A stretch of 64,000 nt of DNA from an uncultured virus (IMG/VR IMGVR_UViG_3300048889_000033) (lineage: Duplodnaviria > Heunggongvirae > Uroviricota > Caudoviricetes). A model generated the notes under the pieces. It ran no database searches. It worked only from the letters and a program-made list of their open reading frames with translations, and had not been told where the DNA came from. Below are positions 1 to 64,000 of this stretch, piece by piece. The stretch is from the IMG/VR virus record IMGVR_UViG_3300048889_000033. One strand, written 5' to 3'. The first letter of the stretch is position 1; the number at the start of each line of letters is the position of its first letter. A program made the translations under genes and the position numbers.

Positions 1-273
1 TATTGATAAAAATGATTCCAAAAGTGGGCCAAAATCATTATGGACATGGATAGTTATCGGTTGAGGCGTTGTGGAATTGTGATACCGGTAAGGGTCGGAC
101 TTTAATTTCTGCATCATTTCCTCCCATGTCTTCTCACTTTGGGGTTTCTCGTGGTGATGTTCCGGTGCCCTGCATTGCTCCTCTTGATGAAAACATTGGT
201 GTTCGCACACTGAGTTATAACAGGGGCTATTATGGCGTTCAGGACAATGGCGGTATACTTTACGTTCGGACAT
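1..273 (-). CDS. Hypothetical Cys/His-rich protein, truncated by the window edge
   Basis: Manual translation from ATG 273: MSERKVYRHCPERHNSPCYNSVCEHQCFHQEEQC...FGPLLESFLSI, open to position 1; same strand as neighbours; absent from the ORF track. Confidence 0.65.
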   Translation of the reverse strand, partial: MSERKVYRHCPERHNSPCYNSVCEHQCFHQEEQCRAPEHHHEKPQSEKTWEEMMQKLKSDPYRYHNSTTPQPITIHVHNDFGPLLESFLSI

Positions 274-328
274 AATGCGAATTTAATCTATTGTTGGGGA
301 AAGTTGGGGTTAAGTTATTGTAATGCAA

Positions 329-508
329 TTATTGGGCCACGCGTTTTACTTCTCCATCATGTACTCTATATACCATCTTATAGGAGTGGGCTAGTCTTTC
401 TTCTTTAAATTTTAATGCGTTTTCTTTTAGACCATTCCACCCTCCAACTCCTTTATGATATTGATAATAATAGTTAAAGGCTCCTATGGTTTTGAATATG
501 ATGTACAT
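329..508 (-). CDS. Hypothetical protein
   Basis: Likely start MYIIFK at 508 gives a TAATG overlap with the upstream ORF. Confidence 0.6.
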   Translation of the reverse strand: MYIIFKTIGAFNYYYQYHKGVGGWNGLKENALKFKEERLAHSYKMVYRVHDGEVKRVAQ

Positions 509-720
509 TATTTTGGAAATTTTGTTTCGCGAGATACAAAATGTTGTATATCTTTCATTCTGCATTTCTTTTTTGAATAACTCCACCCTGCGCCACTCCA
601 ACGTGAAAATGAAGTTTCTGCTAACTGTTTGATTGCCCCTGCAACTTTGGCCCCTCTCACAGTATTATCTATCTCTATTATCACTGGCAACAGCGCTGTA
701 TAAGTGGTTTTCTTTTTCAT
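508..720 (-). CDS. Hypothetical protein
   Basis: 70-aa ORF tiling within the minus-strand block. Confidence 0.6.
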   Translation of the reverse strand: MKKKTTYTALLPVIIEIDNTVRGAKVAGAIKQLAETSFSRWSGAGWSYSKKKCRMKDIQHFVSRETKFPK

Positions 721-733
721 GCTTTAAGTTTAA

Positions 734-1486
734 TTAATGGCTTATAACACTAGGGTTAACGCCGGTTCGCTTTGCTCTTAGTTCGTTAAACATTTTTAAT
801 GCCAATTGTTTCCGCTCAACTAAGAATTTTAAATCTTCTACCAATGGGTATTTATTCCCAACCTGCTGCGTTTTACGGAATTCAACTACATGAAGACCAC
901 CTTCTTCTAAAGGCATTGCAGGATGAAAGAAAATAGCTTGACCTACTAAGGTAGTGGCATTTAGCATGTTGTCTAAAAGCTGGAAATATAGTTGGCGGTT
1001 ACCAGCTTTTACGTCTTGCGGGTTTTCAAACTCCAAAGATTCCATATGTTTTAACGCTTGGTAGCACTTAACCTCCCATACTTCCACATTCCAAGATAGT
1101 TGATCGGAGCTTTCGTTTATACAGTAAATCCCATCGGGGGTGCCCCCAAACATAGGGTTATCTCCGTAAATAAGTTTCTGCGTTACAACCCTTTTAGAGT
1201 CTATAGCCATTTTAAACATGTGAGCACGCATACCCCAAGTTTCCTCTACAAGGCCATGAATTGTTGATTCGGTATTTATCTCTGGTTCACTGGGTATCTT
1301 TGCTATACTTTCAAACACCCGGGAACGGATATAGTTGATGCCAGTTTCCCCAAACCCCTTTTCTCCACACAACTTCCATATATTGGAGGACGTGAACATA
1401 GAAAGTCTTGCCTGCCTCCATTGTTCACTAATGTTCAGGCCATCGAGCATTCCGATCTGGCTTATTCTACTTTTTAATAGCATCAA
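734..1486 (-). CDS. YqaJ/lambda-exonuclease-like recombination nuclease
   Basis: W..AR...FTSS N-terminus, HG..EE, GGTPDG and EVKC PD-(D/E)xK motifs, Y.Q motif. Confidence 0.85.
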   Translation of the reverse strand: MMLLKSRISQIGMLDGLNISEQWRQARLSMFTSSNIWKLCGEKGFGETGINYIRSRVFESIAKIPSEPEINTESTIHGLVEETWGMRAHMFKMAIDSKRVVTQKLIYGDNPMFGGTPDGIYCINESSDQLSWNVEVWEVKCYQALKHMESLEFENPQDVKAGNRQLYFQLLDNMLNATTLVGQAIFFHPAMPLEEGGLHVVEFRKTQQVGNKYPLVEDLKFLVERKQLALKMFNELRAKRTGVNPSVISH

Positions 1487-1955
1487 ATTCGTTTTGAAAT
1501 ATTATAACATTTGGATATTCCTCAGATGGTAGTTTCGACATTAATTTATAGCATTCGTGCAATATAAGTTGCAGCTTTTGGTAAAAGCGTTTTTGGAATT
1601 GAAGTTTTGAAGGATCGCGTTCGGAAAGATATATCTCCCTTTGTCGGGCTGCGCTAATTTCGCAGATGATGATAATATCGGGGCGGTAACTTTGCTCTTT
1701 CAAACCCTGCAATAATAGTCCATAACCTAAAACGCCTTCCACAATACATGGTTTATTCTCGTAGGCATCTTCTATTAATGCTTGTATGGCTACTGGTTCA
1801 GCGAAATCTTTGTAATCGTCACAATGTATAACATGATGGTGCGGATACATGGGTGATAAAACATTACTAAGAAAAGTTTTTCCGCTCGCCGGCCTTCCAA
1901 GCAAAAGGATTGATTGTTTATCAAATGGAATATTAAGAAGTTCTTCTAAGTTCAT
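1467..1955 (-). CDS. P-loop nucleotide/nucleoside kinase-like protein
   Basis: LLLGRPASGKT Walker A, IHCDDY, IVEG; start MNLEE gives an ATGA overlap with the upstream gene. Confidence 0.75.
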   Translation of the reverse strand: MNLEELLNIPFDKQSILLLGRPASGKTFLSNVLSPMYPHHHVIHCDDYKDFAEPVAIQALIEDAYENKPCIVEGVLGYGLLLQGLKEQSYRPDIIIICEISAARQREIYLSERDPSKLQFQKRFYQKLQLILHECYKLMSKLPSEEYPNVIIFQNEFDAIKK

Positions 1956-2371
1956 TTTTCTCCGGGGTTTGCGCCAATAATCATTAACCCTGAACCCTTT
2001 CCCCAATTAACATTCATTATACTTTTCATATTTGGGAAGTAATCTTCGGGGCATCTACCATCATTATCTTCTTCGGGTTGTTCACCTATTTTATAAATGG
2101 CATAACCGAAATTACTGGCATATATAATCCCATTGTCAAAGATGTATGCAAAATCGGTAGTTCGGCTATCCTCCCAAGGCCACGGCCAACCATCGCTTGG
2201 AAGCGTGGAATCATCCCTGCCGTCCAACATTTTCTTGACTTCGTTTCTAAAGCCTTCTTCGGTTGTGGATTCAGCAACGGCATCATCAATTTCGTAGCCA
2301 TCAAATCCTATGGAACCCAACCATTCCATGTCTTTATCTTTACGAATATAAAAATCTGCTCTTGTGCCCAT
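1952..2371 (-). CDS. Hypothetical phage protein
   Basis: 139-aa ORF (MGTRADFY...GWPWPW...DFAY). Confidence 0.8.
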   Translation of the reverse strand: MGTRADFYIRKDKDMEWLGSIGFDGYEIDDAVAESTTEEGFRNEVKKMLDGRDDSTLPSDGWPWPWEDSRTTDFAYIFDNGIIYASNFGYAIYKIGEQPEEDNDGRCPEDYFPNMKSIMNVNWGKGSGLMIIGANPGEK

Positions 2372-2392
2372 CTGTTTATGTATTTAAAAGGG

Positions 2393-3520
2393 TTATGAAT
2401 AAGACTTGTCGAGGAAATATTTTACTCCGTTTTCGATAAACTCCTCCGCTGTTCCCTCTTTTAGTTTCCCTTCGGTTTTGAGTGTTTCCATTCGGGCTTT
2501 TACGGTTTCGGGGTTCAATTCTATCCGCAAAAGGGACAAGTCGTGTTTAACGGCCGTTTCCGGCGAAATAAGTTCCGTTTTCCACGACCTGCGCTTGGTC
2601 TTGACTTCGGGGAATACGGTCTTGTAGCCCCCCGAATAGCCTCCGTATGACCTTGTAGCCTGATTGGTGGCGGTTTCTTGCACTTTGACCTTGTTTTCTT
2701 GGATTTTTCCGCCGATTTCCTCCTTTTTTTCAAGAATTTCTTGCAATTTTTCATCGTTTCCTGTTGCAATGGCCTCCGCTTCGGCGGTATCCAGGCCTTT
2801 TAGTTCCCTGACTACTTGTTTTTGGGCGGTCACTAATGGGGTGAGTTCATTTAATCGGGTTATCATTTCTTCGGTGAAGTCGCCGTATTTGTCTTTACGG
2901 GTTTTCTCCAAATTGATGAGCCTTTCAACATCCAATAGTTGTTCGGTCGTTTTACAGTCTGCTATTTTTTGGGAGTAGGCCATAATGTTGTTGTCCATCC
3001 CTTCTTTGATCGCCTTTTCCTTCTCTTCTTTGGCTTTGGCTTCGCGTTTACGCTTTTCTACCTCTTGGCAAAGTTGGGTATGCTTTCGTTCTATTCCCAA
3101 TAAAGTGGGGGCAAGCAGTTCCTTCAATCCATTCTTAGCCGCATCCCACGCATCGCCCCCCTCTTTGTAAGGCTTCTTACCTTCTTTGTGGGCTTCATCT
3201 ATTTTTTTCTGGATGGCTTTAATGGAAGTAATCGTTTCGTTTATATCGGGTAGATTATCCTCATTAAAAACTAATCCATCGGCTTTATCTTGTACAGCCT
3301 GAATACTGAGTTCTGCAAGAGTTAGTTGCAATTTAATCTTTGCTTTTGCAGATTCAGCAGTAACAGGGGTTAGGTTAGCTGTATCTGTGCTTATAGTTTC
3401 GTTTGACATTTTTTGCTTTTTTACATTTACTAACATTTTTAATCCATCGAAGGTTAATGAATTAAGTGCTTTCGGGATTTCACCATCAACCCAGTGTGCC
3501 AATGGATTGTTTTCTTCCAT
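2393..3520 (-). CDS. Coiled-coil phage protein (DUF1351-like, recombination region)
   Basis: Long K/E-rich helical ORF with a KKPY motif, near the exonuclease. Confidence 0.65.
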   Translation of the reverse strand: MEENNPLAHWVDGEIPKALNSLTFDGLKMLVNVKKQKMSNETISTDTANLTPVTAESAKAKIKLQLTLAELSIQAVQDKADGLVFNEDNLPDINETITSIKAIQKKIDEAHKEGKKPYKEGGDAWDAAKNGLKELLAPTLLGIERKHTQLCQEVEKRKREAKAKEEKEKAIKEGMDNNIMAYSQKIADCKTTEQLLDVERLINLEKTRKDKYGDFTEEMITRLNELTPLVTAQKQVVRELKGLDTAEAEAIATGNDEKLQEILEKKEEIGGKIQENKVKVQETATNQATRSYGGYSGGYKTVFPEVKTKRRSWKTELISPETAVKHDLSLLRIELNPETVKARMETLKTEGKLKEGTAEEFIENGVKYFLDKSYS

Positions 3521-3521
3521 G

Positions 3522-3749
3522 CTAAATAGTCTTAATTGTTAAGGCGGCTTGACCTATATACTCAATTTGGTCGTAGGTAAGACGAACATACGCCTGCCCT
3601 TCGCTTTTGGGGATTTGGACAAAGCCTTGAATTCCCCAATGCTTTACTTCTGTGACTAAAACGAAACAGCCAATCCATCCCTCTTGGCCATTTTCGTTAA
3701 TTTGTACAACAGAGTTTTCTTCAAGAATTGATTGTAAATCCATATTCAA
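3522..3749 (-). CDS. Hypothetical small beta-rich protein
   Basis: 75-aa ORF (VVQI..WIGC..VTEVKHWGIQG), ATGA-coupled. Confidence 0.75.
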   Translation of the reverse strand: MNMDLQSILEENSVVQINENGQEGWIGCFVLVTEVKHWGIQGFVQIPKSEGQAYVRLTYDQIEYIGQAALTIKTI

Positions 3750-3940
3750 TAATCTTTATTGTTATCAATTAAAACGAATCCTTGTGACTTAGCCCATTCT
3801 GAAAGTTCATAGAAAGAGAAGACATCGGCTGGCTTCAAGTTAGCGGCCACCCATTCTCTTGCTGCTTCTGCTTTTTCATAAGCATCTTCGCTATTGGGTT
3901 CTGGTGGCTGTAGTCCTTTATTGATTAGTTCTGGCTTCAT
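3746..3940 (-). CDS. Hypothetical protein
   Basis: 64-aa ORF coupled to neighbours on both sides. Confidence 0.7.
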   Translation of the reverse strand: MKPELINKGLQPPEPNSEDAYEKAEAAREWVAANLKPADVFSFYELSEWAKSQGFVLIDNNKDY

Positions 3941-4359
3941 TCGATTTCAATTGTGGGTATTACAATAAGCTGATTCTTTATTACCAATATACCGATGGTT
4001 GCAAGGAACCAACTTCTAACCAGCCCTCTTAAGGTATATCGCCATACATTCGTATCATTTAAATACTCGTCCTTTATGTTATAAAAATCACCCGTTTCTT
4101 CATAATAACCACTTTGCCAATGGCGGGAACCGTCGAGCAATATAATATCTTCTTGTCTTTTATACTCCTTTTTTGGATAAGTTTTTCTAACTCCGATGCC
4201 ATATGAATCAATTATAATACCCCAATCTAACGGTTTCTCAGAAGTAACGCATTGTCTTATAGATTTAAGAAGTGCAGATTGCCCCTTTGTTAATTTAATT
4301 TTTTGATTTGCGGCTATCTGTAACCCAATCTTGGATATGTCTCTGGAAACAGCATCCAT
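3937..4359 (-). CDS. Hypothetical protein
   Basis: 140-aa ORF. Confidence 0.7.
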   Translation of the reverse strand: MDAVSRDISKIGLQIAANQKIKLTKGQSALLKSIRQCVTSEKPLDWGIIIDSYGIGVRKTYPKKEYKRQEDIILLDGSRHWQSGYYEETGDFYNIKDEYLNDTNVWRYTLRGLVRSWFLATIGILVIKNQLIVIPTIEIE

Positions 4360-4388
4360 ATTTTTAAGTAATTAAGAGGGGGGGTTAT

Positions 4389-4784
4389 TTAATCGGGGAT
4401 TAGGATTTGTTCTATTTCGGCTCTGCGCTGTTTAATCTTAGGCGCAAAGTCTATGTTTGTTTCGCATTTACTGTGGCATTCTAAGCAGAGGATAGCGATA
4501 TTTTCAGGAGTGTGTCGGAATTGAGGGTAGTTTCTTTACTCCAATAAATGGTGAAACATAAAGTTGCTTGGGGTTTTCGGAAGGGTGATCCCGCAATTCT
4601 GGCATGCATGGGGGGAGGCAGCATAAACCTCTTTATAGAACACGGCATCTTGTTCCAGCAGTTCTTTATCGGCTATTATTTGCTTCTTACGCTTCTCGCT
4701 GACTTTTGGGATGGAATATGCCTTTTTAATTTTCGGTTCCTTCGCAGCAGCCTTAATGGCTCGTATGTTGGCAGCTCTATCCAT
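4389..4784 (-). pseudogene. HNH endonuclease interrupted by one in-frame TAA (4536-4538)
   Basis: Reading through the stop gives CQNCG...FHHLLE*RNYPQFRHTPENIAILCLECHSKCE...LIPD*, a complete CxxC-HNH-CxxCH motif. Confidence 0.8.
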
Positions 4785-4939
4785 TATTTTACGGTTTCTT
4801 TTTGGTTTTTTTCTTTTAAGGCCTCAGTAGCATAGAAAGAAACAAGTATGCCCTTCTGTTTACAAATCTTTTTTGTGTCGGCCAATACAGAAGGTTCCAC
4901 CCTTAAAGACCCGCTTCTGGTTTTCTTCTTAATCTTCAT
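4784..4939 (-). CDS. Small basic DNA-binding protein (ribbon-helix-helix-like regulator)
   Basis: Manual translation MKIKKKTRSGSLRVEPSVLADTKKICKQKGILVSFYATEALKEKNQKETVK (51 aa); first gene of the leftward unit, TAATG-coupled. Confidence 0.65.
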   Translation of the reverse strand: MKIKKKTRSGSLRVEPSVLADTKKICKQKGILVSFYATEALKEKNQKETVK

Positions 4940-4943
4940 ATAG

Positions 4944-4975
4944 CAATACTACGGAGTTATATTTTATTTTCCAAA
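4944..4975 (-). promoter_or_regulatory. Bacteroidota-type housekeeping promoter (leftward, near-leaderless)
   Basis: TTTG-N20-TAGTATTG directly before ATG 4939. Confidence 0.55.
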
Positions 4976-5014
4976 AAAAAAGAAAGAAATATTTTTCTGT
5001 TTGATAAATAGTAT

Positions 5015-5022
5015 TACATTTG
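5015..5022 (+). promoter_or_regulatory. Bacteroidota -7 promoter element (rightward)
   Basis: TACATTTG matches TAnnTTTG exactly, 13 nt before the ATG, in the divergent gap. Confidence 0.6.
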
Positions 5023-5035
5023 ACAAAACAAACAA

Positions 5036-5917
5036 ATGAAAAAACTCCTTTTCGTCTTGCTGTTCGCCCCGACCATTATAATGGCGCAAATCCCCAAGCC
5101 ACAGCCAAACACTTATATAAATGACTTAGCGGGCGTCCTTTCCACTTCGCAAGTAGCCGACCTTAATAAACAGATATACGACATTGAAAAAAAGTATTCT
5201 GTTCAAATCGCCGTGGTGTTAGTCAATCAATTACCTGATAATACAGTAATAGAAGACTATGCAAGGAAGATAGGCCGCACTTGGCATGTAGGAAATGCTA
5301 AGAATGGATTAGTATATGTCGCTTCCATTAAAGAACATAAGCAACGATTAGAGGTAGCGCAAAACTTGGAAGGAACGATTACGGATGCAGCCGCCAATGA
5401 AATACTAGCCAATATAAAACCGTTCTTCAGGAATCAGGATTATTCGGAAGGTATTAAAAATATGCTTTCAGAATTGGACAAAAGAATGAATCCTGCCAAA
5501 GATGAACAAGCCGCATTGGGAGCAGCAGAAAAGGCAAAGAAAGACCAACAAGGAGGTGATTTAACTTGGCTATGGTGGCTTTTAGGAATTGGTAGCGGTG
5601 CTGGCATCCTTTGGTTAATATTTCGTAAGAGAGAAGATGAAACCGTTGTCCCCGACTACACGCCACCTATGAGCCGTTCTTATGGTTATGGTTCTTCCCG
5701 TCCCACTTACGTTTCACCCATTATAGTAAATGATAGTTTCAATTCTAGTCCTTCCCATGATTATGGAAGCAGTTACAGTAGCGGAAGTAGCAGCAGCGAT
5801 AGCAGTAGTTCGTCTTCTTCATCCACTGATTATGGTAGTTGGGGAAGTGGGAGTAGTGATAGTAGTAGTAGTTCGGATTCTGGCTTTTCTGGTGGTGGAT
5901 CATCTAGTGATTGGTAA
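5036..5917 (+). CDS. TPM-domain (DUF477/YgcG-like) membrane protein
   Basis: Signal peptide, YINDLAGVLS, QIAVVLV, IEDYA..W.VG...NG, LEG.ITD, TM helix, Ser/Gly tail ending FSGGGSSSDW. Confidence 0.92.
   Translation: MKKLLFVLLFAPTIIMAQIPKPQPNTYINDLAGVLSTSQVADLNKQIYDIEKKYSVQIAVVLVNQLPDNTVIEDYARKIGRTWHVGNAKNGLVYVASIKEHKQRLEVAQNLEGTITDAAANEILANIKPFFRNQDYSEGIKNMLSELDKRMNPAKDEQAALGAAEKAKKDQQGGDLTWLWWLLGIGSGAGILWLIFRKREDETVVPDYTPPMSRSYGYGSSRPTYVSPIIVNDSFNSSPSHDYGSSYSSGSSSSDSSSSSSSSTDYGSWGSGSSDSSSSSDSGFSGGGSSSDW
5760..5914 (+). repeat. Low-complexity AGT/AGC (Ser/Gly) coding repeat
   Basis: Encodes the SSSSDSSSS tail typical of TPM proteins. Confidence 0.7.
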
Positions 5918-6064
5918 ATTTAATGACCGTTGATTGGAGGTCTATAATATGACAATCGCCCCCTTTCCGGAATAAATTAAAGATTCTTGTTAATGAGTCA
6001 AGGTTGTGTTTTTAATGGCAACGGAAAGGGTTCTTTTTAAAACAGTGTTTATAGTTTATTATAT

Positions 6065-6496
6065 ATGAGAGCTATTAAATTTAGGTCTTGGGATAAGAAA
6101 AGCAAAAAGATGAGGTACGTTGATTCTATTGCCTTTGAGAGAATAACTGGTTCGCCTAAAGTTATTAATGTTTGGGGCGTAGATATAATAGAAGATAAAG
6201 ATGTTATCCTACATAGAGAGAAAGATGCCATTTTACTTCAATTTACTGGGTTAAATGACAAGAATGGTATTCCTATTTATGAAGATGACATTGTTCACGT
6301 GTATTATGGAGTAGGAAAAGTTGTCTTTAATGCCGGTTGTTTTATGATAGCATGGCTAAGTGACAGGGAAGCAAACATGGAATTGCTTTCAATGCAGAAT
6401 TATAAAACTGGACGAATAAGAGAAGATTTAGTAGTAACTGGAAATATTTGGGAAAATCCTGAAATGCTCAACCCTGAGTTACTAACAATCCCCTAA
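6065..6496 (+). CDS. YopX family protein
   Basis: MRAIKFRSWDK...LLQFTGLNDKNG.PIYEDDIV...V.GNIWENPE. Confidence 0.93.
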   Translation: MRAIKFRSWDKKSKKMRYVDSIAFERITGSPKVINVWGVDIIEDKDVILHREKDAILLQFTGLNDKNGIPIYEDDIVHVYYGVGKVVFNAGCFMIAWLSDREANMELLSMQNYKTGRIREDLVVTGNIWENPEMLNPELLTIP

Positions 6497-6508
6497 ATAA
6501 ATAAAACT

Positions 6509-6673
6509 ATGTCGAGAGAATCAGGATTTTATTGGGTAAACCATAATAGGCGCGGATGGATGGTCGCCTTTTGGGATAATACAGCATGGTTTGAAACTAG
6601 ATCAAAATTTTCATTGCCCCCACATTCAATTTTAAAAATAAACGAAGAAAGAATACTACCACCTCAAAACTAA
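6509..6673 (+). CDS. Hypothetical small phage protein
   Basis: Manual translation MSRESGFYWVNHNRRGWMVAFWD...ERILPPQN (54 aa); fills the gap. Confidence 0.65.
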   Translation: MSRESGFYWVNHNRRGWMVAFWDNTAWFETRSKFSLPPHSILKINEERILPPQN

Positions 6674-6678
6674 ATTAT

Positions 6679-6867
6679 ATGGCACATACTTGTCCAAGGT
6701 GTTCAATGCATTGTCATTGTCAAGCTGACATCGATGATATTAACTTCGGCGAAAGATGGGACTGTATCTGTTGCGAAGGGAGAGACGACGAAGATGATGA
6801 AGACGATTTTTACGATAATACAGACGATGACGACCATCCACTTAACCCACCAAAACCATCTATTTAA
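6679..6867 (+). CDS. Small Cys-rich protein with acidic tail
   Basis: HTCPRC..CHC..CICC then a D/E-rich tract. Confidence 0.7.
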   Translation: MAHTCPRCSMHCHCQADIDDINFGERWDCICCEGRDDEDDEDDFYDNTDDDDHPLNPPKPSI

Positions 6868-6882
6868 TACCCCCTACCACTC

Positions 6883-7131
6883 ATGGCAAAGACAATAAAA
6901 GCAATAAATCTGGAAATGATGGATTCTTCCCCCGCTCCAAAGGAATGGAAGGAAATTCCAGAAATTAAAGCGGCTTATCCAAAAATAAAGAAGTGTGAAA
7001 TATCACTTCAAAAATTGGATGGCTTACCCATTTGTCAATACCATATAAGGACTTCTGTGTTCTGGAATCCTGTGGGAGACTTTTTTTATGTTGAAGAACC
7101 AAAATCTGAAAACAATGGGAAAAAGAAATAA
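6883..7131 (+). CDS. Hypothetical protein
   Basis: 82-aa ORF. Confidence 0.65.
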   Translation: MAKTIKAINLEMMDSSPAPKEWKEIPEIKAAYPKIKKCEISLQKLDGLPICQYHIRTSVFWNPVGDFFYVEEPKSENNGKKK

Positions 7132-7486
7132 CCCTTCTACGTCAAATGACGCGTATCGCTCCTTAAAGCATTCAGAAACTCAAGAACTATACGAAAAGAT
7201 TCTTTGGGGATTGGGCCAAATTAAGGAAGGCACATATGAGGATATTAGCAAAGCCATTAAAGTGCCAAAAGAGCGCGTCTGGAAGAGAATGAATGAACTT
7301 TTGAAAACTGGTAAGGTATATAGGCCCGGAACTAAAAGAGCCCTTGAATCAGGACGGGATGGCTTCGTATGGGCTCTTACCCAACCCGGTCAATCCAATG
7401 TACCAGTAATAGAAAAGCCAATTCCCGGGCCTACTGTGGCGGATTATTCCCGTAAACTTATCGCCAAGCAACCAGAACTATTCTAA
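7115..7486 (+). CDS. Winged-helix DNA-binding protein
   Basis: TS.DAY...GTYEDI....V.KRMNEL...GKV...SGR...VW pattern; ATG 7115 preferred. Confidence 0.65.
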   Translation: MGKRNNPSTSNDAYRSLKHSETQELYEKILWGLGQIKEGTYEDISKAIKVPKERVWKRMNELLKTGKVYRPGTKRALESGRDGFVWALTQPGQSNVPVIEKPIPGPTVADYSRKLIAKQPELF

Positions 7487-7506
7487 CCCCACGTAAATAC
7501 TAAACC

Positions 7507-7683
7507 ATGCGAAAATTTAAAGAAAATCCCAACAAAACTATTCTTATAGAAGCTTTTAAATCCAGAAGGTTCCTTCGTATACATGGATTCCTTTCAGATA
7601 AGGAAAACGACACAATACTTATCCGCTTAACAAAATTCACGAATAAGAACCAAATAAAAGTCTCACCAAAAGAACTTGAATAA
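7507..7683 (+). CDS. Hypothetical protein
   Basis: Manual translation MRKFKENPNKTILIEAFKSRRFLRIHGFLSDKEN... (58 aa). Confidence 0.6.
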   Translation: MRKFKENPNKTILIEAFKSRRFLRIHGFLSDKENDTILIRLTKFTNKNQIKVSPKELE

Positions 7684-7739
7684 ATTAATGGCACCCAGTT
7701 CATAGTTCTGTATTGGCTAATAGCTAAAAAATAAAATTT

Positions 7740-8084
7740 ATGATATGTACTTGGTATAGAAAAGACGAGTTGGATAAGATGAAAACCGTTACTGATAGCC
7801 GGCTAAATGATTTGTTTCAGGAGGTAAGGGCTAAATTTGGAGGCCGTTATTACATGCAAGAAATAACCCGAACCACGAAAACAATATTCGGGAAGCCAAA
7901 GTCATTTGTTTATTATTCTCTTTACGGCTCACAGGGGGATGGTGAAATGCAGGAGGTACAATGTATCAACTTTGCGCAGGATAAAGGAGGTTCAATCAAC
8001 ACAACCGTAACTGCATCTTATATAATCACTTACTTTCTTGGGTTATTGGGTGGTTTGAACTATTCGGTCACGGTTAAATCTTGA
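7740..8084 (+). CDS. Hypothetical protein
   Basis: 114-aa ORF. Confidence 0.7.
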   Translation: MICTWYRKDELDKMKTVTDSRLNDLFQEVRAKFGGRYYMQEITRTTKTIFGKPKSFVYYSLYGSQGDGEMQEVQCINFAQDKGGSINTTVTASYIITYFLGLLGGLNYSVTVKS

Positions 8085-8100
8085 TCCTTGTCTATTATTA

Positions 8101-8141
8101 AAAAAATATTTGGTTGGAATAGCCTTTCTACCTTACTTTAG
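8101..8141 (+). promoter_or_regulatory. Bacteroidota-type promoter of the replication operon
   Basis: TTTG(8109)-N21-TACTTTAG(8134); shares AAAAAATATTTGG..GAATAGCC..TACCTTA with the promoter at 11867. Confidence 0.6.
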
Positions 8142-8247
8142 TCTTCATGAACGACCTCATAATATACACGGATAGAGACGGTATGATATGAGGTTTTAGC
8201 TTGAAAAATTAACAACCTTACGGCTTCGGAAGTTCGGCTGCTCTATC

Positions 8248-8269
8248 AGCCCCTTTCGGGGCTTTTTTT
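8248..8269 (+). terminator. Intrinsic terminator/attenuator in a structured leader
   Basis: AGCCCC-TTTC-GGGGCT followed by a T-run, just upstream of ATG 8284. Confidence 0.7.
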
Positions 8270-8283
8270 ATCTCTAAAACCCA

Positions 8284-8652
8284 ATGACTTACGCGGAACA
8301 ACTACAAGATCGGCGCTGGCTCAATAAACGAACCGAAATACTACTAAGAGATAATTTCCAATGCCAACAGACGGGATGCGGGCGCAATGGAGAGGGGATG
8401 GAAGTTCACCATTTGGATTACTTCTACGGCCTTAGAGCATGGGAATACCCCAACGATATGCTTATAACCCTATGCCACGAACATCACCAATTAGAACAAG
8501 ACCGGCAGCAGCTTGAAAGACACCTATCCACCACCCTTAAAATGAAAGGGTTTTTATTCAAAGATTTATTAGCCTTATCCTCTCTTGTCGATACGGACGC
8601 TAAGTTTACCGGAATCCTCTTAAAAACCCTCAGAAAATTCCAGCATGGCTAA
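8284..8652 (+). CDS. HNH endonuclease
   Basis: W..KR..IL.RDNFQCQQTGC, EVHHLDY, LITLCHEHH. Confidence 0.88.
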   Translation: MTYAEQLQDRRWLNKRTEILLRDNFQCQQTGCGRNGEGMEVHHLDYFYGLRAWEYPNDMLITLCHEHHQLEQDRQQLERHLSTTLKMKGFLFKDLLALSSLVDTDAKFTGILLKTLRKFQHG

Positions 8653-9277
8653 AGCTAAAGAGGCATATTATTTCAGTCATGATAGTAATGCCCAAGATGA
8701 CCCAAAATGCATGTTATTAATTGACCAACTTGGCATGGAAGGGTATGGCATATTCTGGGCTTTAATAGAACGATTAAGGAACGAAACGGAGTATAAATTG
8801 CCACTTTTAATCCTCCCGGCACTTGCAAAAAGGTGGTGTACGTCAAAAGAAAAGGTAGAATCTGTGATAAAAAATTACAGCCTTTTTATTTGCGAAAATG
8901 AATTTTTCTTTAGCCCTAGACTGAAAGATTCAATGAATTTAAAATCTGAAAAAGCCAGAATATCAGCTAATTATAGATGGGGAGATGCGAACGCATTGCA
9001 AACGCATAGCGAGCGCAATGCGAATGGTATGCGAAATGATGCTATTAAAGGAAAGGAAAAGAAAATAAAAGAAAAGAAACAGGGAGATTCTTTTTTTAAA
9101 AAAGAAGAAAACCCTTCCAATGACGGCAAGCCTCTGCGAGGAAGGCGAATTGACATCGAAAATGAGGTCGCCTTTTTCCCCGATGGCAGTTATCAAAAGT
9201 TGGGGGCAGATCAACTTTTTATGGCCAAAAAGGGGCAACTCCATCCACAGGATGTTTTCAAAGGAAGTATTTACTAA
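8645..9277 (+). CDS. Replication initiator, DUF4373/Lin1244-like N-terminal domain
   Basis: YYFSHDSNA.DDPK....LGMEGYGIFW.LIE.L, FS.RL, A..RW, internal iteron linker. Confidence 0.85.
   Translation: MAKAKEAYYFSHDSNAQDDPKCMLLIDQLGMEGYGIFWALIERLRNETEYKLPLLILPALAKRWCTSKEKVESVIKNYSLFICENEFFFSPRLKDSMNLKSEKARISANYRWGDANALQTHSERNANGMRNDAIKGKEKKIKEKKQGDSFFKKEENPSNDGKPLRGRRIDIENEVAFFPDGSYQKLGADQLFMAKKGQLHPQDVFKGSIY
8985..9080 (+). repeat. Putative replication origin: 11-bp iterons plus purine/A tract inside the initiator gene
   Basis: ATGCGAACGCA TTGCAAACGCA TAGCGAGCGCA ATGCGAATGGT ATGCGAAATG, then AAAGGAAAGGAAAAGAAAATAAAAGAAAAG. Confidence 0.7.
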
Positions 9278-9286
9278 AAATGTAAT

Positions 9287-11194
9287 ATGTACTACGACAG
9301 GCTTTCCGACTTAGGGATAAAACTTTTCAGGCGAAACGGTAGTGAGAAAACCAAATGCCCCCAGTGTAGTGATTCACGAAAAAACAAAGCAGACAAACCC
9401 CTTTCCGTAAACATAACCACGGGAGAGTACAATTGCCATAATTGTGGCTGGAAGGGAAACGTTCGATCTTTTGACCGGAAACGAGAACAAAAAAAGTATG
9501 AGCGGCCGCCTGCCGATGTTTTGAAAAATATTGAACTGAAAGAAAAAGTAGTTAGTTGGTTTAACAGCCGGTCAATCTCAAAAGAGACGTTGGATAAATT
9601 TATGATTTTTAGTAGAGAAGAATTTATGCCTCAGACGGGCCAAAAAGAAAATTGTATTTGTTTTCCCTATATACGAGAAGGCCAAGCCATCAATGTTAAG
9701 TATCGGGACGCGAAAAAGAATTTTAAGATGGTGAAGGATGCAGAATTAATATTTTACAATCTTTCTTCAATTAGCGATAAGAAGTATTGCATCATTACAG
9801 AAGGCGAAATAGATTGCATGAGCGCCTACGAGGCTGGGTATGGTAGAGAGCACGAAAAAATAATTTTAGAAAAAGATGAAGGAACTGGTGAGGTAACCAA
9901 AGAAGAGGAACACCCGTTATCGAAATGGGGCGTTATATCAGTACCAAATGGGGCAAGCAAAGGGAACCAAAAATTAGATTATCTGGATAGTTGCTCAGAT
10001 TGGTTAATGGGCCTGCATGAGATTGTAATTGCCACAGATAACGATACAGCCGGGGTAGCCCTTAAAGATGAACTTATCCGTAGGTTGGGGATTGAACGTT
10101 GTAAGGTCATTAACTATCCCTTAGAAGAGGTTGTACCGATTGAGAACGGAATGAAACGCAGGTGTAAGGACTTCAATGAAATTTTGATGTATTTGGGTAA
10201 AGATGTAATCGTAAACTGTGTGGAAAATTCAGAGTTCTTACCGGTAGATGGGATTTATTATTTGGAAGACATATTTGAATCCATGTTGGAGAACTTTAGA
10301 AAAGGAGTTCAATTAGCACCAACCACTCGTTTTGGGGAAATGGATGAATTTTTTAGGTGGAAGAAAGGAGATATAAATCTTTTCGTGGGTTATGGGAATC
10401 ACGGCAAGAGTTTTTTTGTTATTCAACTTATGCTTACAAAAAGTATTTACGATGGGTGGAAATGGGCAATATTCTCTCCTGAAAACTTTCCCGCCAATGA
10501 TTTTTATGACGATATAGTAGAAATGTACGTAGGAAAGTGGATAGACCACATGACAGAAGAAGAATATGTAAATGCTTGCTGGTTTATTGATAAACATATC
10601 TTTTACGTATACCCCGAAGACGAACACGATATAAATTCAATCAATGAAAAGTTTAGGCATCTTGTTTTGAAAAAGGGCGTTGATGGAGTAATGGTTGATC
10701 CGTTTAATCAGTTAGACCATTTGCAGAAACCATATCAGCGAGAAGACCAATATCTTTCTGAAACCTTAAAGGATGTAAAACGGTTTGCCTTACTAAACGG
10801 AATTTCTTACAATATCGTGGCGCACCCAAAGAACCCAACTTATAATCAAGATAGATCGCTACCCGTAGTTGATATGTACGATGTTGCAGGTGGGGCGATG
10901 TGGGGAAATAAAGTTGACCAAATTGTATCATATTACCGGCCCAACTATCATGTCGATAAAAATAGCCCTGAAGTGCAGGTGTATATCCAAAAATTAAAAA
11001 GAAAACGTACGGGTGGTAAATGCGGTGATTTCCCACTTAGATTGGTTTGGAGTAAAAAGCGCTATGCCAATGGGAGGGATGAGATGCCATGTGACCCGGA
11101 AATGGCTAAAATAATTTTAAAGCGAGAAAAAGAGAATTATACTCAACCATCCCTTAGCGAGGGCTGGAATGCGCTAGATACTGAATCATTCTAA
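9287..11194 (+). CDS. Bifunctional primase-helicase (T7 gp4/Twinkle type)
   Basis: CPQC..CHNC Zn finger, TOPRIM EGEID and DND, KD.NE, Walker A GYGNHGKS, VDPFN, VAHP. Confidence 0.95.
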   Translation: MYYDRLSDLGIKLFRRNGSEKTKCPQCSDSRKNKADKPLSVNITTGEYNCHNCGWKGNVRSFDRKREQKKYERPPADVLKNIELKEKVVSWFNSRSISKETLDKFMIFSREEFMPQTGQKENCICFPYIREGQAINVKYRDAKKNFKMVKDAELIFYNLSSISDKKYCIITEGEIDCMSAYEAGYGREHEKIILEKDEGTGEVTKEEEHPLSKWGVISVPNGASKGNQKLDYLDSCSDWLMGLHEIVIATDNDTAGVALKDELIRRLGIERCKVINYPLEEVVPIENGMKRRCKDFNEILMYLGKDVIVNCVENSEFLPVDGIYYLEDIFESMLENFRKGVQLAPTTRFGEMDEFFRWKKGDINLFVGYGNHGKSFFVIQLMLTKSIYDGWKWAIFSPENFPANDFYDDIVEMYVGKWIDHMTEEEYVNACWFIDKHIFYVYPEDEHDINSINEKFRHLVLKKGVDGVMVDPFNQLDHLQKPYQREDQYLSETLKDVKRFALLNGISYNIVAHPKNPTYNQDRSLPVVDMYDVAGGAMWGNKVDQIVSYYRPNYHVDKNSPEVQVYIQKLKRKRTGGKCGDFPLRLVWSKKRYANGRDEMPCDPEMAKIILKREKENYTQPSLSEGWNALDTESF

Positions 11195-11205
11195 AATATA
11201 AATTT

Positions 11206-11733
11206 ATGCTTAGAACAGTCCACAATTTCAGTCCCGAACAAGAGTTCATTAGTGAACTCAATAGCTACTTGGAATACCCATTGGGTAAGCATGGAGAAAA
11301 TAAAGTAAAACAAATGTTATTGGAATACAGAACTAAGAATCCTTTTCTAAAAATAATACATCAAACAGACCCAAAGCTAGTAGCCCAGATATTGGATAGA
11401 CCAAAGAACCCAAAGAAAATTATAAAACCCGAAGATATAATCCGAATAGTTTCTGAGTACGTTAACATAGCCGCTGATAAATTTGTTCATGTTAAATGCA
11501 GGGCAATCGAATTAGTATATGCCAGATACTTATGCATGTTTTTTTGCAGGAGATATTCTAAGTTGTCTTTTAAACAGATTGGTCAAAGGATAGGAGGCAA
11601 GGATCATACAACCGTTATCTACGGATGTATTTCACTAAAAGAACTCATTGAAACAGACGAAAAGGTTAAAGACGACGTAGAAAACATCAACGCAAAGATT
11701 GTAGAATTTAGGACTAAGCTCAATAACAATTAA
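11206..11733 (+). CDS. Protein with a DnaA C-terminal HTH domain
   Basis: ARYLCMFFCR.YSKLSFKQIGQRIGGKDHTTVIYG; no AAA+ domain. Confidence 0.88.
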   Translation: MLRTVHNFSPEQEFISELNSYLEYPLGKHGENKVKQMLLEYRTKNPFLKIIHQTDPKLVAQILDRPKNPKKIIKPEDIIRIVSEYVNIAADKFVHVKCRAIELVYARYLCMFFCRRYSKLSFKQIGQRIGGKDHTTVIYGCISLKELIETDEKVKDDVENINAKIVEFRTKLNNN

Positions 11734-11740
11734 AACTTTT

Positions 11741-11893
11741 ATGAATAACCCTCTCCTTAAACTTTACACCTATTACTGCTTTTATTGGCAAGCCTATACC
11801 CCAATAAAACCAAAATACGGGAACTACTATAGTAGGGGATGGATTAACAGACGGAGAAAGTTTCTAAAAAAATATTTGGATAATTCAGAATAG
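11741..11893 (+). CDS. Hypothetical small protein
   Basis: Manual 50-aa ORF MNNPLLKLYTYYCFYWQ... Confidence 0.4.
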   Translation: MNNPLLKLYTYYCFYWQAYTPIKPKYGNYYSRGWINRRRKFLKKYLDNSE

Positions 11894-11906
11894 CCGTTTA
11901 CCTTAG
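11867..11906 (+). promoter_or_regulatory. Bacteroidota-type promoter
   Basis: TTTG(11875)-N20-TACCTTAG(11899). Confidence 0.65.
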
Positions 11907-12044
11907 TTCTGTTGTTAAAGTTGTCTACAATGAAAATTACAAAAACAAACAAACTATAATTTTTTGCAGGTGGTGGTTAATTCTCCTTCCTTCGGGTAGC
12001 AGCTTTAAACAACGCCCACCGCCTGCAAAACAAAATCATCCACA

Positions 12045-12290
12045 ATGCAAGATTCACAAGCTGCGCAAGAACTAACATTCGGTATGAAGGCCGTAGGCAT
12101 CACATTCAACCCCGGCGGCCATGAAAAGGTAAATGCTATCAAGCAGAAGTTTGCCGAAGCGATCGATCTTCTCAACCAGTATCGCAACGAAACAGAAAAC
12201 GGCGAAGTCAAGCGCCAACTAAGTGTAGCAATTACGGAATCCCAAACGGCACAAATGTGGGGCGTAAAGGCAGTTACTTGGCAATACTAG
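12045..12290 (+). CDS. Acb2/Tad1-like helical-hairpin protein (candidate cyclic-nucleotide sponge)
   Basis: VG.TFNPGG...V..IKQKFAE.ID...R.LSVAITE.QTAQMWGVKAVT pattern. Confidence 0.65.
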   Translation: MQDSQAAQELTFGMKAVGITFNPGGHEKVNAIKQKFAEAIDLLNQYRNETENGEVKRQLSVAITESQTAQMWGVKAVTWQY

Positions 12291-12291
12291 G

Positions 12292-13095
12292 ATGAAGATA
12301 AGTGCTTCAAATACTGCCATTGGGTTACTTGACCATTGCGATCCTCTTTCGTTTCGCATGTGCGAAGATTCGGAGCATACATCGCAAGAGTATAAAACTC
12401 AGGTAGGATTAAGCGTGGTGCGGGAATGGCCGAAAGTTGTGGATCACTTCAAACAAAAAGTACAATACATAAGCGACCCCTTTTATCAGGCATATAATCG
12501 CGGCGTTTCAAAATTAGCTTCTGTAATTGATGCCGAAGATGTTAACGAAAGCGGCACGTTTATAACGAGATCAAGCCCTAGCGAAACGAATACGATATTT
12601 TATCACCTTATAAGCGAAGGGAAAGGCTCTGATTTTAGGTTGACTTCGGTAATATTCTTTTTTACAAAGCATACTTCAAAAGACAAGCCGGCATTGGCCA
12701 TCATTGTCCAAAGAAACAACAAAGGGTTTAAGGAATATTTATCCGATGTGGCCGCAAAAAATAATTGCACCGGCATGAGCGTAATCGCTGATATTTTTAG
12801 TTTGGTTTTATTCATGAAGTATTGCGAAGTCCAAACCAAGACTATCAATGCGGGTAAAAAGGATACGCATGTTGGAACAAAGTACGTCAACGAATCACTA
12901 CACAATATCGAAGTGTTAGACAGCACATGGTTCACAACAATAGTACGTAGTGAAGGATTTGGAGTAAGGGGGCATTTCAGGATGCAGCCCTACGGAACCG
13001 GCGATAAGAAGTTGATTTGGATTTCGGACTATGAAAAATCGGGCTATACCAGAAAGGCAAAAATTTTAACTCACTTAGAAAGTACACAATCATGA
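12292..13095 (+). CDS. Hypothetical phage protein
   Basis: 267 aa with C-terminal VRGHFRMQPYG...LIWI motif common in phage proteins. Confidence 0.75.
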   Translation: MKISASNTAIGLLDHCDPLSFRMCEDSEHTSQEYKTQVGLSVVREWPKVVDHFKQKVQYISDPFYQAYNRGVSKLASVIDAEDVNESGTFITRSSPSETNTIFYHLISEGKGSDFRLTSVIFFFTKHTSKDKPALAIIVQRNNKGFKEYLSDVAAKNNCTGMSVIADIFSLVLFMKYCEVQTKTINAGKKDTHVGTKYVNESLHNIEVLDSTWFTTIVRSEGFGVRGHFRMQPYGTGDKKLIWISDYEKSGYTRKAKILTHLESTQS

Positions 13096-13313
13096 CAAGA
13101 GATCACGAATTACTAAAACAGGCGGTATCGGAAATACGTTTGTTAAGAACTGAAAACCGGCACATGGCTGCAAGGTTGGATATGTTTGACAAATGTTTTC
13201 TGTTATTCAACAGTGCGCCTGCCTATCAAGGTCAAGTGATGGCTCCCGACTTAACATGGGAAATTGAAAAGCATATTGAACAAATCGCACAGCCTGAAGG
13301 AAATCAAAGTTAA
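13092..13313 (+). CDS. Hypothetical protein
   Basis: 73 aa, ATGA-coupled. Confidence 0.7.
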   Translation: MTRDHELLKQAVSEIRLLRTENRHMAARLDMFDKCFLLFNSAPAYQGQVMAPDLTWEIEKHIEQIAQPEGNQS

Positions 13314-13366
13314 ACTAACTATCACACACAAGCGATCAAGTACTGGAAAGACTAAAAACACTATAA

Positions 13367-14326
13367 ATGAAGTCAGTTCTCCATATAGGCTTGAAAAGTT
13401 CTACGTATTCTCCCGAAGGAATGGAAAAAGGATTTCGTGCAGCAGGGTTTACTGAATATACGTTCTTTGATTGGCAGGCGGTAAGGCTTGATAGTGGCAT
13501 ATTAGGATGTCAGTCACGTATGATCGGAGCCGCAATGCAATTGGAGCCAGATTTAATTTTTTGTCACATACAGAACCCAAGTGGCCCCCTTGACGAGGAA
13601 ACGGCCATTGAACTATCAAAACATGGCTTCGTAGTAAATTATTCTTTTGATTGCCGCGTACAAACAGAAATGCAATGGATGTACGACTTAGCCCCTCATA
13701 TAGGACTAACCTTGTTCTCCTGCGAAGAAGATGCGGCAAACTGTAAGGACGGGGCAGTGGCCGTACTCCAAAGCTCTTGTGACATGGATTGGTACAAACG
13801 TCTTCCGATGGAAAGAACTAATGATGTGGTCTTCATCGGAGGAAATTATGTCCCAACCAACTTGGTTTTTCCGATGGCGCAACATCGCTCCGAAATGGTC
13901 AAATTTCTCAAAGCAGAAATTCCTACCTTCAAAGAATACGGTATGAATTGGGAAGTAAGCCAATATATAAATCCTCAACAAGAAACACTACTCTACAATC
14001 AAGCTGCAATAGCCATAAACCAAAACAATTTTTTAAGGGAAGGATATACCAGCGATAGAATTTGGCGGGCGATGTCCTGCGGTATTTTCGTTATTACCTC
14101 TTACTTCCCCGGGATAGAAAAAATATTCGGTAAGTGTGGTGAGCATTTAAGTTGGTTTAAAAACTTTGATGAATTGAAAAAGAAAATAGAATTTTACCTT
14201 AAATATGCTGAATTGAGGGAAGAAATAGCCGCTAGGGGATCGGCATTCGTTCGGGAAAATCATTCGTGGAAAAATCGTTTTGAGGAGATGAAGGGTCTTA
14301 TCAGCAAACAAAAAGAATTAGCATGA
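13367..14326 (+). CDS. GT-B glycosyltransferase (CgeB/Glyco_trans_1_2-like)
   Basis: DVVFIG, SDRIWRAMSCG.FVIT, ELKKKIEFYL..R.EIA..G....HSW..R. Confidence 0.88.
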   Translation: MKSVLHIGLKSSTYSPEGMEKGFRAAGFTEYTFFDWQAVRLDSGILGCQSRMIGAAMQLEPDLIFCHIQNPSGPLDEETAIELSKHGFVVNYSFDCRVQTEMQWMYDLAPHIGLTLFSCEEDAANCKDGAVAVLQSSCDMDWYKRLPMERTNDVVFIGGNYVPTNLVFPMAQHRSEMVKFLKAEIPTFKEYGMNWEVSQYINPQQETLLYNQAAIAINQNNFLREGYTSDRIWRAMSCGIFVITSYFPGIEKIFGKCGEHLSWFKNFDELKKKIEFYLKYAELREEIAARGSAFVRENHSWKNRFEEMKGLISKQKELA

Positions 14327-14523
14327 CCGAAGACGATCAACATTGTAGAATAGCCCATAAGGTTGGGGAAATCATCCCCTCGTTAAATAACGTTGAACTT
14401 GATGGACGAACCTGCAACTGTGGGAAATTAGAGTTCTATGCTGAAATGTGCGCTTGTCCTCACAATCCCCATTTGGAACTGAAGTCACGCCCAAACCCCA
14501 AATATAATTTTAGTCAGCAATGA
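14323..14523 (+). CDS. Small Cys/His-rich protein
   Basis: 66 aa with CNCG and CAC; ATGA-coupled on both sides. Confidence 0.65.
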   Translation: MTEDDQHCRIAHKVGEIIPSLNNVELDGRTCNCGKLEFYAEMCACPHNPHLELKSRPNPKYNFSQQ

Positions 14524-15197
14524 AAATTCTTTGGAAATTTGCTTCTCGTAGTCGGCCTGCCAAACTGTTTAGTTGTTTAGACAACATACAGAAGATGTCA
14601 AAACACGATGACTATGAAATACTTCTTACCCTTGATACCGACGACGAAACTTGCACTAATGACCAATTCAAACAAAGACTTTCATTCTACGATAAAGTAA
14701 CTCCTATTTGGGGCGATAGTGAAGGAAGTAAGGTGATCGCCATAAATAGAGATATTAACCTAGTAAGCGAATTTGATATTTTGGTTTGTTTTAGTGATGA
14801 CTTCGTGATTGTGAAGGAAGGTGCTGACTTAGAAATACTCAGTCATTACGAAAATGGATTTTCCGGGCTATTACATGTGCCCGATGGCGTGGCAAATTCT
14901 AGGTTATGCACTTTACCAATTATGGATAAAGCGTACTATGATATTTTCAAATACATTTATAATCCGATCTATAAAAGCGTTTTTTGTGATAACCACCAGC
15001 ACGAATTGGCGATACTCTTAGGCCGGTATAAATATGTCCCTGTAGATTTGGTAAGGCATTACCATCCAGCCTATGGACATGCCCCAAACGACGATCTATA
15101 CCGTCGGAACGAACATCCGGCACTTTACACAAAGGATAATGAAACATACCGGATTCAAAAAGAAAATCAGTTTTTTTATAAAGATTTCTTATCTTAG
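14520..15197 (+). CDS. GT-A fold glycosyltransferase (family 2-like)
   Basis: KFASRSRP, K..AIN, DILVCFSDD, Y.SVFCD, H.HP. Confidence 0.85.
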   Translation: MKILWKFASRSRPAKLFSCLDNIQKMSKHDDYEILLTLDTDDETCTNDQFKQRLSFYDKVTPIWGDSEGSKVIAINRDINLVSEFDILVCFSDDFVIVKEGADLEILSHYENGFSGLLHVPDGVANSRLCTLPIMDKAYYDIFKYIYNPIYKSVFCDNHQHELAILLGRYKYVPVDLVRHYHPAYGHAPNDDLYRRNEHPALYTKDNETYRIQKENQFFYKDFLS

Positions 15198-15313
15198 CTC
15201 TGCGTATCACAGAATAGCATGCTAAAATCATTTTTAAATAAAAGCTCGGATATAGTTGCACCTTCGCTTCATGCTATTGGTGATACGCCTTCTATGTTCG
15301 GGCGTTTATTTTT

Positions 15314-15940
15314 ATGGGCAAGAAAAAAGATTTAACTGGTAATAGGTTTGGTAGATTATTGGTCATTAAAGAGGTTGGACAGGACAAATATTATTATTTT
15401 GTTTGGGAGTGTTTGTGTGATTGTGGGAACTATACTAGAACTACAAGTAAGAGGCTAATAAATGGTGACACTAAATCTTGTGGTTGCCTAAATTTAGAGG
15501 CCATAAAAAAATCGAATACAACACACGGTAAAAAAAACACATCAGAATATAGGTCTTGGTGTGGGATGAAAGCGCGGTGTTATAATATTAATAATCATAA
15601 ATATTATAGATACGGAGCTAGGGGAATTACGGTCTGTGAAAGATGGTTAAAATCTTTTGAGAACTTCTTTGAGGATATGGGAGAAAAGCCAGAAAAGAGA
15701 TTAACAGTAGACCGGATTGATAATGATTTAGGTTATTTTAAAGAAAATTGTAGATGGGGCACCCCAAGGCAACAGAGTGGGAATAGAAGTACAAATCACT
15801 GGTTAGAATATAAAGGGAGGAAAATGATTTTAGAAGATTGGGCAAGAGAATTAGGGACAGATAAATCGGGAATAAGATTTCATCTAAGTAGGGGTCGTTC
15901 GTTTGAGGAAGTGTATAACTACTTTAAAAGTATAAAATAA
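15314..15940 (+). CDS. Free-standing HNH-type homing endonuclease
   Basis: DLTG.RFGRL, W.C.CDCG, SCGC, W..MK.RC, YG.RGI.VC.RW, DRIDND.GY..NCRW; AT-richer than its flanks. Confidence 0.9.
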   Translation: MGKKKDLTGNRFGRLLVIKEVGQDKYYYFVWECLCDCGNYTRTTSKRLINGDTKSCGCLNLEAIKKSNTTHGKKNTSEYRSWCGMKARCYNINNHKYYRYGARGITVCERWLKSFENFFEDMGEKPEKRLTVDRIDNDLGYFKENCRWGTPRQQSGNRSTNHWLEYKGRKMILEDWARELGTDKSGIRFHLSRGRSFEEVYNYFKSIK

Positions 15941-16525
15941 ATGTCTGAGATAATCCTTTCTATATTGATACCTTCTACCTTTGACAGGGAAAAACAGTTC
16001 AACGAATTAGTAACTGAACTACGTCGTCAAATAATGGCCGGAGGATATGAAGATAGTGTGGAAATACTTTCATTCATAGATGGTAAAGAAACCCCAACAG
16101 GAACAAAGCGTAATGACCTTTACCAAAGAGCTAAAGGCAGACTATCGGTATCCATAGATTCGGATGACAAGATTGAACCTTCGTATATAGAAAGCATTAT
16201 GACCGCAGCAGAACAAGACCCCGACGCAATAGGTATGTGCGGTTGGATGACAACAAACGGTGCCAACCGCGTGGATTGGTTTATCTCAAAGGATAACGAG
16301 TACAAAGCCATCAAAGACGAAAATGGAAAAGAAGTGTACGTCAGGTGGAACAATCATATCTCACCAATTCGTACAAGCATAGCACAGCAGTTTAAATTTC
16401 CAGATGTCTATAGCGGCGAGGATTATATTTGGAGCAGACAAATACACGATTCTGGCGTTATCAAAACAGAAGTAAAAATTCATACCCCACTCTATCATTA
16501 CGATTATAAAACCGTTGGCAAATGA
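15941..16525 (+). CDS. Glycosyltransferase family 2
   Basis: LSILIPS, G.KRN, IDSDD, GED..W, LYHY.Y. Confidence 0.88.
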   Translation: MSEIILSILIPSTFDREKQFNELVTELRRQIMAGGYEDSVEILSFIDGKETPTGTKRNDLYQRAKGRLSVSIDSDDKIEPSYIESIMTAAEQDPDAIGMCGWMTTNGANRVDWFISKDNEYKAIKDENGKEVYVRWNNHISPIRTSIAQQFKFPDVYSGEDYIWSRQIHDSGVIKTEVKIHTPLYHYDYKTVGK

Positions 16526-17139
16526 TAAACTACTCTCAAAATTCAGAACAGCAATATATCCTTAACCATTTTTATGGTTTCACAGGAACATTTTTAGATA
16601 TAGGTGCGAACGATGGAATTACCCTTAGTAATTCTTATGCTTTGGTTCCGCTAGGATGGGCGGGTTATCTTGTCGAGGCTTCTCCTACTGCGTACGAAAG
16701 GCTTTTAAAAACACACACTGGCAGTAATAGAATGTCAATGTATAATCTTGCTGTGGGGAGCTATGACGGCGAAATAACCCTTCATGAATCGGGGGAGTTA
16801 TTGGGCACCGGGGATATTGCTTTAGTGTCTTCCACCAAAGACGAAGAACTAAAACGGTGGGAAAGCCTCAATATGCCATTTAAGCCCGTTATTGTCCCAT
16901 GTGTTACCTTTGAAACACTTCTTAAAACAATGGGGCAAAGACATTTCGATTTTGTAACAATAGATATTGAGGGTATGGAAAAAGAAGTCGTTCCGCAAAT
17001 TGACTTCAATGCATTAGGGACAAAAATGGCCATAATTGAATTTAATGGTAAGGATGAATGGTTTTATAATAATATCATGACATCATTTGGATTTTCACTA
17101 ACCCACAAAAATGCAGAAAACCTAATATTCACACGATGA
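16522..17139 (+). CDS. FkbM-family methyltransferase
   Basis: YSQN.E, FLDIGANDG..SNS, VEASP, IDIEG. Confidence 0.92.
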   Translation: MINYSQNSEQQYILNHFYGFTGTFLDIGANDGITLSNSYALVPLGWAGYLVEASPTAYERLLKTHTGSNRMSMYNLAVGSYDGEITLHESGELLGTGDIALVSSTKDEELKRWESLNMPFKPVIVPCVTFETLLKTMGQRHFDFVTIDIEGMEKEVVPQIDFNALGTKMAIIEFNGKDEWFYNNIMTSFGFSLTHKNAENLIFTR

Positions 17140-17876
17140 GTAAAAAGTGTATAGTAAGTTTTGCCAGTCATGCCCGGGAGAATTATAACAAATTCCTTTT
17201 GGGTCTTATCCGATCTTGCCATAACGCAGGATGGCGGCGGGAAGGTGGAGAATACTATATACGTAGCTTCGACGGGTATATAGACGAATATTTGGGAGTT
17301 CCTATAATCAACGGCTCCTATCCTATAACAGACCGTTATGGATTGTGTTACAACCATGACGAGGTTCCGTGGGGATTCAAGCCGCATTTAATTTTAGAGG
17401 CAGCAGAAAAGGGATACGAACAGATTATTTGGTGTGACAGTAAAGTTAGGATGGTTCAATATCCCGAACCACTACTTCAATTAGCAAAAGAACGCGGGGT
17501 AGTGGCCTTTGATAATTTAGGGCACCCACTGAAATATTGGCTTTCAGATTTGGCACAGCAACGGTTGTTTATATCGGATAAAGAATTAGAGGATATGAAA
17601 CAGATAATGGGCTGCATGATTATATTTGACCTCAACAATCCGATGGGAGAAAAGGTTTTGAGTAGGTGGTTAGAAGCCAGCAGAGACGGAGTAAGTTTCC
17701 AAAACTATGGAAGCCGGCGAGAGGGTTTCAAGGCATCCCGCAATGATCAGGCTTGTTTATCCGGTATAATGAATGTATTGGGTATTCCTATCGAACCGTA
17801 TGGAGGTCTTTGCTATCCACCATTTGACACCACAAAAGAGTTTGGCGAACCATATTTTGTAAATAGCGGAGTTTAA
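17136..17876 (+). CDS. GT-A-like nucleotide-sugar transferase (DUF1647-like)
   Basis: PWGFKP, GY.QIIWCDS, RNDQACLS. Confidence 0.65.
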   Translation: MSKKCIVSFASHARENYNKFLLGLIRSCHNAGWRREGGEYYIRSFDGYIDEYLGVPIINGSYPITDRYGLCYNHDEVPWGFKPHLILEAAEKGYEQIIWCDSKVRMVQYPEPLLQLAKERGVVAFDNLGHPLKYWLSDLAQQRLFISDKELEDMKQIMGCMIIFDLNNPMGEKVLSRWLEASRDGVSFQNYGSRREGFKASRNDQACLSGIMNVLGIPIEPYGGLCYPPFDTTKEFGEPYFVNSGV

Positions 17877-17878
17877 TA

Positions 17879-18340
17879 ATGCAATACTATCCCATAGTAA
17901 AGAAGTGGTCTAAGATAAAACCCCACATAAAAGATGACAAGGTTCAGGAAATCCTAGTAAGGGATTTTAACAAGTATACGTTTGGAAGATGGGGTAAGCG
18001 ATTTGAAAAAGGAATGTACCCAAGATATTTTGAAAGCTGTGATTGGGATATGCTTAAACGGGGCCGCCGACCTGAATTTTGGAAATACGTTAAACATGCC
18101 GCTTGTCATTGGCTAGTTAATTTTAATTTAGAGTTGGCCAAATTAGTGGAGCCACAAAGGGAATGGCGAATACTAACAAGCGATAAACACTCTACGGTAT
18201 GGGACGGAAAAGACACGCTATTTGATTTTAACTTTACCGCGTTGGAGGTTGATCCTAATGAGGCCTTCGAGATGGCTAATAAAAAGCAGCTAAAGCCGGG
18301 GCAAAGGATGCGTGTGTATTGTACATTCAGAGTAATATAA
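17879..18340 (+). CDS. Hypothetical protein
   Basis: 153-aa ORF; ACHW..HSTVWD..FD may be a Cys-His-Asp set (weak). Confidence 0.7.
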   Translation: MQYYPIVKKWSKIKPHIKDDKVQEILVRDFNKYTFGRWGKRFEKGMYPRYFESCDWDMLKRGRRPEFWKYVKHAACHWLVNFNLELAKLVEPQREWRILTSDKHSTVWDGKDTLFDFNFTALEVDPNEAFEMANKKQLKPGQRMRVYCTFRVI

Positions 18341-18344
18341 TAAA

Positions 18345-18935
18345 ATGGGTATAACAGACTTTTCAGTACAAATACTTACCAAGGTATTAAATGAATACCA
18401 TCCCAAGACAGTATGTGAACTTGGTGATCAAAATCTCTATACCAACGACGGGAATTACGGACAATATGCTAACCTATTTTATGAGCAAATGGGTATCGAG
18501 GAATATGTTTGTATCGACTTGAATGGTGGTAATGGAGCCTTGCAATGGGATATGGGGAAACCGCAACAAGTTACTCAACAATTCGATTTAGTGACAGACT
18601 TCGGATTTTCGGAGCATGTTGGGAATGAAGGTAAATTCGATTGGGAGGCAATATATAATTGTTGGCTAAATAAACATAATCTTTTAAAAGTTGGTGGGAT
18701 TATGGTAAATGAGAACCCAGCCCATAATCATTGGCCCGGTCACGGATTCAACTACTACACAGAAGACTTCTATAAGGGAATACCTATAACATCCTATGCC
18801 ATATTATCGTTAGGGAGTAATTTTGCGATGGGGAATGTTACTGATGGTGGTAACATCCATTCTATATTATTGAAAGTTGGAGATGATTTCCTGTCTTTTG
18901 ACGAGTTCAAAGAATTAAGCCTTTATCAACAATGA
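18345..18935 (+). CDS. Class I SAM-dependent methyltransferase
   Basis: VCELGDQ, CIDLN, FDLVTDFG.SEHV, LKVGG. Confidence 0.8.
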   Translation: MGITDFSVQILTKVLNEYHPKTVCELGDQNLYTNDGNYGQYANLFYEQMGIEEYVCIDLNGGNGALQWDMGKPQQVTQQFDLVTDFGFSEHVGNEGKFDWEAIYNCWLNKHNLLKVGGIMVNENPAHNHWPGHGFNYYTEDFYKGIPITSYAILSLGSNFAMGNVTDGGNIHSILLKVGDDFLSFDEFKELSLYQQ

Positions 18936-19726
18936 TAAAAACCCGTTTCGATATTGATTGTGAAAATTTTGACCTTTACTTTGCTAAACAAATTCCCGCT
19001 ATAGCCCCAGAGGTAAAGCAGACATTACCCAAAGATGTATTATTTAAACTATTTCGCAAAGGAGGTGAATTCAATGCAAAATCCACCAGTAAATTAGGGT
19101 TTTTAGCAAAGTTATTCATCCTTTGGAAGTGCCTAAATAAGCGGTGGTGGATCGTGGTGGAGGACGAACATAAGGGAATGTCTATAGAACAGTTTTTCGA
19201 GCACAAGAAGGACATTAAAAAAAGAGAGTATGGTATTACCAAAGCGGAGGGATTGGCAAGCACAGGATGCTTTGTTTTGGCTTCCAAAGAGCTTGGCGAC
19301 TGTTTTGAATACCTAAACCGACTTAGTGTTTCACCAGCCTATAATTATATCTCAAAGGCAAAGAATAAAATCCCTAACAAAACCGCCGAATGGAATGAGC
19401 AAATGAAGTATATTCTGCGGTTTATAACCTGCTATGAAGGAGGGAAAAAATCATGGTCTTCCAGTAACCAATTATCTATCCCCGAATGGTACGTTTTGGC
19501 AGCCCTATTCCATGGCAAAGATGTCCCCGGCAGCATATTATATCAGGAAACCTTTAAGCGGGCTTATCAGTCCAGTCCCAATAAGATAAAACGATCTTTT
19601 AGCACACTTCAAAGCAGAGGATATATAGAGAAAACAGGTTTAACCAGAGGTGCTACGCTCAGAATAACATCTTTAGGGAAAAGCGTAGTAGTTTCAATAT
19701 TAGAGAAATATGCTATAAACTGCTGA
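18932..19726 (+). CDS. Protein with C-terminal winged-helix (MarR-like) domain
   Basis: LSIPEWYVL..L, IKRSFSTLQSRGYIEK...LRITSLGK. Confidence 0.65.
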   Translation: MIKTRFDIDCENFDLYFAKQIPAIAPEVKQTLPKDVLFKLFRKGGEFNAKSTSKLGFLAKLFILWKCLNKRWWIVVEDEHKGMSIEQFFEHKKDIKKREYGITKAEGLASTGCFVLASKELGDCFEYLNRLSVSPAYNYISKAKNKIPNKTAEWNEQMKYILRFITCYEGGKKSWSSSNQLSIPEWYVLAALFHGKDVPGSILYQETFKRAYQSSPNKIKRSFSTLQSRGYIEKTGLTRGATLRITSLGKSVVVSILEKYAINC

Positions 19727-19749
19727 TTATTTATTAGGGCCCACTTTGA

Positions 19750-19789
19750 TGTTCCACGAAAAATCGTAAATTGTTCCACGGAGAACAAT
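19750..19789. promoter_or_regulatory. parS-like site(s)
   Basis: TGTTCCACGGAGAACA (19772-19787) matches TGTTCCACGTGGAACA at 14/16; a second TGTTCCACG lies at 19750. Confidence 0.5.
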
Positions 19790-19814
19790 AACAAGTTTTG
19801 TAACTCGTAATAAA

Positions 19815-20009
19815 TTGAGACTCAGAAGACCCAAAGGACAGCATAAAACAGACTGCGCTAAATGTGGTGGTCAAAAAGAGCCTGAAATGGTCGGGAAAGA
19901 GGCTTATTGCCGCAAATGTAAGGCAGAGTATTTGAGGGAATATCGGGCTAATCGGAATGAACTAATTTCTAAAGCCCTTGACTTTTATAAACAACACGTT
20001 GCGCACTGA
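19815..20009 (+). CDS. Small Zn-ribbon protein
   Basis: CAKC...YCRKC. Confidence 0.6.
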   Translation: MRLRRPKGQHKTDCAKCGGQKEPEMVGKEAYCRKCKAEYLREYRANRNELISKALDFYKQHVAH

Positions 20010-20233
20010 TGGAAAAAGAACTTAAACGAGAACTAGCCAACAAGTTGGAAGCCTCAAAATCGGCCATAGTTTTCCTTTTTAATGAGGATGGGATGGTACA
20101 GTCTTATCTTCATGGATCGGCCTTTGAACTAATGGCTACAATGGCTTCAGAAATGGAAAAGGAATCACCAGCAAAGGGTATTATTTTAGGGGCTGTAGAA
20201 ATGTATAATAACAAGCATGGCAAACAAGGGTAG
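20009..20233 (+). CDS. Hypothetical protein
   Basis: 74 aa, overlaps the terminase start. Confidence 0.65.
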   Translation: MEKELKRELANKLEASKSAIVFLFNEDGMVQSYLHGSAFELMATMASEMEKESPAKGIILGAVEMYNNKHGKQG

Positions 20234-22229
20234 CAATATCATACAGTTGATGGATGGGCTTTATGAATATGAGTTGCCCCCCGAACCAAGAGATGAAAAG
20301 AGTATCCTTTTCTACGATATGCCTAAAAAAGACCAGTTTTGGCGGCAGCCCGTTATTCATAATGTAAAAAGGATGACAGAACGGGAAAGGATTGAATATA
20401 TTGAAATACACCGGCGGAGATGGGATGAAGGGGTTTGGTTTTTTAATAATGGTGAACCGACCTATATTACCGGGATACACTACGATTTTTTGACATTCTG
20501 TGATTTTGAAGATTTTGGTGGTAAACCAAACTACTTGGATCAACAGCGTCTTGATTTCTATTTCAGGGATTTGGTGCGAAAAGACCCTAGATGTTATGGC
20601 AGTGTCATTCTAAAATGCCGTCGTTGCGGCATGACAGCCGAAGAAATGTGTCAGGCTATATACACGCTGTTGGAAGATGAGAAATGTAAAATAGGGTTGC
20701 AAAGTAATGAACTTCAAAAGAAATGTCTCCCGGAATTAATGCATCCTATAATCAATATGTATGTTAAGCGTCCAAAATGGATGCGCGAAGACTTCTATAC
20801 ACCCAACGGGAAAAAGCCAAGAAACACGCTAGAACTAACGTCAAATAAAATGGACGGGGAGTCAGATTCGACAGAATCCGATGACCGATTAGGGGGCAAC
20901 GTAATCCCGTATCCCACTACCACGGGAGCGATGGACGGTTCAAAGAAACGATATGTTATCATGGACGAAGTGTGGAAATGGAAAGAGGCATCACCGTTAG
21001 ATACTTTGGGCATTAATAAAAAGTGTGTGGTACAATATGGGATAAAGGGTAAAATTTCTATGCTGTCTACTATGGGGGATTCGGACAGTTATCATGTTGC
21101 AATTAAAGAAGGTTGTCAGATATGGGGACAAAGTAACCCTCGGGTCAGAGACCCTAACGGCAGGACTACTAGCGGTCTTTATAAATGGTTTGTAAGTGGA
21201 ATACATTCTGCTGATATACCCGAAGAATGGCGAGACGTTAAATATGGGAAGGTCAATAAAGAGAAAGCAGAGGAGTATATTTGGAATGAGGTTAATAAAC
21301 ACGATAAAAACAGTAAGGATTATGTTTTTGAATTAAGACGGTTACCTCCGGAAGAAAAGTATGCTTTGATGGCAGCTAATGATAAAAGCTATTGGAGTGT
21401 AATACGGATAGATTCAAGACTACAAGAACTGAATGAACTTCCTAAAGATAAAAAGCCATATGTTAGGGGCAGTTTAGTTGAGGATTCTCACGGAAGGGTT
21501 CATTTTGAAGCAAATGAAACTGGATTTTGGTTAGTAGCATTACACCCCTATTTTTCTGTAGAAAGAGGTATTGACACAAGGAATCGTTTTAGAGTTCATA
21601 ATGGTATTTATTTCCCGCCTGTAAATCCAGAGGGGTGCGTAGGATACGACCCCTTTAGGTATAAGACATCCAATACCACTAGCAATAATCTATCAAAAGC
21701 TTGTATTATTGTTTATAAGAAATATGACTACTTTAATTCAGGAGAATCTAACCAATATTGTGCATTAATGCTTCATCGGCCGAACGACCCGAATGATGCA
21801 CATAAGGAGTTTTTTAAGGCATGTAAATATTGGGGTTACCCCGGAATGGCTGAACGGCAAGTTGAAACTACCGAAACGGTCGCTGAAGATATGCGCATGA
21901 TTCCATTTTTATTAAAAAGTAAGGATAAGGTTTGGGGTATTTGGTCAACTCCAAAGACAACTGAAAATGGGGTTCAAAAACTAGCGACTAAATTTTCTCC
22001 ACCAAAGACTGAGGTTGACACTGATCAAATTGCTATATATCCTTTTGAAGAAGGGTTAATAGATTACAAAAATTTTGATATGACTGATACACTTTCATCT
22101 CACGTTACTATGGCGACCATAATGTGTGAAGAGGGGTTAGAACAGGTTCAGTATACAAACGAGACCGATAATAGCGTAAATACCGTAAGAAACGTAATTC
22201 AGGAAATTATAGTTCCACGAAACAGATAA
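20217..22229 (+). CDS. terL: Terminase large subunit
   Basis: G.WF.NNG.PTYITG.HY, Walker A-like KCRRCGMT, Walker B YVIMDE..KW, nuclease GYDPF; precedes the portal. Confidence 0.9.
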   Translation: MANKGSNIIQLMDGLYEYELPPEPRDEKSILFYDMPKKDQFWRQPVIHNVKRMTERERIEYIEIHRRRWDEGVWFFNNGEPTYITGIHYDFLTFCDFEDFGGKPNYLDQQRLDFYFRDLVRKDPRCYGSVILKCRRCGMTAEEMCQAIYTLLEDEKCKIGLQSNELQKKCLPELMHPIINMYVKRPKWMREDFYTPNGKKPRNTLELTSNKMDGESDSTESDDRLGGNVIPYPTTTGAMDGSKKRYVIMDEVWKWKEASPLDTLGINKKCVVQYGIKGKISMLSTMGDSDSYHVAIKEGCQIWGQSNPRVRDPNGRTTSGLYKWFVSGIHSADIPEEWRDVKYGKVNKEKAEEYIWNEVNKHDKNSKDYVFELRRLPPEEKYALMAANDKSYWSVIRIDSRLQELNELPKDKKPYVRGSLVEDSHGRVHFEANETGFWLVALHPYFSVERGIDTRNRFRVHNGIYFPPVNPEGCVGYDPFRYKTSNTTSNNLSKACIIVYKKYDYFNSGESNQYCALMLHRPNDPNDAHKEFFKACKYWGYPGMAERQVETTETVAEDMRMIPFLLKSKDKVWGIWSTPKTTENGVQKLATKFSPPKTEVDTDQIAIYPFEEGLIDYKNFDMTDTLSSHVTMATIMCEEGLEQVQYTNETDNSVNTVRNVIQEIIVPRNR

Positions 22230-22230
22230 T

Positions 22231-23283
22231 ATGAAAAAACTAAAGCCACTCCACAACAACGTAGTAATAAAGCAACACGATTTAGTCCGGGAAGAAAAAA
22301 CTAAGTCGGGCATAGTCTTGTTACAAAGTGATTTCAATCAATACCAGTTCGGAGACGACAACCAACGGGTAACGGATATAATCTATAAGAAAAAGCAAAA
22401 TAAAGGAACGGTTATAACCTGTGGCAGTGACTGCGGATTTGCCCAAAAAGGGGATACCATCATTTATAAGAAACAAACAGAAAAGTTTTTAGTGGAAGAT
22501 GGCCGGGAGGAGTTACAGATGGTAGAAGAAAAACATATCTTGGTTAAGGTAGCAAACGATAAATATGTAGTCAATGATAACTATGTATTGGTAAAAATAA
22601 CAAAGGAAAGCCGTCAATCAGTTTTTGAAAAGAAAATAAGAAAGGACGACGGTACGTTGGTTGATTTATGCCTTATGGTGCCCCCGGATAAAGATATGGA
22701 CAGGTATTCCCAGTTTTTTGTATCCACTGGTGAGGTAATGGCCGTGGGAACTAATGTACACAATGTACTAGCAGGCGACATAGCCATTATAGACTATCTG
22801 ATTGACAACGATGAAAGCATAATCGTAGGCTATGACGGCGAAGACAAGTTAGTTGCAGTACAAGCCGTCACCATCCGCCATGAGGAAGACAACATAGCCT
22901 ATGCCAACCGAAACAGCCCCAAAGACCAAATAGTATGGTGTAAAGGAGATTATGATCTTACCTCCAAGTTAATCGGGGTAGTGCGAGGGGAAGAACTAAT
23001 AAGTCTTGACCCCTTTGTATTCCTAAATCACGAAAGCAACGTCCATGCCCGCACAACCCAAAGCGGCATTCAGTACGAAGAAACTACCCGAACTCTTGAA
23101 AGAGAGATATTAGCCGTTTCCAATAGGACTTTCAAGGAATTTGGTCTGAAGAAAGGAACGGTTATTTTATGCCATGAATACGATGTATTCAACGTCATGA
23201 TCGGCAGTAAAACCATCTGTGTAATCAATGATGCCGATATACTTGCCATATTGCCTAGCCGGGCGGGGTTGAAGGCAGTTTAA
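22231..23283 (+). CDS. Multi-domain GroES/Cpn10-like co-chaperonin
   Basis: LKPLHNNVVIK..KTKSGIVL, GTVITCG..GD; second unit GEVMAVG..AGD; third unit TTQSGI...INDADILAIL. Confidence 0.8.
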   Translation: MKKLKPLHNNVVIKQHDLVREEKTKSGIVLLQSDFNQYQFGDDNQRVTDIIYKKKQNKGTVITCGSDCGFAQKGDTIIYKKQTEKFLVEDGREELQMVEEKHILVKVANDKYVVNDNYVLVKITKESRQSVFEKKIRKDDGTLVDLCLMVPPDKDMDRYSQFFVSTGEVMAVGTNVHNVLAGDIAIIDYLIDNDESIIVGYDGEDKLVAVQAVTIRHEEDNIAYANRNSPKDQIVWCKGDYDLTSKLIGVVRGEELISLDPFVFLNHESNVHARTTQSGIQYEETTRTLEREILAVSNRTFKEFGLKKGTVILCHEYDVFNVMIGSKTICVINDADILAILPSRAGLKAV

Positions 23284-23342
23284 AACGATATTTGGCGGTT
23301 TCAATAATTTCTCTTTATTTTTAGGGTCTAAATCATTGAGTT

Positions 23343-23522
23343 ATGTTTACCATTCGTCGAAATTTTTATGATGTAGGTCAGTTGTCTGGTACAGACGCAA
23401 TCGCAGCCGCCATTAGCGGGGGTACGTTGATTAACGGGGATCAGCTAGTCTATAGGTTCCTCAGCAATCAGGTGCTATACGGAACTATGGTAGGTAATGC
23501 CGTTGTATTAGCGAAGAACTAA
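23343..23522 (+). CDS. Hypothetical small protein
   Basis: Manual 59-aa ORF MFTIRRNFYDVGQLSGTDAIAAAISGG...; lies between a promoter-like TTTG-N21-TATTTTTA and a terminator. Confidence 0.6.
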   Translation: MFTIRRNFYDVGQLSGTDAIAAAISGGTLINGDQLVYRFLSNQVLYGTMVGNAVVLAKN

Positions 23523-23545
23523 GACACCCGATTTAATCTAATTTC

Positions 23546-23573
23546 AGGCGGCAATACATATTGTTGCCTTTTT
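23546..23573 (+). terminator. Intrinsic terminator
   Basis: AGGCGGCAAT-ACAT-ATTGTTGCCT-TTTT. Confidence 0.7.
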
Positions 23574-23595
23574 GGTATTTAAAATATAAAGCAAC

Positions 23596-26118
23596 GTGGC
23601 AGAAAAAAATGTAGGCAAGACCCCCTTAGTTACTGACAGAAGTTGGTATTATACGGATACGGCCTTCATGCCAGCCGAAGACAAAAATGCCCTTTGGTTG
23701 GCACAATTTTTATTTTATGCTAAAAATGCCGGGCAACAGTTTTTGGATACTAAACGTGCCCATGTTTATCGTGCTTTAGAACGATTAGAAATTGATCGAC
23801 AAGAGTATGTTAATATTATTGATCCTGTTACCCCGATGGGCGGCGGTGGTAAAGCAGAGTTTTTTGCTTCTGACTTTAAGGCCAATCCGATAGACATTCA
23901 CTTAGATAATATTGTCCGGGCAAAATTGGATAAGATAGGAGAGGATAATAAATTACAAGTAAGTGAAATAGATAAGTTTGCCAAAATTCAAAAACAACGG
24001 GATAAAGACAAGATTATTTATCAACGGGAATTTAGGAAACTTATCAACGAAGTCCATCAAGAATTAGGATTGCCACCCATAAAAGATAGTCAAAATCCCT
24101 ACAGCTACGTAAAATCATTGGGTGATCAGGATAAGGATAAAATGATCAACAGTGTTGACACACTTTTGGATTACATTAAAAGCCAAATTAAAGACAGTCA
24201 AGACCTAACACTATATGAAACCTATATTTATAAGGGTGACATTGAAAGAGCGTTTGAACTTGGAATAGAACACTATTTAATCAACCTGAATAAATGGCGG
24301 GTTAAATGCGAGTATTTCAATAATGACTTAAAGAACTTCAATAAAGCGTGCGGGCGGTGGTATACTGATGAAACCAACGGACGGGGTACGGTAGAATATC
24401 TTAACCCGGAACGTCTTTATACCAGTCCTTTCCAAGAGAAAAATGGTGAAGATATTGTCTTTTGGTTCTATGAAAAGGATATTACGTTTGCAGAATTTGT
24501 ACGTCAATTTGGAACTACACTAACTGACGAGCAGTTAAAAGAAGTTTTTGAGCTTAATAAACAACAGAATGCGCAACATGGTATGGAATGGAAAAGCGCT
24601 AGGGGGGTGAAGGGGAGTAGCGCTAAAATACGTATCGGGCAATTAAGTTGTTTGACACAAGATGCCGATAACTTTTCTGAAAAGTATGTAAATAACAAAA
24701 TACCGGCATGGCAAAGAAAACCGCTGAGTTGGCTACCAGAAAAACACACACCTAACAAATATAAATCAGAACAGAGACAAAGGATATACAATGTTTGGTA
24801 TAGTTGTTATTACGTGCCGCCTCCTTCTACAAAACTAAGTAGCAATTCACAGGTAGATTGGGCTTGGCAAAGTCAATACATCTTTAACATAAAAAAGGAT
24901 GTTGATATGTATAGGTATGGTGTTGATATGAGATATGCTAAATCAACACTTGTTATATGGAAGGACGATAGGCCATCCTTTACGGACATTAAACAGGCCT
25001 TCATGCCGAAGATTCATACTACGTGGCATAAATTCCAAAACTGTCTAATCAATGATGTGGATGCCGTGGCCATTGCAGAAGAATTTTTAGGGGCTATGCT
25101 GAACGCATCGGATGAGGCCAATAAGATTAGCCCCGGTGATCCCAAAAGACCAACAGGAGGTAACGGGGTAGACGCCGGAATGTTAGCGTGGAAACAGATC
25201 AAGCAAGGAAACATGGCATTCCTTAAAATGACAGACAAGAACGGAAATGCAATAGTTGACCCATCGAAATTTGTTATTCCGATTAAAAACGGACAATTAG
25301 AGCGGGCTGAAAAGCACTTACAGATCATCATGGAATTATATAATATGATGACTATTAGCCTTGCCCAAAGTGATGTTTCTGAGGGACAGGATGCAAAACC
25401 TCGAACTCCGGTAGCCGGCATACAAGCCTCTTTAATTGCCTCAAGTAATGGAATTTGGTTTATAGAAAAGCCAGTAAGAGAGGTTCTTATCATGTTTGGG
25501 GAAAGAGTAGTTCAACATATACTTTGTATGGTGAAGGAAAAGAAAAAGTATGGCTATAAGCAACGGTGGGAAGAATTTCAAAATGTTATAGGCCTTGCAA
25601 ATGCTTTAATGATTGAAGGCATCGAAGACATACAACCAGAAGAAATAGGCATAACGGTAAGTCTTGAAGATGTAAGGGCTAATCAGCAATATGTGCTAGA
25701 ACTAGCAAATAAAATGGCCGATAATCAAGAGATAGGTCGTGAAATGGTTGGTTTGGTAATGAGTCAAGTATCCGTTAATTATAAGTACGCTTACGTTTTA
25801 TTAATGGTCGCCGCAAAACGTCGTCAAGAGGAAATCGCTCATAAGGAGCAATTACAACATGAGCGTGAATTACAATTAGAAAAAGAAAAGCAGCAAACAG
25901 CTAAAATATTGATGGGCTTTAAAACTGAAGGAGAGATAGCCAAGATAGACGAGAAAGGTAAGATTCAGATAATGATCAACGAAGCATTAGCTAAACTGAA
26001 GCATCAAGCGATGACAGATCAAAAGGCCCAATTACTTGAAAATAAAAAGGAACAGGATAAAAATAAAGCAGAGTTACAAGAGCAAGGAAAGGTACAGGAC
26101 GCTATGGCGGGGACTTAG
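23596..26118 (+). CDS. Portal protein
   Basis: 840 aa, position after the terminase, C-terminal Q/E/K coiled coil; call rests on synteny and architecture. Confidence 0.75.
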   Translation: MAEKNVGKTPLVTDRSWYYTDTAFMPAEDKNALWLAQFLFYAKNAGQQFLDTKRAHVYRALERLEIDRQEYVNIIDPVTPMGGGGKAEFFASDFKANPIDIHLDNIVRAKLDKIGEDNKLQVSEIDKFAKIQKQRDKDKIIYQREFRKLINEVHQELGLPPIKDSQNPYSYVKSLGDQDKDKMINSVDTLLDYIKSQIKDSQDLTLYETYIYKGDIERAFELGIEHYLINLNKWRVKCEYFNNDLKNFNKACGRWYTDETNGRGTVEYLNPERLYTSPFQEKNGEDIVFWFYEKDITFAEFVRQFGTTLTDEQLKEVFELNKQQNAQHGMEWKSARGVKGSSAKIRIGQLSCLTQDADNFSEKYVNNKIPAWQRKPLSWLPEKHTPNKYKSEQRQRIYNVWYSCYYVPPPSTKLSSNSQVDWAWQSQYIFNIKKDVDMYRYGVDMRYAKSTLVIWKDDRPSFTDIKQAFMPKIHTTWHKFQNCLINDVDAVAIAEEFLGAMLNASDEANKISPGDPKRPTGGNGVDAGMLAWKQIKQGNMAFLKMTDKNGNAIVDPSKFVIPIKNGQLERAEKHLQIIMELYNMMTISLAQSDVSEGQDAKPRTPVAGIQASLIASSNGIWFIEKPVREVLIMFGERVVQHILCMVKEKKKYGYKQRWEEFQNVIGLANALMIEGIEDIQPEEIGITVSLEDVRANQQYVLELANKMADNQEIGREMVGLVMSQVSVNYKYAYVLLMVAAKRRQEEIAHKEQLQHERELQLEKEKQQTAKILMGFKTEGEIAKIDEKGKIQIMINEALAKLKHQAMTDQKAQLLENKKEQDKNKAELQEQGKVQDAMAGT

Positions 26119-26825
26119 TGGGAAGCCCGTTTTCTATTCCTTTCTCTTATGTAATCACGCCATGAAAGCGGGTCTATGCGCCGTTCATCTGTCATTTCAA
26201 AATTAAAGTCACTCTGTACTACATGGTCTAGTTGGACGAATTCCTTTTTTATTTCGCTTAATAGCATATCCGAATCCCGACGGGCTTTAAGCGCCTGCTC
26301 CAATAGTTCCCCCTTCTGCTTTGATATTTTTGCCAGTACATCCAAATCATAATCCTGAACCAATTCTTTTACCTCTCCCTCCTTATTCATTTTGTCGATC
26401 TTCTTTTCTGTTTCCATTTTCTGGCTAACAAACCGAAGGGTATTACTATGGAAGTCTAGTGACACCATTATCTGTCGCCATTTCCATGTAGTTTGTTCTA
26501 TCAGGTATTCCCCTATGACTTCATTAACAGTATCATTCTCATTTTTTGCAATTTCTTCAAATTGTTCAAATTGATAATCCTCTGTAAGGCTTCTGAGTAT
26601 TTTGATTTTGTTATCATAGCGGTCTTGTTTAAGGTTTAGCCAACTGCTGTCATTATCGTATGCCAGTACAACAAAACCAATAATAGCGTTTATGTTACTT
26701 ATATTGAAATTAAGTCTATATATCGGTTCAAATATTTTGTGTAGGTTTATTTCTTCCAAATCAGGGAGCCAATTTTTATCCATCTCTTTTGATAGACCAC
26801 GTATTTTATCTATTGCTTTTTGCAT
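26115..26825 (-). CDS. Hypothetical helical protein (possible small terminase)
   Basis: 236-aa ORF antisense within the head module. Confidence 0.6.
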   Translation of the reverse strand: MQKAIDKIRGLSKEMDKNWLPDLEEINLHKIFEPIYRLNFNISNINAIIGFVVLAYDNDSSWLNLKQDRYDNKIKILRSLTEDYQFEQFEEIAKNENDTVNEVIGEYLIEQTTWKWRQIMVSLDFHSNTLRFVSQKMETEKKIDKMNKEGEVKELVQDYDLDVLAKISKQKGELLEQALKARRDSDMLLSEIKKEFVQLDHVVQSDFNFEMTDERRIDPLSWRDYIRERNRKRASH

Positions 26826-27124
26826 CTTTCTTTTGCTTTTAGGAGGAGATTAGTTCCGTTAGACTCAGGAATGTGAAGTATTCCCTTTCTTACTTCTCTC
26901 ATTACCTTTTGTTTACCTTCCTTACATTGAACACTAACCGTAGTGCCTTTACAAACCTCACAGGGTTGACCGGAATAGGCTAATACTTTTTGAATGGACA
27001 ATCCAGTTGTATCAACCTCGTCAATAATTTTTTTGAAAGAAGCCTCTCCAAAAGTCAATTCTACCCTATTATATTTTCTTATTACTATTCCTTTGTAAGT
27101 GTACAAGATTGGGTTATTCTTCAT
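26810..27124 (-). CDS. Hypothetical protein with CxxC
   Basis: 104 aa, PCEVC. Confidence 0.65.
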   Translation of the reverse strand: MKNNPILYTYKGIVIRKYNRVELTFGEASFKKIIDEVDTTGLSIQKVLAYSGQPCEVCKGTTVSVQCKEGKQKVMREVRKGILHIPESNGTNLLLKAKERCKKQ

Positions 27125-27135
27125 AATAAGTTGGC

Positions 27136-27151
27136 TTTTACCCGGGTAAAA
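27136..27151. promoter_or_regulatory. Perfect 16-bp palindrome, candidate operator
   Basis: TTTTACCCGGGTAAAA in a divergent gap; repeated at 55108. Confidence 0.65.
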
Positions 27152-27215
27152 ATAATGAAAAAAAAGTAAACGGATACTATTTAAAATTATTTTTGGATAA
27201 GATATTCAATCTATT

Positions 27216-28241
27216 ATGATTCTATTCCCCCGATTTATGTATGAAGATGGTGCAGGTGCCGAAGGCGCTGGTGGAAGTGGTGGCGCTGCGAATGAAGGGG
27301 GACAAGGTGGTGAAGCGCCGGCAGCGGTAACGATGACAGCCGCCGAAGTACAGGAATTAGCCGACTTACGGGCATTCAAAGCCTCTATTGCTGAAAAAGA
27401 ACCGGAAAAGACCCCCGAAGAAATAGCCAAATTGGCCGAAAAGGAAAAAGGGGAATTCATCAAATACAGCGTAGACGAAGGTTTAATGAAGGTGGATGAC
27501 TTTCATGCCTACGAAAATCTGAAAGTAAAAGCCGACAGGGATTTAGTCTACGAAAGTTTCCTCACCAATTGGAAAGAAGAAAACCCTGATGTCGAGCCTG
27601 ATGAAATAGAAGCCCGTGCAAAAGCCGACTTTGAAGACGAATACAAACTGAATAGCTCCAACGATAAAACAAAGGCACGTGGCGAAGCAAGATTAGCCCG
27701 TGAGGCCGCCGAAGTACGAAAACCGCTCCAAACTACGTACGAAAAAGCACAAGGTGCATTCAAAGAATTACAATCCATACGTCAAACATATCCCAAGTAC
27801 GAAAAATTCATGGACGACCTGATTAAGGAAACCGTCCCGGAACAAATCGTTTTCAAGACCAAAGAGGGGGAAGAGGATATAGTAATCGACGATGTAAAAT
27901 TGACGGAAGAAGATAAAAAAGAGATTGCCAAGCAATTCAAAAACGATAAAAATTTCTTTGCCTTTACCAAGAACGCGGATAAGTTGGATTCGGTAAAAGC
28001 AGCTATCGCTAAAAAGATCGACGGTTATTTGAAGGTTAAATACTTCGATAAGGTGAATGAGGCCGTTTATAATGCTGCCAAGGGTATTGGAGTTTCGAAA
28101 GGTTCCAATGTGGGTGCTGAGGCTCCTTTCGCTATCGTACGAGGCGGACAACTGCCCGGTGGGGAAAGCAAGGTATCCGGAACAAAAGAGGTTGAGGATA
28201 ACGATTTTGCATTACGTCAGAAAATTAACGCTGGTAGATAA
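27216..28241 (+). CDS. Capsid scaffolding protein
   Basis: Gly/Ala-rich acidic N-terminus, K/E-rich helical body, directly before the capsid gene. Confidence 0.7.
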   Translation: MILFPRFMYEDGAGAEGAGGSGGAANEGGQGGEAPAAVTMTAAEVQELADLRAFKASIAEKEPEKTPEEIAKLAEKEKGEFIKYSVDEGLMKVDDFHAYENLKVKADRDLVYESFLTNWKEENPDVEPDEIEARAKADFEDEYKLNSSNDKTKARGEARLAREAAEVRKPLQTTYEKAQGAFKELQSIRQTYPKYEKFMDDLIKETVPEQIVFKTKEGEEDIVIDDVKLTEEDKKEIAKQFKNDKNFFAFTKNADKLDSVKAAIAKKIDGYLKVKYFDKVNEAVYNAAKGIGVSKGSNVGAEAPFAIVRGGQLPGGESKVSGTKEVEDNDFALRQKINAGR

Positions 28242-28267
28242 TTATAAATAACTAAAATTCAAATACT

Positions 28268-29731
28268 TTGGACGCGAATCAATACTTCAGTGAAGGCGGG
28301 TCATACGCCATCAACCAAACCATCAAAGGACAGACTGCATTCCAGATGTACGACCCTTTGGCGCAAATGGTTTATAAGCCCGAAATTCGCGGCTCCATCC
28401 AAGGTGAAGCTGCTATCATTCTTCCCTATCAGGATAGTGGATTTTGGGGCCTATGGTCGCAAATTCAGTCTCTTTTAGGTGCAGAAAAGAAAACAGTAAA
28501 AGCCAATACATTCTATTGGGCCGAATACGATCTGTTTGAAACACAGGCGTTCTCTGTATTGCAGGTTGCAGGTCCTGTTCCTGCCGGTGGCGTTGCGGTA
28601 ACTGCATCTATCAACCGTTTCTCCATGAGCCAAAACGGGCTGTTCTCTAAGCCCATCCAAGGGTTCCAAGCCTTCTTTAAACACAATCGGCAAAAGGTAA
28701 ATATTGGTGTAGTAAACGAAACCGCCGCTGGTAATATCACCGTTCAATTGATACCTATCAACGGCGAAGTCCTTGACCTAACCAAAAAGACTACCTATAC
28801 ATTGATTCAGTCGCCTATGATGTCCTACGACATTAATGCCACTGCTGATATACCCACACACGGTGAAGTAGGCAATCCTCCCATCCTGTATAAATCATGG
28901 GTTCAAAAATACGAAGATGCCCTTTCCGTTGATGAATCGGAAATCGACAACTTTGTATACGACAAGACCTTCTTTATCAAAAAGGGACTTGATCCATTCG
29001 GTAAGTCGATTGATTACTGGTATGCACCCCAACTGAGCCAAAAGGCCGAAGCTAAACTGATTGCCAACAGGAATATTAAAACTCTGTTCGATCAAAGGGA
29101 CTATACCAAGAACGAAGGTTTCAACGGGGTTATCCCAACAATGGAAAAATATGGCATGTTCAACTTCGCTTATGACAATTTCATGAGTGGGTCGTTCAAA
29201 AGCCTGCTGTTCACAATGATCAAGAACCTTCGTAAGGTAAACGGCTCCAACGACTACCTGTTGGCCCGTGACTTTAACTTCGGTATTGATTGGAGCGAAG
29301 CCATTGCGGCATTGGTTCGTAACATGAACCAAAACTACCGCTACAAACTGTTTGGCGAAGGTGGTGAAGGTTCACGTAATTTCACATACTTCGATTTCAA
29401 AGACTTTACCTATAACGACTATAATTTCCGGGATTTCAAAGTGGATATGTTTGATTCGTACCGCTACGGTCATATTCTGTCCAACTTTGCCATGCTGTTC
29501 CCGTTAAAGGGTTTCACTGATACAATGGGTGCAAAAGTACCTATCGTAAATTTCGTAAATATCGAAGGTGCAGAACCCGGTAAGGACATGCGGATATGGG
29601 TAGATGACGCCCGCGAAAGGTTGGGTCGTAATCTGCGGATTGGTATCAAGGATACCTTCGGAATCGAAATTCACGCGCCTACGCGTTTGGGTATGATATG
29701 GAGAGGCGCATCAAACAATCAAATCGCTTAA
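28268..29731 (+). CDS. Major capsid protein
   Basis: 487 aa after the scaffold; strong C-ending codon bias (high expression); F.W.E and G.E....R.G motifs; TTG start. Confidence 0.8.
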   Translation: MDANQYFSEGGSYAINQTIKGQTAFQMYDPLAQMVYKPEIRGSIQGEAAIILPYQDSGFWGLWSQIQSLLGAEKKTVKANTFYWAEYDLFETQAFSVLQVAGPVPAGGVAVTASINRFSMSQNGLFSKPIQGFQAFFKHNRQKVNIGVVNETAAGNITVQLIPINGEVLDLTKKTTYTLIQSPMMSYDINATADIPTHGEVGNPPILYKSWVQKYEDALSVDESEIDNFVYDKTFFIKKGLDPFGKSIDYWYAPQLSQKAEAKLIANRNIKTLFDQRDYTKNEGFNGVIPTMEKYGMFNFAYDNFMSGSFKSLLFTMIKNLRKVNGSNDYLLARDFNFGIDWSEAIAALVRNMNQNYRYKLFGEGGEGSRNFTYFDFKDFTYNDYNFRDFKVDMFDSYRYGHILSNFAMLFPLKGFTDTMGAKVPIVNFVNIEGAEPGKDMRIWVDDARERLGRNLRIGIKDTFGIEIHAPTRLGMIWRGASNNQIA

Positions 29732-29755
29732 TTTTAAAAACACTAATATTCCTTT

Positions 29756-30730
29756 ATGGGAAAATATCAAATCACCGTAGGTCGTAAAAGAGAAGGTAAC
29801 AACGCAGTAGCCGGCTTCCTTGAAAAAGGACGGAACGATATTATTCGTGGCGAAGCTAAAGAAGTTGCCATACGAGTAGGTGCATTTGGTATCCCGAACG
29901 GAACGGAAGCGTGGGGTGTACGGCTTGATAAAAATGGTCAAGTTCCAAAAAATCCCCTAAACGCCGAAGACCCTGAATATCGGGGGGAAATAAAATGGCT
30001 AAAATGGGGCGATAAGGCGGGCACGATGATTAAATGCCGTTATGTTAGCGGGCATACTACCATCGACAAAGACTACCAAAAGCTGCGTCTTAAAATAGAT
30101 GAATTGCCCGATAGCGACCCTTATGCCGCCCTGATAACCTTGGCTCATGGCTACAACGAATTGGATGAAGATCGTGACAAGGGATTAGTCCAAATGTTGA
30201 GAATACACCACCATAATGACAAGAGTGTTTCATGTAACCCTAATTCTGAGGGTTGGATGTATACCGAAGTTCGTCAGGAAGAATTGGATCAAGAAAAGAC
30301 CAAGACCATTGATGATAAGTTCGCTTGCATCCTTATGGTAAATCAGGCGTCCAGTAAACCTGAATCAATAAAGAACCTGTTCGATATTGTCAAAGGTGTG
30401 GAGTCCTCCAAAATTAACAGGGATGATGCAAGTGAGGTTTATACCCACCTTAAACACTTTGCTGACCAACAGCCTGAATTATTTTCACAGCGTCTTACTG
30501 CCTATAAAACGACCATATCAAACGTCTTTGAAAAGGCAAAATCATTTGACCTTGTTGATACAACCAAGGATGGCGTTATTGCCGCCGGGGATAAAAAGAA
30601 GGATATTATCTTGGAAGGTATTCCTGTAAAAGGTGAAGATGCTTTGGATTGGGCATTTGCCAATTTTCTTGAACCGGAAGTATTTGAGGGGATCAACAAA
30701 CTGAAAAACATTACCGAAAAAATAAAATAA
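29756..30730 (+). CDS. Hypothetical protein following the capsid gene
   Basis: 324-aa ORF. Confidence 0.8.
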   Translation: MGKYQITVGRKREGNNAVAGFLEKGRNDIIRGEAKEVAIRVGAFGIPNGTEAWGVRLDKNGQVPKNPLNAEDPEYRGEIKWLKWGDKAGTMIKCRYVSGHTTIDKDYQKLRLKIDELPDSDPYAALITLAHGYNELDEDRDKGLVQMLRIHHHNDKSVSCNPNSEGWMYTEVRQEELDQEKTKTIDDKFACILMVNQASSKPESIKNLFDIVKGVESSKINRDDASEVYTHLKHFADQQPELFSQRLTAYKTTISNVFEKAKSFDLVDTTKDGVIAAGDKKKDIILEGIPVKGEDALDWAFANFLEPEVFEGINKLKNITEKIK

Positions 30731-30732
30731 TC

Positions 30733-31323
30733 ATGCCGAACTTAGTCAATGCTTATGTTATATACGATGGTACTACTAGTACGTACGTAGGCGATCAGAA
30801 TATAGTCATTTCGATTAACTGCGAACGGCTACAAGCATATAGCCCAAGACCGGTTTGGCTGAAAAGATTCTTGGCACCCGGTGATGGAACAACCATTATT
30901 TATGAGCCAACTTTTGCCCCTTCATCCGTAGAACTATTGGACGCCAATACCCTACCCGGTTTTTGGATCGAACAGGACGGTAAGGATACAATGGTTGATG
31001 TAACTACAGTAGCAGCATTTCAAACCGCTTGTGACGCTTGTTGCGGAACCGTACCGGCTATCATAGCCAACCTTTATGCGGGGAATGCCCCGGCCTTTAC
31101 GCCTCTTACTCTGAATAGCTTCTGTATCTTCAGGTTAGATGATGGCAGCACACAGGCGCATGGTCAAATAGCCTTGGACTACCTGACAAACATATTCGCG
31201 GGGTCAGGGGTTAAAATGACCTCCCACATCACAGGAGTTTCGCATTATACCGTAACTAGTTATTACACAACACTTTCTCCAATCGGAGGAGATGTAATTA
31301 CGAACGGAGCATGCTCTAGCTAG
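30733..31323 (+). CDS. Putative structural protein, Cys-containing
   Basis: 196 aa, beta-rich, CDACC; last gene before the terminator. Confidence 0.6.
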   Translation: MPNLVNAYVIYDGTTSTYVGDQNIVISINCERLQAYSPRPVWLKRFLAPGDGTTIIYEPTFAPSSVELLDANTLPGFWIEQDGKDTMVDVTTVAAFQTACDACCGTVPAIIANLYAGNAPAFTPLTLNSFCIFRLDDGSTQAHGQIALDYLTNIFAGSGVKMTSHITGVSHYTVTSYYTTLSPIGGDVITNGACSS

Positions 31324-31362
31324 TATCAATGGGTTAGTAAAAATATATCCCCGAAAAGGGTC

Positions 31363-31390
31363 AAGGGAATCCAATTCGGATTCCCTTTTT
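31363..31390 (+). terminator. Intrinsic terminator of the capsid operon
   Basis: AAGGGAATCC-AATTC-GGATTCCCTT-TTT. Confidence 0.85.
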
Positions 31391-31410
31391 GATAGATAAA
31401 AATTATATCA

Positions 31411-34400
31411 ATGCCACAGGTTCAAGTAAGTTCGGTAAATATCGATAACTTTTTCTTCACGGTCACCTTTAACGTGTACCAACGAAGTGTCGTATTTAAC
31501 GCATCGGGAACGACATACTTCGGGTCAGGCGCTTCCAATGTGTTAGGCATTGCTTTTAGCCTTCAAGACGGAGACGGGGTAGATTTAACGGTTATTGACT
31601 GGACAGACCCACAATTGCCCACCCCTGCTACCAACTCTATTTTTACTCTCGACCTCACAGATGTAAACTTTGCCTTCCTTTTTCAGAAATATAAAATTGT
31701 TGGCGCTATTAAGGATGCGGGGGGGGCAATTTATACCACAGAAGCAGTATATAAAAATGTATGCCAGCCAGTTAACTTCAATGACAGCGGATATGTTCCG
31801 GGGTTATTTCAAGTTCTGGCCGATTGTACTAACAATGTTTTAACTGTGAAGGAGGGTACAGTACTGACCTATAATAATTCCTTACCAATATCAGTGTCAA
31901 AAACAGGAACTTTATATTATCCAACAGGAACAATAGCGAACATACCATTTACTCAAACTCCTTTCTCAAATAATGTAGTTTATACCGGCCAAAGCAGGGT
32001 GAAGTGCGAGACTGATGCCACTTACGATTTAGGTGATGGCGTTTATGTGGTAGTTACTTATTTAACAGACAATGCCTTTGACATTACCTGTAATAACCGG
32101 ATGGCAGATTTAATGTGCTGCATTGTAAATATTCAACAAACATACCTTAAAAATTGCAATACTTCCATCGGGCAACACGCTAAACAGCAATTGGATGAAA
32201 TTTTCATTCCTTTCTTAATCGGACTTACAAAAGAGATTAATGGGCAGGATGCATCTAGTGAAGCTGCGTTGATAAAAAAACAACTCAATTGTAATTGTGG
32301 ATCAACATCTTTAGGACAAAACGAAGTAAGTCCCATAAATCCATCGGTATATAATATCGTTCTTACAGGAGTAGGTGGCACGACCGTTCCTGCCGGGGTT
32401 ATTACAGGAAGCACCAAGACCTTTAGCATAGCATCCAATGTATATCAAGTAGTAAAGGGGGATACGGGGGACTTAGCCTATTCCATCGCCCTTGATACCA
32501 GCGTACCATATACTGTAAAATACAAGATAACCTTTAACTATACTACGATGGCCGGCTACATCCTGACAGCCATCGGGAACGACCCTACACTTTTAAATCA
32601 ACTTAATTCTTTGGTAAACGCCGTCGCCAACGTAAGTATGGTGGGGCTGAACGGTCGTTGCGTCATAGATATGACAAAAGCCGATTATACGCTTATTCAG
32701 GCAGTCAATAACTCCACATTTGTCATTAACGTAGTTATAAACGGGACTGTTTACAACGCCCCCTCCAACCTTTTTGGAACGGACTTTATAGGGATAGCCA
32801 ATTGGTTAAATAGCCTTACTTTGGGGACTTTCACCGTACAGGTAACTAGCGGCGTATTGCTTATACAATCCTTGCAAAATACGAATGTCATATCTACTAT
32901 GACGTTTACTACGCCCAACCTTACGGTATCGTTCCAAGCCACCAATAAAACCCTTTTGCAAGTTCTTCAGGCAATTATTGACTTTTGCTGTAACCTTACG
33001 GCCTTACAAGTGGCATTGGGTCAAAACCTAAGCCTTTGTACCTTCGATTATAGCGGGAATGTAGTACAAACCAGCTATACCGGAAACCAACGGGATTTTA
33101 ATGCGGGGGTAAGTTCGGCAATCTGTAATATCGTAGCCCGGATGATTTCCCTAACCGGGATTACCTGCGCTAAGTTACAGGCCGCCTTCCCGGATAGCCC
33201 CAATAGCTCATTTGGGGGCGTTGGCAGACTTTACGGAACGGACGGGACAAATTGTATAGGATGGAGCGATAGGCAAGTGGCGAGCCTCGTAATAGCCGCG
33301 ATAAACAACTACAGCGACGTAAAAGCCGCCTTCTGTGCCATTGATTGCGCGGCTCCCGGTACGTGCCCGAATGTCGTGGGAATAAATATGTCAATGGTGG
33401 GTAGCTCTATCGGCATTTACGGGGTTACATGGAGCCAAGCCCCCGTGGCCTCCCAAACGGTCACAGTTCGTTATCGGGTTCACGGAACAACAACTTATAC
33501 CGTTTCGACCAATTCGCTGCTTATACTTCCTAACGGAAATGTAAGTGCAAGCCCCCCCTATTTAATTCCGGGGGCTGTGGCAGGAACCACCTATGATGTG
33601 TTTATAAACAATAACTGTGGTGGAGTAGGGTTTGTAGGACAAATTACAGCGCCTTCAAGTACTGTTTATTCTGGGTCTTATCTCTTGGATAACATCATCT
33701 ACAATATCTGCGGAGAATCACCGGTTACCTTATATTCCAGTGCTCCGTTTGCCACCGGCGTAACCATGTATTCCGATATTGGCCTTACTGTTCCGGTAAC
33801 CGGATTTACCTTTATTGCCCCTGTTAGTGGTGGAAATATATTCGCCATCAATACCGGAAGCGGTGTAGTTGGATCTGATACGGGTTCTGCGTGCAGCAGT
33901 GGTACGGCAGGAAACTATATATTGGGTAACGATACCTCGACCATTTGTGCCGGCACACCCGTAGTACTTTATACAAACGGTGCCTTTACGGTAGGAGGTA
34001 CATTGTATAATGATGTATCGTTAACAACGCCTACAACCGGGTCGTCCTTTGTAGTAAATCTGGCAAATAACTTAATATACAATCTGAATAGTGGAACGGC
34101 TGCCATCGGATCTAGTACGGGACTCAACTGCGCAACTACAGTTCTGGTAGAAAACACCACAAGCGGATATATCATTAGCGAAGTCAATAATCTAACAGGA
34201 TTTGCATTGAGTGGTAATATCTCATCTGGACAAAGCCAAACAGGATTACATAGTACTGATACAACAGCGATTCAGGTAGTAGTTATAAATTCAGGTATTG
34301 TAAGTGCCTTGGTGTTGAAAAAGAATGGTGTATTCCAAGAGTGTATTGATGTGACTAGTGCGGGAACATATAATTTTGCATCTATATCGTATGTATCAAC

Positions 34401-34440
34401 CGATTCTATTGAAATCAATTTGGCAGGAATAACGTGTTAA
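31411..34440 (+). CDS. Large multidomain virion surface protein (FN3/Ig-like and repeated Cys-bounded domains)
   Basis: S/T/G/N-rich; VTW..VRYR...TTYDV..NNCGG FN3-like unit; two tandem IC...LY...GL/SAC units. Confidence 0.65.
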   Translation: MPQVQVSSVNIDNFFFTVTFNVYQRSVVFNASGTTYFGSGASNVLGIAFSLQDGDGVDLTVIDWTDPQLPTPATNSIFTLDLTDVNFAFLFQKYKIVGAIKDAGGAIYTTEAVYKNVCQPVNFNDSGYVPGLFQVLADCTNNVLTVKEGTVLTYNNSLPISVSKTGTLYYPTGTIANIPFTQTPFSNNVVYTGQSRVKCETDATYDLGDGVYVVVTYLTDNAFDITCNNRMADLMCCIVNIQQTYLKNCNTSIGQHAKQQLDEIFIPFLIGLTKEINGQDASSEAALIKKQLNCNCGSTSLGQNEVSPINPSVYNIVLTGVGGTTVPAGVITGSTKTFSIASNVYQVVKGDTGDLAYSIALDTSVPYTVKYKITFNYTTMAGYILTAIGNDPTLLNQLNSLVNAVANVSMVGLNGRCVIDMTKADYTLIQAVNNSTFVINVVINGTVYNAPSNLFGTDFIGIANWLNSLTLGTFTVQVTSGVLLIQSLQNTNVISTMTFTTPNLTVSFQATNKTLLQVLQAIIDFCCNLTALQVALGQNLSLCTFDYSGNVVQTSYTGNQRDFNAGVSSAICNIVARMISLTGITCAKLQAAFPDSPNSSFGGVGRLYGTDGTNCIGWSDRQVASLVIAAINNYSDVKAAFCAIDCAAPGTCPNVVGINMSMVGSSIGIYGVTWSQAPVASQTVTVRYRVHGTTTYTVSTNSLLILPNGNVSASPPYLIPGAVAGTTYDVFINNNCGGVGFVGQITAPSSTVYSGSYLLDNIIYNICGESPVTLYSSAPFATGVTMYSDIGLTVPVTGFTFIAPVSGGNIFAINTGSGVVGSDTGSACSSGTAGNYILGNDTSTICAGTPVVLYTNGAFTVGGTLYNDVSLTTPTTGSSFVVNLANNLIYNLNSGTAAIGSSTGLNCATTVLVENTTSGYIISEVNNLTGFALSGNISSGQSQTGLHSTDTTAIQVVVINSGIVSALVLKKNGVFQECIDVTSAGTYNFASISYVSTDSIEINLAGITC

Positions 34441-34449
34441 AAATAAAGG

Positions 34450-35187
34450 ATGGCATTGAACAATGGTAAATGTGGATTTAATAACCTCTTGAAAAGCCTT
34501 ACTGCTGTAGGGAATTTTGAGCAAAATTCATTTTATCCACCATCAGTATTTGAGGCACACGTTAATACTATTACGTCTTTATTGATAAGTGAATTAGTAA
34601 AAGTATATCCCAAGTCCCCATCGGTTATTGATATGTTAGACCCGTTTATTAAGGTAGAAATGATACCAGCTACCAATGGGTACATACAATTGCCAGAGAT
34701 TTATAGGGATATATTAGGTACTCCGATGATATTTTTAAATCCACAAGGTAATGGGGAATGTAGTAGCCCGGAACCATTGACACCGCAGAATTTTAAAACG
34801 GGGATTCTAAAGTCTGGCTGTCAATTAACAGAGGTTACGATTGTACCACAATCTGAATTCGCAGCATTGACCAGATCGACGTATAATTTTCCAACGTATG
34901 ATCGACCAATTGGATATTTCTCCGGTAAAAAACAGATAAGAATTTGCCCCTATGACTTAACTAAAGTTTCTGTCATGTATACGAAGCAGGAACAATCTTA
35001 CCGATTCGGCTATCAGACCAATCCCGATGATACATATTTTATAGACCCGGATACGACTATTGATACAGAGTGGACTAATGCAGCATACGCCCCAATATTC
35101 AATGCCCTTGTTGCCTTATATGGGGCATGGAGCCGTGACCAAGAAATGACCCAATGGAGCCAAGTACTTAAAAATGGTATATTATGA
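34450..35187 (+). CDS. Putative tail ring/head-tail adaptor protein
   Basis: About 245 aa, position, P..F, LP..Y, P...P, EW pattern. Confidence 0.6.
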   Translation: MALNNGKCGFNNLLKSLTAVGNFEQNSFYPPSVFEAHVNTITSLLISELVKVYPKSPSVIDMLDPFIKVEMIPATNGYIQLPEIYRDILGTPMIFLNPQGNGECSSPEPLTPQNFKTGILKSGCQLTEVTIVPQSEFAALTRSTYNFPTYDRPIGYFSGKKQIRICPYDLTKVSVMYTKQEQSYRFGYQTNPDDTYFIDPDTTIDTEWTNAAYAPIFNALVALYGAWSRDQEMTQWSQVLKNGIL

Positions 35188-35441
35188 TACTTTGGCGACT
35201 AACCCAAGATTGGGAAGGTTTACCAGAAGGGGCATGTATTTCAGAATTTCGGTATAAATCCGTATTTTACCTTAATAAACCGCTGTACGAGCCAATTCAG
35301 GATTATGAAGTGAAGGACATGATAAAATACGAAGATGAAAAGTACTGTTTTTTACATAATATTGAGTGTCTTTTATTCTATACGGAACACGAGCTTGATA
35401 AATTCTTGAACAAAGAGTATGAATCCAAAATTACTAGATGA
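35184..35441 (+). CDS. Hypothetical protein
   Basis: 85 aa, coupled to neighbours. Confidence 0.6.
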   Translation: MILWRLTQDWEGLPEGACISEFRYKSVFYLNKPLYEPIQDYEVKDMIKYEDEKYCFLHNIECLLFYTEHELDKFLNKEYESKITR

Positions 35442-35793
35442 TATACTTTACTTAGTGGGATTTTGTTTGTTCGTCGTGTTACAGAGTTTAGCAATAAATG
35501 GTTTGTACTATGCGTTTCAGGGAGGGTGTGTGCAGGATTTACATAAAGGGAAAGTTTGTAAGGGAAATGTATTTTACATGGTTTGGCCCTTCTTTTTTGA
35601 AAGAAACAAAGTTAAATGGTGGTCGTCTCCTTTATATTCCTGCATAAAATGCATGAGTTCTGTATGGGGGGCTATAACATTTTGGCCCATAGTGGTATAT
35701 TTATTTAGGTTTCATTGGATACAGATAGGGATATTTTTATTTGACGTTCCAATTCTTTGCTCCTTAAATTATTATATTTATAAGAAGCTATGA
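35419..35793 (+). CDS. Membrane protein with PL..CxxCM..W motif (DUF1360-like; possible holin)
   Basis: Three hydrophobic segments, PLYSCIKCMSSVWG. Confidence 0.6.
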   Translation: MNPKLLDDILYLVGFCLFVVLQSLAINGLYYAFQGGCVQDLHKGKVCKGNVFYMVWPFFFERNKVKWWSSPLYSCIKCMSSVWGAITFWPIVVYLFRFHWIQIGIFLFDVPILCSLNYYIYKKL

Positions 35794-36461
35794 AACTAAA
35801 ACAACTTGGTGAGATAGTTTTCAGGTTCTACAATGAAGGTCGTGTAAACGTTACGCAATTAACATTGAAGGAGGCGGATATTTTGCAATATTGTCGTATT
35901 GCATTTGCCAATATAATGAGACAATTATATTACGCGAATAAAAAAATGAATGATGGGGATGAGTATTATTTTTCATCTCCGGTTTTAGATATAAAAAAAT
36001 TTGCACTAACCGAACCAAATGCAGTAGGGATGCGACGCGCAGATATGAGTGCCTTTGATTTGTACAGACTACCTAAAAACTCTCACATACCAAATGTTTA
36101 TCCTGTTGGTCAAGGGTGTGGAACGCAGGATGTGGGAGAGATAACACAAGTACAACCGGGAGAAGAAAATTTTTATCTTGGGCCAGAATTTTCTGATTTT
36201 ATGTTTTATGTGGTTAAAGGAAGGGGTATTAATACATACCATGTGCCATCTTGTATAAAAGAGGTAGATGTGGAAGCAACTTACGACAACGATAACGTAG
36301 AAGTGTCCGATGATATAGCCTTTGATGTCGCAAATCAAGTTTTAGGAGTGGCGTTACGGATACCCGGATTTGTAGGGAAAGACACTGATAATCCATATCT
36401 GCCACCCCAATCAATTCAATTAAAAAGAGCTATACAGCAGCCTGAATCAACTGTATCATAA
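35790..36461 (+). CDS. Putative tail ring protein
   Basis: 223 aa, synteny. Confidence 0.55.
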   Translation: MKLKQLGEIVFRFYNEGRVNVTQLTLKEADILQYCRIAFANIMRQLYYANKKMNDGDEYYFSSPVLDIKKFALTEPNAVGMRRADMSAFDLYRLPKNSHIPNVYPVGQGCGTQDVGEITQVQPGEENFYLGPEFSDFMFYVVKGRGINTYHVPSCIKEVDVEATYDNDNVEVSDDIAFDVANQVLGVALRIPGFVGKDTDNPYLPPQSIQLKRAIQQPESTVS

Positions 36462-37594
36462 TGAGTACGTTTGTGCCAATACAAGAATTAGTGAAGCTTC
36501 CTCTTTTAGGGAACGATGACGTGCTTCAGCGTGGGAAAGGGCGCTTGCTGACATGGGCACCCTATGTATGGGAGGACATGCAATTAAGTGTGGTTAAGAT
36601 AGCTATTCGGGAACGATTTCAGATAAACAAGCGTACTAATACCGTAGACTTACCGTGTGAATCCATGCAGTTTAGCTCCGTGGACGTGATGGATCATCAT
36701 GGTGTATTATGGCCCGTTTACCGTAATGATAGATTGCATGACGATATAGTGGATATTTCAGCAAAAAAGGATTGTGCGTGTGAATTTGCATGTGGCCACC
36801 AACTTTGCAACTTAATAAAGGGGTACGTAGGAATTCAAACGACTGTTACTGAAACCCTCCCCAATAATACCACCCAAACATTTAAGTTGGTTAATAGAAA
36901 GGCAGTAGATGCCAACGGGTTTTTATACGAAGAAAACCAATTTACAGAAAGGGTTTATACTGACGGAGTATGGACAGGAGTGCAGGTTGTAACCGAAAAT
37001 AAAAAACTATGTCAGTGTGAGGTAGATAAAAATGGTTGTCTGTGTGATACACAACAAAATATAGATAATATATGCCATCACTGTGGTATCAATGTAAATA
37101 ACCAAATACCTGTAGGAGGGGACGCAAATTCGTTCTGTAATGACCCAAAGGTAGATACATGGAAATACTTTTGTAGCTCAAAAATGGATTGGTTTGGAGT
37201 TCAGTGCGGAGGGTTTAGACATTTTAAAGACGGATGCCATAATATCTATAACATTAGTGAAGACGGTAAACGATTGATATTCCCACATCATTTTGGTTTT
37301 GACCATGTGATTGTAAGATATTATGCCAATCCGACTATTAAGAACATGCAAATCCCGTTCACAGTAGTCCCTACCTTTGTAACCGGGTTAAAATGGTTTG
37401 ATTGTAGATATAATGATAAAAAGCAGCAATTGGCACAAATATATGCCGCTGACTATGCACGACAAAAATGGGGACTATCTTTAGAGCTGAATAAATACAG
37501 AATTGCTGAAATGAGGATGATTCTTTCCCCCCATGTTCATGTTCCATCATATATTGACCATAGAGAAGATTGGAGAGGAGATTTCAGATACTAA
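36461..37594 (+). CDS. Putative tail ring protein with Cys-rich insertion
   Basis: VDLP..., IVRYY pattern; many Cys in the central region. Confidence 0.55.
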   Translation: MSTFVPIQELVKLPLLGNDDVLQRGKGRLLTWAPYVWEDMQLSVVKIAIRERFQINKRTNTVDLPCESMQFSSVDVMDHHGVLWPVYRNDRLHDDIVDISAKKDCACEFACGHQLCNLIKGYVGIQTTVTETLPNNTTQTFKLVNRKAVDANGFLYEENQFTERVYTDGVWTGVQVVTENKKLCQCEVDKNGCLCDTQQNIDNICHHCGINVNNQIPVGGDANSFCNDPKVDTWKYFCSSKMDWFGVQCGGFRHFKDGCHNIYNISEDGKRLIFPHHFGFDHVIVRYYANPTIKNMQIPFTVVPTFVTGLKWFDCRYNDKKQQLAQIYAADYARQKWGLSLELNKYRIAEMRMILSPHVHVPSYIDHREDWRGDFRY

Positions 37595-37597
37595 CCT

Positions 37598-40500
37598 ATG
37601 GCTCAAAAACAAGAGGAAATATTACCTATTTTTATTAATACCGATTCGGCATTGGAATCTATGCCAAAGACGGATAGCCCCTTTATGAAAGGAGTAAGTT
37701 GGGATATAAATGCCAACCCGGTTCAAGGAATAGGTAGCAACAATCCTACAGGGGAGGGTCAAAACCTTTTAAAACTTACCCCAACGCGGTCTAACATTCC
37801 TGTTTTAAACGTACAACTACCCGCCGGATATAATAAGTGCATAGGTTCTTTTGAAAGTGTTACCACTCAAGACGCCTTCCACCTTAACTTTAATAGTAAT
37901 GGGAATCATGGAATCTATATTTTATCCGGAAACACAGGGTTGTGGCAAACGGTAGTTATAGATTCTCAATTACTATTTTCAGACGAACAAGAAGCGGCTA
38001 TCCCGGACCACCGATGCCGGTTGCGATTCGTAAAGGACGCAGAAGGTAATATTATTGAAAAGTATCTTCTTATTACGGACGGGAAGGGTTGGCAAAAATA
38101 TATCAATGTCATAGCAGCGATTAAGACTAACGGATTTGATGCTGGTTTATATCCTTACTGGAAATTACTACCACCTCATTTTGACCGTAGAGAGTTATTT
38201 GAATGGCCGGTACGACCCCCAATGTACAAGCCAATAGCTACCTTATTGCCCAATACGCCAGCCGACCTTAATAAGTATAATGAATTAGTAGATACGGCCT
38301 TCCAGTTTGCATACGGCTTTCAAAATACTGATGGTCGGGGAATTATCCTTTCTACGTATTCTTTACCCGTTTACGTAAAGACTGAGGACTATCTTTCAAA
38401 CCCGGATAACCTGCCAAAGAACATACAACTAGTTTTATACGCAGGGTCGTGTATGACCGAAAAAATAATCGTTTACGTACGGCAATGCAAACGACAATTA
38501 ACTGGTATTACTGATTTACAAAATTGGGGAGATTGGTTCAAATATGATACGTTAAATAAATTCACTGATTGCGGAGTAAATTCCCATGAAGTCATTGGGA
38601 ATGATTATTGGCTACGTACCGACCCGTGGAGTTCGTTCAGCTACGACCCCATACTAAACACGATAAAATACGTCTTTGATAATTCAAAACAAGGACAGAT
38701 AATATCGCAGGAAGATGCCTTGATGATTCAGAATTCCATGCCGCAATTAAGCAAGGGTATTTCTGATTTAGGAGATGCCATGCTTTTGGCAAATAACCGG
38801 TACGACTATGATAATTTCCCCTGCGACGTGACAGGAAAGATGGATGTTATCGTAAAAGAGAAACCATCAACATTCTGTCCAGCCCCGTTGCGTAATATAA
38901 AGATGTACGCTTATGTAGGATATGCAGCGGATACTTTCGCATGGTATTCCCAAGTTGGGTATTATGACGGGGCTGATAAGCAGGAAAGATTTGGAGGGGT
39001 GTATATCAATGAGGGAACCCATACCGTAACAATCAGTATAGACATTAGCAAGACCTTTGCCTGCGACTTTGCTGATAAGTCGGCTTTCTGCCTTTACTTA
39101 AAAGGAACTCCCTATTACACAGTTGGTAAATGGTACGTAGTTAATTCGGATAATTCACTGACAAAAATTGATAATCTTTTAGACGGCTCATTGGATAGTA
39201 CCCGTTCTTTTATACAGAGCGTTTTTGATGCCGGTGGGTACTTTGTTTGCCTTTTTGAATTGGCCGTCCCTGCTGGTCGATATAACGCTACAATCGGCAG
39301 GCACAATGTATCATTGAGCGGAGATTTCCGGAATACCAGCACGTATATAATGGGGTTAGCCAATTCAAGAATAAAGAGCACCTTTGGCCCTTTTACTGTT
39401 ATTAAGCCAGATGTAAACGTTGGAGCACTTGTTAGCTACTCCAAAGAAATGGAAATAGACTGTACAGCCGGGGATGTTGATACGTGGGGCAATGGCAGAG
39501 ACCTATTTTATATTTTCTCGCCTTCCACCACGCAGCAAGGAAATCGAAAATTCAGGTTTATTGAAGGTTATGTAAAGGAATCAAGAAACGACCCCTTCCC
39601 GGTGGAGTTATTACCCTATGGATTGAACCACGGTGGAGCTGATATATCAGGGCAGATAACAGATAAAAACGGATTCTATTTTGCCAATACAAAAGCGGCT
39701 AATTCGGATGTGACCGACGTTGAATTCACCATAAAGTTAAACTGCGCATACCCATTCGTATTTAGTTACCCTACCAGCCAATCAGGATCTGGGTGGAGGG
39801 TAAACAATACCATATACCTATCCGACCATAATGGCAATGTAGTGGGGGGCTGTAACAGGATAATTTATAATGGGAAGATAACTGACCTAACCGGTACAAT
39901 CGGGTATTCTAACATAGGAATTTCCATAGTAGACGGGTCTACCGTTTATACCCAACAAGACGGAACATTTACTTTAATCGTTCATAATGGACAGCCAACA
40001 TTACGGCAAAGTAATGTATACGTCAATGCCGGTGGAAACTTCTTAATAACAATTGCCAATTGTGGACAAATTCCGGTTTTTAATTTCAGTGAAAACAATT
40101 CACCTTGTATTAACTGTCAAAAAAGAACGTATCCTTTCCCTCTGAATCTGGCAATAGTAGTTCAAAACCAAAACCAAACCAGTTTGAAGCAGGGCGGTAA
40201 ATATTCCGTAGGGTTTGCCGTGGCTGATTTGGCCGGCCGGTTGACTTTCGTAAATGTGATTAAAGAGGTATCCGTACCTTCATTTTTACAACGGAATGAT
40301 ATTTTAGCCACCTACTTCCAAATAGCTATTTCAGGGGCATTGCAGTTCATTAAATCAATGCCGGATGCTGCATGGTTTTCACCCTACGTATCAAGGACCA
40401 CGAACATACTCAGATTTGTTGAATGGGTGGGGGATAACGTGGCTTACATAGATAACAACGGTCAGGTAGTATCGGATTCGGCCAGCGCCGTATTTGTAAG

Positions 40501-42361
40501 CATCACCATAACCAGCCTGTACGATTATAATGTAGCTCGTAATTTCTCTACACTGGCTAATTACCAGTTTGTTGAAGGGGATAGGGTAAAAATATTGGAC
40601 AATGGAGATGGTCAATTATTCGATACCGCTACTTACGGAACACCCATTGATTTGCGGATACTAGGAACGAATTACAATCAGGCGGCTATAAATGCAGGAT
40701 TGTTACCAAATACCAGCGCAGTCCCCGTTATCAACAATAATATAAACACCACTACGGCAGCACAGCAAGCGCAGAATACAGCCGTTACTATATTAGTACC
40801 TTACGATAGTCGGTTGGATAAATTGATTGACAAAACAGGATTTTGGATTGAAATAGACACCCCTGCACAGGTAAGCGATGTTATTCCTTTTATGGAAATG
40901 GGTGGGTTTTACCCAATAATAAACGGGGAGGTGGCTATATTTACCGGATACTCAAACGGTCAGCCCACCTACAACTATCCTACAACAATAGATATTGATT
41001 TCTGGGATACGTATTTCCTGCAACGAACTATCACCATAAAAGACGTAGGGAATAAGTTCTTTGCTCATCCTTTTGAGAGCCCCAACATAAGTGATTCGTT
41101 TGGCCCTAATATTACCAGTGGAGGCCGTTTAGGTAACGTAAAGAACGACAACGCCAAACAACGGTGGTTACCGGGAAGTATTATAAAGTCAGATGATTTT
41201 ATTTCTGAGGGGTTATTAAATGGATTGGGTACATTCAGAAGCAAGAATAAAAAGGACTTCGGTTCTTATCCCTATGGTGGAATATTGGCAGTTATAATAG
41301 ACATGAACATAATTTGTTTTATTTGTGAGAATGATTATTTCACTACCAACTATAACTTTCACTATACCTATCCCAATGAACAAGGGGTGATGATAACCAA
41401 TCTTAACAACGGTGTTTCAGAGCCGTTCCAAAAAGTAGGTAATCACTATGGGGTTGCTGCTGAAGACACAGCTACAGTAGGATTTTACGATAAATGGATA
41501 TGGTGGTATGACCGTAAAAACCAAGGATTCATTATATGTGATTATAGGAGTGCCAAAAACGTGTCGAGATTTGATGCCAATGAAGGAACACAAGGATATA
41601 TTCAATCTTTTATAGAAACCAAAACAAATTTCATTACTAATTGGAATAATACCCACGACCTGAAAGACCGGTTTGATGTAATTACTGGGATTGACATGGA
41701 GCGGAATAATATTTATCTTTCATTCAGACCTCGCCGGAATAATACCAATGACGTAAGTTCCTATGTTAACCAACGTCGGAACTGGCAAACAAGCTATCAG
41801 GAAACGTTGGTTTATAATATCGGGATGGGACGGTGGACAAGAACGGAAAATTTTGTACCTGAATTTTATGGAAAGTTGAGGGGAAATAATACTGGGACAC
41901 AATTGATAGGTTTTTCAGCAGGTAAACCCTATTTACATAATTCAGCTATTGATAGTTTTAATAACTTCTTTGGTGTTCAGGGTGAGCCCGTAATAATGGG
42001 AGTCTTCAATGGAGAAAAGGAATTAGTAAAAATGGAGCAAAGTATTGCCTTAGATGTTAACCCTTTTGGTTGGTTCGTAGACTTAATGTACACAGATTTC
42101 AAGAATAGCTTTTCATATTTAAGTGTGAACCAATTCAAGGTAAAGGAGGGGCAATTTTATGCAGCGATACTTCGGAATATGAATTCATACCCCAACCCCG
42201 ATCCCGACCAATTATTTAGAAGTATGCTCCAAGACGGTTATCGGGTAAATGGACAATATCTTGTATTCCGGTTAGTGGGAGACCCCGTTCATCTAAATGA
42301 TTATAATGAATTGACAAACATATACTTATTAAACGCCTACAGTTCTGGGAACAAAAAATGA
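37598..42361 (+). CDS. Tail tubular/stabilization (muzzle-like) protein
   Basis: 1587 aa, beta-rich, CIG N-terminal motif, FAY, ANN, YG.I, FFGVQ, KEG.FYA C-terminus; precedes the ejection genes. Confidence 0.75.
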   Translation: MAQKQEEILPIFINTDSALESMPKTDSPFMKGVSWDINANPVQGIGSNNPTGEGQNLLKLTPTRSNIPVLNVQLPAGYNKCIGSFESVTTQDAFHLNFNSNGNHGIYILSGNTGLWQTVVIDSQLLFSDEQEAAIPDHRCRLRFVKDAEGNIIEKYLLITDGKGWQKYINVIAAIKTNGFDAGLYPYWKLLPPHFDRRELFEWPVRPPMYKPIATLLPNTPADLNKYNELVDTAFQFAYGFQNTDGRGIILSTYSLPVYVKTEDYLSNPDNLPKNIQLVLYAGSCMTEKIIVYVRQCKRQLTGITDLQNWGDWFKYDTLNKFTDCGVNSHEVIGNDYWLRTDPWSSFSYDPILNTIKYVFDNSKQGQIISQEDALMIQNSMPQLSKGISDLGDAMLLANNRYDYDNFPCDVTGKMDVIVKEKPSTFCPAPLRNIKMYAYVGYAADTFAWYSQVGYYDGADKQERFGGVYINEGTHTVTISIDISKTFACDFADKSAFCLYLKGTPYYTVGKWYVVNSDNSLTKIDNLLDGSLDSTRSFIQSVFDAGGYFVCLFELAVPAGRYNATIGRHNVSLSGDFRNTSTYIMGLANSRIKSTFGPFTVIKPDVNVGALVSYSKEMEIDCTAGDVDTWGNGRDLFYIFSPSTTQQGNRKFRFIEGYVKESRNDPFPVELLPYGLNHGGADISGQITDKNGFYFANTKAANSDVTDVEFTIKLNCAYPFVFSYPTSQSGSGWRVNNTIYLSDHNGNVVGGCNRIIYNGKITDLTGTIGYSNIGISIVDGSTVYTQQDGTFTLIVHNGQPTLRQSNVYVNAGGNFLITIANCGQIPVFNFSENNSPCINCQKRTYPFPLNLAIVVQNQNQTSLKQGGKYSVGFAVADLAGRLTFVNVIKEVSVPSFLQRNDILATYFQIAISGALQFIKSMPDAAWFSPYVSRTTNILRFVEWVGDNVAYIDNNGQVVSDSASAVFVSITITSLYDYNVARNFSTLANYQFVEGDRVKILDNGDGQLFDTATYGTPIDLRILGTNYNQAAINAGLLPNTSAVPVINNNINTTTAAQQAQNTAVTILVPYDSRLDKLIDKTGFWIEIDTPAQVSDVIPFMEMGGFYPIINGEVAIFTGYSNGQPTYNYPTTIDIDFWDTYFLQRTITIKDVGNKFFAHPFESPNISDSFGPNITSGGRLGNVKNDNAKQRWLPGSIIKSDDFISEGLLNGLGTFRSKNKKDFGSYPYGGILAVIIDMNIICFICENDYFTTNYNFHYTYPNEQGVMITNLNNGVSEPFQKVGNHYGVAAEDTATVGFYDKWIWWYDRKNQGFIICDYRSAKNVSRFDANEGTQGYIQSFIETKTNFITNWNNTHDLKDRFDVITGIDMERNNIYLSFRPRRNNTNDVSSYVNQRRNWQTSYQETLVYNIGMGRWTRTENFVPEFYGKLRGNNTGTQLIGFSAGKPYLHNSAIDSFNNFFGVQGEPVIMGVFNGEKELVKMEQSIALDVNPFGWFVDLMYTDFKNSFSYLSVNQFKVKEGQFYAAILRNMNSYPNPDPDQLFRSMLQDGYRVNGQYLVFRLVGDPVHLNDYNELTNIYLLNAYSSGNKK

Positions 42362-42705
42362 CCTTCAGATTTATATATGAGCCTGACTACCCACGAATAA
42401 TTTTCGCCTGCATGATGGATGCGAGGGCCGGAACTCCGCTTGCCAATAAGTCGGGGGCGGTGCAGAAGGAATTTATTGACGAAGAAATTAGTAAGGTCAC
42501 AAAGGATGTAATTTTCTATAGGCTAGAAACTGAGTTGGGGGTAATGGGGGGATATTTTAGCCTTTTAACGGTAAATCAGGGCACTACAGCAGGCCTCTAC
42601 CAATTTGTACTAAGACCGGCTTTTCAGGGGATGACGGCGGAAATTTCAGAACAAATTACTACCTTCATTAGTGGAAATGACTGGAAACCAGACATTTTAA
42701 TTTAA
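42358..42705 (+). CDS. GNAT-like protein at the T7-gp13-equivalent position
   Basis: GYF...LYQFVLRPAFQG; between tail and ejection genes. Confidence 0.45.
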   Translation: MTFRFIYEPDYPRIIFACMMDARAGTPLANKSGAVQKEFIDEEISKVTKDVIFYRLETELGVMGGYFSLLTVNQGTTAGLYQFVLRPAFQGMTAEISEQITTFISGNDWKPDILI

Positions 42706-42716
42706 AAACATCAAAA

Positions 42717-43433
42717 ATGGGCTTTCTTGATAACTTAGGGCCAATTTCAGAAATTGCCGGTATTGCTACTGGAGCGGTTCAAAGTATTTCGGGTGCCACT
42801 AATTTAAAGAAGGATAAGGCAGAATTGGCTGCTTTAAAGCCTGCGTTTTATAAGGTTCAGGACGAATATAATCAAAATCGAAACATAGCGGCTCAGGAAG
42901 CCGGGGGCGGCCTTACCAGCGCCTCAAAAGACCTTTACGAGAGTGAGAGCCAACGAGGATTAGGGGCTAGCGTAAGTGCGCTATTGCAGGGAGGTGGGGA
43001 TATGAACATGATTGGTGGCATTTTCGATAAATACAATCGAAATACGGCTGGATTGGCCGCTGAAGACGCTCAGGCACACCAAAAGAATATTCAGTACTAC
43101 CAACAGGCAAACCGCGATTTAGCTGGCCAAAAAACCACGCAATTCGTCGTAAATGAGTTACAACCATACGAAAATAAATTGAAGGAATTAACCCAACGAA
43201 TACAGGGGGACAAAGCCAATATATGGGGCGGTGTGCAAACAGCTATTGGAGGGCTATCGGCAGCGGGTACGCAGGGGCCTCCCAAGAGTGGAAGTTCGGG
43301 TTATCGGGATACAGACCCATATATAACACCAAGCAAAGTAGATGCCGGATTACGATCAACAGGAGACATGAGTATTGATACATCCCGGGCATTAGCAAGT
43401 TTCTTATCAGATTCAGGGAGTATAAATCTTTAA
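42717..43433 (+). CDS. Small ejection/internal virion protein
   Basis: Gly/Ala hydrophobic ends with Q/A/N-rich helical core. Confidence 0.65.
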   Translation: MGFLDNLGPISEIAGIATGAVQSISGATNLKKDKAELAALKPAFYKVQDEYNQNRNIAAQEAGGGLTSASKDLYESESQRGLGASVSALLQGGGDMNMIGGIFDKYNRNTAGLAAEDAQAHQKNIQYYQQANRDLAGQKTTQFVVNELQPYENKLKELTQRIQGDKANIWGGVQTAIGGLSAAGTQGPPKSGSSGYRDTDPYITPSKVDAGLRSTGDMSIDTSRALASFLSDSGSINL

Positions 43434-43436
43434 TAA

Positions 43437-45026
43437 ATGGCCGCTGAACCATCATTAGGTGAAATATTATCAGTTAGGGCAGACCCGGAAGAAGCAACGG
43501 GGAATACTGGTTATGTCGTAGATAACCGGGACTTAGTACGTAATCTTACCCAAGCCGCTCAATTCAAAGCACAAAACGACTGGAAAAAATACAATCTGTT
43601 TCTGGACGAGACAAAAGAACTGTATAAAAGGGCCGATGAAATAGCGGCAATGGAAGTAGCCCCGCAAGATAGGGAGCGTCTTGAAAAGGAAATGACCGGT
43701 TTCCTGAATGATATGGCTACTAACCCAAAAGACTTCTTTAGTTCAGTGGGCAGTGCAAAAGGGAAGGAGTTGCAAGAACGGTTAATTAATTGGCGAAAAG
43801 ATGCCACTACAAGCAAGAATGATCGTTTGTGGGACTTAAGAAATCGGGAATTTCTTATGGCAAATCCTGATCATGATACCCCTGAAAACAGGGCCAAAAT
43901 TGAAGGGTTTCTGAATAATCAAAAATTGGGTGGTCGGCAACCATATATATTGGAGATGCCCGGTATTTACGATCCTGTGGCATTGGGAAAGGAATTGAAT
44001 ACTGCCGTAGAGCAAAAATTTGCCCGTCCCGGATTCACTCCTGATGGGAAATTTACATTTACTGAAACCGGTACGCAATATAATCCTGATCAATATCGAA
44101 AAGTAGCGGGGAATATATTTGACCTTAATAAAAATGGGTTTCAGAATACAATAGCCAATCTATTCAAGAAATTACCTGCCACCGAACAAGTAAAATACAA
44201 GGATAGCCAGAACCCGGTAAAGGACTGGTTTTTGGACTTTCAGGATACTTTCCGTAAGCCAGATCAAGCCGTTAAGGATGATTTAAAAGCGAATCCGTTC
44301 GCACTGGAAACACAGAAAGCAAGAACCCAATTTGCATTAGAAGACTTGCGAAACAGGGACGCTACCAACCGGGAAATAAAAGTAGCAGAGGTTAAGCAAA
44401 GCCTGAAGGATGCCCCGAAGAAAGATCAAACTGTATTCCTTTTGAATCTGGCATCTTCGGTAGTTGGGAATACGACCGGTAAGGATTTGACTGTGGATTT
44501 AGGTAAAGGACAATACAGTACTGAAAAAGTGGTAGATGCTTCACCGAATTTATTAAAGACTTTTTCAAAGCCGGTCAGGACTACCATAAAGGATGCAGGT
44601 GGCAAAGAAACGATTGCTGAAACAGTCTTGGAGCCCGACGTTATAACCCGTACCCCGGATGGTGGATTAAGAACCCTTTTCTATAAAAAGGATAAGAAAG
44701 GTGATCCAATAATGAAAAATGGTCAACCCGTAATAGATAGTAAAGAAATTGTTCCTTTACCCGAAGTAATGTCTATCTTAGGAAAGGAATACATGGATAA
44801 AAAAGCAATTCCGGGGGCAGTAAATCTAGCCGGAGATGTTTTGAAACAATTCGGTGGCGACATTACGAAGTATGCAAAAGTGGCTAATGCCCAGAACCAA
44901 CCATCGGAACCGAAAGGTCAAACTTATAAGGTAGGCGGAAAAGAATTCACAGAAGACCAATTAAAGAAAGGAGCGGCTAAGTATAACATGACATTGGAAC
45001 AGTATAAAAAAAGTATAGGGTTATAA
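43437..45026 (+). CDS. Medium ejection/internal virion protein
   Basis: 529 aa, hydrophilic, synteny. Confidence 0.6.
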   Translation: MAAEPSLGEILSVRADPEEATGNTGYVVDNRDLVRNLTQAAQFKAQNDWKKYNLFLDETKELYKRADEIAAMEVAPQDRERLEKEMTGFLNDMATNPKDFFSSVGSAKGKELQERLINWRKDATTSKNDRLWDLRNREFLMANPDHDTPENRAKIEGFLNNQKLGGRQPYILEMPGIYDPVALGKELNTAVEQKFARPGFTPDGKFTFTETGTQYNPDQYRKVAGNIFDLNKNGFQNTIANLFKKLPATEQVKYKDSQNPVKDWFLDFQDTFRKPDQAVKDDLKANPFALETQKARTQFALEDLRNRDATNREIKVAEVKQSLKDAPKKDQTVFLLNLASSVVGNTTGKDLTVDLGKGQYSTEKVVDASPNLLKTFSKPVRTTIKDAGGKETIAETVLEPDVITRTPDGGLRTLFYKKDKKGDPIMKNGQPVIDSKEIVPLPEVMSILGKEYMDKKAIPGAVNLAGDVLKQFGGDITKYAKVANAQNQPSEPKGQTYKVGGKEFTEDQLKKGAAKYNMTLEQYKKSIGL

Positions 45027-45027
45027 C

Positions 45028-48000
45028 ATGGGCAAAGCAGTACGAACGGACAATGAAGGGTTACCAATACCATCTACGAATGGTATGCAAACTGATACAT
45101 TGGAAATAGACAATGAGGGTCTGCCCGTGCCTCAAATAAAAAAAAAAGACGCTGGTGGCCCAGCTTCAAAAGCATCTCCATCGGGTTCTACACCCACTCC
45201 GACGAGTTCGGGACAACAACCTATAGCTTCGGGATCAGAATTACCACAAATAAAAAGTGATTTTGGCATCTTCGGTTTTGAGAACAAAAAACAAAAGATA
45301 ACTACTGCCGACGGTTTCGATATGCCTGCCGACCATAATAAACTCCCTGACTTCATAGCAGATAAGGAAAAGTATACTGCTGAAGCTCAAAAAAGGGTAT
45401 TGGACGGTAGCTATACGAGCGCCGATATTGACACTATAACTAAGGTAACCGGAAAATCCCGTAAAGCAGTAGAAGGATATTTAAAGGATAAATCATTGGG
45501 ACTTGCCACTGAAGACCAAGAACAATTACAACAAAAGAATGAGGAACTTAAACAGTCAATCGTATCCTACAATAAAGAAATGGGTACAACCCTCGACCCG
45601 AAGGATATATTATCATCTTCACAGAAAACGGCTGATTTCATACAGCAAGTGCAGAGGGCAAAAAAGACACTATTAGCTAAGGAAGCACAGCGGGTTGCTA
45701 CACTTAAAGCCGATCCAAATGGAGTTACGTATTCCATGAAAAATGGGCAGATAGTAACGACGCCAAATAAAGACCTCCCATTAATAAATCTTGACCCACA
45801 AGCATTCATTAACAAGTATGCCGATTATGAAAAAGTATTGCAGGATCATGCCGTGAAACTTACCATTGATGAAGATAGGAAAGCAGGAGTGGCCCCGGAT
45901 AAAACCGTTGTAAAAATAGCACAACGCTTAGACCCCGTAGGAATGGCGAGGGCACAAAAAGTAGAGAATACCCCAAAGGGATTGGATGCTATCAGCGACA
46001 CGGATATAAACCCATTCAAGGCGTTAGGTCATGTTGCAGAATCTGTTTTCGGTACAAAAGAAAAAGATGATCTCCTTAACTCAATTAAGGGAGAAGCAGA
46101 ACTTAAATATCAAAATGGATTACGGGAACTTGCCATAAATAAAATATCAACCGGCATCATAAACACCGAAGACCCTAAAAGTAAAGAGCTTATTAAAGAA
46201 GGTCAGGAACAACTAAAGCAAGTCGATGACAACGCCATATATAAATACCCCGCACTTGTAAAGCGAGAAATTGCCAGAGCAGTAAGCGAACGGATAGGAC
46301 GGGAAAGCGGTCAGTTGGAAGGCAGTTCGGTAGAATCATTACGCGGATTGGAAGAAAAAATACACGGCGCAAGTCGTGAAGATTACGTACGGGTTATGCA
46401 GGAAATGGGGTATTTTGATAATCCAAAAACTAAGGATGCAGCAGAACAATTGGTAGGTCAAACTGAACTATTTTCCGATGCCTCTTATGTTGGAAGCTTC
46501 GGAAGTAGTGTAATGCATCCCATTAAAGACCTAGGGTATTCTTTGGGAGATATTACTGGTTATCGAAATGCACGTGATGTATATACTTCTAAAATAAGCG
46601 ATGAGTTATTTCCTAAAGAGACAGCCAAATTGAAGGATCATGTTGCTGTGGTTAGAAATATCGTAAATACTACAGGGAATCTTATAGGTATGACGGCCCT
46701 TGCGGTGGGTACGGAAGGATTAGGTACAGAAGTAGGAATGAGCGCAAAGGCGGCCGGTCATTTGGGTAGTTACGTAAGTTTCGGAATACCTTCTTTCGAT
46801 GCCGCCTATAAAGAAAGTTATAATTTCCTTGATAACGATGCTGCAAGAGGTCTTTACGCGACCATGACGGCCATAACGAACGCCGAAGGTGGCAGACTAT
46901 TGGACTTAGGTAAAGTGGCAAGGATACCCGGCGTAAGCGACGCCTTTGCTAAGGTAGCGGATGGCATTACCAAAAAAACAATCAGCCAAGATGCAGTCCG
47001 GGAATTACTGGGAGAACAGACAAATAAATACGTTGACTTTGCCGTAAAATATGGTAAAAACGTAACCAAAGGGGCTGCCACGATGGCCTACTTTAATGCT
47101 ACCAATAGCATATTAAAAGCAGGTTTCGGTGATCCTTCGGTGAAAGCCGATGATATTTTACCTCAAACCGCTCACGCCTTCTTTGGGGGGCTTTTAGGGA
47201 TGTCAATCATGGGGGCATGGGGAGCCGCCGCCGACATGCGTAAGGAAGCCAATACGACCTATAAGGGGGGTATTTATAGCATGGCACTTAACCATGATGC
47301 CGCTGCTGATGTGTTTAAAATAGCCTTGGATAATGGTTCTTTGACGAAAGCTGAATACACCAATAAAATGAGCGTCCTTAATGGGGCGAAGATGGCAAAG
47401 GACGTTGTTGAATTGGCGGCACAAGAAAAGGAACTGAACTTAACCCATGACCAAAAGGCGGTATTTGTCGCCAATAAAACGGTAGAAGGTGTCCTGAAGG
47501 AAAAATTAAAGAATACACAAGGTGAAAAAGAAAAGGAGAAAATTCAATCCCAAATAGACCGATTACATAACCAATCAAACGAAATATTTGACGGACTTAA
47601 ATTTAATGAAGTCCTAGAGCCATTATATGACCTACATAATGCTGAAAAGGAATATAACAAGGCATTGCAAGATGTTAAGTTGGGTGTTATTACTGATAAG
47701 GAATTTGAAGCTAAAAAGAAAGCCTTTGAAAAGTTACAGTACAATTACTTTGAAGGCGGTATGGAAAAAGATGCCAAGAACAACGAAGTAAAAAGACTAT
47801 TAACTAAAGGCATTGAAAGCGGTGAAATTTCAGACACCTACAAAGCATATGAGCAGCATCCGGAACATCTTTTAAAATTCATTGCAGGCCAATCACAAGG
47901 GTTGGTGGAAGACGCGGATGGTAATGTTACCAAACATCCCATAGGCGGTAATGAAGCTGGTATGCGTGCCCAATTTGGCGACGCACTGGTAGATCATGCG

Positions 48001-51000
48001 CTTGAATCTCACCCATTACCAAGTGAATTTAAAGAACCCGAAGCAAAGCCACAACCGATTATTGTTCGTCATGCCGAAGCCGAAGAACCTATAGTACCCG
48101 GAGAGCCAGAAAATAAAAATCCACAGTTAACCGATTCTGGTAAAAAACAAGCCGAACAATTGGGCAAAGACTTTAAAGAAAAAGGAGTTATCCAAATAGT
48201 AAGTTCTCCCGTTGATAGGTCGTTGCATACAGCTAATATTGCTGCAAAAGAAAGTGGTGCATCTGTTAAACAAGACGAAAGGTTGGCCGAATATGACCCC
48301 CTAAAAGAATCATTGGATGAATTTGCCAATAGAGTAAATTCTGCCATGACTGACCTCAATAAATTAGGCTCAGAGACTGCCGTTGTTACCCATGGTAAAG
48401 TCTTGGGAATGATAGAGGCATTGGAAAAAAACAAAGGAGACATTGAAGCGGCAAAAAAAGATTTTGAAAATTCAAAGGAATATGATAACACGGAAGCCTA
48501 CGTACCACCATCTGGTGTATCTGTTATTCAACCGGGCGATATTCCTAATAGGGAGACTACAACGATATCCCCTGAAGAAAAGCCAATAAGTAAAGAGGCA
48601 CAGGCGTATAGAGACAGTGCAGCCCGTTTACGAATAGAGGGCGACGAAGAAGGGGCTAATAAATTGGACGAAGAAGCTAATCTGCTTGAATCGGGAGCAC
48701 CACCCATCGAAAAGCCCCCAGTAACCACACCAAGTCAAACGCCCCCCGAACAGTGGTCAGCCATCCGTAAGGAGAAATTACTTGAAATAGAGGGAGCTGG
48801 AAAGGTATTTGAGGAACAAACGGGGAAGCCTTGGTCGGAAACGCATAAAACCGCAATGGCTAATTTGCAGGCCATGTACCCCGATAAAAATGTATACGAT
48901 GCTGCTAAGGCCCGGGCCACCGAAATAGCCACGAAATACGATTTAGGACAAATATATAACCCAACATCGGAAGACCTTGCCGTATTACAATATTTAAAGG
49001 CCGAAACCGACTCACGTATAAACAATACAGTTGATCGGATGGCATCAGAGGATCAATCTAAACGAACTGGTGCCTTATTGGAGTATGAACAATATAAAAA
49101 CGACCTTATTACTATTGCAAAAGCAGCCAATCCACAAGAGGCAGGTCGGGCGTTTAATATCCGACAGTTAGAAGCCAAAGTTATTGACGAAAACAATGGT
49201 TTACAGATTCGTCGGATGGATTTTATGAAAGCAAAGGGAGGCGAAAAGCTAACCGCTGAAGAAATGGAATGGACAGCAAATCAGTGGGAGAAAGAAAAGG
49301 ACGTTATGCGTCGGGATCAGGAGTTGAAAGAGAAGGGCATGCAGGAAGCATTTGATAAGCAGATGCAGCAACTCCAACGGGACTATGAAAAGAAGTTAAA
49401 GGATGTTGGTAAAGAAAAGAAAGCTCCAACAGCTAAGACAGAAAGAACACTTAGTCAGAAAGGCAAAGAAGTTGCAGATAAATTACGTAAAGGGTTAAAA
49501 TCGGATAAGGGGACATTACAGGCTGATATAACATTGGGTTTGAAAGATTTGGCCGTTGAAGCCGTAGCAAAATTGATAGAAGGCACCGCCGATATTGCGC
49601 AGGCAATTGTAGAAGTTTTGAAAGATGCTAAATTTAAGGGGTTAACAAAAGAGGATTTAACTAATCACATATTGGGCATTCTTGACCGGCAGGAAAACAA
49701 AGCCGCTGCCTTTGAGAAGATAAAAGACCATGCCGAATTAAATAAAGTATCGGACGTTACCACCGACATGGTATCAAAGAACTTTATACGGGATTATGTA
49801 AACGCCCATATCGGCGAGTCTGATCCAAAGGATGTGCTAGATGCCGCCTTGAATGAATTAAAAACCGTCCTTCCCGACGTTACTAAAGAAAAACTTCGTG
49901 AAGCCTACCTGAAAGAAGGTGAATTCAAACAACCTTCTCGTAAAGACTTAGAAACTCAATATAGTAAAGACCGTAAGGAATTACTTGCTATTACTAAGTT
50001 GGAAGAAGACATAGACGACCTTAAAGCAGAACAGGAATTAAAAGTACGTGGTAGTAAGGGTGAGCGTGAAAAAGGTGAACACGAAACCAAGCTAATTAAC
50101 GAGAAGGACGAATTGTTAGCTATTAAAGACCGTTCTGAAAAGGAGCAAAAGAGGTTAATAGAACTTAATTCAGAACTTGAACGTATACAAGCTCGTAGGG
50201 AAAAAGAAAAGGTTGAAAAGAAGCCGGTAGGGGCTAAGGAAGTCAGCGATCGGGAACAGGAAATTTTAGACAAGATAAAAGACGAACAGGATAGGTGGGA
50301 TGCAGAAAAGAAGGCTGCCGTACAAGCCAAAGAAGATTATCGTAAACTGGAAACAGAGCGTAACCGGCAAATAGCCGTAGTAGATAAGTTAAACGAAAAA
50401 AAGAAAAGGTTATTAGCTTCTGGGGAAAAGGAGTCATCGAAAAAGGGGGAGGTTACCAAGGATACCCCTGAAATAGAAGCCGCCAAAAAGGAAATAAAAG
50501 AAATAGAAAAACAAATCAGCGAAGGAAACGCCGAAGTAAAAAGGATAGAAAGAGAGCAAGAAAGGGAGAATGACAAGGGTAAAAAGCGTATCCTGAAAAT
50601 AGCGGAGATGGATGCTAAAATCCGCCGGTTAAAGGAACGCGGTGAACTTATAAAGGAGCATAAGAAAAAAGATCCTGAAGAAATAGACAAGGCCATTCAG
50701 GCCGCTGAAAATAGGCTTAAAAAGACACTTAATGATAAGGGGCTGAAAGTATCCAGTGAGGATAAGTATGCCAAATCCGGGGCCGAAGCAAGGGCTAAAA
50801 CGCATAATGACCGTTTGGATACCATATCCAATAAAATTCAGGATAGGATTGACAAAGGTGATTTATCTACTGACCAAAAGGAAGCTCTTTCAAAACTGAA
50901 GGCTAAACTTGATGGGGCAAAAATTAAACTGGATGAAAATTCGGCATTAAGTAATGACCCTATTATTAATCAAGGGTTGGAACTGTTGAAGAAAGCCAAG

Positions 51001-53136
51001 TCTGAATTTGACAGGGAATCAGGGATTAAAAACATATCGGTACTTGGTGAGTTTAAAAAGGACTTGCAAAAAGCCATAGACGGATTTAATAACGATAAAT
51101 CAGAATCTGAACAAGACATAAAGTTACAACGAACCAAAGATCAATTAAGACAGAGTACGGCTGAAACTCAAAGAAAGATAAATGCAGGTGAATTTGAGGA
51201 TAAACCTATTGTTGCCTTAAATAAATCCGATGCCGAATTAGTTAAATTACAAATAGAAAAAAATAAGGTAGAATCTGAATACAGAAAACGACAACAGGAA
51301 ATAGAGGATAAGAATAAGTCGAAGTTAAAACAGGCTGCTGAATTATTAAGAGCCTCATATGTAGCTGCTTTGATATGGAAGTTTGGCACATTGGCGAAGG
51401 TTGCTACGATGGCAGTTGTACGACCTACTGTAGAGGCTACCACAAAACTGACCGGAGGAAAGATATTTGATACCTTATTCCCGTCTATTTCAACGGCTGC
51501 AAAAAGAGGGGGGGAAAGTACCAGTATTCGATCTATAGCCAAATCGTACGAGGCTCAGTTTGCTCACTATGGTGAAAAGAAGATGCAGGAAATTTACGAC
51601 CGGTCAAATAAAAAGTATGAAGAATCTGAAAAACAATACAACGACTATATTCCGGAGCACGAAAAGATAAAAGAGGAAAAAGGCACGGATTCGATAGAAT
51701 TTAAGCAGTCCGAAAGGAAATTACAAGACCTGAAGGACAAACGGGATGGTGATATGTTGAGTGCTGTTGCTAACTTTGCGTATCAATTTATTGGAGGGTC
51801 TTCTATTCAAGATGCATTAAGTGCCCTTATTCACCGTTCTAATAAAATAGAAAAAGAATTCGGGGATTTTAACGAAGAAAGTTTCAAAGACGGAACAGCA
51901 GTAGACAAGATAAATTATGTAATCGGATTTATTGGCCGGTCGCATAGTGCTTTGAAAACATTTTCAGGTCGCGCTAGTTTCGTATCCGGATTTGTGGCAA
52001 GAATGGAAGGGGCTTTGGCTGATGGGGTGGACATAACCAAGTCAGACAAGATAATGGAGATAGCCAATGATTCTTATTTGGATTGGGATAGAGGCAAGTA
52101 CCAGCAGAGTAACTTCGTTACCGATACGATGAATAAAATATCTCAAACCCTTGAAAAATCACAAGAGGGGAAACCTTGGGAGAAATATGCTAAAGCCACA
52201 TCCTTCTTTTTAAAATTAGATTTGCCTATCACAAGAGTGCCAGTAAACATACTCCATGAATCCGTTGTAGAATATACGGCAGGGTTCTTTAAGGCGACCT
52301 TCATGGCCGCCAACGCCTACCGGAAGGCAAATAACGAGATTAAAATGAGCGAAAACCTGATGCCGGGGGAAAAGGAATTCAAGGATGCATTGCGTGAAAG
52401 GGTTCAAGGAATGGATGCTACGCAGGCAGCTACTATTGCAAGGTGCTTCAGAAAGGGTTCTTTTGGATTGGGTATATTTGCCCTTGTTTCTATATTAGGG
52501 GTCGCTCAGTTTGGAGGATTCTATGCCAAAGGCCAAAAGAAGAAAAAGCCTGACCAATTGGAAGAGGGGGAATTAAATCCCGGCGAAATAATGATAGGAA
52601 AAACAAAGCAGGGAGAATTATTGACCAAAATAATAGAGCATACCCCGGCCCTGTATCCTAGCTTATTTGCAGCCAATATGATAAAGGTCTATAAAGACAA
52701 TGTACATAAAGGGACTGAAACATGGGAAGGGGCAGGAAAGGCCTTAATGGCTAATTTGGAGGCTATGCAGGATGCTATACCTCAAACAAAAATATTGAAT
52801 CCCATTGGCGTTTCAGAAGATGCAGGAAAGGGAGCATTAAGGAGTATTGGTAAGGCGTGGGAGCCCTTCGACGTAGATGCCGATGGCAATCTAATTGAAA
52901 GGAAGCCATTTGATTTCAAAGACCAAATAAATTTAGCTATCGGCAGACGTGGTGAAGTATTGACTGAGGAAAATTATAAACAGGCTGCCAAGGTTGCCAA
53001 TTCCTATAAGAAGGAAATTCAGGCAGCATATAAGGAAGGTCAAACAAAGGAACGAATCGAAACTATTAAGAAAGAACGTGACGAAGCCATTGATGAAATA
53101 TATAGACTCAATAAAGAAGAAAACCCTAGTAAATGA
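45028..53136 (+). CDS. Giant ejection/polyvalent protein with internal histidine-phosphatase domain
   Basis: 2702 aa; helical and coiled-coil regions; IIVRHAE..LT..GKKQA..IVSSP..RS..TA..L.E..ES..R..VVTHG at about 48055-48430. Confidence 0.8.
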   Translation: MGKAVRTDNEGLPIPSTNGMQTDTLEIDNEGLPVPQIKKKDAGGPASKASPSGSTPTPTSSGQQPIASGSELPQIKSDFGIFGFENKKQKITTADGFDMPADHNKLPDFIADKEKYTAEAQKRVLDGSYTSADIDTITKVTGKSRKAVEGYLKDKSLGLATEDQEQLQQKNEELKQSIVSYNKEMGTTLDPKDILSSSQKTADFIQQVQRAKKTLLAKEAQRVATLKADPNGVTYSMKNGQIVTTPNKDLPLINLDPQAFINKYADYEKVLQDHAVKLTIDEDRKAGVAPDKTVVKIAQRLDPVGMARAQKVENTPKGLDAISDTDINPFKALGHVAESVFGTKEKDDLLNSIKGEAELKYQNGLRELAINKISTGIINTEDPKSKELIKEGQEQLKQVDDNAIYKYPALVKREIARAVSERIGRESGQLEGSSVESLRGLEEKIHGASREDYVRVMQEMGYFDNPKTKDAAEQLVGQTELFSDASYVGSFGSSVMHPIKDLGYSLGDITGYRNARDVYTSKISDELFPKETAKLKDHVAVVRNIVNTTGNLIGMTALAVGTEGLGTEVGMSAKAAGHLGSYVSFGIPSFDAAYKESYNFLDNDAARGLYATMTAITNAEGGRLLDLGKVARIPGVSDAFAKVADGITKKTISQDAVRELLGEQTNKYVDFAVKYGKNVTKGAATMAYFNATNSILKAGFGDPSVKADDILPQTAHAFFGGLLGMSIMGAWGAAADMRKEANTTYKGGIYSMALNHDAAADVFKIALDNGSLTKAEYTNKMSVLNGAKMAKDVVELAAQEKELNLTHDQKAVFVANKTVEGVLKEKLKNTQGEKEKEKIQSQIDRLHNQSNEIFDGLKFNEVLEPLYDLHNAEKEYNKALQDVKLGVITDKEFEAKKKAFEKLQYNYFEGGMEKDAKNNEVKRLLTKGIESGEISDTYKAYEQHPEHLLKFIAGQSQGLVEDADGNVTKHPIGGNEAGMRAQFGDALVDHALESHPLPSEFKEPEAKPQPIIVRHAEAEEPIVPGEPENKNPQLTDSGKKQAEQLGKDFKEKGVIQIVSSPVDRSLHTANIAAKESGASVKQDERLAEYDPLKESLDEFANRVNSAMTDLNKLGSETAVVTHGKVLGMIEALEKNKGDIEAAKKDFENSKEYDNTEAYVPPSGVSVIQPGDIPNRETTTISPEEKPISKEAQAYRDSAARLRIEGDEEGANKLDEEANLLESGAPPIEKPPVTTPSQTPPEQWSAIRKEKLLEIEGAGKVFEEQTGKPWSETHKTAMANLQAMYPDKNVYDAAKARATEIATKYDLGQIYNPTSEDLAVLQYLKAETDSRINNTVDRMASEDQSKRTGALLEYEQYKNDLITIAKAANPQEAGRAFNIRQLEAKVIDENNGLQIRRMDFMKAKGGEKLTAEEMEWTANQWEKEKDVMRRDQELKEKGMQEAFDKQMQQLQRDYEKKLKDVGKEKKAPTAKTERTLSQKGKEVADKLRKGLKSDKGTLQADITLGLKDLAVEAVAKLIEGTADIAQAIVEVLKDAKFKGLTKEDLTNHILGILDRQENKAAAFEKIKDHAELNKVSDVTTDMVSKNFIRDYVNAHIGESDPKDVLDAALNELKTVLPDVTKEKLREAYLKEGEFKQPSRKDLETQYSKDRKELLAITKLEEDIDDLKAEQELKVRGSKGEREKGEHETKLINEKDELLAIKDRSEKEQKRLIELNSELERIQARREKEKVEKKPVGAKEVSDREQEILDKIKDEQDRWDAEKKAAVQAKEDYRKLETERNRQIAVVDKLNEKKKRLLASGEKESSKKGEVTKDTPEIEAAKKEIKEIEKQISEGNAEVKRIEREQERENDKGKKRILKIAEMDAKIRRLKERGELIKEHKKKDPEEIDKAIQAAENRLKKTLNDKGLKVSSEDKYAKSGAEARAKTHNDRLDTISNKIQDRIDKGDLSTDQKEALSKLKAKLDGAKIKLDENSALSNDPIINQGLELLKKAKSEFDRESGIKNISVLGEFKKDLQKAIDGFNNDKSESEQDIKLQRTKDQLRQSTAETQRKINAGEFEDKPIVALNKSDAELVKLQIEKNKVESEYRKRQQEIEDKNKSKLKQAAELLRASYVAALIWKFGTLAKVATMAVVRPTVEATTKLTGGKIFDTLFPSISTAAKRGGESTSIRSIAKSYEAQFAHYGEKKMQEIYDRSNKKYEESEKQYNDYIPEHEKIKEEKGTDSIEFKQSERKLQDLKDKRDGDMLSAVANFAYQFIGGSSIQDALSALIHRSNKIEKEFGDFNEESFKDGTAVDKINYVIGFIGRSHSALKTFSGRASFVSGFVARMEGALADGVDITKSDKIMEIANDSYLDWDRGKYQQSNFVTDTMNKISQTLEKSQEGKPWEKYAKATSFFLKLDLPITRVPVNILHESVVEYTAGFFKATFMAANAYRKANNEIKMSENLMPGEKEFKDALRERVQGMDATQAATIARCFRKGSFGLGIFALVSILGVAQFGGFYAKGQKKKKPDQLEEGELNPGEIMIGKTKQGELLTKIIEHTPALYPSLFAANMIKVYKDNVHKGTETWEGAGKALMANLEAMQDAIPQTKILNPIGVSEDAGKGALRSIGKAWEPFDVDADGNLIERKPFDFKDQINLAIGRRGEVLTEENYKQAAKVANSYKKEIQAAYKEGQTKERIETIKKERDEAIDEIYRLNKEENPSK

Positions 53137-53255
53137 GTATAATTGAAACAGTATATAATGTAATCCTTACAATAGGCATGATTGTAATGGCCATTGGAGG
53201 GGTTGTAACTTTGGCGGCATTGATTTTATCTCCTTTTATAAACAGTATTAAATGA
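53133..53255 (+). CDS. Small membrane protein
   Basis: Manual 40-aa ORF MSIIETVYNVILTIGMIVMAIGGVVTLAALILSPFINSIK; ATGA overlaps at both ends. Confidence 0.6.
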   Translation: MSIIETVYNVILTIGMIVMAIGGVVTLAALILSPFINSIK

Positions 53256-53830
53256 TTCTACTTTCCGCTCACAGAGATAAAATTAAAAGTGAATATCGAT
53301 TTGAATACAAGAATGGTAAATTCATTGGATTATTGGATAATTCGATAGGGGAATACTTAATCAGTGATTTAGTAATAAGCGACCCGGCACTACGAAAAAT
53401 GGAAAAGATGGGTAAAATTGGCCTATTCTATGGAGACAGTGAAGAATGGAGTACGATTACCGACATGCCAAAGTTATCCAATAAGGATTTAGTTGTAGTG
53501 GTAGACGTGTGCTCAGGGAGTCAATATAATGGTCTATCCTTTTCGCTTGAAAACATCAATGGTATAGAAAAGGGGAGAATAAAGAAATTAAAGGAAAGTT
53601 TAGAATGGGAAGGGTTTAAATTCAGGACTAAACTTTATGATGGTAACCCTGACGATGAAGATGAGGCATTCTATTGGGTAGAAAAATCAATACCGGTTAT
53701 CAGTTTTATTGTCCCAATTGAAGCCGGGAGTAAAAACACAGGATGGCATGTAGATGATTGTTCAATAAGTATTGATAAATTAGTCACGGCAAAGCAAGGG
53801 CTTACGAGGCTACTAAACTATTTATTATAA
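53252..53830 (+). CDS. Hypothetical protein
   Basis: 192-aa ORF. Confidence 0.7.
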   Translation: MILLSAHRDKIKSEYRFEYKNGKFIGLLDNSIGEYLISDLVISDPALRKMEKMGKIGLFYGDSEEWSTITDMPKLSNKDLVVVVDVCSGSQYNGLSFSLENINGIEKGRIKKLKESLEWEGFKFRTKLYDGNPDDEDEAFYWVEKSIPVISFIVPIEAGSKNTGWHVDDCSISIDKLVTAKQGLTRLLNYLL

Positions 53831-55101
53831 TGTATCAGGAAGTTAATTTAAAAGAGAAGACGGTAATGGTGATCGACTTCGGAAATTATATAGGGGTTGC
53901 GAGAAGATTGAGTAAAGAGTTCGGATGCGTGTATTACCATTCCCCCTTTGTCATAAACGGTTTCCCTGAACATAACCCAGTGGATATTGGTCGTGGTGTG
54001 TCCGAAATAATTAAAGTACAAGACTTTGAAGATTATATAGAATCGGTGGATTTGTTCGTTTTCCCAGACCTATATTTCAAAGGTCTACAACGTTTTTTAC
54101 GTCGTCAAGGGAAGTTAGTGTATGGTAGCGGGGATGCCCAAGTGATGGAAACCGACAGGGGCTATATGAAAATGTTACAAAAGGAGTTAGAATTACCAAC
54201 CAACGAATACGAGGAAGTGGAAGGGTTATATAATCTTGAAGAACGTTTAAAAGTATTAGAGGATAAATATATCAAAAGTTCTTTGCGCGGAGATTCTGAG
54301 ACTTTTAAACATATTAACTATACCCTATCCAAAGAAGAATTAAAGGGAATGAAGCATAGGATGGGTATTTTCGATAAAAAAGAAAAATACATTATAGAGA
54401 GTAAAATTGAATCAATAGCAGAAGTAGGCATCGATACAGAAACAGCAGATGGAATGTTTCTTGATGTTAGCCTCACTGGGATCGAGTTAAAAGATGTTGG
54501 CTTCTACGGAAGGATGTTAAGTTATGGCCGACTGCCAAAACAAATAAAAATTGTAACAGATAAATTGGCACCCGTTTTTGAGAGTTTTGGTTATAGGGGA
54601 CCATATTCGAATGAAATAAGAATAGACAAAGAATTGGATGGATATTTAATAGACCAAACTTGCCGAATGCCTTCGCCGCCGACCTCTCTTAAATTACTTA
54701 TGTACGAAAATTATGGGTATGTACTTTGGGAAATAGCTAACGGGAGAATACCGAAAGTTAGATATAAATACGAGCACGGGGTACAATTCATAATAAAATC
54801 TGAATTAGCTAAGACGGAGCCAGTGGCCATACAGTTTCCAGAAATTTACAAAGACCACATTGATATAAAGAACTTGGTTATTGATGATGATGGAACTTAT
54901 TACTATACTCCCAATGGGGTATCAATGTGTGAAATAGGGAGCGTATCTGCGGCCGGCCATTCTATTGAACAGGCTGTAAAATTAGCCACAGAAATATCTA
55001 AAACCGTGAAAGGGTTTGACCTTTATATAAATACAGATTGTATCGAAGACGCCCAAAAGCAAATAAAAGAACTCAACAAAAATGGTATCCGTTATCTGTA
55101 A
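53830..55101 (+). CDS. ATP-grasp ligase, divergent PurD (GARS)-like
   Basis: DLFVFPD, VYGSG...METDR..MK, YIK, YIIE..I..EV, GYRG..S.E, ID.TCR...P, G.V.A.G.SIE.A. Confidence 0.75.
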   Translation: MYQEVNLKEKTVMVIDFGNYIGVARRLSKEFGCVYYHSPFVINGFPEHNPVDIGRGVSEIIKVQDFEDYIESVDLFVFPDLYFKGLQRFLRRQGKLVYGSGDAQVMETDRGYMKMLQKELELPTNEYEEVEGLYNLEERLKVLEDKYIKSSLRGDSETFKHINYTLSKEELKGMKHRMGIFDKKEKYIIESKIESIAEVGIDTETADGMFLDVSLTGIELKDVGFYGRMLSYGRLPKQIKIVTDKLAPVFESFGYRGPYSNEIRIDKELDGYLIDQTCRMPSPPTSLKLLMYENYGYVLWEIANGRIPKVRYKYEHGVQFIIKSELAKTEPVAIQFPEIYKDHIDIKNLVIDDDGTYYYTPNGVSMCEIGSVSAAGHSIEQAVKLATEISKTVKGFDLYINTDCIEDAQKQIKELNKNGIRYL

Positions 55102-55107
55102 TTACTT

Positions 55108-55121
55108 TTTACCCGGGTAAA
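55108..55121. promoter_or_regulatory. Perfect 14-bp palindrome, candidate operator
   Basis: TTTACCCGGGTAAA, followed by a -7-like TTACTTTG. Confidence 0.65.
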
Positions 55122-55152
55122 CACTTCTTACTTTGTCCTCCAAATAATTCAT

Positions 55153-55177
55153 ATAGCCATCCAAAATGGCTATTTTT
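55153..55177 (+). terminator. Hairpin with U-tract (terminator or 5' leader stem)
   Basis: ATAGCCAT-CCAAA-ATGGCTAT-TTTT. Confidence 0.6.
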
Positions 55178-55190
55178 CCTTTAAAAATCG

Positions 55191-55595
55191 TTGTCTTCCA
55201 AGACTTTCCAGTTTCTAGCGGATACTATTAACGGGGTTATTCAAGAAACTCCGGCATCCTTTTATTTCCCCTGTGACCAAATAGTACCGTTAGGCATACA
55301 AATCGTACGTGATTTCGATGATGATTTATGCATAATCGCTAAAAGGGTATATGTTATAAGGTATGGGCAAGACTTATTCGGGTCTACACAATTTACCGAT
55401 CTGAATAGTTTCATGCAGTATCGAAATTCCGGTTGTCATTGTTGTTCGGAATGTGGGTCTTATGTCCTTATTGCAAATGGGTGTTTCCTTACAATAAATG
55501 GTTGTCATATAGTTATAAAGCCTTGTAAGGGGATAGTCCTGAAGGCAAACGGTTGTTATTTAACAATTAACGGATGTACAATAAATCTTAATTAA
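55191..55595 (+). CDS. Cys-rich putative structural protein
   Basis: CHCCSEC and tandem ANGCFLTINGC / ANGCYLTINGC; TTG start. Confidence 0.6.
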   Translation: MSSKTFQFLADTINGVIQETPASFYFPCDQIVPLGIQIVRDFDDDLCIIAKRVYVIRYGQDLFGSTQFTDLNSFMQYRNSGCHCCSECGSYVLIANGCFLTINGCHIVIKPCKGIVLKANGCYLTINGCTINLN

Positions 55596-55596
55596 A

Positions 55597-56016
55597 ATGG
55601 CGTCATGCGAGATTGAAATAAGTACAGGGTTACCAGTTCTTACAAGCTGCCCGGGGAATAACGAGCTTATTTTATTTGCCAATGCCGTGGGCGGATTGGA
55701 TTCATCCGGTAATTTAACAACCGGATATGCTGTAAGGACGTGGGCTACGGTTTTTGCATGCATTCAATCAAAATTATTTGGAGAAGGCGGCTTGACAATA
55801 AATGGGACACAATTAGATGGTAGTAACATATACACCGATCCAAATATGCCACCTCTTGCCATTATCTTCTACAATGGTATCGGTCGGTTTCTTCTTTATG
55901 GGACTGAATGGAAATACGTAAATAATACTGATACTTCGGCAGGGATACAAATATTAATACCTGGAACATTTGGGGCATCCGATTATTTCACCATATTACC
56001 GAACCCAAATTCATAA
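55597..56016 (+). CDS. Putative tail fibre-associated protein
   Basis: 139 aa, IFYNG..L..G.EW pattern. Confidence 0.55.
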   Translation: MASCEIEISTGLPVLTSCPGNNELILFANAVGGLDSSGNLTTGYAVRTWATVFACIQSKLFGEGGLTINGTQLDGSNIYTDPNMPPLAIIFYNGIGRFLLYGTEWKYVNNTDTSAGIQILIPGTFGASDYFTILPNPNS

Positions 56017-56018
56017 GC

Positions 56019-59000
56019 ATGAAAGGACTTATTATAACCATAGGATTTATTTTATGTTTGGCAACTTCATTCGCTCAAACACCTGTTAACAGAAGTTCGG
56101 CAGCAGTGACTGCCGTTGATGCGAGGTTAAAGACGAGTTTAAACTTTTATCTTCCCGTAGCAACTGACACAACCCTTAACGGAGGTTTGGATTCTCTTGG
56201 TGCCATGCTATTGGTGATAAAACCGGGGGATACGTCATTGTATCTTCGTATTCCTCGTCCCGGTGGTAATAAATGGGCAAAAATGTTAAGAAGTGGGGAT
56301 GCAGGCACAGGAGTGCTGACTTTTAATACCAGAAACGGAAATGTAACTTTGTTATTTGCAGATGTAGTTGCTGCTTTAGGGTATACGCCACCCAACCCAA
56401 ACGGAACAAATCTACAATACATAGCAGGAGATGGAAGTAAGGTCACTTTCCCTACTATTCCCGCCCAATTTAACCCGATAGCAGGATATGGTATATCTAT
56501 AACTGGAAGCTACCCTAACAAGACGTTTACGGCCGATACAGCGGTTTTATTCCCGGCAGTCCGGGCAACAATATCAGGCGGCGGCGGCCCCGGAATTTCG
56601 TCTTTAAATGGACTCACAGGGGCTACGCAAACATTTGCTAATGGAACTGCCGGTACGGATTTCAATATTTCTTCGGTCGGCACAACTCATACATTTAATG
56701 CCCCTATTGTAAGCGGCACGAATACAGGTAAAGTAACACCCTCTCTTTTTAATACATGGAATGCTAAATTGAGTAATATTACAGGTTTGATAACGGCAGG
56801 AACAAATGTAACCATCACGGGGTCGGGAACATCCGGTAGCCCATATGTTATAAATTCAAGTGGGAGTGGGGGGACAGACTCAGGCAGAAATGCAGGCTTT
56901 GGGTTATCTAAAAATATTTCAAGTACCACGGTTACATTTTCTTTGGATACCACATTGGGAGGTACATTAAACGGAATTCATAGCCGAAATTATAATGATT
57001 TAAGGTATTTACAAATAGGCGCAACAGCAGGAGGGGATTTGACAGGTACGTATCCAAATCCCACATTAGCCACGGTTATAAGTGCTGGAAGTTGTACCAA
57101 TTGTAATTTAACGTATGATGCTAAGGGAAGATTGTTGGTTGCAACAAATGGAAGTGGGGGTACCGGAGGCTTTAACAGCAATATAGGTTCAGGATACCGT
57201 TGGGCTGTTCCCAATTCAAATCAAATTAAAACAGTCTTCCCATCTTTCGGTCAATTAATTGATTCTACTTCCAATACAAACGCTTTGACGATAGGGCCGG
57301 ATACTACAAAGATGTCCACCATCAAAGCATTGAATGATACCACTGATAACTTTGTTTACTCTACCGGATTTCAAACGTCGGGTAATTCCGTTCCTTTCTT
57401 GGGCCATTCTTATACATTTGGAACGAATGCATCTAGCCCCGCTTTCCGATGGACTTCACTGGTAGCTGCTGGTATGGGAGCAACTGAAGTTAATTTAGGC
57501 GTTGCTGGTAAAACAATGATGTACCAAGACCCAAAGAACTATCAGGGGCCAGCCGCCATGACGCAAACCCTTACCGATATCCCCGTGAAGACTTTCGCCA
57601 TGAAAGCCCTTTTCTTTGATTTCGGATTAAATGATATGGGACAAACAGCACCCGCATATACAGTCGCCAATTTTAAGGCCGCTTACGATACGGTATTAAA
57701 CTATGCTATTAATACCCGTGGATGGTTTCCTTCGCAGATAGTTATAATGGGGGAAGAATGGATCGGAACAGCGGGGCTGAATTATTACGGAACGGTTACC
57801 GGCAATGCTGCTCCTACACAAGCAAGGGCGCAACAGTTTGTACAGGCTATCAAAGAAACAGCCAGAAAATGGGGCTGTAAATATGTAGACAACTACTATT
57901 CCATCCTGCAAAACGATACGACACTTATTAGTGGAACTGGCAGTGTGCACCCGAACGATAGCGGCTATGCATATATCGCTCGTCGTGCATTGCAAAAATT
58001 AGCCGTTTCAACCGCTACGGCATCAAACACAACCGATTCATCTACATTTGTTACCAACACTCATTTACAAACTTACGTTGCAGCACAAGCCATCGCAAAC
58101 AACCCCCAATTAGTTCAATTCACCGTAGGGGATAATGGCGAAAAGACACCAGCTAACGGCGTAACGACTTATCAGGATTCATTGCTAATAGGAGCTACAG
58201 GTATCACCGTCCATCAGCAGGGCATAGGAATGCCAGTAGGTCGCGCAAGGGGTGGTATATGGGCCAGCTTCAATGATACCACAGGTACGGTTACGCTGCA
58301 CAACGGGGCCTTTACCGATAGTTCCTATTTTGAAATGGTCGCCTATTTTACGACAAAGGCACCACAACGAACAAGTGATGATAGTAATTTCATAGCAGCG
58401 GTATTGGGGGCCGGCGGTTCGCTGACATCCTTGCAGGAGGGATATATTACGACCTTCTTTAACACGCTCAAATCAAACAACCTTTGGGATAAGATAATAG
58501 CAGGCCATATGCTGTTTCTGGGTTCAGCAGCCGCTACAAAATTCAATATAAAGAATCCTGCTAATACCGATGCCGCCTTTAGGTTGACATGGCATGGGAC
58601 AGGAACGTTTGCCTCAAATGGCTGGACATCCGATGGCTCTACGGGATACGCTGACATGCATTTTAACCCATCGCTGGATGCGACCCAAGACGGGTTAGGT
58701 TTTGGAGCCTACGTAAGAGGAGGGAGCACGGGTAGCACCGTTTATATGATGGGGAATTACGATGGAAGTTCTATAACCAATGATGTGGGGATAGATAACT
58801 CTTCAGGCATGTTCGGTGGTTGTAATTCCCCATTGGCTCAAATAAACTCAATAATACCGGCGGCTTCAACCAGATTAATTTATGTAAACAGAGTTAACAG
58901 TGGTAGCGTAAAATATTACAGGGACGGCACTCTTGTAGGTACAAGTTCGCAAACGTCAGCAACTCCCTTTAACGGGAACGTGTACTTAGGCTGTTTTAAT

Positions 59001-59141
59001 TTCAATGGTACTCCTAACTTTTTCTTTGGTAACCGGATAACCTTTAGCATTATAACCGATGGGTCCCTGAATGATACCGACGAAGCCAACCTGAATACGG
59101 CCATCAACACATTTTTAACATCTTGGGGTATCAATATATAA
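56019..59141 (+). CDS. Signal-peptide-bearing fibre/spike-like protein with SGNH hydrolase and LamG-like domains
   Basis: MKGLIITIGFILCLATSFA/Q; V.TFN.R.G.V.L, ALGYTP and GGDLTGTYPNPTL fibre motifs; FLGHS, NLGVAG, FGLND, VHPN; YRDG.LV..VYLG. Confidence 0.8.
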   Translation: MKGLIITIGFILCLATSFAQTPVNRSSAAVTAVDARLKTSLNFYLPVATDTTLNGGLDSLGAMLLVIKPGDTSLYLRIPRPGGNKWAKMLRSGDAGTGVLTFNTRNGNVTLLFADVVAALGYTPPNPNGTNLQYIAGDGSKVTFPTIPAQFNPIAGYGISITGSYPNKTFTADTAVLFPAVRATISGGGGPGISSLNGLTGATQTFANGTAGTDFNISSVGTTHTFNAPIVSGTNTGKVTPSLFNTWNAKLSNITGLITAGTNVTITGSGTSGSPYVINSSGSGGTDSGRNAGFGLSKNISSTTVTFSLDTTLGGTLNGIHSRNYNDLRYLQIGATAGGDLTGTYPNPTLATVISAGSCTNCNLTYDAKGRLLVATNGSGGTGGFNSNIGSGYRWAVPNSNQIKTVFPSFGQLIDSTSNTNALTIGPDTTKMSTIKALNDTTDNFVYSTGFQTSGNSVPFLGHSYTFGTNASSPAFRWTSLVAAGMGATEVNLGVAGKTMMYQDPKNYQGPAAMTQTLTDIPVKTFAMKALFFDFGLNDMGQTAPAYTVANFKAAYDTVLNYAINTRGWFPSQIVIMGEEWIGTAGLNYYGTVTGNAAPTQARAQQFVQAIKETARKWGCKYVDNYYSILQNDTTLISGTGSVHPNDSGYAYIARRALQKLAVSTATASNTTDSSTFVTNTHLQTYVAAQAIANNPQLVQFTVGDNGEKTPANGVTTYQDSLLIGATGITVHQQGIGMPVGRARGGIWASFNDTTGTVTLHNGAFTDSSYFEMVAYFTTKAPQRTSDDSNFIAAVLGAGGSLTSLQEGYITTFFNTLKSNNLWDKIIAGHMLFLGSAAATKFNIKNPANTDAAFRLTWHGTGTFASNGWTSDGSTGYADMHFNPSLDATQDGLGFGAYVRGGSTGSTVYMMGNYDGSSITNDVGIDNSSGMFGGCNSPLAQINSIIPAASTRLIYVNRVNSGSVKYYRDGTLVGTSSQTSATPFNGNVYLGCFNFNGTPNFFFGNRITFSIITDGSLNDTDEANLNTAINTFLTSWGINI

Positions 59142-59143
59142 AT

Positions 59144-60289
59144 ATGAAAAAACTACTAATATTCATACTGATTCTCGCAAGCGCGTATAGTTACGGGCAG
59201 CGGATTACCCCTATAGGTACAACGAAAGATACAGTTGAGGTGAAGAATGCTTTTACGGTTGATAGCTTGTTGACAGTAAAAAACCTTACTGTATTGGGAT
59301 TAGATACGACAAACTATAAAATAGGCGTTGTGGACGCTAATGGTAAATTCAGAAAAATGGTATGGCCGACTTTTGGCAGTAGCGGGAGTGATACCTTGAA
59401 ACTAGCATTCGCGGGAACGGGGGAGCGGCCTTTTTGGGGAACCAATGACACCCTTCACGGAAAGACTATTAAAGGACTTGGAAGCGTATCCATAACCAGT
59501 GGGGCCGATAGTACAATAAATGTGCAGTTAACAGGCTTTACTACTGGGCGGATTCCTTTTTCCTCATCGTCATCCGTGTTAACTGACAACGCCAATCTTA
59601 AATGGGATGCGACCGGCAGCACGTTGGTAATTGGCGGCAGTAGTGGTTCGTTTACTCAGAATATATATACTACCGGAAATTCAGTAAGCGGAAATTTCGG
59701 TAATTCAGGTGGGCAGAGAAATTTTCTAGGAGGAGGCACATTTACTGATAACACAACTGCTGCAAGTGGATCGAAGAGCTATTGGTTTGCAGACCAAATA
59801 TCCGGCCCAACATATGCTGCCACTAACTCGAGTGTTACTTACAATAACATATCTACCTTAACCGCTGTCGCCCCAACGGCTGGCACAAATATAACCGCTA
59901 CGCATAGATTTGCTATACGAACTTTTGATAATAGTGCAGGTTCCGGTAGCCTATTTGTGGATGGGGGTTCGTTTTTAGGAGGAGGTGTCTACCAAAAATT
60001 AATATCCATTACCAGCAACTATACAATCACCAGTTCGGACTATCAGATACTGGTAGATGCGACAGGTGGAAATATTACGCTCACCCTTCCGGCCGTTTCG
60101 AGTGTGTATGACGCAACGTTGGGAGTGGGGATTATATACTCTATAAAGAGAATAGATGCCAGCGGAAATACGGTAACCGTGCAGCGCGCGGGAAGTGATC
60201 TAATCGATAATGCGACTTCATTTACATTAACGTCCCTACAATCGAAGTCTTTGCAGGCCGCTAGCGGGGGAAATTGGTGGATTTATTAA
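59144..60289 (+). CDS. Signal-peptide-bearing fibre-like protein
   Basis: Start MKKLLIFILILASAYSYG/Q at 59144; C-terminal ITSNYTI..DY.ILVDATGGNITLTLP..IKRID...ID...L.......W module. Confidence 0.78.
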   Translation: MKKLLIFILILASAYSYGQRITPIGTTKDTVEVKNAFTVDSLLTVKNLTVLGLDTTNYKIGVVDANGKFRKMVWPTFGSSGSDTLKLAFAGTGERPFWGTNDTLHGKTIKGLGSVSITSGADSTINVQLTGFTTGRIPFSSSSSVLTDNANLKWDATGSTLVIGGSSGSFTQNIYTTGNSVSGNFGNSGGQRNFLGGGTFTDNTTAASGSKSYWFADQISGPTYAATNSSVTYNNISTLTAVAPTAGTNITATHRFAIRTFDNSAGSGSLFVDGGSFLGGGVYQKLISITSNYTITSSDYQILVDATGGNITLTLPAVSSVYDATLGVGIIYSIKRIDASGNTVTVQRAGSDLIDNATSFTLTSLQSKSLQAASGGNWWIY

Positions 60290-60299
60290 TTTTTTTAAC

Positions 60300-60935
60300 A
60301 TGTGTAATACTGTAGGCAGAAACAGAATGTGTCCAGAGTGTAACTTAAATTTAATAAAAAATTATTATTCAAAAAGATGTGGGGAATGCGACATAAAAAG
60401 AAAAAAATCATTGAAAGGAGATAAAAGCCCTTTATGGGATGGAGGAAGAATTTGTAAAAAATGTCAAAAATTAATGGAGAGACGCCCAAAGCATGGGATA
60501 TGTTGGGATTGCTATTCGGCTGATAACTATAAAGGAAGGCCTAAATGTTTAAGTTGTGGTAATCTAATGTCTCGATATAATTATACAGATTCTTATTGCC
60601 AAAAATGCTATAGGGGTGATCGAACTAAAAGATGGAATCCTAATTTAGAATCAGAAATAAGAGAAAATGGTAGAACGATAAATCCTAAATATTACGAATG
60701 GAGATTAAATGTGTTTAATAGAGATAGGTTTCAGTGTCAAAAATGTGGGGATAATAAAGGAGGTAATCTCGTAGCTCATCATATTTTTAATTTTCATAGT
60801 CATAAAGAATTAAGAACTGATATAAACAATGGAATAACCTTATGTGAAAAATGTCACATAGTTTTCCACAAAATATATGGTAACAAGAACAATAATAAAA
60901 AACAGATTAATGAGTTTCTTAATATATGTAATTAA
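60300..60935 (+). CDS. HNH endonuclease with multiple Zn ribbons
   Basis: Several CxxC pairs; WR..VF.RD.FQCQKCG, L.AHHI, NGITLCEKCH..FH; very AT-rich. Confidence 0.9.
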   Translation: MCNTVGRNRMCPECNLNLIKNYYSKRCGECDIKRKKSLKGDKSPLWDGGRICKKCQKLMERRPKHGICWDCYSADNYKGRPKCLSCGNLMSRYNYTDSYCQKCYRGDRTKRWNPNLESEIRENGRTINPKYYEWRLNVFNRDRFQCQKCGDNKGGNLVAHHIFNFHSHKELRTDINNGITLCEKCHIVFHKIYGNKNNNKKQINEFLNICN

Positions 60936-60944
60936 ACCTAAACC

Positions 60945-61301
60945 ATGAGAAAAGGACTAATCAGTGGATTGTTGGTTGTCGCTGCTATAGCGGTTGTTAT
61001 TATAGTTATTGCCAATAGCAGCCCAACAACTTATTCGCCAACATTCAGCGCCACGGCCACGCTGAACTTCCCTAGTACGGGAGCGAGCTCTTCGAGCGAT
61101 TTAACTATCACGGTTACCGGCGCGGCGGATGGAGACGCTGTTTTTATAGGGGTGCCTAACGGCTCTATAGTAGCTAATTCAATTTTCACCGCGTGGGTAT
61201 CAGCGTCCAATACTGTTAAAATAAGGTTTTCAAATCTGGATATTCTTAATGCAGGAGATCCCGCATCGGGGACTTTCCGGGCAGTCGTAATCAAACAATA
61301 A
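60945..61301 (+). CDS. Small beta-sandwich fibre/decoration-type protein with N-terminal membrane anchor or signal
   Basis: MRKGLISGLLVVAAIAVVIIVIA, then LNFPS..ITVTGA..GD.V..AWVSA.NTV.IR..DPASG. Confidence 0.65.
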   Translation: MRKGLISGLLVVAAIAVVIIVIANSSPTTYSPTFSATATLNFPSTGASSSSDLTITVTGAADGDAVFIGVPNGSIVANSIFTAWVSASNTVKIRFSNLDILNAGDPASGTFRAVVIKQ

Positions 61302-61312
61302 ACCTACATACT

Positions 61313-62074
61313 ATGGCATTGCATAATGATTTAAACGCAGAAGTAAAGAATGACCTTGTTAATTTTGCCTCTGCTATAAACGGGCAAGCGTACATATGCC
61401 TGGGCGATACGGCCGTTGGAGATTCCTATGTTCGGATATATTATTATGATTCGGCCTCCACGGCAACGGCAGACGGAGAGGCAGTTCTATCCGCGACCGG
61501 AATGGGTGGAACGGGTAGGTTTTTGCAACAGTATTCTAATTATAATACACTCATAAATTTGCCTTCTATCCCCGCCGCCATCCCTTCCGGTGCTATGCTT
61601 ATGTGGGGAACCGCTTCTGCACCCTCAGGATGGCTGCTATGTGATGGTACGGCTGTATCTCGCACGGGCAGTAATGCAACATTGTTTGGAGTCATAGGAA
61701 CTACTTTTGGAGCCGGAGATGGCTCTACAACTTTCAATCTTCCCGACTATCGTCAAAGGTTTCCATTAGGTAAAGCGGCCAGCGGTACTGGCAGCACATT
61801 GGCAGGGACAGGGGGTAGCATTGATCACTTACATTCAGTTGACCCCGCAAGCACTTCTACGAGCAGTGACGGTTCTCACAATCACGGAGGCGCAACAGGC
61901 ACGCCAAGTTCAACGGTGGCTGCTACCAACTTAACTGGATCGGCTGCGAGTACGAATCACACGCATAGCATTTCAACTGATGGTGCGCACACGCACACGG
62001 TGGATATAGCTGCTTTTAATAGTGGGACAGCCAACCCTCCATTTTTAGCAATTAACTATATCATCAAACAATAA
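61313..62074 (+). CDS. Tail fibre protein with tail-collar domain
   Basis: IPSGAMLMW..APSGWLLCDG.AVSR..LF.VIGTTFG.GDGSTTFNLPD, H.H repeats, PPFLAINYIIK. Confidence 0.92.
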   Translation: MALHNDLNAEVKNDLVNFASAINGQAYICLGDTAVGDSYVRIYYYDSASTATADGEAVLSATGMGGTGRFLQQYSNYNTLINLPSIPAAIPSGAMLMWGTASAPSGWLLCDGTAVSRTGSNATLFGVIGTTFGAGDGSTTFNLPDYRQRFPLGKAASGTGSTLAGTGGSIDHLHSVDPASTSTSSDGSHNHGGATGTPSSTVAATNLTGSAASTNHTHSISTDGAHTHTVDIAAFNSGTANPPFLAINYIIKQ

Positions 62075-62078
62075 AAAT

Positions 62079-62106
62079 TCGGGCGTCACACCCCTGTAAC
62101 GCCCGA
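62079..62106. terminator. GC-rich intergenic hairpin (U-tract on the minus strand)
   Basis: TCGGGCGT..ACGCCCGA preceded by AAAAAT. Confidence 0.5.
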
Positions 62107-62147
62107 CAAATATTGACCAATAGCGTTTCCACTATCAATGTAAATAT

Positions 62148-64000
62148 ATGCTAAAATCGTTATATTTTATACTGGTAGTCGCTTGTCTTGCGTCAACTTC
62201 TCAGGCTCAATCCTACTATGGCTTTGACTCTACTTCATTTAATGGGCAGCGGGCGATAGTTTTTATGCCCGCTGGAGCGGGGCCATTCGCATTAAGCCTT
62301 CAGTTTGGACCTGCTGCTGAAACGCTGGATCAAAGCACATGCGGAATGTGTACGCTCTACAATACTGGGACCCCAAAGCTCATTAAAGCCGGTGGTAACC
62401 CTTGCAATTTCGTAAAAGGAAACGGAGATTCAGCGCACGTCATTGTGATAAAAATTCAATTACCCGATTATAATGCAGGTAAATTCAGCGATGATATGGC
62501 GCTTTATTGGCCAGCAATCAAGACTTATCTTGGAGGGAAATTGGATTCAACAAAATACGCTGATGGTACTTATAAATACATTAGCATACAAGGCGAAGAA
62601 CACGGAGCCGATGTTATTTTCAATTCCGTTACGCAAAATACAGCCACTAATCATTGCTTCTTTAATGGCGATCCGGGATGGGTATTTAAGCATATAAAGA
62701 AACTATACGTAGCCCGCACAAATGACATTTGTCAGTACGGTAGCTATACAAATTCGGCAGCGTATGCCAATTCTGCTACTGAGAAAGTTTGGTATTACCG
62801 GGTAAATGGGGCTTCGACTAATGAGCCGGCGCTACAAACCGGGCTGAATACCTACAGCCCCGGCGTCGTGCAACGGCTCAGGAATTACGTTCTTTCAACT
62901 TCTCAACTGAGCGATACTTTTTACAGTGTTCAAAGCCCCTATTATACAGAAAATGTTTTCAGGGATTTGGTAGATGATACTTTTGCCCATCCGCCGCCGA
63001 ACTATATTGCAAAGGTGTATACCATCTTTTCTCTATCCACTTATGCCCAGCACGATCAACAACCACCTCAGAATTTCTTTGACGGTTATTTGGTAGCTGA
63101 TCCGAAGAATGGCGTTTTAACAGATACTACTTCCCCAGGTAATCCCCAACATAAATGGGATACGACTGCCGGCGCTCCGCAGAAGCCCAACTACAATTTT
63201 GCAGGGAATGTAAACGGCACGATATGGCCCGGTAACCGGCAGATAAGATTGATATTCGACCTTGGCGGCGTTCCTAACCTGAGAGATACAACAAAGAAAT
63301 TCAGCTTAACGGACATATACGGACTTAGTGGGGAGGAAGCGGGACATCCGATGTACTTCTATAATCTCGACTCCTTGTTTGGCATGACGCCAATTAATGC
63401 AGCATGGCACTTAGCACGACCGGATAGCTTAATGAAGCCTTTCGATACGCTTACTACAACCGGGTTCGGCGCAGGATGGACGAATATTGGAGCCCATGAT
63501 TCTATGCGCTACCTGATGGTAATGTTAACCACCTCGTCTTCCCATGCTTCCAATTTCAATGAATTGGTTTTTTACGGCCATTACGTAGGTGATACAACCG
63601 GACGTGCGGCCCAACTTGCGCCACCGACATACATGGGGCCATTGCCGTCCAAAAAGAGTGCAGCGTACACGGTCGGCAAACTTAACGGTACGAATCTATT
63701 TCAGGGACTTGGTGCGGCCAGTACGGCCCACGATGGGGATTTCCGACTTTACACCAGTAAATGGTATTACGATACAGCTAATGTCCGGAATGTACCAACC
63801 GGTTATAAATTCTGGGAAAGTGCGGATGTTAACGTAGCGTGGGCATTGGCTTTAAATGCTGCCGGCAAAACCGTTCACTATACTAACCAATCTTCCAATC
63901 AGTATGCGGCAGCACAAGGGTCGCAGGCCGATGTAGATAGCTCAGGCTTGGAGCCGGAAGTACCTACCAGTTATATGCGGGCTGCTGATTTTGCATTTTG
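62148..64000 (+). CDS. Signal-peptide-bearing multidomain protein (more than 617 aa, truncated), possibly carbohydrate-binding or carbohydrate-active
   Basis: Manual translation MLKSLYFILVVACLASTSQA/QSYYG..., open to the window end; discoidin-like IFDLG..LTDIY..RYL..FNELVFYG; absent from the ORF track. Confidence 0.8.
   Translation, partial: MLKSLYFILVVACLASTSQAQSYYGFDSTSFNGQRAIVFMPAGAGPFALSLQFGPAAETLDQSTCGMCTLYNTGTPKLIKAGGNPCNFVKGNGDSAHVIVIKIQLPDYNAGKFSDDMALYWPAIKTYLGGKLDSTKYADGTYKYISIQGEEHGADVIFNSVTQNTATNHCFFNGDPGWVFKHIKKLYVARTNDICQYGSYTNSAAYANSATEKVWYYRVNGASTNEPALQTGLNTYSPGVVQRLRNYVLSTSQLSDTFYSVQSPYYTENVFRDLVDDTFAHPPPNYIAKVYTIFSLSTYAQHDQQPPQNFFDGYLVADPKNGVLTDTTSPGNPQHKWDTTAGAPQKPNYNFAGNVNGTIWPGNRQIRLIFDLGGVPNLRDTTKKFSLTDIYGLSGEEAGHPMYFYNLDSLFGMTPINAAWHLARPDSLMKPFDTLTTTGFGAGWTNIGAHDSMRYLMVMLTTSSSHASNFNELVFYGHYVGDTTGRAAQLAPPTYMGPLPSKKSAAYTVGKLNGTNLFQGLGAASTAHDGDFRLYTSKWYYDTANVRNVPTGYKFWESADVNVAWALALNAAGKTVHYTNQSSNQYAAAQGSQADVDSSGLEPEVPTSYMRAADFAF

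Follow-up and report, generated by a model that had tools for sequence, protein, structure and literature searches.

The analysed window, 64,000 nt of the uncultured Caudoviricetes virus IMGVR_UViG_3300048889_000033, belongs to a phage of Bacteroidota. Its last genes, designated here by their start positions, form a cassette located in the late structural operon and not in a lysogeny region, and no integrase was seen within the 64-kb window. Three of the cassette products carry predicted Sec leaders (Table 1).

Table 1. Coordinates and main attributes of the cassette genes and their parts.
Feature	Position	Strand	Description
56019	56019..59141	+	1040-aa leader-bearing fibre-like protein; ORF, Pfam, 236 homologues, 11 sequons
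Signal peptide of 56019, aa 1-19	56019..56075	+	predicted cleavage SFA/Q20
Conserved post-leader module of 56019, aa 20 to ~280	56076..56858	+	motif RSSxxVTxxDxRLKxxLNFYLP, sequon D58-S-L
SGNH/GDSL hydrolase domain of 56019, aa 460-651	57396..57971	+	Pfam Lipase_GDSL_2, 63.6 bits, cut-off 32.9
Sequon-poor C-terminal part of 56019, aa 690-1040	58086..59138	+	probable ConA-like lectin tip
59144	59144..60289	+	381 aa, leader-bearing, sequon-rich N-part, fibre-tip module
Signal peptide of 59144, aa 1-18		+	predicted cleavage SYG/Q19
HNH endonuclease gene inserted in cassette	60300..60935	+	Pfam HNH; 15 PHROG families, 11 of them HNH endonuclease
60945	60945..61301	+	118 aa; 20-residue N-terminal anchor and small Ser/Thr-rich beta-type domain
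61313	61313..62074	+	253-aa leaderless short fibre, Phage Tail Collar domain, HxH repeats
62148	62148..64000	+	5' 617 codons of 1030-aa leader-bearing enzyme
Signal peptide of 62148, aa 1-20		+	predicted cleavage SQA/Q21

Leaders were called with our own hydropathy rule and by direct reading of the sequence, not with a trained predictor. Among 67 non-overlapping ORFs of at least 60 aa, only 5036, 35419, 56019, 59144, 60945 and 62148 have a strongly hydrophobic N-terminus (an N-terminal 11-mer with a mean Kyte-Doolittle hydropathy of at least 2.7), and four of these six are consecutive cassette genes. Read directly, the N-termini are MK-GLIITIGFILCLATSFA/QTP for 56019, MKK-LLIFILILASAYSYG/QRI for 59144 (placed in the ORF list at an upstream TTG, 59123) and MLK-SLYFILVVACLASTSQA/QSY for 62148, the slash marking the predicted cleavage. 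Each leader combines a basic n-region, an uncharged h-region, Ser at -3, Ala or Gly at -1 and Gln at +1, in agreement with the Sec signal peptides of Bacteroidota type proposed in the first-pass annotation; this Q-rule is a Bacteroidetes trait according to the accessible text of PMC5837995 and PMC10653852. The N-terminal hydrophobic anchor proposed for 60945 is likewise present, and its 20-residue uncharged stretch probably acts as a signal-anchor since it exceeds the usual length of a cleaved leader. No conserved lipobox was found and Cys in the leaders varies, so the leader-bearing proteins are not lipoproteins.

The 56019 protein consists of its signal peptide, a conserved N-terminal module of 260 residues, a Gly/Ser/Thr-rich shaft of 430 residues, an SGNH esterase with the sequence blocks expected of it (G-H-S462, G-L-N-D536 and V-H643-P) and a tip. 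When 44 sequences of its family are aligned, Gln20, at +1, is the one column without variation, and [ASGC]Q occurs within residues 13-40 in 45 of 47 new N-domain homologues. In 10 close homologues with differing C-terminal parts, invariant columns are dense at aa 20-280, and the D58-S-L sequon is kept in 43/43 aligned rows. The post-leader domain lies at protein residues 1-25 in all but one of the N-domain matches among the 150 matches listed from the library of representatives. AlphaFold modelled aa 2-17 as a helix (block pLDDT 88 and 75) within an overall poor model (pLDDT 56). The C-terminal part, which carries no sequon beyond aa 753, is probably a ConA-like lectin and receptor-binding tip: an Atlas lead connects it to Concanavalin A-like lectin/glucanase clusters (98% viral, score 0.91), and aa 817-973 share 32% identity with the C-terminal end of a 670-aa fibre that lacks a leader and belongs to the related locus L006. 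Many of the 236 homologues have swapped enzyme domains (GDSL, SASA, pectate-lyase-like, BNR). A pattern scan of one genome each for 185,579 prokaryote species returned no homologue, and hence no sign of prophage carriage.

All six sequons of 59144 are located within its first 125 aa. Over residues 81-381 it shares 76% identity with the C-terminal end of a 1386-aa leader-bearing fibre of the related locus L002, and the tip motif is common to the leaderless spikes P0136 and P0138-P0140. The fibre character ascribed earlier to 56019 and 59144 is thus borne out by shaft repeats and by tip modules held in common with leaderless phage fibres and spikes. Downstream, 60945 has a 91% identical counterpart directly 3' of the fibre gene of L002, and a family search gave no match except a weak one to PPC (E 0.09). 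Its neighbour 61313 (Pfam Collar, 78.4 bits, cut-off 24; 17 PHROG families, 13 of them tail or tail-fibre) is leaderless though inside an exported cassette, and its L002 counterpart is 98% identical. Together with, perhaps, 31411, it is a leaderless fibre candidate of the window phage, which counts against the route proposed below.

The first-pass annotation also counted 62148 among the fibres, and this part of its reading must be replaced. From its modelled fold, 62148 is a clan GH-A (GH39/PslG-like) glycosidase-like enzyme: although the structure model is poor (pLDDT 46), residues 521-1010 superimpose on GH39 5jvk_A (Z 15.2, rmsd 4.6, 332 aa aligned) and on 4zn2_A (Z 14.2), which we take to be PslG, a periplasm-facing exopolysaccharide hydrolase. 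No sequence match was found in Pfam, NCBIfam or PDB. The full-length protein (1030 aa) is visible in the related loci L001 and L002, 10 of 11 homologues bear leaders, N656-E657 and E799 are invariant in the family, and sequons D426-S-L and D937-S-V are kept in 12/12. Its relatives in Chitinophagaceae are chromosomal, secreted, leader-bearing and sequon-rich, and 62148 may simply have inherited its leader and sequons.

From 60933 onward, the cassette DNA is 85-91% identical to L001 and L002, and the HNH gene is missing at the equivalent site in L001 (DNA 91% identical) and L002. The virion module of L002 is unrelated to that of the window phage and has an SU10-type capsid protein; an anchor fitting unrelated tails would be unexpected for a docking domain. 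Lysis-type genes lie directly 3' of the cassette in L001 and L002, and the cassette adjoins such genes in L003 and L005 as well, and likewise in Cellulophaga phages phi18:3 and phi10:1. There is an even chance, in our judgement, that the late operon ends, on its 3' side, in a portable cassette whose products recognise the host or cut glycans and mature outside the cytoplasm.

The leader-bearing proteins are also set apart by their load of the Bacteroidota O-glycosylation sequon, defined strictly as D-[ST]-[AILVMT] and compared with 20,000 composition-preserving shuffles. Earlier hand counts proved exact for 56019 (11), the 617 visible residues of 62148 (12) and 31411 (2), as did the observation that 6 of the first 7 Asp of 59144 lie in sequons. 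Expected numbers are 4.16 for 56019 (p=0.0017), 2.09 for 59144 (6 observed, p=0.0125) and 2.08 for 62148 (p=0.00005); jointly, the three proteins have 29 sequons vs 8.34 expected, a count matched in 0/20,000 shuffles, and their density is 1.42 per 100 aa. They are the only 3 of 52 ORFs tested with p<0.05, and the remaining 49 ORFs pooled are unenriched (42 vs 44.4), as are the leader/anchor protein 5036 (0 vs 1.3) and the anchor protein 60945 (0 vs 0.6). In 400 kb of Pinibacter aurantiacus, taken as host baseline, leader proteins reach 1.28x (0.38 per 100 aa) and others 1.01x.

The excess tracks the leader in relatives too. Across four related loci, with two proteins common to L005 and L006, 19 leader ORFs contain 133 sequons vs 39.3 expected (3.4x) and 44 leaderless ORFs 35 vs 34.4. 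Among 120 listed homologues of 56019, the 84 with a leader by our own rule have 1010 sequons vs 418 (2.41x) and the other 36 have 108 vs 140 (0.77x). An independent replicate of 127 new representatives gave 401 vs 150 (2.67x) for 47 N-domain proteins and 173 vs 280 (0.62x) for 73 leaderless repeat-only fibres. Over both samples the ratio is 2.4-2.7x with a leader and 0.6-0.8x without; seven repeat-only homologues flagged as leader-bearing count against this association, being unenriched (13 vs 23.5). In the homologues of 56019, control motifs with E, N, Q or K replacing D stay at 0.64-0.90x, D-ST-non-hydrophobic at 0.73x and the reversed motif at 0.86x, while D-hydrophobic-S/T is mildly raised in the leader set (1.36x). 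By third residue the ratios are L 3.65, V 2.67, I 2.27, M 2.16, T 2.09, A 1.81 and S 1.72, and Ser (3.21) exceeds Thr (1.79) at the site itself; both preferences agree with those given in the accessible part of the glycoproteome review PMC12871550.

A host-type leader together with about three times the chance load of sequons makes it very probable, as far as sequence can tell, that the fibre-like and sugar-cutting late proteins of this phage mature outside the cytoplasm. The earlier proposal of export and host O-glycosylation is well founded on canonical Q-rule leaders and a leader-tied sequon excess with glycosite-like residue preferences; we hold export of the leader-bearing cassette proteins to be very probable, and O-glycosylation by the host at some of the sequons to be likely. 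Under the route that we propose, 56019, 59144 and 62148 would be made late in infection and cross the inner membrane unfolded, signal peptidase I would cut before Gln20, Gln19 and Gln21 as the Q-rule predicts, and a host cyclase would turn the exposed Gln into pyroglutamate. The host general O-glycosylation system would then load Ser/Thr of the sequons, mainly, to judge from their distribution, those of the proximal parts rather than of the tips. Folding would take place in the periplasm, where the fibre-like proteins probably trimerise. Pfam and NCBIfam revealed neither a T9SS C-terminal domain nor any other signal for outer-membrane export in 56019, in 59144 or in the full-length homologue of 62148, and a lipoprotein signal is likewise missing; the proteins would therefore wait in the periplasm until lysis and only then encounter the cytoplasmically built particles. 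To these the fibre-like proteins would dock as glycan-shielded receptor-binding and receptor-modifying appendages, and 62148 may dock or act as a free exopolysaccharide hydrolase. Virion attachment of 56019 and 59144 is about evenly poised; that of 62148 is rather doubtful.

Alternatively, and we entertain this only tentatively, the exported enzymes may never join the particle and may work in the periplasm, then freely after lysis, on surface glycans of the infected cell such as capsule, EPS, O-antigen or lipid-linked precursors. Receptors would thereby be stripped, superinfection blocked, and lysis and progeny escape from debris or biofilm eased. Leaders that route their products away from where particles assemble, the adjoining lysis-type genes in relatives, phi18:3 and phi10:1, the movement of the cassette among phages with unrelated virion modules, the kinship of 62148 to chromosomal secreted enzymes and its match to 4zn2_A, domains of receptor-destroying types (SGNH, SASA, pectate-lyase-like, BNR) and the availability of 61313 for adsorption all speak for such enzymes. 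However, the long shaft and post-leader module of 56019 are hard to square with a soluble enzyme, 56019 and 59144 have tips with homologues on leaderless virion fibres and spikes, seven analogous leader proteins of two cultured phages are annotated from virion MS/MS, and 1.4 sequons per 100 aa, vs 0.38 in host leader proteins, suits a long-lived extracellular part better.

It is unlikely that the fibre-like proteins are instead displayed by the infected or lysogenic cell at its surface as adhesins or surface enzymes, held by the post-leader domain in the manner of the MAT fibres of Bdellovibrio bacteriovorus. The layout is the same (leader, conserved beta-rich domain, fibre and variable tip, following the accessible text of PMC10769870) and the domain sits at the very N-terminus in nearly all the listed matches noted above, but the genes belong to a late structural operon in a window where no integrase was seen, the prokaryote scan returned no homologue of 56019, and, with neither a T9SS C-terminal domain nor a conserved lipobox, display would have to do without a known export signal. 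That the hydrophobic N-termini are no export signals and the sequons a by-product of repeats in ordinary cytoplasmic tail fibres is very improbable: the leader calls do rest on our own rule, D-S/T-x is possible in turns of beta-rich fibres and D-hydrophobic-S/T is raised too, but homologues that have these repeats without a leader are depleted in the sequon, enrichment within single genomes is confined to leader proteins, repeat-free leader enzymes (the family of 62148 and its relatives in bacteria) are enriched as well, the Gln at +1 does not vary, and the spectrum of third residues is the same as at real glycosites in the accessible part of PMC12871550.

We found no published description of such an extracytoplasmic maturation route for host-recognition proteins of tailed phages. 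Classical tail fibres and tailspikes, for example the esterase tailspike of coliphage G7C, are leaderless and folded in the cytoplasm. They resemble the cassette proteins in their conserved proximal part, fibrous shaft and swappable distal modules (esterase, lyase, sialidase-like, lectin), their tips are homologous to cassette tips and a Tail Collar fibre is found inside the cassette; unlike them, the cassette proteins have selected sequons in addition to a leader followed by an invariant Gln at +1. In the accessible part of the review PMC12871550, Bacteroidota O-glycosylation substrates are extracytoplasmic, with D-(S/T)-(L/I/V/T/A/S/M) sites, and share with the cassette proteins the order of third-residue preference and that of Ser over Thr; the known substrates described there are all cellular, whereas the cassette proteins are viral and their glycosylation predicted, and the word phage is absent from its main text as available. 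Sequons are about 3-4 times as dense in the three leader-bearing cassette proteins as in leader proteins encoded by a Chitinophagaceae genome. According to the accessible text of PMC10769870, MAT fibres, too, have a signal peptide and are phage-fibre-like trimers; unlike the cassette proteins they are cellular, displayed on the predator surface, in some cases with S74 chaperone-protease domains, and no glycosylation motif is reported there. Five prophage genes of unknown function, from temperate phages of Porphyromonas gingivalis, encode proteins with a predicted host Sec/SPI route and Gln at +1, read in the accessible text of PMC10367356 as outer-membrane modifiers; fibres, sequons or a virion link are not discussed in that text. 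GH39/PslG-type glycosidases, also secreted, share with 62148 the TIM barrel and the C-terminal beta-sandwich of its model and the N-E and E motifs, while 62148 differs by an extra N-terminal part of ~500 aa and by its place in a phage late operon.

The Cellulophaga phages phi18:3 (Pachyviridae, NC_021794) and phi10:1 (Assiduviridae, NC_021802), whose source paper is reportedly Holmfeldt 2013, infect marine Flavobacteriia and have no detectable similarity to the cassette, the terminase being the only BLAST-level match to the window. Their leader proteins show no excess of sequons over expectation in phi18:3 (1 vs 3.7, 1 vs 3.2 and 1 vs 2.9) or phi10:1 (1/2.9, 3/2.4, 1/4.1, 0/1.4 and 0/2.0), so the route does not in general include glycosylation. 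The link that they provide between the window cassette and the virion is one of analogy only. Runs of three (gp085-087 of phi18:3) and five genes (gp091-095 of phi10:1), all with Q-rule Sec leaders that their annotation does not mention, lie between tail or structural genes and holin-like and endolysin genes. Among their products are pectate-lyase-type enzymes and a 'tail fiber protein', and their N-terminal modules are common to several phage families, the N-terminal 118 aa of phi18:3 gp086 being found again, 82-83% identical, in phages of a different family. Seven of the eight proteins (gp085-087 of phi18:3 and gp091-094 of phi10:1) are recorded as structural 'based on experimental MS/MS proteomics analysis'.

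Assembly of tailed phages, including that of their fibres, is regarded as a cytoplasmic process. The late operon of the window ends in a cassette of genes, named here by start coordinate (56019, 59144, 60300, 60945, 61313 and 62148), and three of its products had been described in the first-pass annotation as bearing signal peptides. Our own hydrophobicity rule, combined with reading of the sequences, confirms canonical Sec/signal peptidase I leaders followed by Gln at +1 (the Bacteroidetes Q-rule) in 56019, 59144 and 62148. Strongly hydrophobic N-termini occur in 6 of the 67 window ORFs, among them the small membrane protein 35419. Those of the three cassette proteins combine a basic n-region with an uncharged h-region of about 8-16 residues, as expected of Sec/signal peptidase I substrates, with S/A, S/G and S/A at positions -3/-1 and Gln at Q20, Q19 and Q21, respectively. 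Q20 is the sole invariant column in an alignment of 44 sequences of 56019 homologues, and [ASGC]Q lies within residues 13-40 in 45 of 47 newly retrieved homologues. No conserved internal Met from which a leaderless isoform could start was found in the homologue consensus. The hydrophobic anchor reported at the N-terminus of 60945 was likewise seen (20 residues), and this protein contains no strict sequon. In the early region, the 293-aa protein 5036 also has a Q-rule leader (IMA/QIP), and carries no strict sequon where 1.3 are expected.

Two other sorting routes were considered and rejected. Homologues of 56019 and 62148 do not conserve the leader Cys and no conserved lipobox exists, which argues against lipoproteins. 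Type IX secretion was set aside as searches of 56019, 59144 and the full-length homologues in the viral relative L002 (Pfam, E up to 0.01-1; NCBIfam, E up to 0.1) revealed no C-terminal sorting domain of type A or B. Lacking both signals, the exported proteins should stay periplasmic until lysis. Export of the leader-bearing cassette proteins is a strong inference, very probably correct, and their extracytoplasmic location is predicted from the leaders alone; cleavage ahead of Q20, Q19 and Q21 would be expected to leave pyroglutamate N-termini.

The same three proteins are rich in the Bacteroidota O-glycosylation sequon, D-[ST]-[AILVMT], and the hand counts of the first-pass annotation proved exact. 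Against a chance level set by 20,000 shuffles, 56019 contains 11 sequons (4.2 expected, p=0.0017), 59144 contains 6 (2.1 expected, p=0.0125) and 62148, in its 617 residues within the window, contains 12 (2.1 expected, p=0.00005). Jointly they hold 29 versus 8.3 expected, a count reached in 0 of 20,000 shuffles, at a density of 1.42 per 100 aa, whereas the remaining 49 window ORFs hold 42 versus 44.4. The latter include the Ser/Thr-rich, leaderless 31411, with 2 sequons for 4.0 expected. The proposed enrichment over shuffled sequences in leader-bearing proteins therefore holds within the window.

It also holds beyond it. At E up to 0.001 a search with 56019 retrieved 236 homologues, the majority encoded on contigs of 60-97 kb. 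Among the 120 listed, 84 have a leader by our rule; two of the 36 rule-negative proteins have leaders by eye and two begin inside the protein. When counting starts at residue 31, the leader set carries 1010 sequons versus 418 expected (2.41x) and the 36 others 108 versus 140 (0.77x). The leader set shows no excess of control motifs (E/N/Q/K-ST-hydrophobic, 0.64-0.90x; D-ST-other, 0.73x; reversed, 0.86x). At the third position the ratios are 3.65 for L, 2.67 for V, 2.27 for I, 2.16 for M, 2.09 for T, 1.81 for A and 1.72 for S, while D, E, N, P, Q and H are under-represented, and Ser is favoured over Thr as acceptor. A review of Bacteroidota O-glycosylation ranks third residues as L, I, V, T, A, S, M, with a slight Ser preference and with N/E/Q/P/D under 1% (PMC12871550); in both order and Ser preference the leader set matches these known substrates.

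An exhaustive phmmer search with residues 1-134 of 56019 gave 506 matches in a library of 1.84 billion, of which 127 proteins new to the analysis served as a replicate. The domain that follows the leader is present in 47 of them (leader by rule in 44, by eye in two more, domain internal in one), and these have 401 sequons versus 150 expected (2.67x). The 73 leaderless proteins sharing the shaft repeat only have 173 versus 280 (0.62x), and seven repeat-only proteins flagged by the rule as leader-bearing are unenriched (13 versus 23.5). Sequon enrichment in homologues thus tracks the leader. Across four related viral loci, 19 leader ORFs hold 133 sequons versus 39.3 and 44 leaderless ORFs 35 versus 34.4; this count includes two proteins common to L005 and L006, and minus-strand shadow ORFs below position 3500 of L002 were dropped. 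As a host yardstick, leader proteins in 400 kb of Pinibacter aurantiacus, called crudely from ATG starts only and with a lenient leader rule, reach 1.28x (0.38 per 100 aa) and other proteins 1.01x. Individual sites are conserved as well: D58-S-L of the 56019 family is kept in 43 of 43 rows, and in the 62148 family D426-S-L and D937-S-V are kept in 12 of 12 sequences and D27-S-T in 11 of 11. O-glycosylation of the cassette proteins by the host is a strong inference from these patterns and quite probable.

The first-pass annotation also saw recognizable fibre motifs in 56019 and 59144, and the repeats, tip motif and probable lectin tip are indeed common to leaderless fibres or spikes. The 56019 protein opens with the leader and a conserved module of about 260 residues. 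These are followed by a Gly/Ser/Thr-rich shaft, the repeat of which occurs in 3-10 copies in leaderless fibres, by an SGNH esterase and by a C-terminal part. The SGNH/GDSL profile matches residues 460-651 (63.6 bits, curated cut-off 32.9) with blocks G-H-S462, G-L-N-D536 and H643-P; the Asp three residues ahead of His643 was not seen. The C-terminal part, which has no sequon beyond residue 753, was placed with viral ConA-like lectin clusters (Atlas score high), a lead to its function, and over residues 817-973 it shares 32% identity with the tip of a leaderless 670-aa fibre of L006. Homologues retain the N-terminal module but combine it with exchanged domains of SASA esterase, pectate-lyase-like, BNR or other type; DUF5907 and Collar domains also occur. 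A monomer model of residues 1-460 is poor (pLDDT 55.7, pTM 0.22). In 59144, the leader is followed by a short part with all six sequons and by a tip that forms the end of a fused, 1386-aa leader-bearing fibre in L002; the tip motif also occurs on leaderless spikes. The cassette further contains 61313, a leaderless Tail Collar fibre. Upstream, the C-terminal 177 residues of 31411 share 37% identity with a leaderless 355-aa protein of L003 encoded two genes ahead of the leader-bearing fibre of that locus, and are a candidate shared virion part.

The 56019 protein itself has an existing record, on a contig of 73,664 bp. No match was found by tblastn in 50,697 phage records at E 1e-5, and the first 194 aa gave chance-level matches only. 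Scanning viral contigs with the single protein found nothing; querying them with the family alignment recovered 4 loci. Prophage or bacterial copies were absent from a pattern scan of 185,579 species genomes and from a profile search of two Chitinophagaceae genomes.

The assignment of 62148 to the fibres, by contrast with 56019 and 59144, was not borne out. Its full-length form in L001 and L002 is 1030 aa, and 10 of its 11 homologues have leaders. N656-E657 and E799 are invariant in the 12 sequences of the family. Residues 521-1010 of a low-confidence model (pLDDT 46.4) match GH39 structures 5jvk_A (Z 15.2) and 4zn2_A (Z 14.2), followed by heparanase, GH51 and GH30 enzymes at Z of about 10-11; a GH39-like fold of clan GH-A is thereby a lead. 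The family has no Pfam match and no PDB sequence match. When PDB sequences were searched with two profiles, A3 and A2, 0 matches came back. Bacterial relatives lie in ordinary chromosomal surroundings, adjoining in L008 and L009 a gene that the first part of its product suggests to be rpoB, and have leaders and many sequons (20 versus 4.8, 14 versus 2.7, 17 versus 5.9, 9 versus 4.9 and 10 versus 5.0). Given the clan GH-A model match and these leader-bearing, sequon-rich enzyme-type relatives, 62148 is predicted to be an exported glycosidase of host type.

The large terminase of the window (PHROG 6681) shares 23-25% identity with those of Cellulophaga phages phi38:1, Calle and phi18:3 and matches Flavobacterium podophages more weakly. 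With further phage-type genes (primase-helicase, YqaJ, YopX), this indicates a host within the Bacteroidota; the only finer lead comes from the chromosomal relatives of 62148 in Chitinophagaceae and Sphingobacteriales. Membership of Pachyviridae or Pervagoviridae is not claimed, as the terminase alone is similar, at 23-25%. No tRNA gene was found in the window. Late genes encode giant proteins of 1587 and 2702 aa, the latter probably an internal or ejected virion protein judging by size and position. A 350-aa protein with GroES/Cpn10-like matches adjoins the terminase (see table), and GroES-like proteins are encoded by Cellulophaga phages too.

Features of the window and of comparison loci, with coordinates
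Sequence	Coordinates	Feature	Evidence
Window	5036-5917	293-aa protein with Q-rule leader	TPM phosphatase-type domain, E 2e-32
Window	13367-14326	Glyco_trans_1_2	domain match
Window	14520-15197	glycosyltransferase	PHROG match
Window	15314-15940	HNH endonuclease, within glycosyltransferase cluster	PHROG 374, E 2.5e-67
Window	15941-16525	GT2	family match
Window	16522-17139	FkbM-type methyltransferase	family match
Window	22231-23283	350-aa protein adjoining terminase	GroES/Cpn10-like matches at both ends
Window	31411-34440	leaderless 1009-aa protein	
Window	45028-53136	2702-aa late protein	histidine-phosphatase (His_Phos_1) domain, aa 1011-1090
Window	55191-55595	134-aa protein immediately upstream of cassette	no family match
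Window	60300-60935	HNH endonuclease inserted between 59144 and 60945	absent there in L001 and L002
L001	4868-5290	140-aa PAS-domain protein	PAS_9, E 2e-8
L002	13315-13737	140-aa PAS-domain protein	PAS_9, E 2e-8
L003	7388-8455	leaderless 355-aa protein	
L003	19701-20372	223-aa protein right after exported cassette	
phi18:3 (L031)	2892-8584	gp085-087	
phi10:1 (L033)	4748-11779	gp091-095	

Sequence beyond position 64000 was read in the relatives L001 and L002. There, a lysis-type region with small membrane proteins and a PAS protein comes after the cassette, a setting in which a PAS domain is odd. L003, L005 and L006 show the same order, from leaderless structural or fibre genes through a leader-bearing run of fibre-like and enzyme-like genes to small membrane proteins. 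The 223-aa protein of L003 has an N-terminal membrane or leader segment and 8 sequons for 0.7 expected, and the 134-aa protein ahead of the window cassette contains several copies of a Cys-rich repeat, NGCxLTINGC. From 60933 onward, the window is 91% identical in DNA to L001 and 85% to L002. Since L002 is elsewhere unrelated to the window and has an SU10-type capsid protein, this shared DNA indicates that the cassette is mobile between phages. Both HNH genes of the window look like homing endonucleases. The glycan gene cluster lies in the early or middle region and perhaps extends to 19726, through four more ORFs that gave no family match; it could remodel the lipid-linked glycan of exported proteins, or act on host surface polysaccharide or DNA.

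For the exported fibre-like proteins, we prefer the reading that they attach to the particle at lysis, to which we give about an even chance. The sole experimental hint of particle association, one by analogy, comes from cultured Cellulophaga phages. In phi18:3, gp085, gp086 and gp087 start with Q-rule leaders, precede the endolysin region and are labelled structural 'based on experimental MS/MS proteomics analysis'. Leaders are likewise present on gp091-095 of phi10:1 (Assiduviridae), a run of five proteins of which four are MS/MS-annotated; membrane proteins and an endolysin come next. The leader proteins of both phages have no detectable similarity to those of the window and are depleted rather than enriched in sequons; fibres gp085 and gp087 of phi38:1 are leaderless. 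Because both phages are cultured and carry analogous leader proteins annotated as virion components, the virion question is directly testable. In searches of the full-text literature, tail fibres that are exported or O-glycosylated were nowhere described for tailed phages; the nearest precedent in print is a remark that the Q-rule holds for some Porphyromonas gingivalis prophage genes of unknown function (PMC10367356).

Attachment at lysis would fit a broader scheme, advanced tentatively and a little short of an even prospect, in which many Bacteroidota tailed phages divide the making of their host-recognition apparatus between two compartments. The cytoplasm would be the site of head and tail assembly, while fibres and depolymerases would be exported by Sec, receive a pyroglutamate cap and O-glycans from the host system and fold in the periplasm, the glycan perhaps being remodelled in the window phage by its own glycosyltransferase/methyltransferase cluster. 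Fibres would dock on fibreless particles only once lysis mixes the compartments, and such docking, being independent of virion type, would allow the exported cassette to move among unrelated phages of one host.

Alternatively, the proteins may be free receptor-destroying enzymes that never join the particle. Residues 1-118 of gp086 are found again, at 82-83% identity, in phages of another family, and one N-terminal module in phages of different families speaks against a tail-specific docking domain and sustains this alternative; the MS/MS annotations point the other way, and we consider it possible but unlikely. The leader-bearing fibres of the window resemble in layout the mosaic adhesive trimer fibres of Bdellovibrio bacteriovorus (PMC10769870). 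Comparable surface display is improbable, as the exported proteins should stay periplasmic. That there is no export at all is very hard to reconcile with the invariant Q20 and the leader-linked sequons.

Should attachment at lysis hold, phage assembly would gain a further compartment and a modification by the host, through a large fibre-like and depolymerase family that bears the export signal and glycosylation code of the host (at least 84 of the 120 listed homologues, 47 further representatives and the 506 library matches). A glycan shield and pyroglutamate cap would explain the protection of long-lived appendages, and the O-glycosylation and Sec machineries of the host would become host-range factors. 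The prediction, expression and engineering of Bacteroidota phage receptor-binding proteins would be affected, since cytoplasmic expression in E. coli would yield unprocessed, unglycosylated protein.

Classical tail fibres and tailspikes are leaderless and assembled in the cytoplasm, and 56019 and 59144 differ from them by their conserved leaders. The window lineage differs in turn from the marine Cellulophaga phages phi18:3 and phi10:1: in the former the sequon load goes with the leader, whereas in the latter the leader comes without it.
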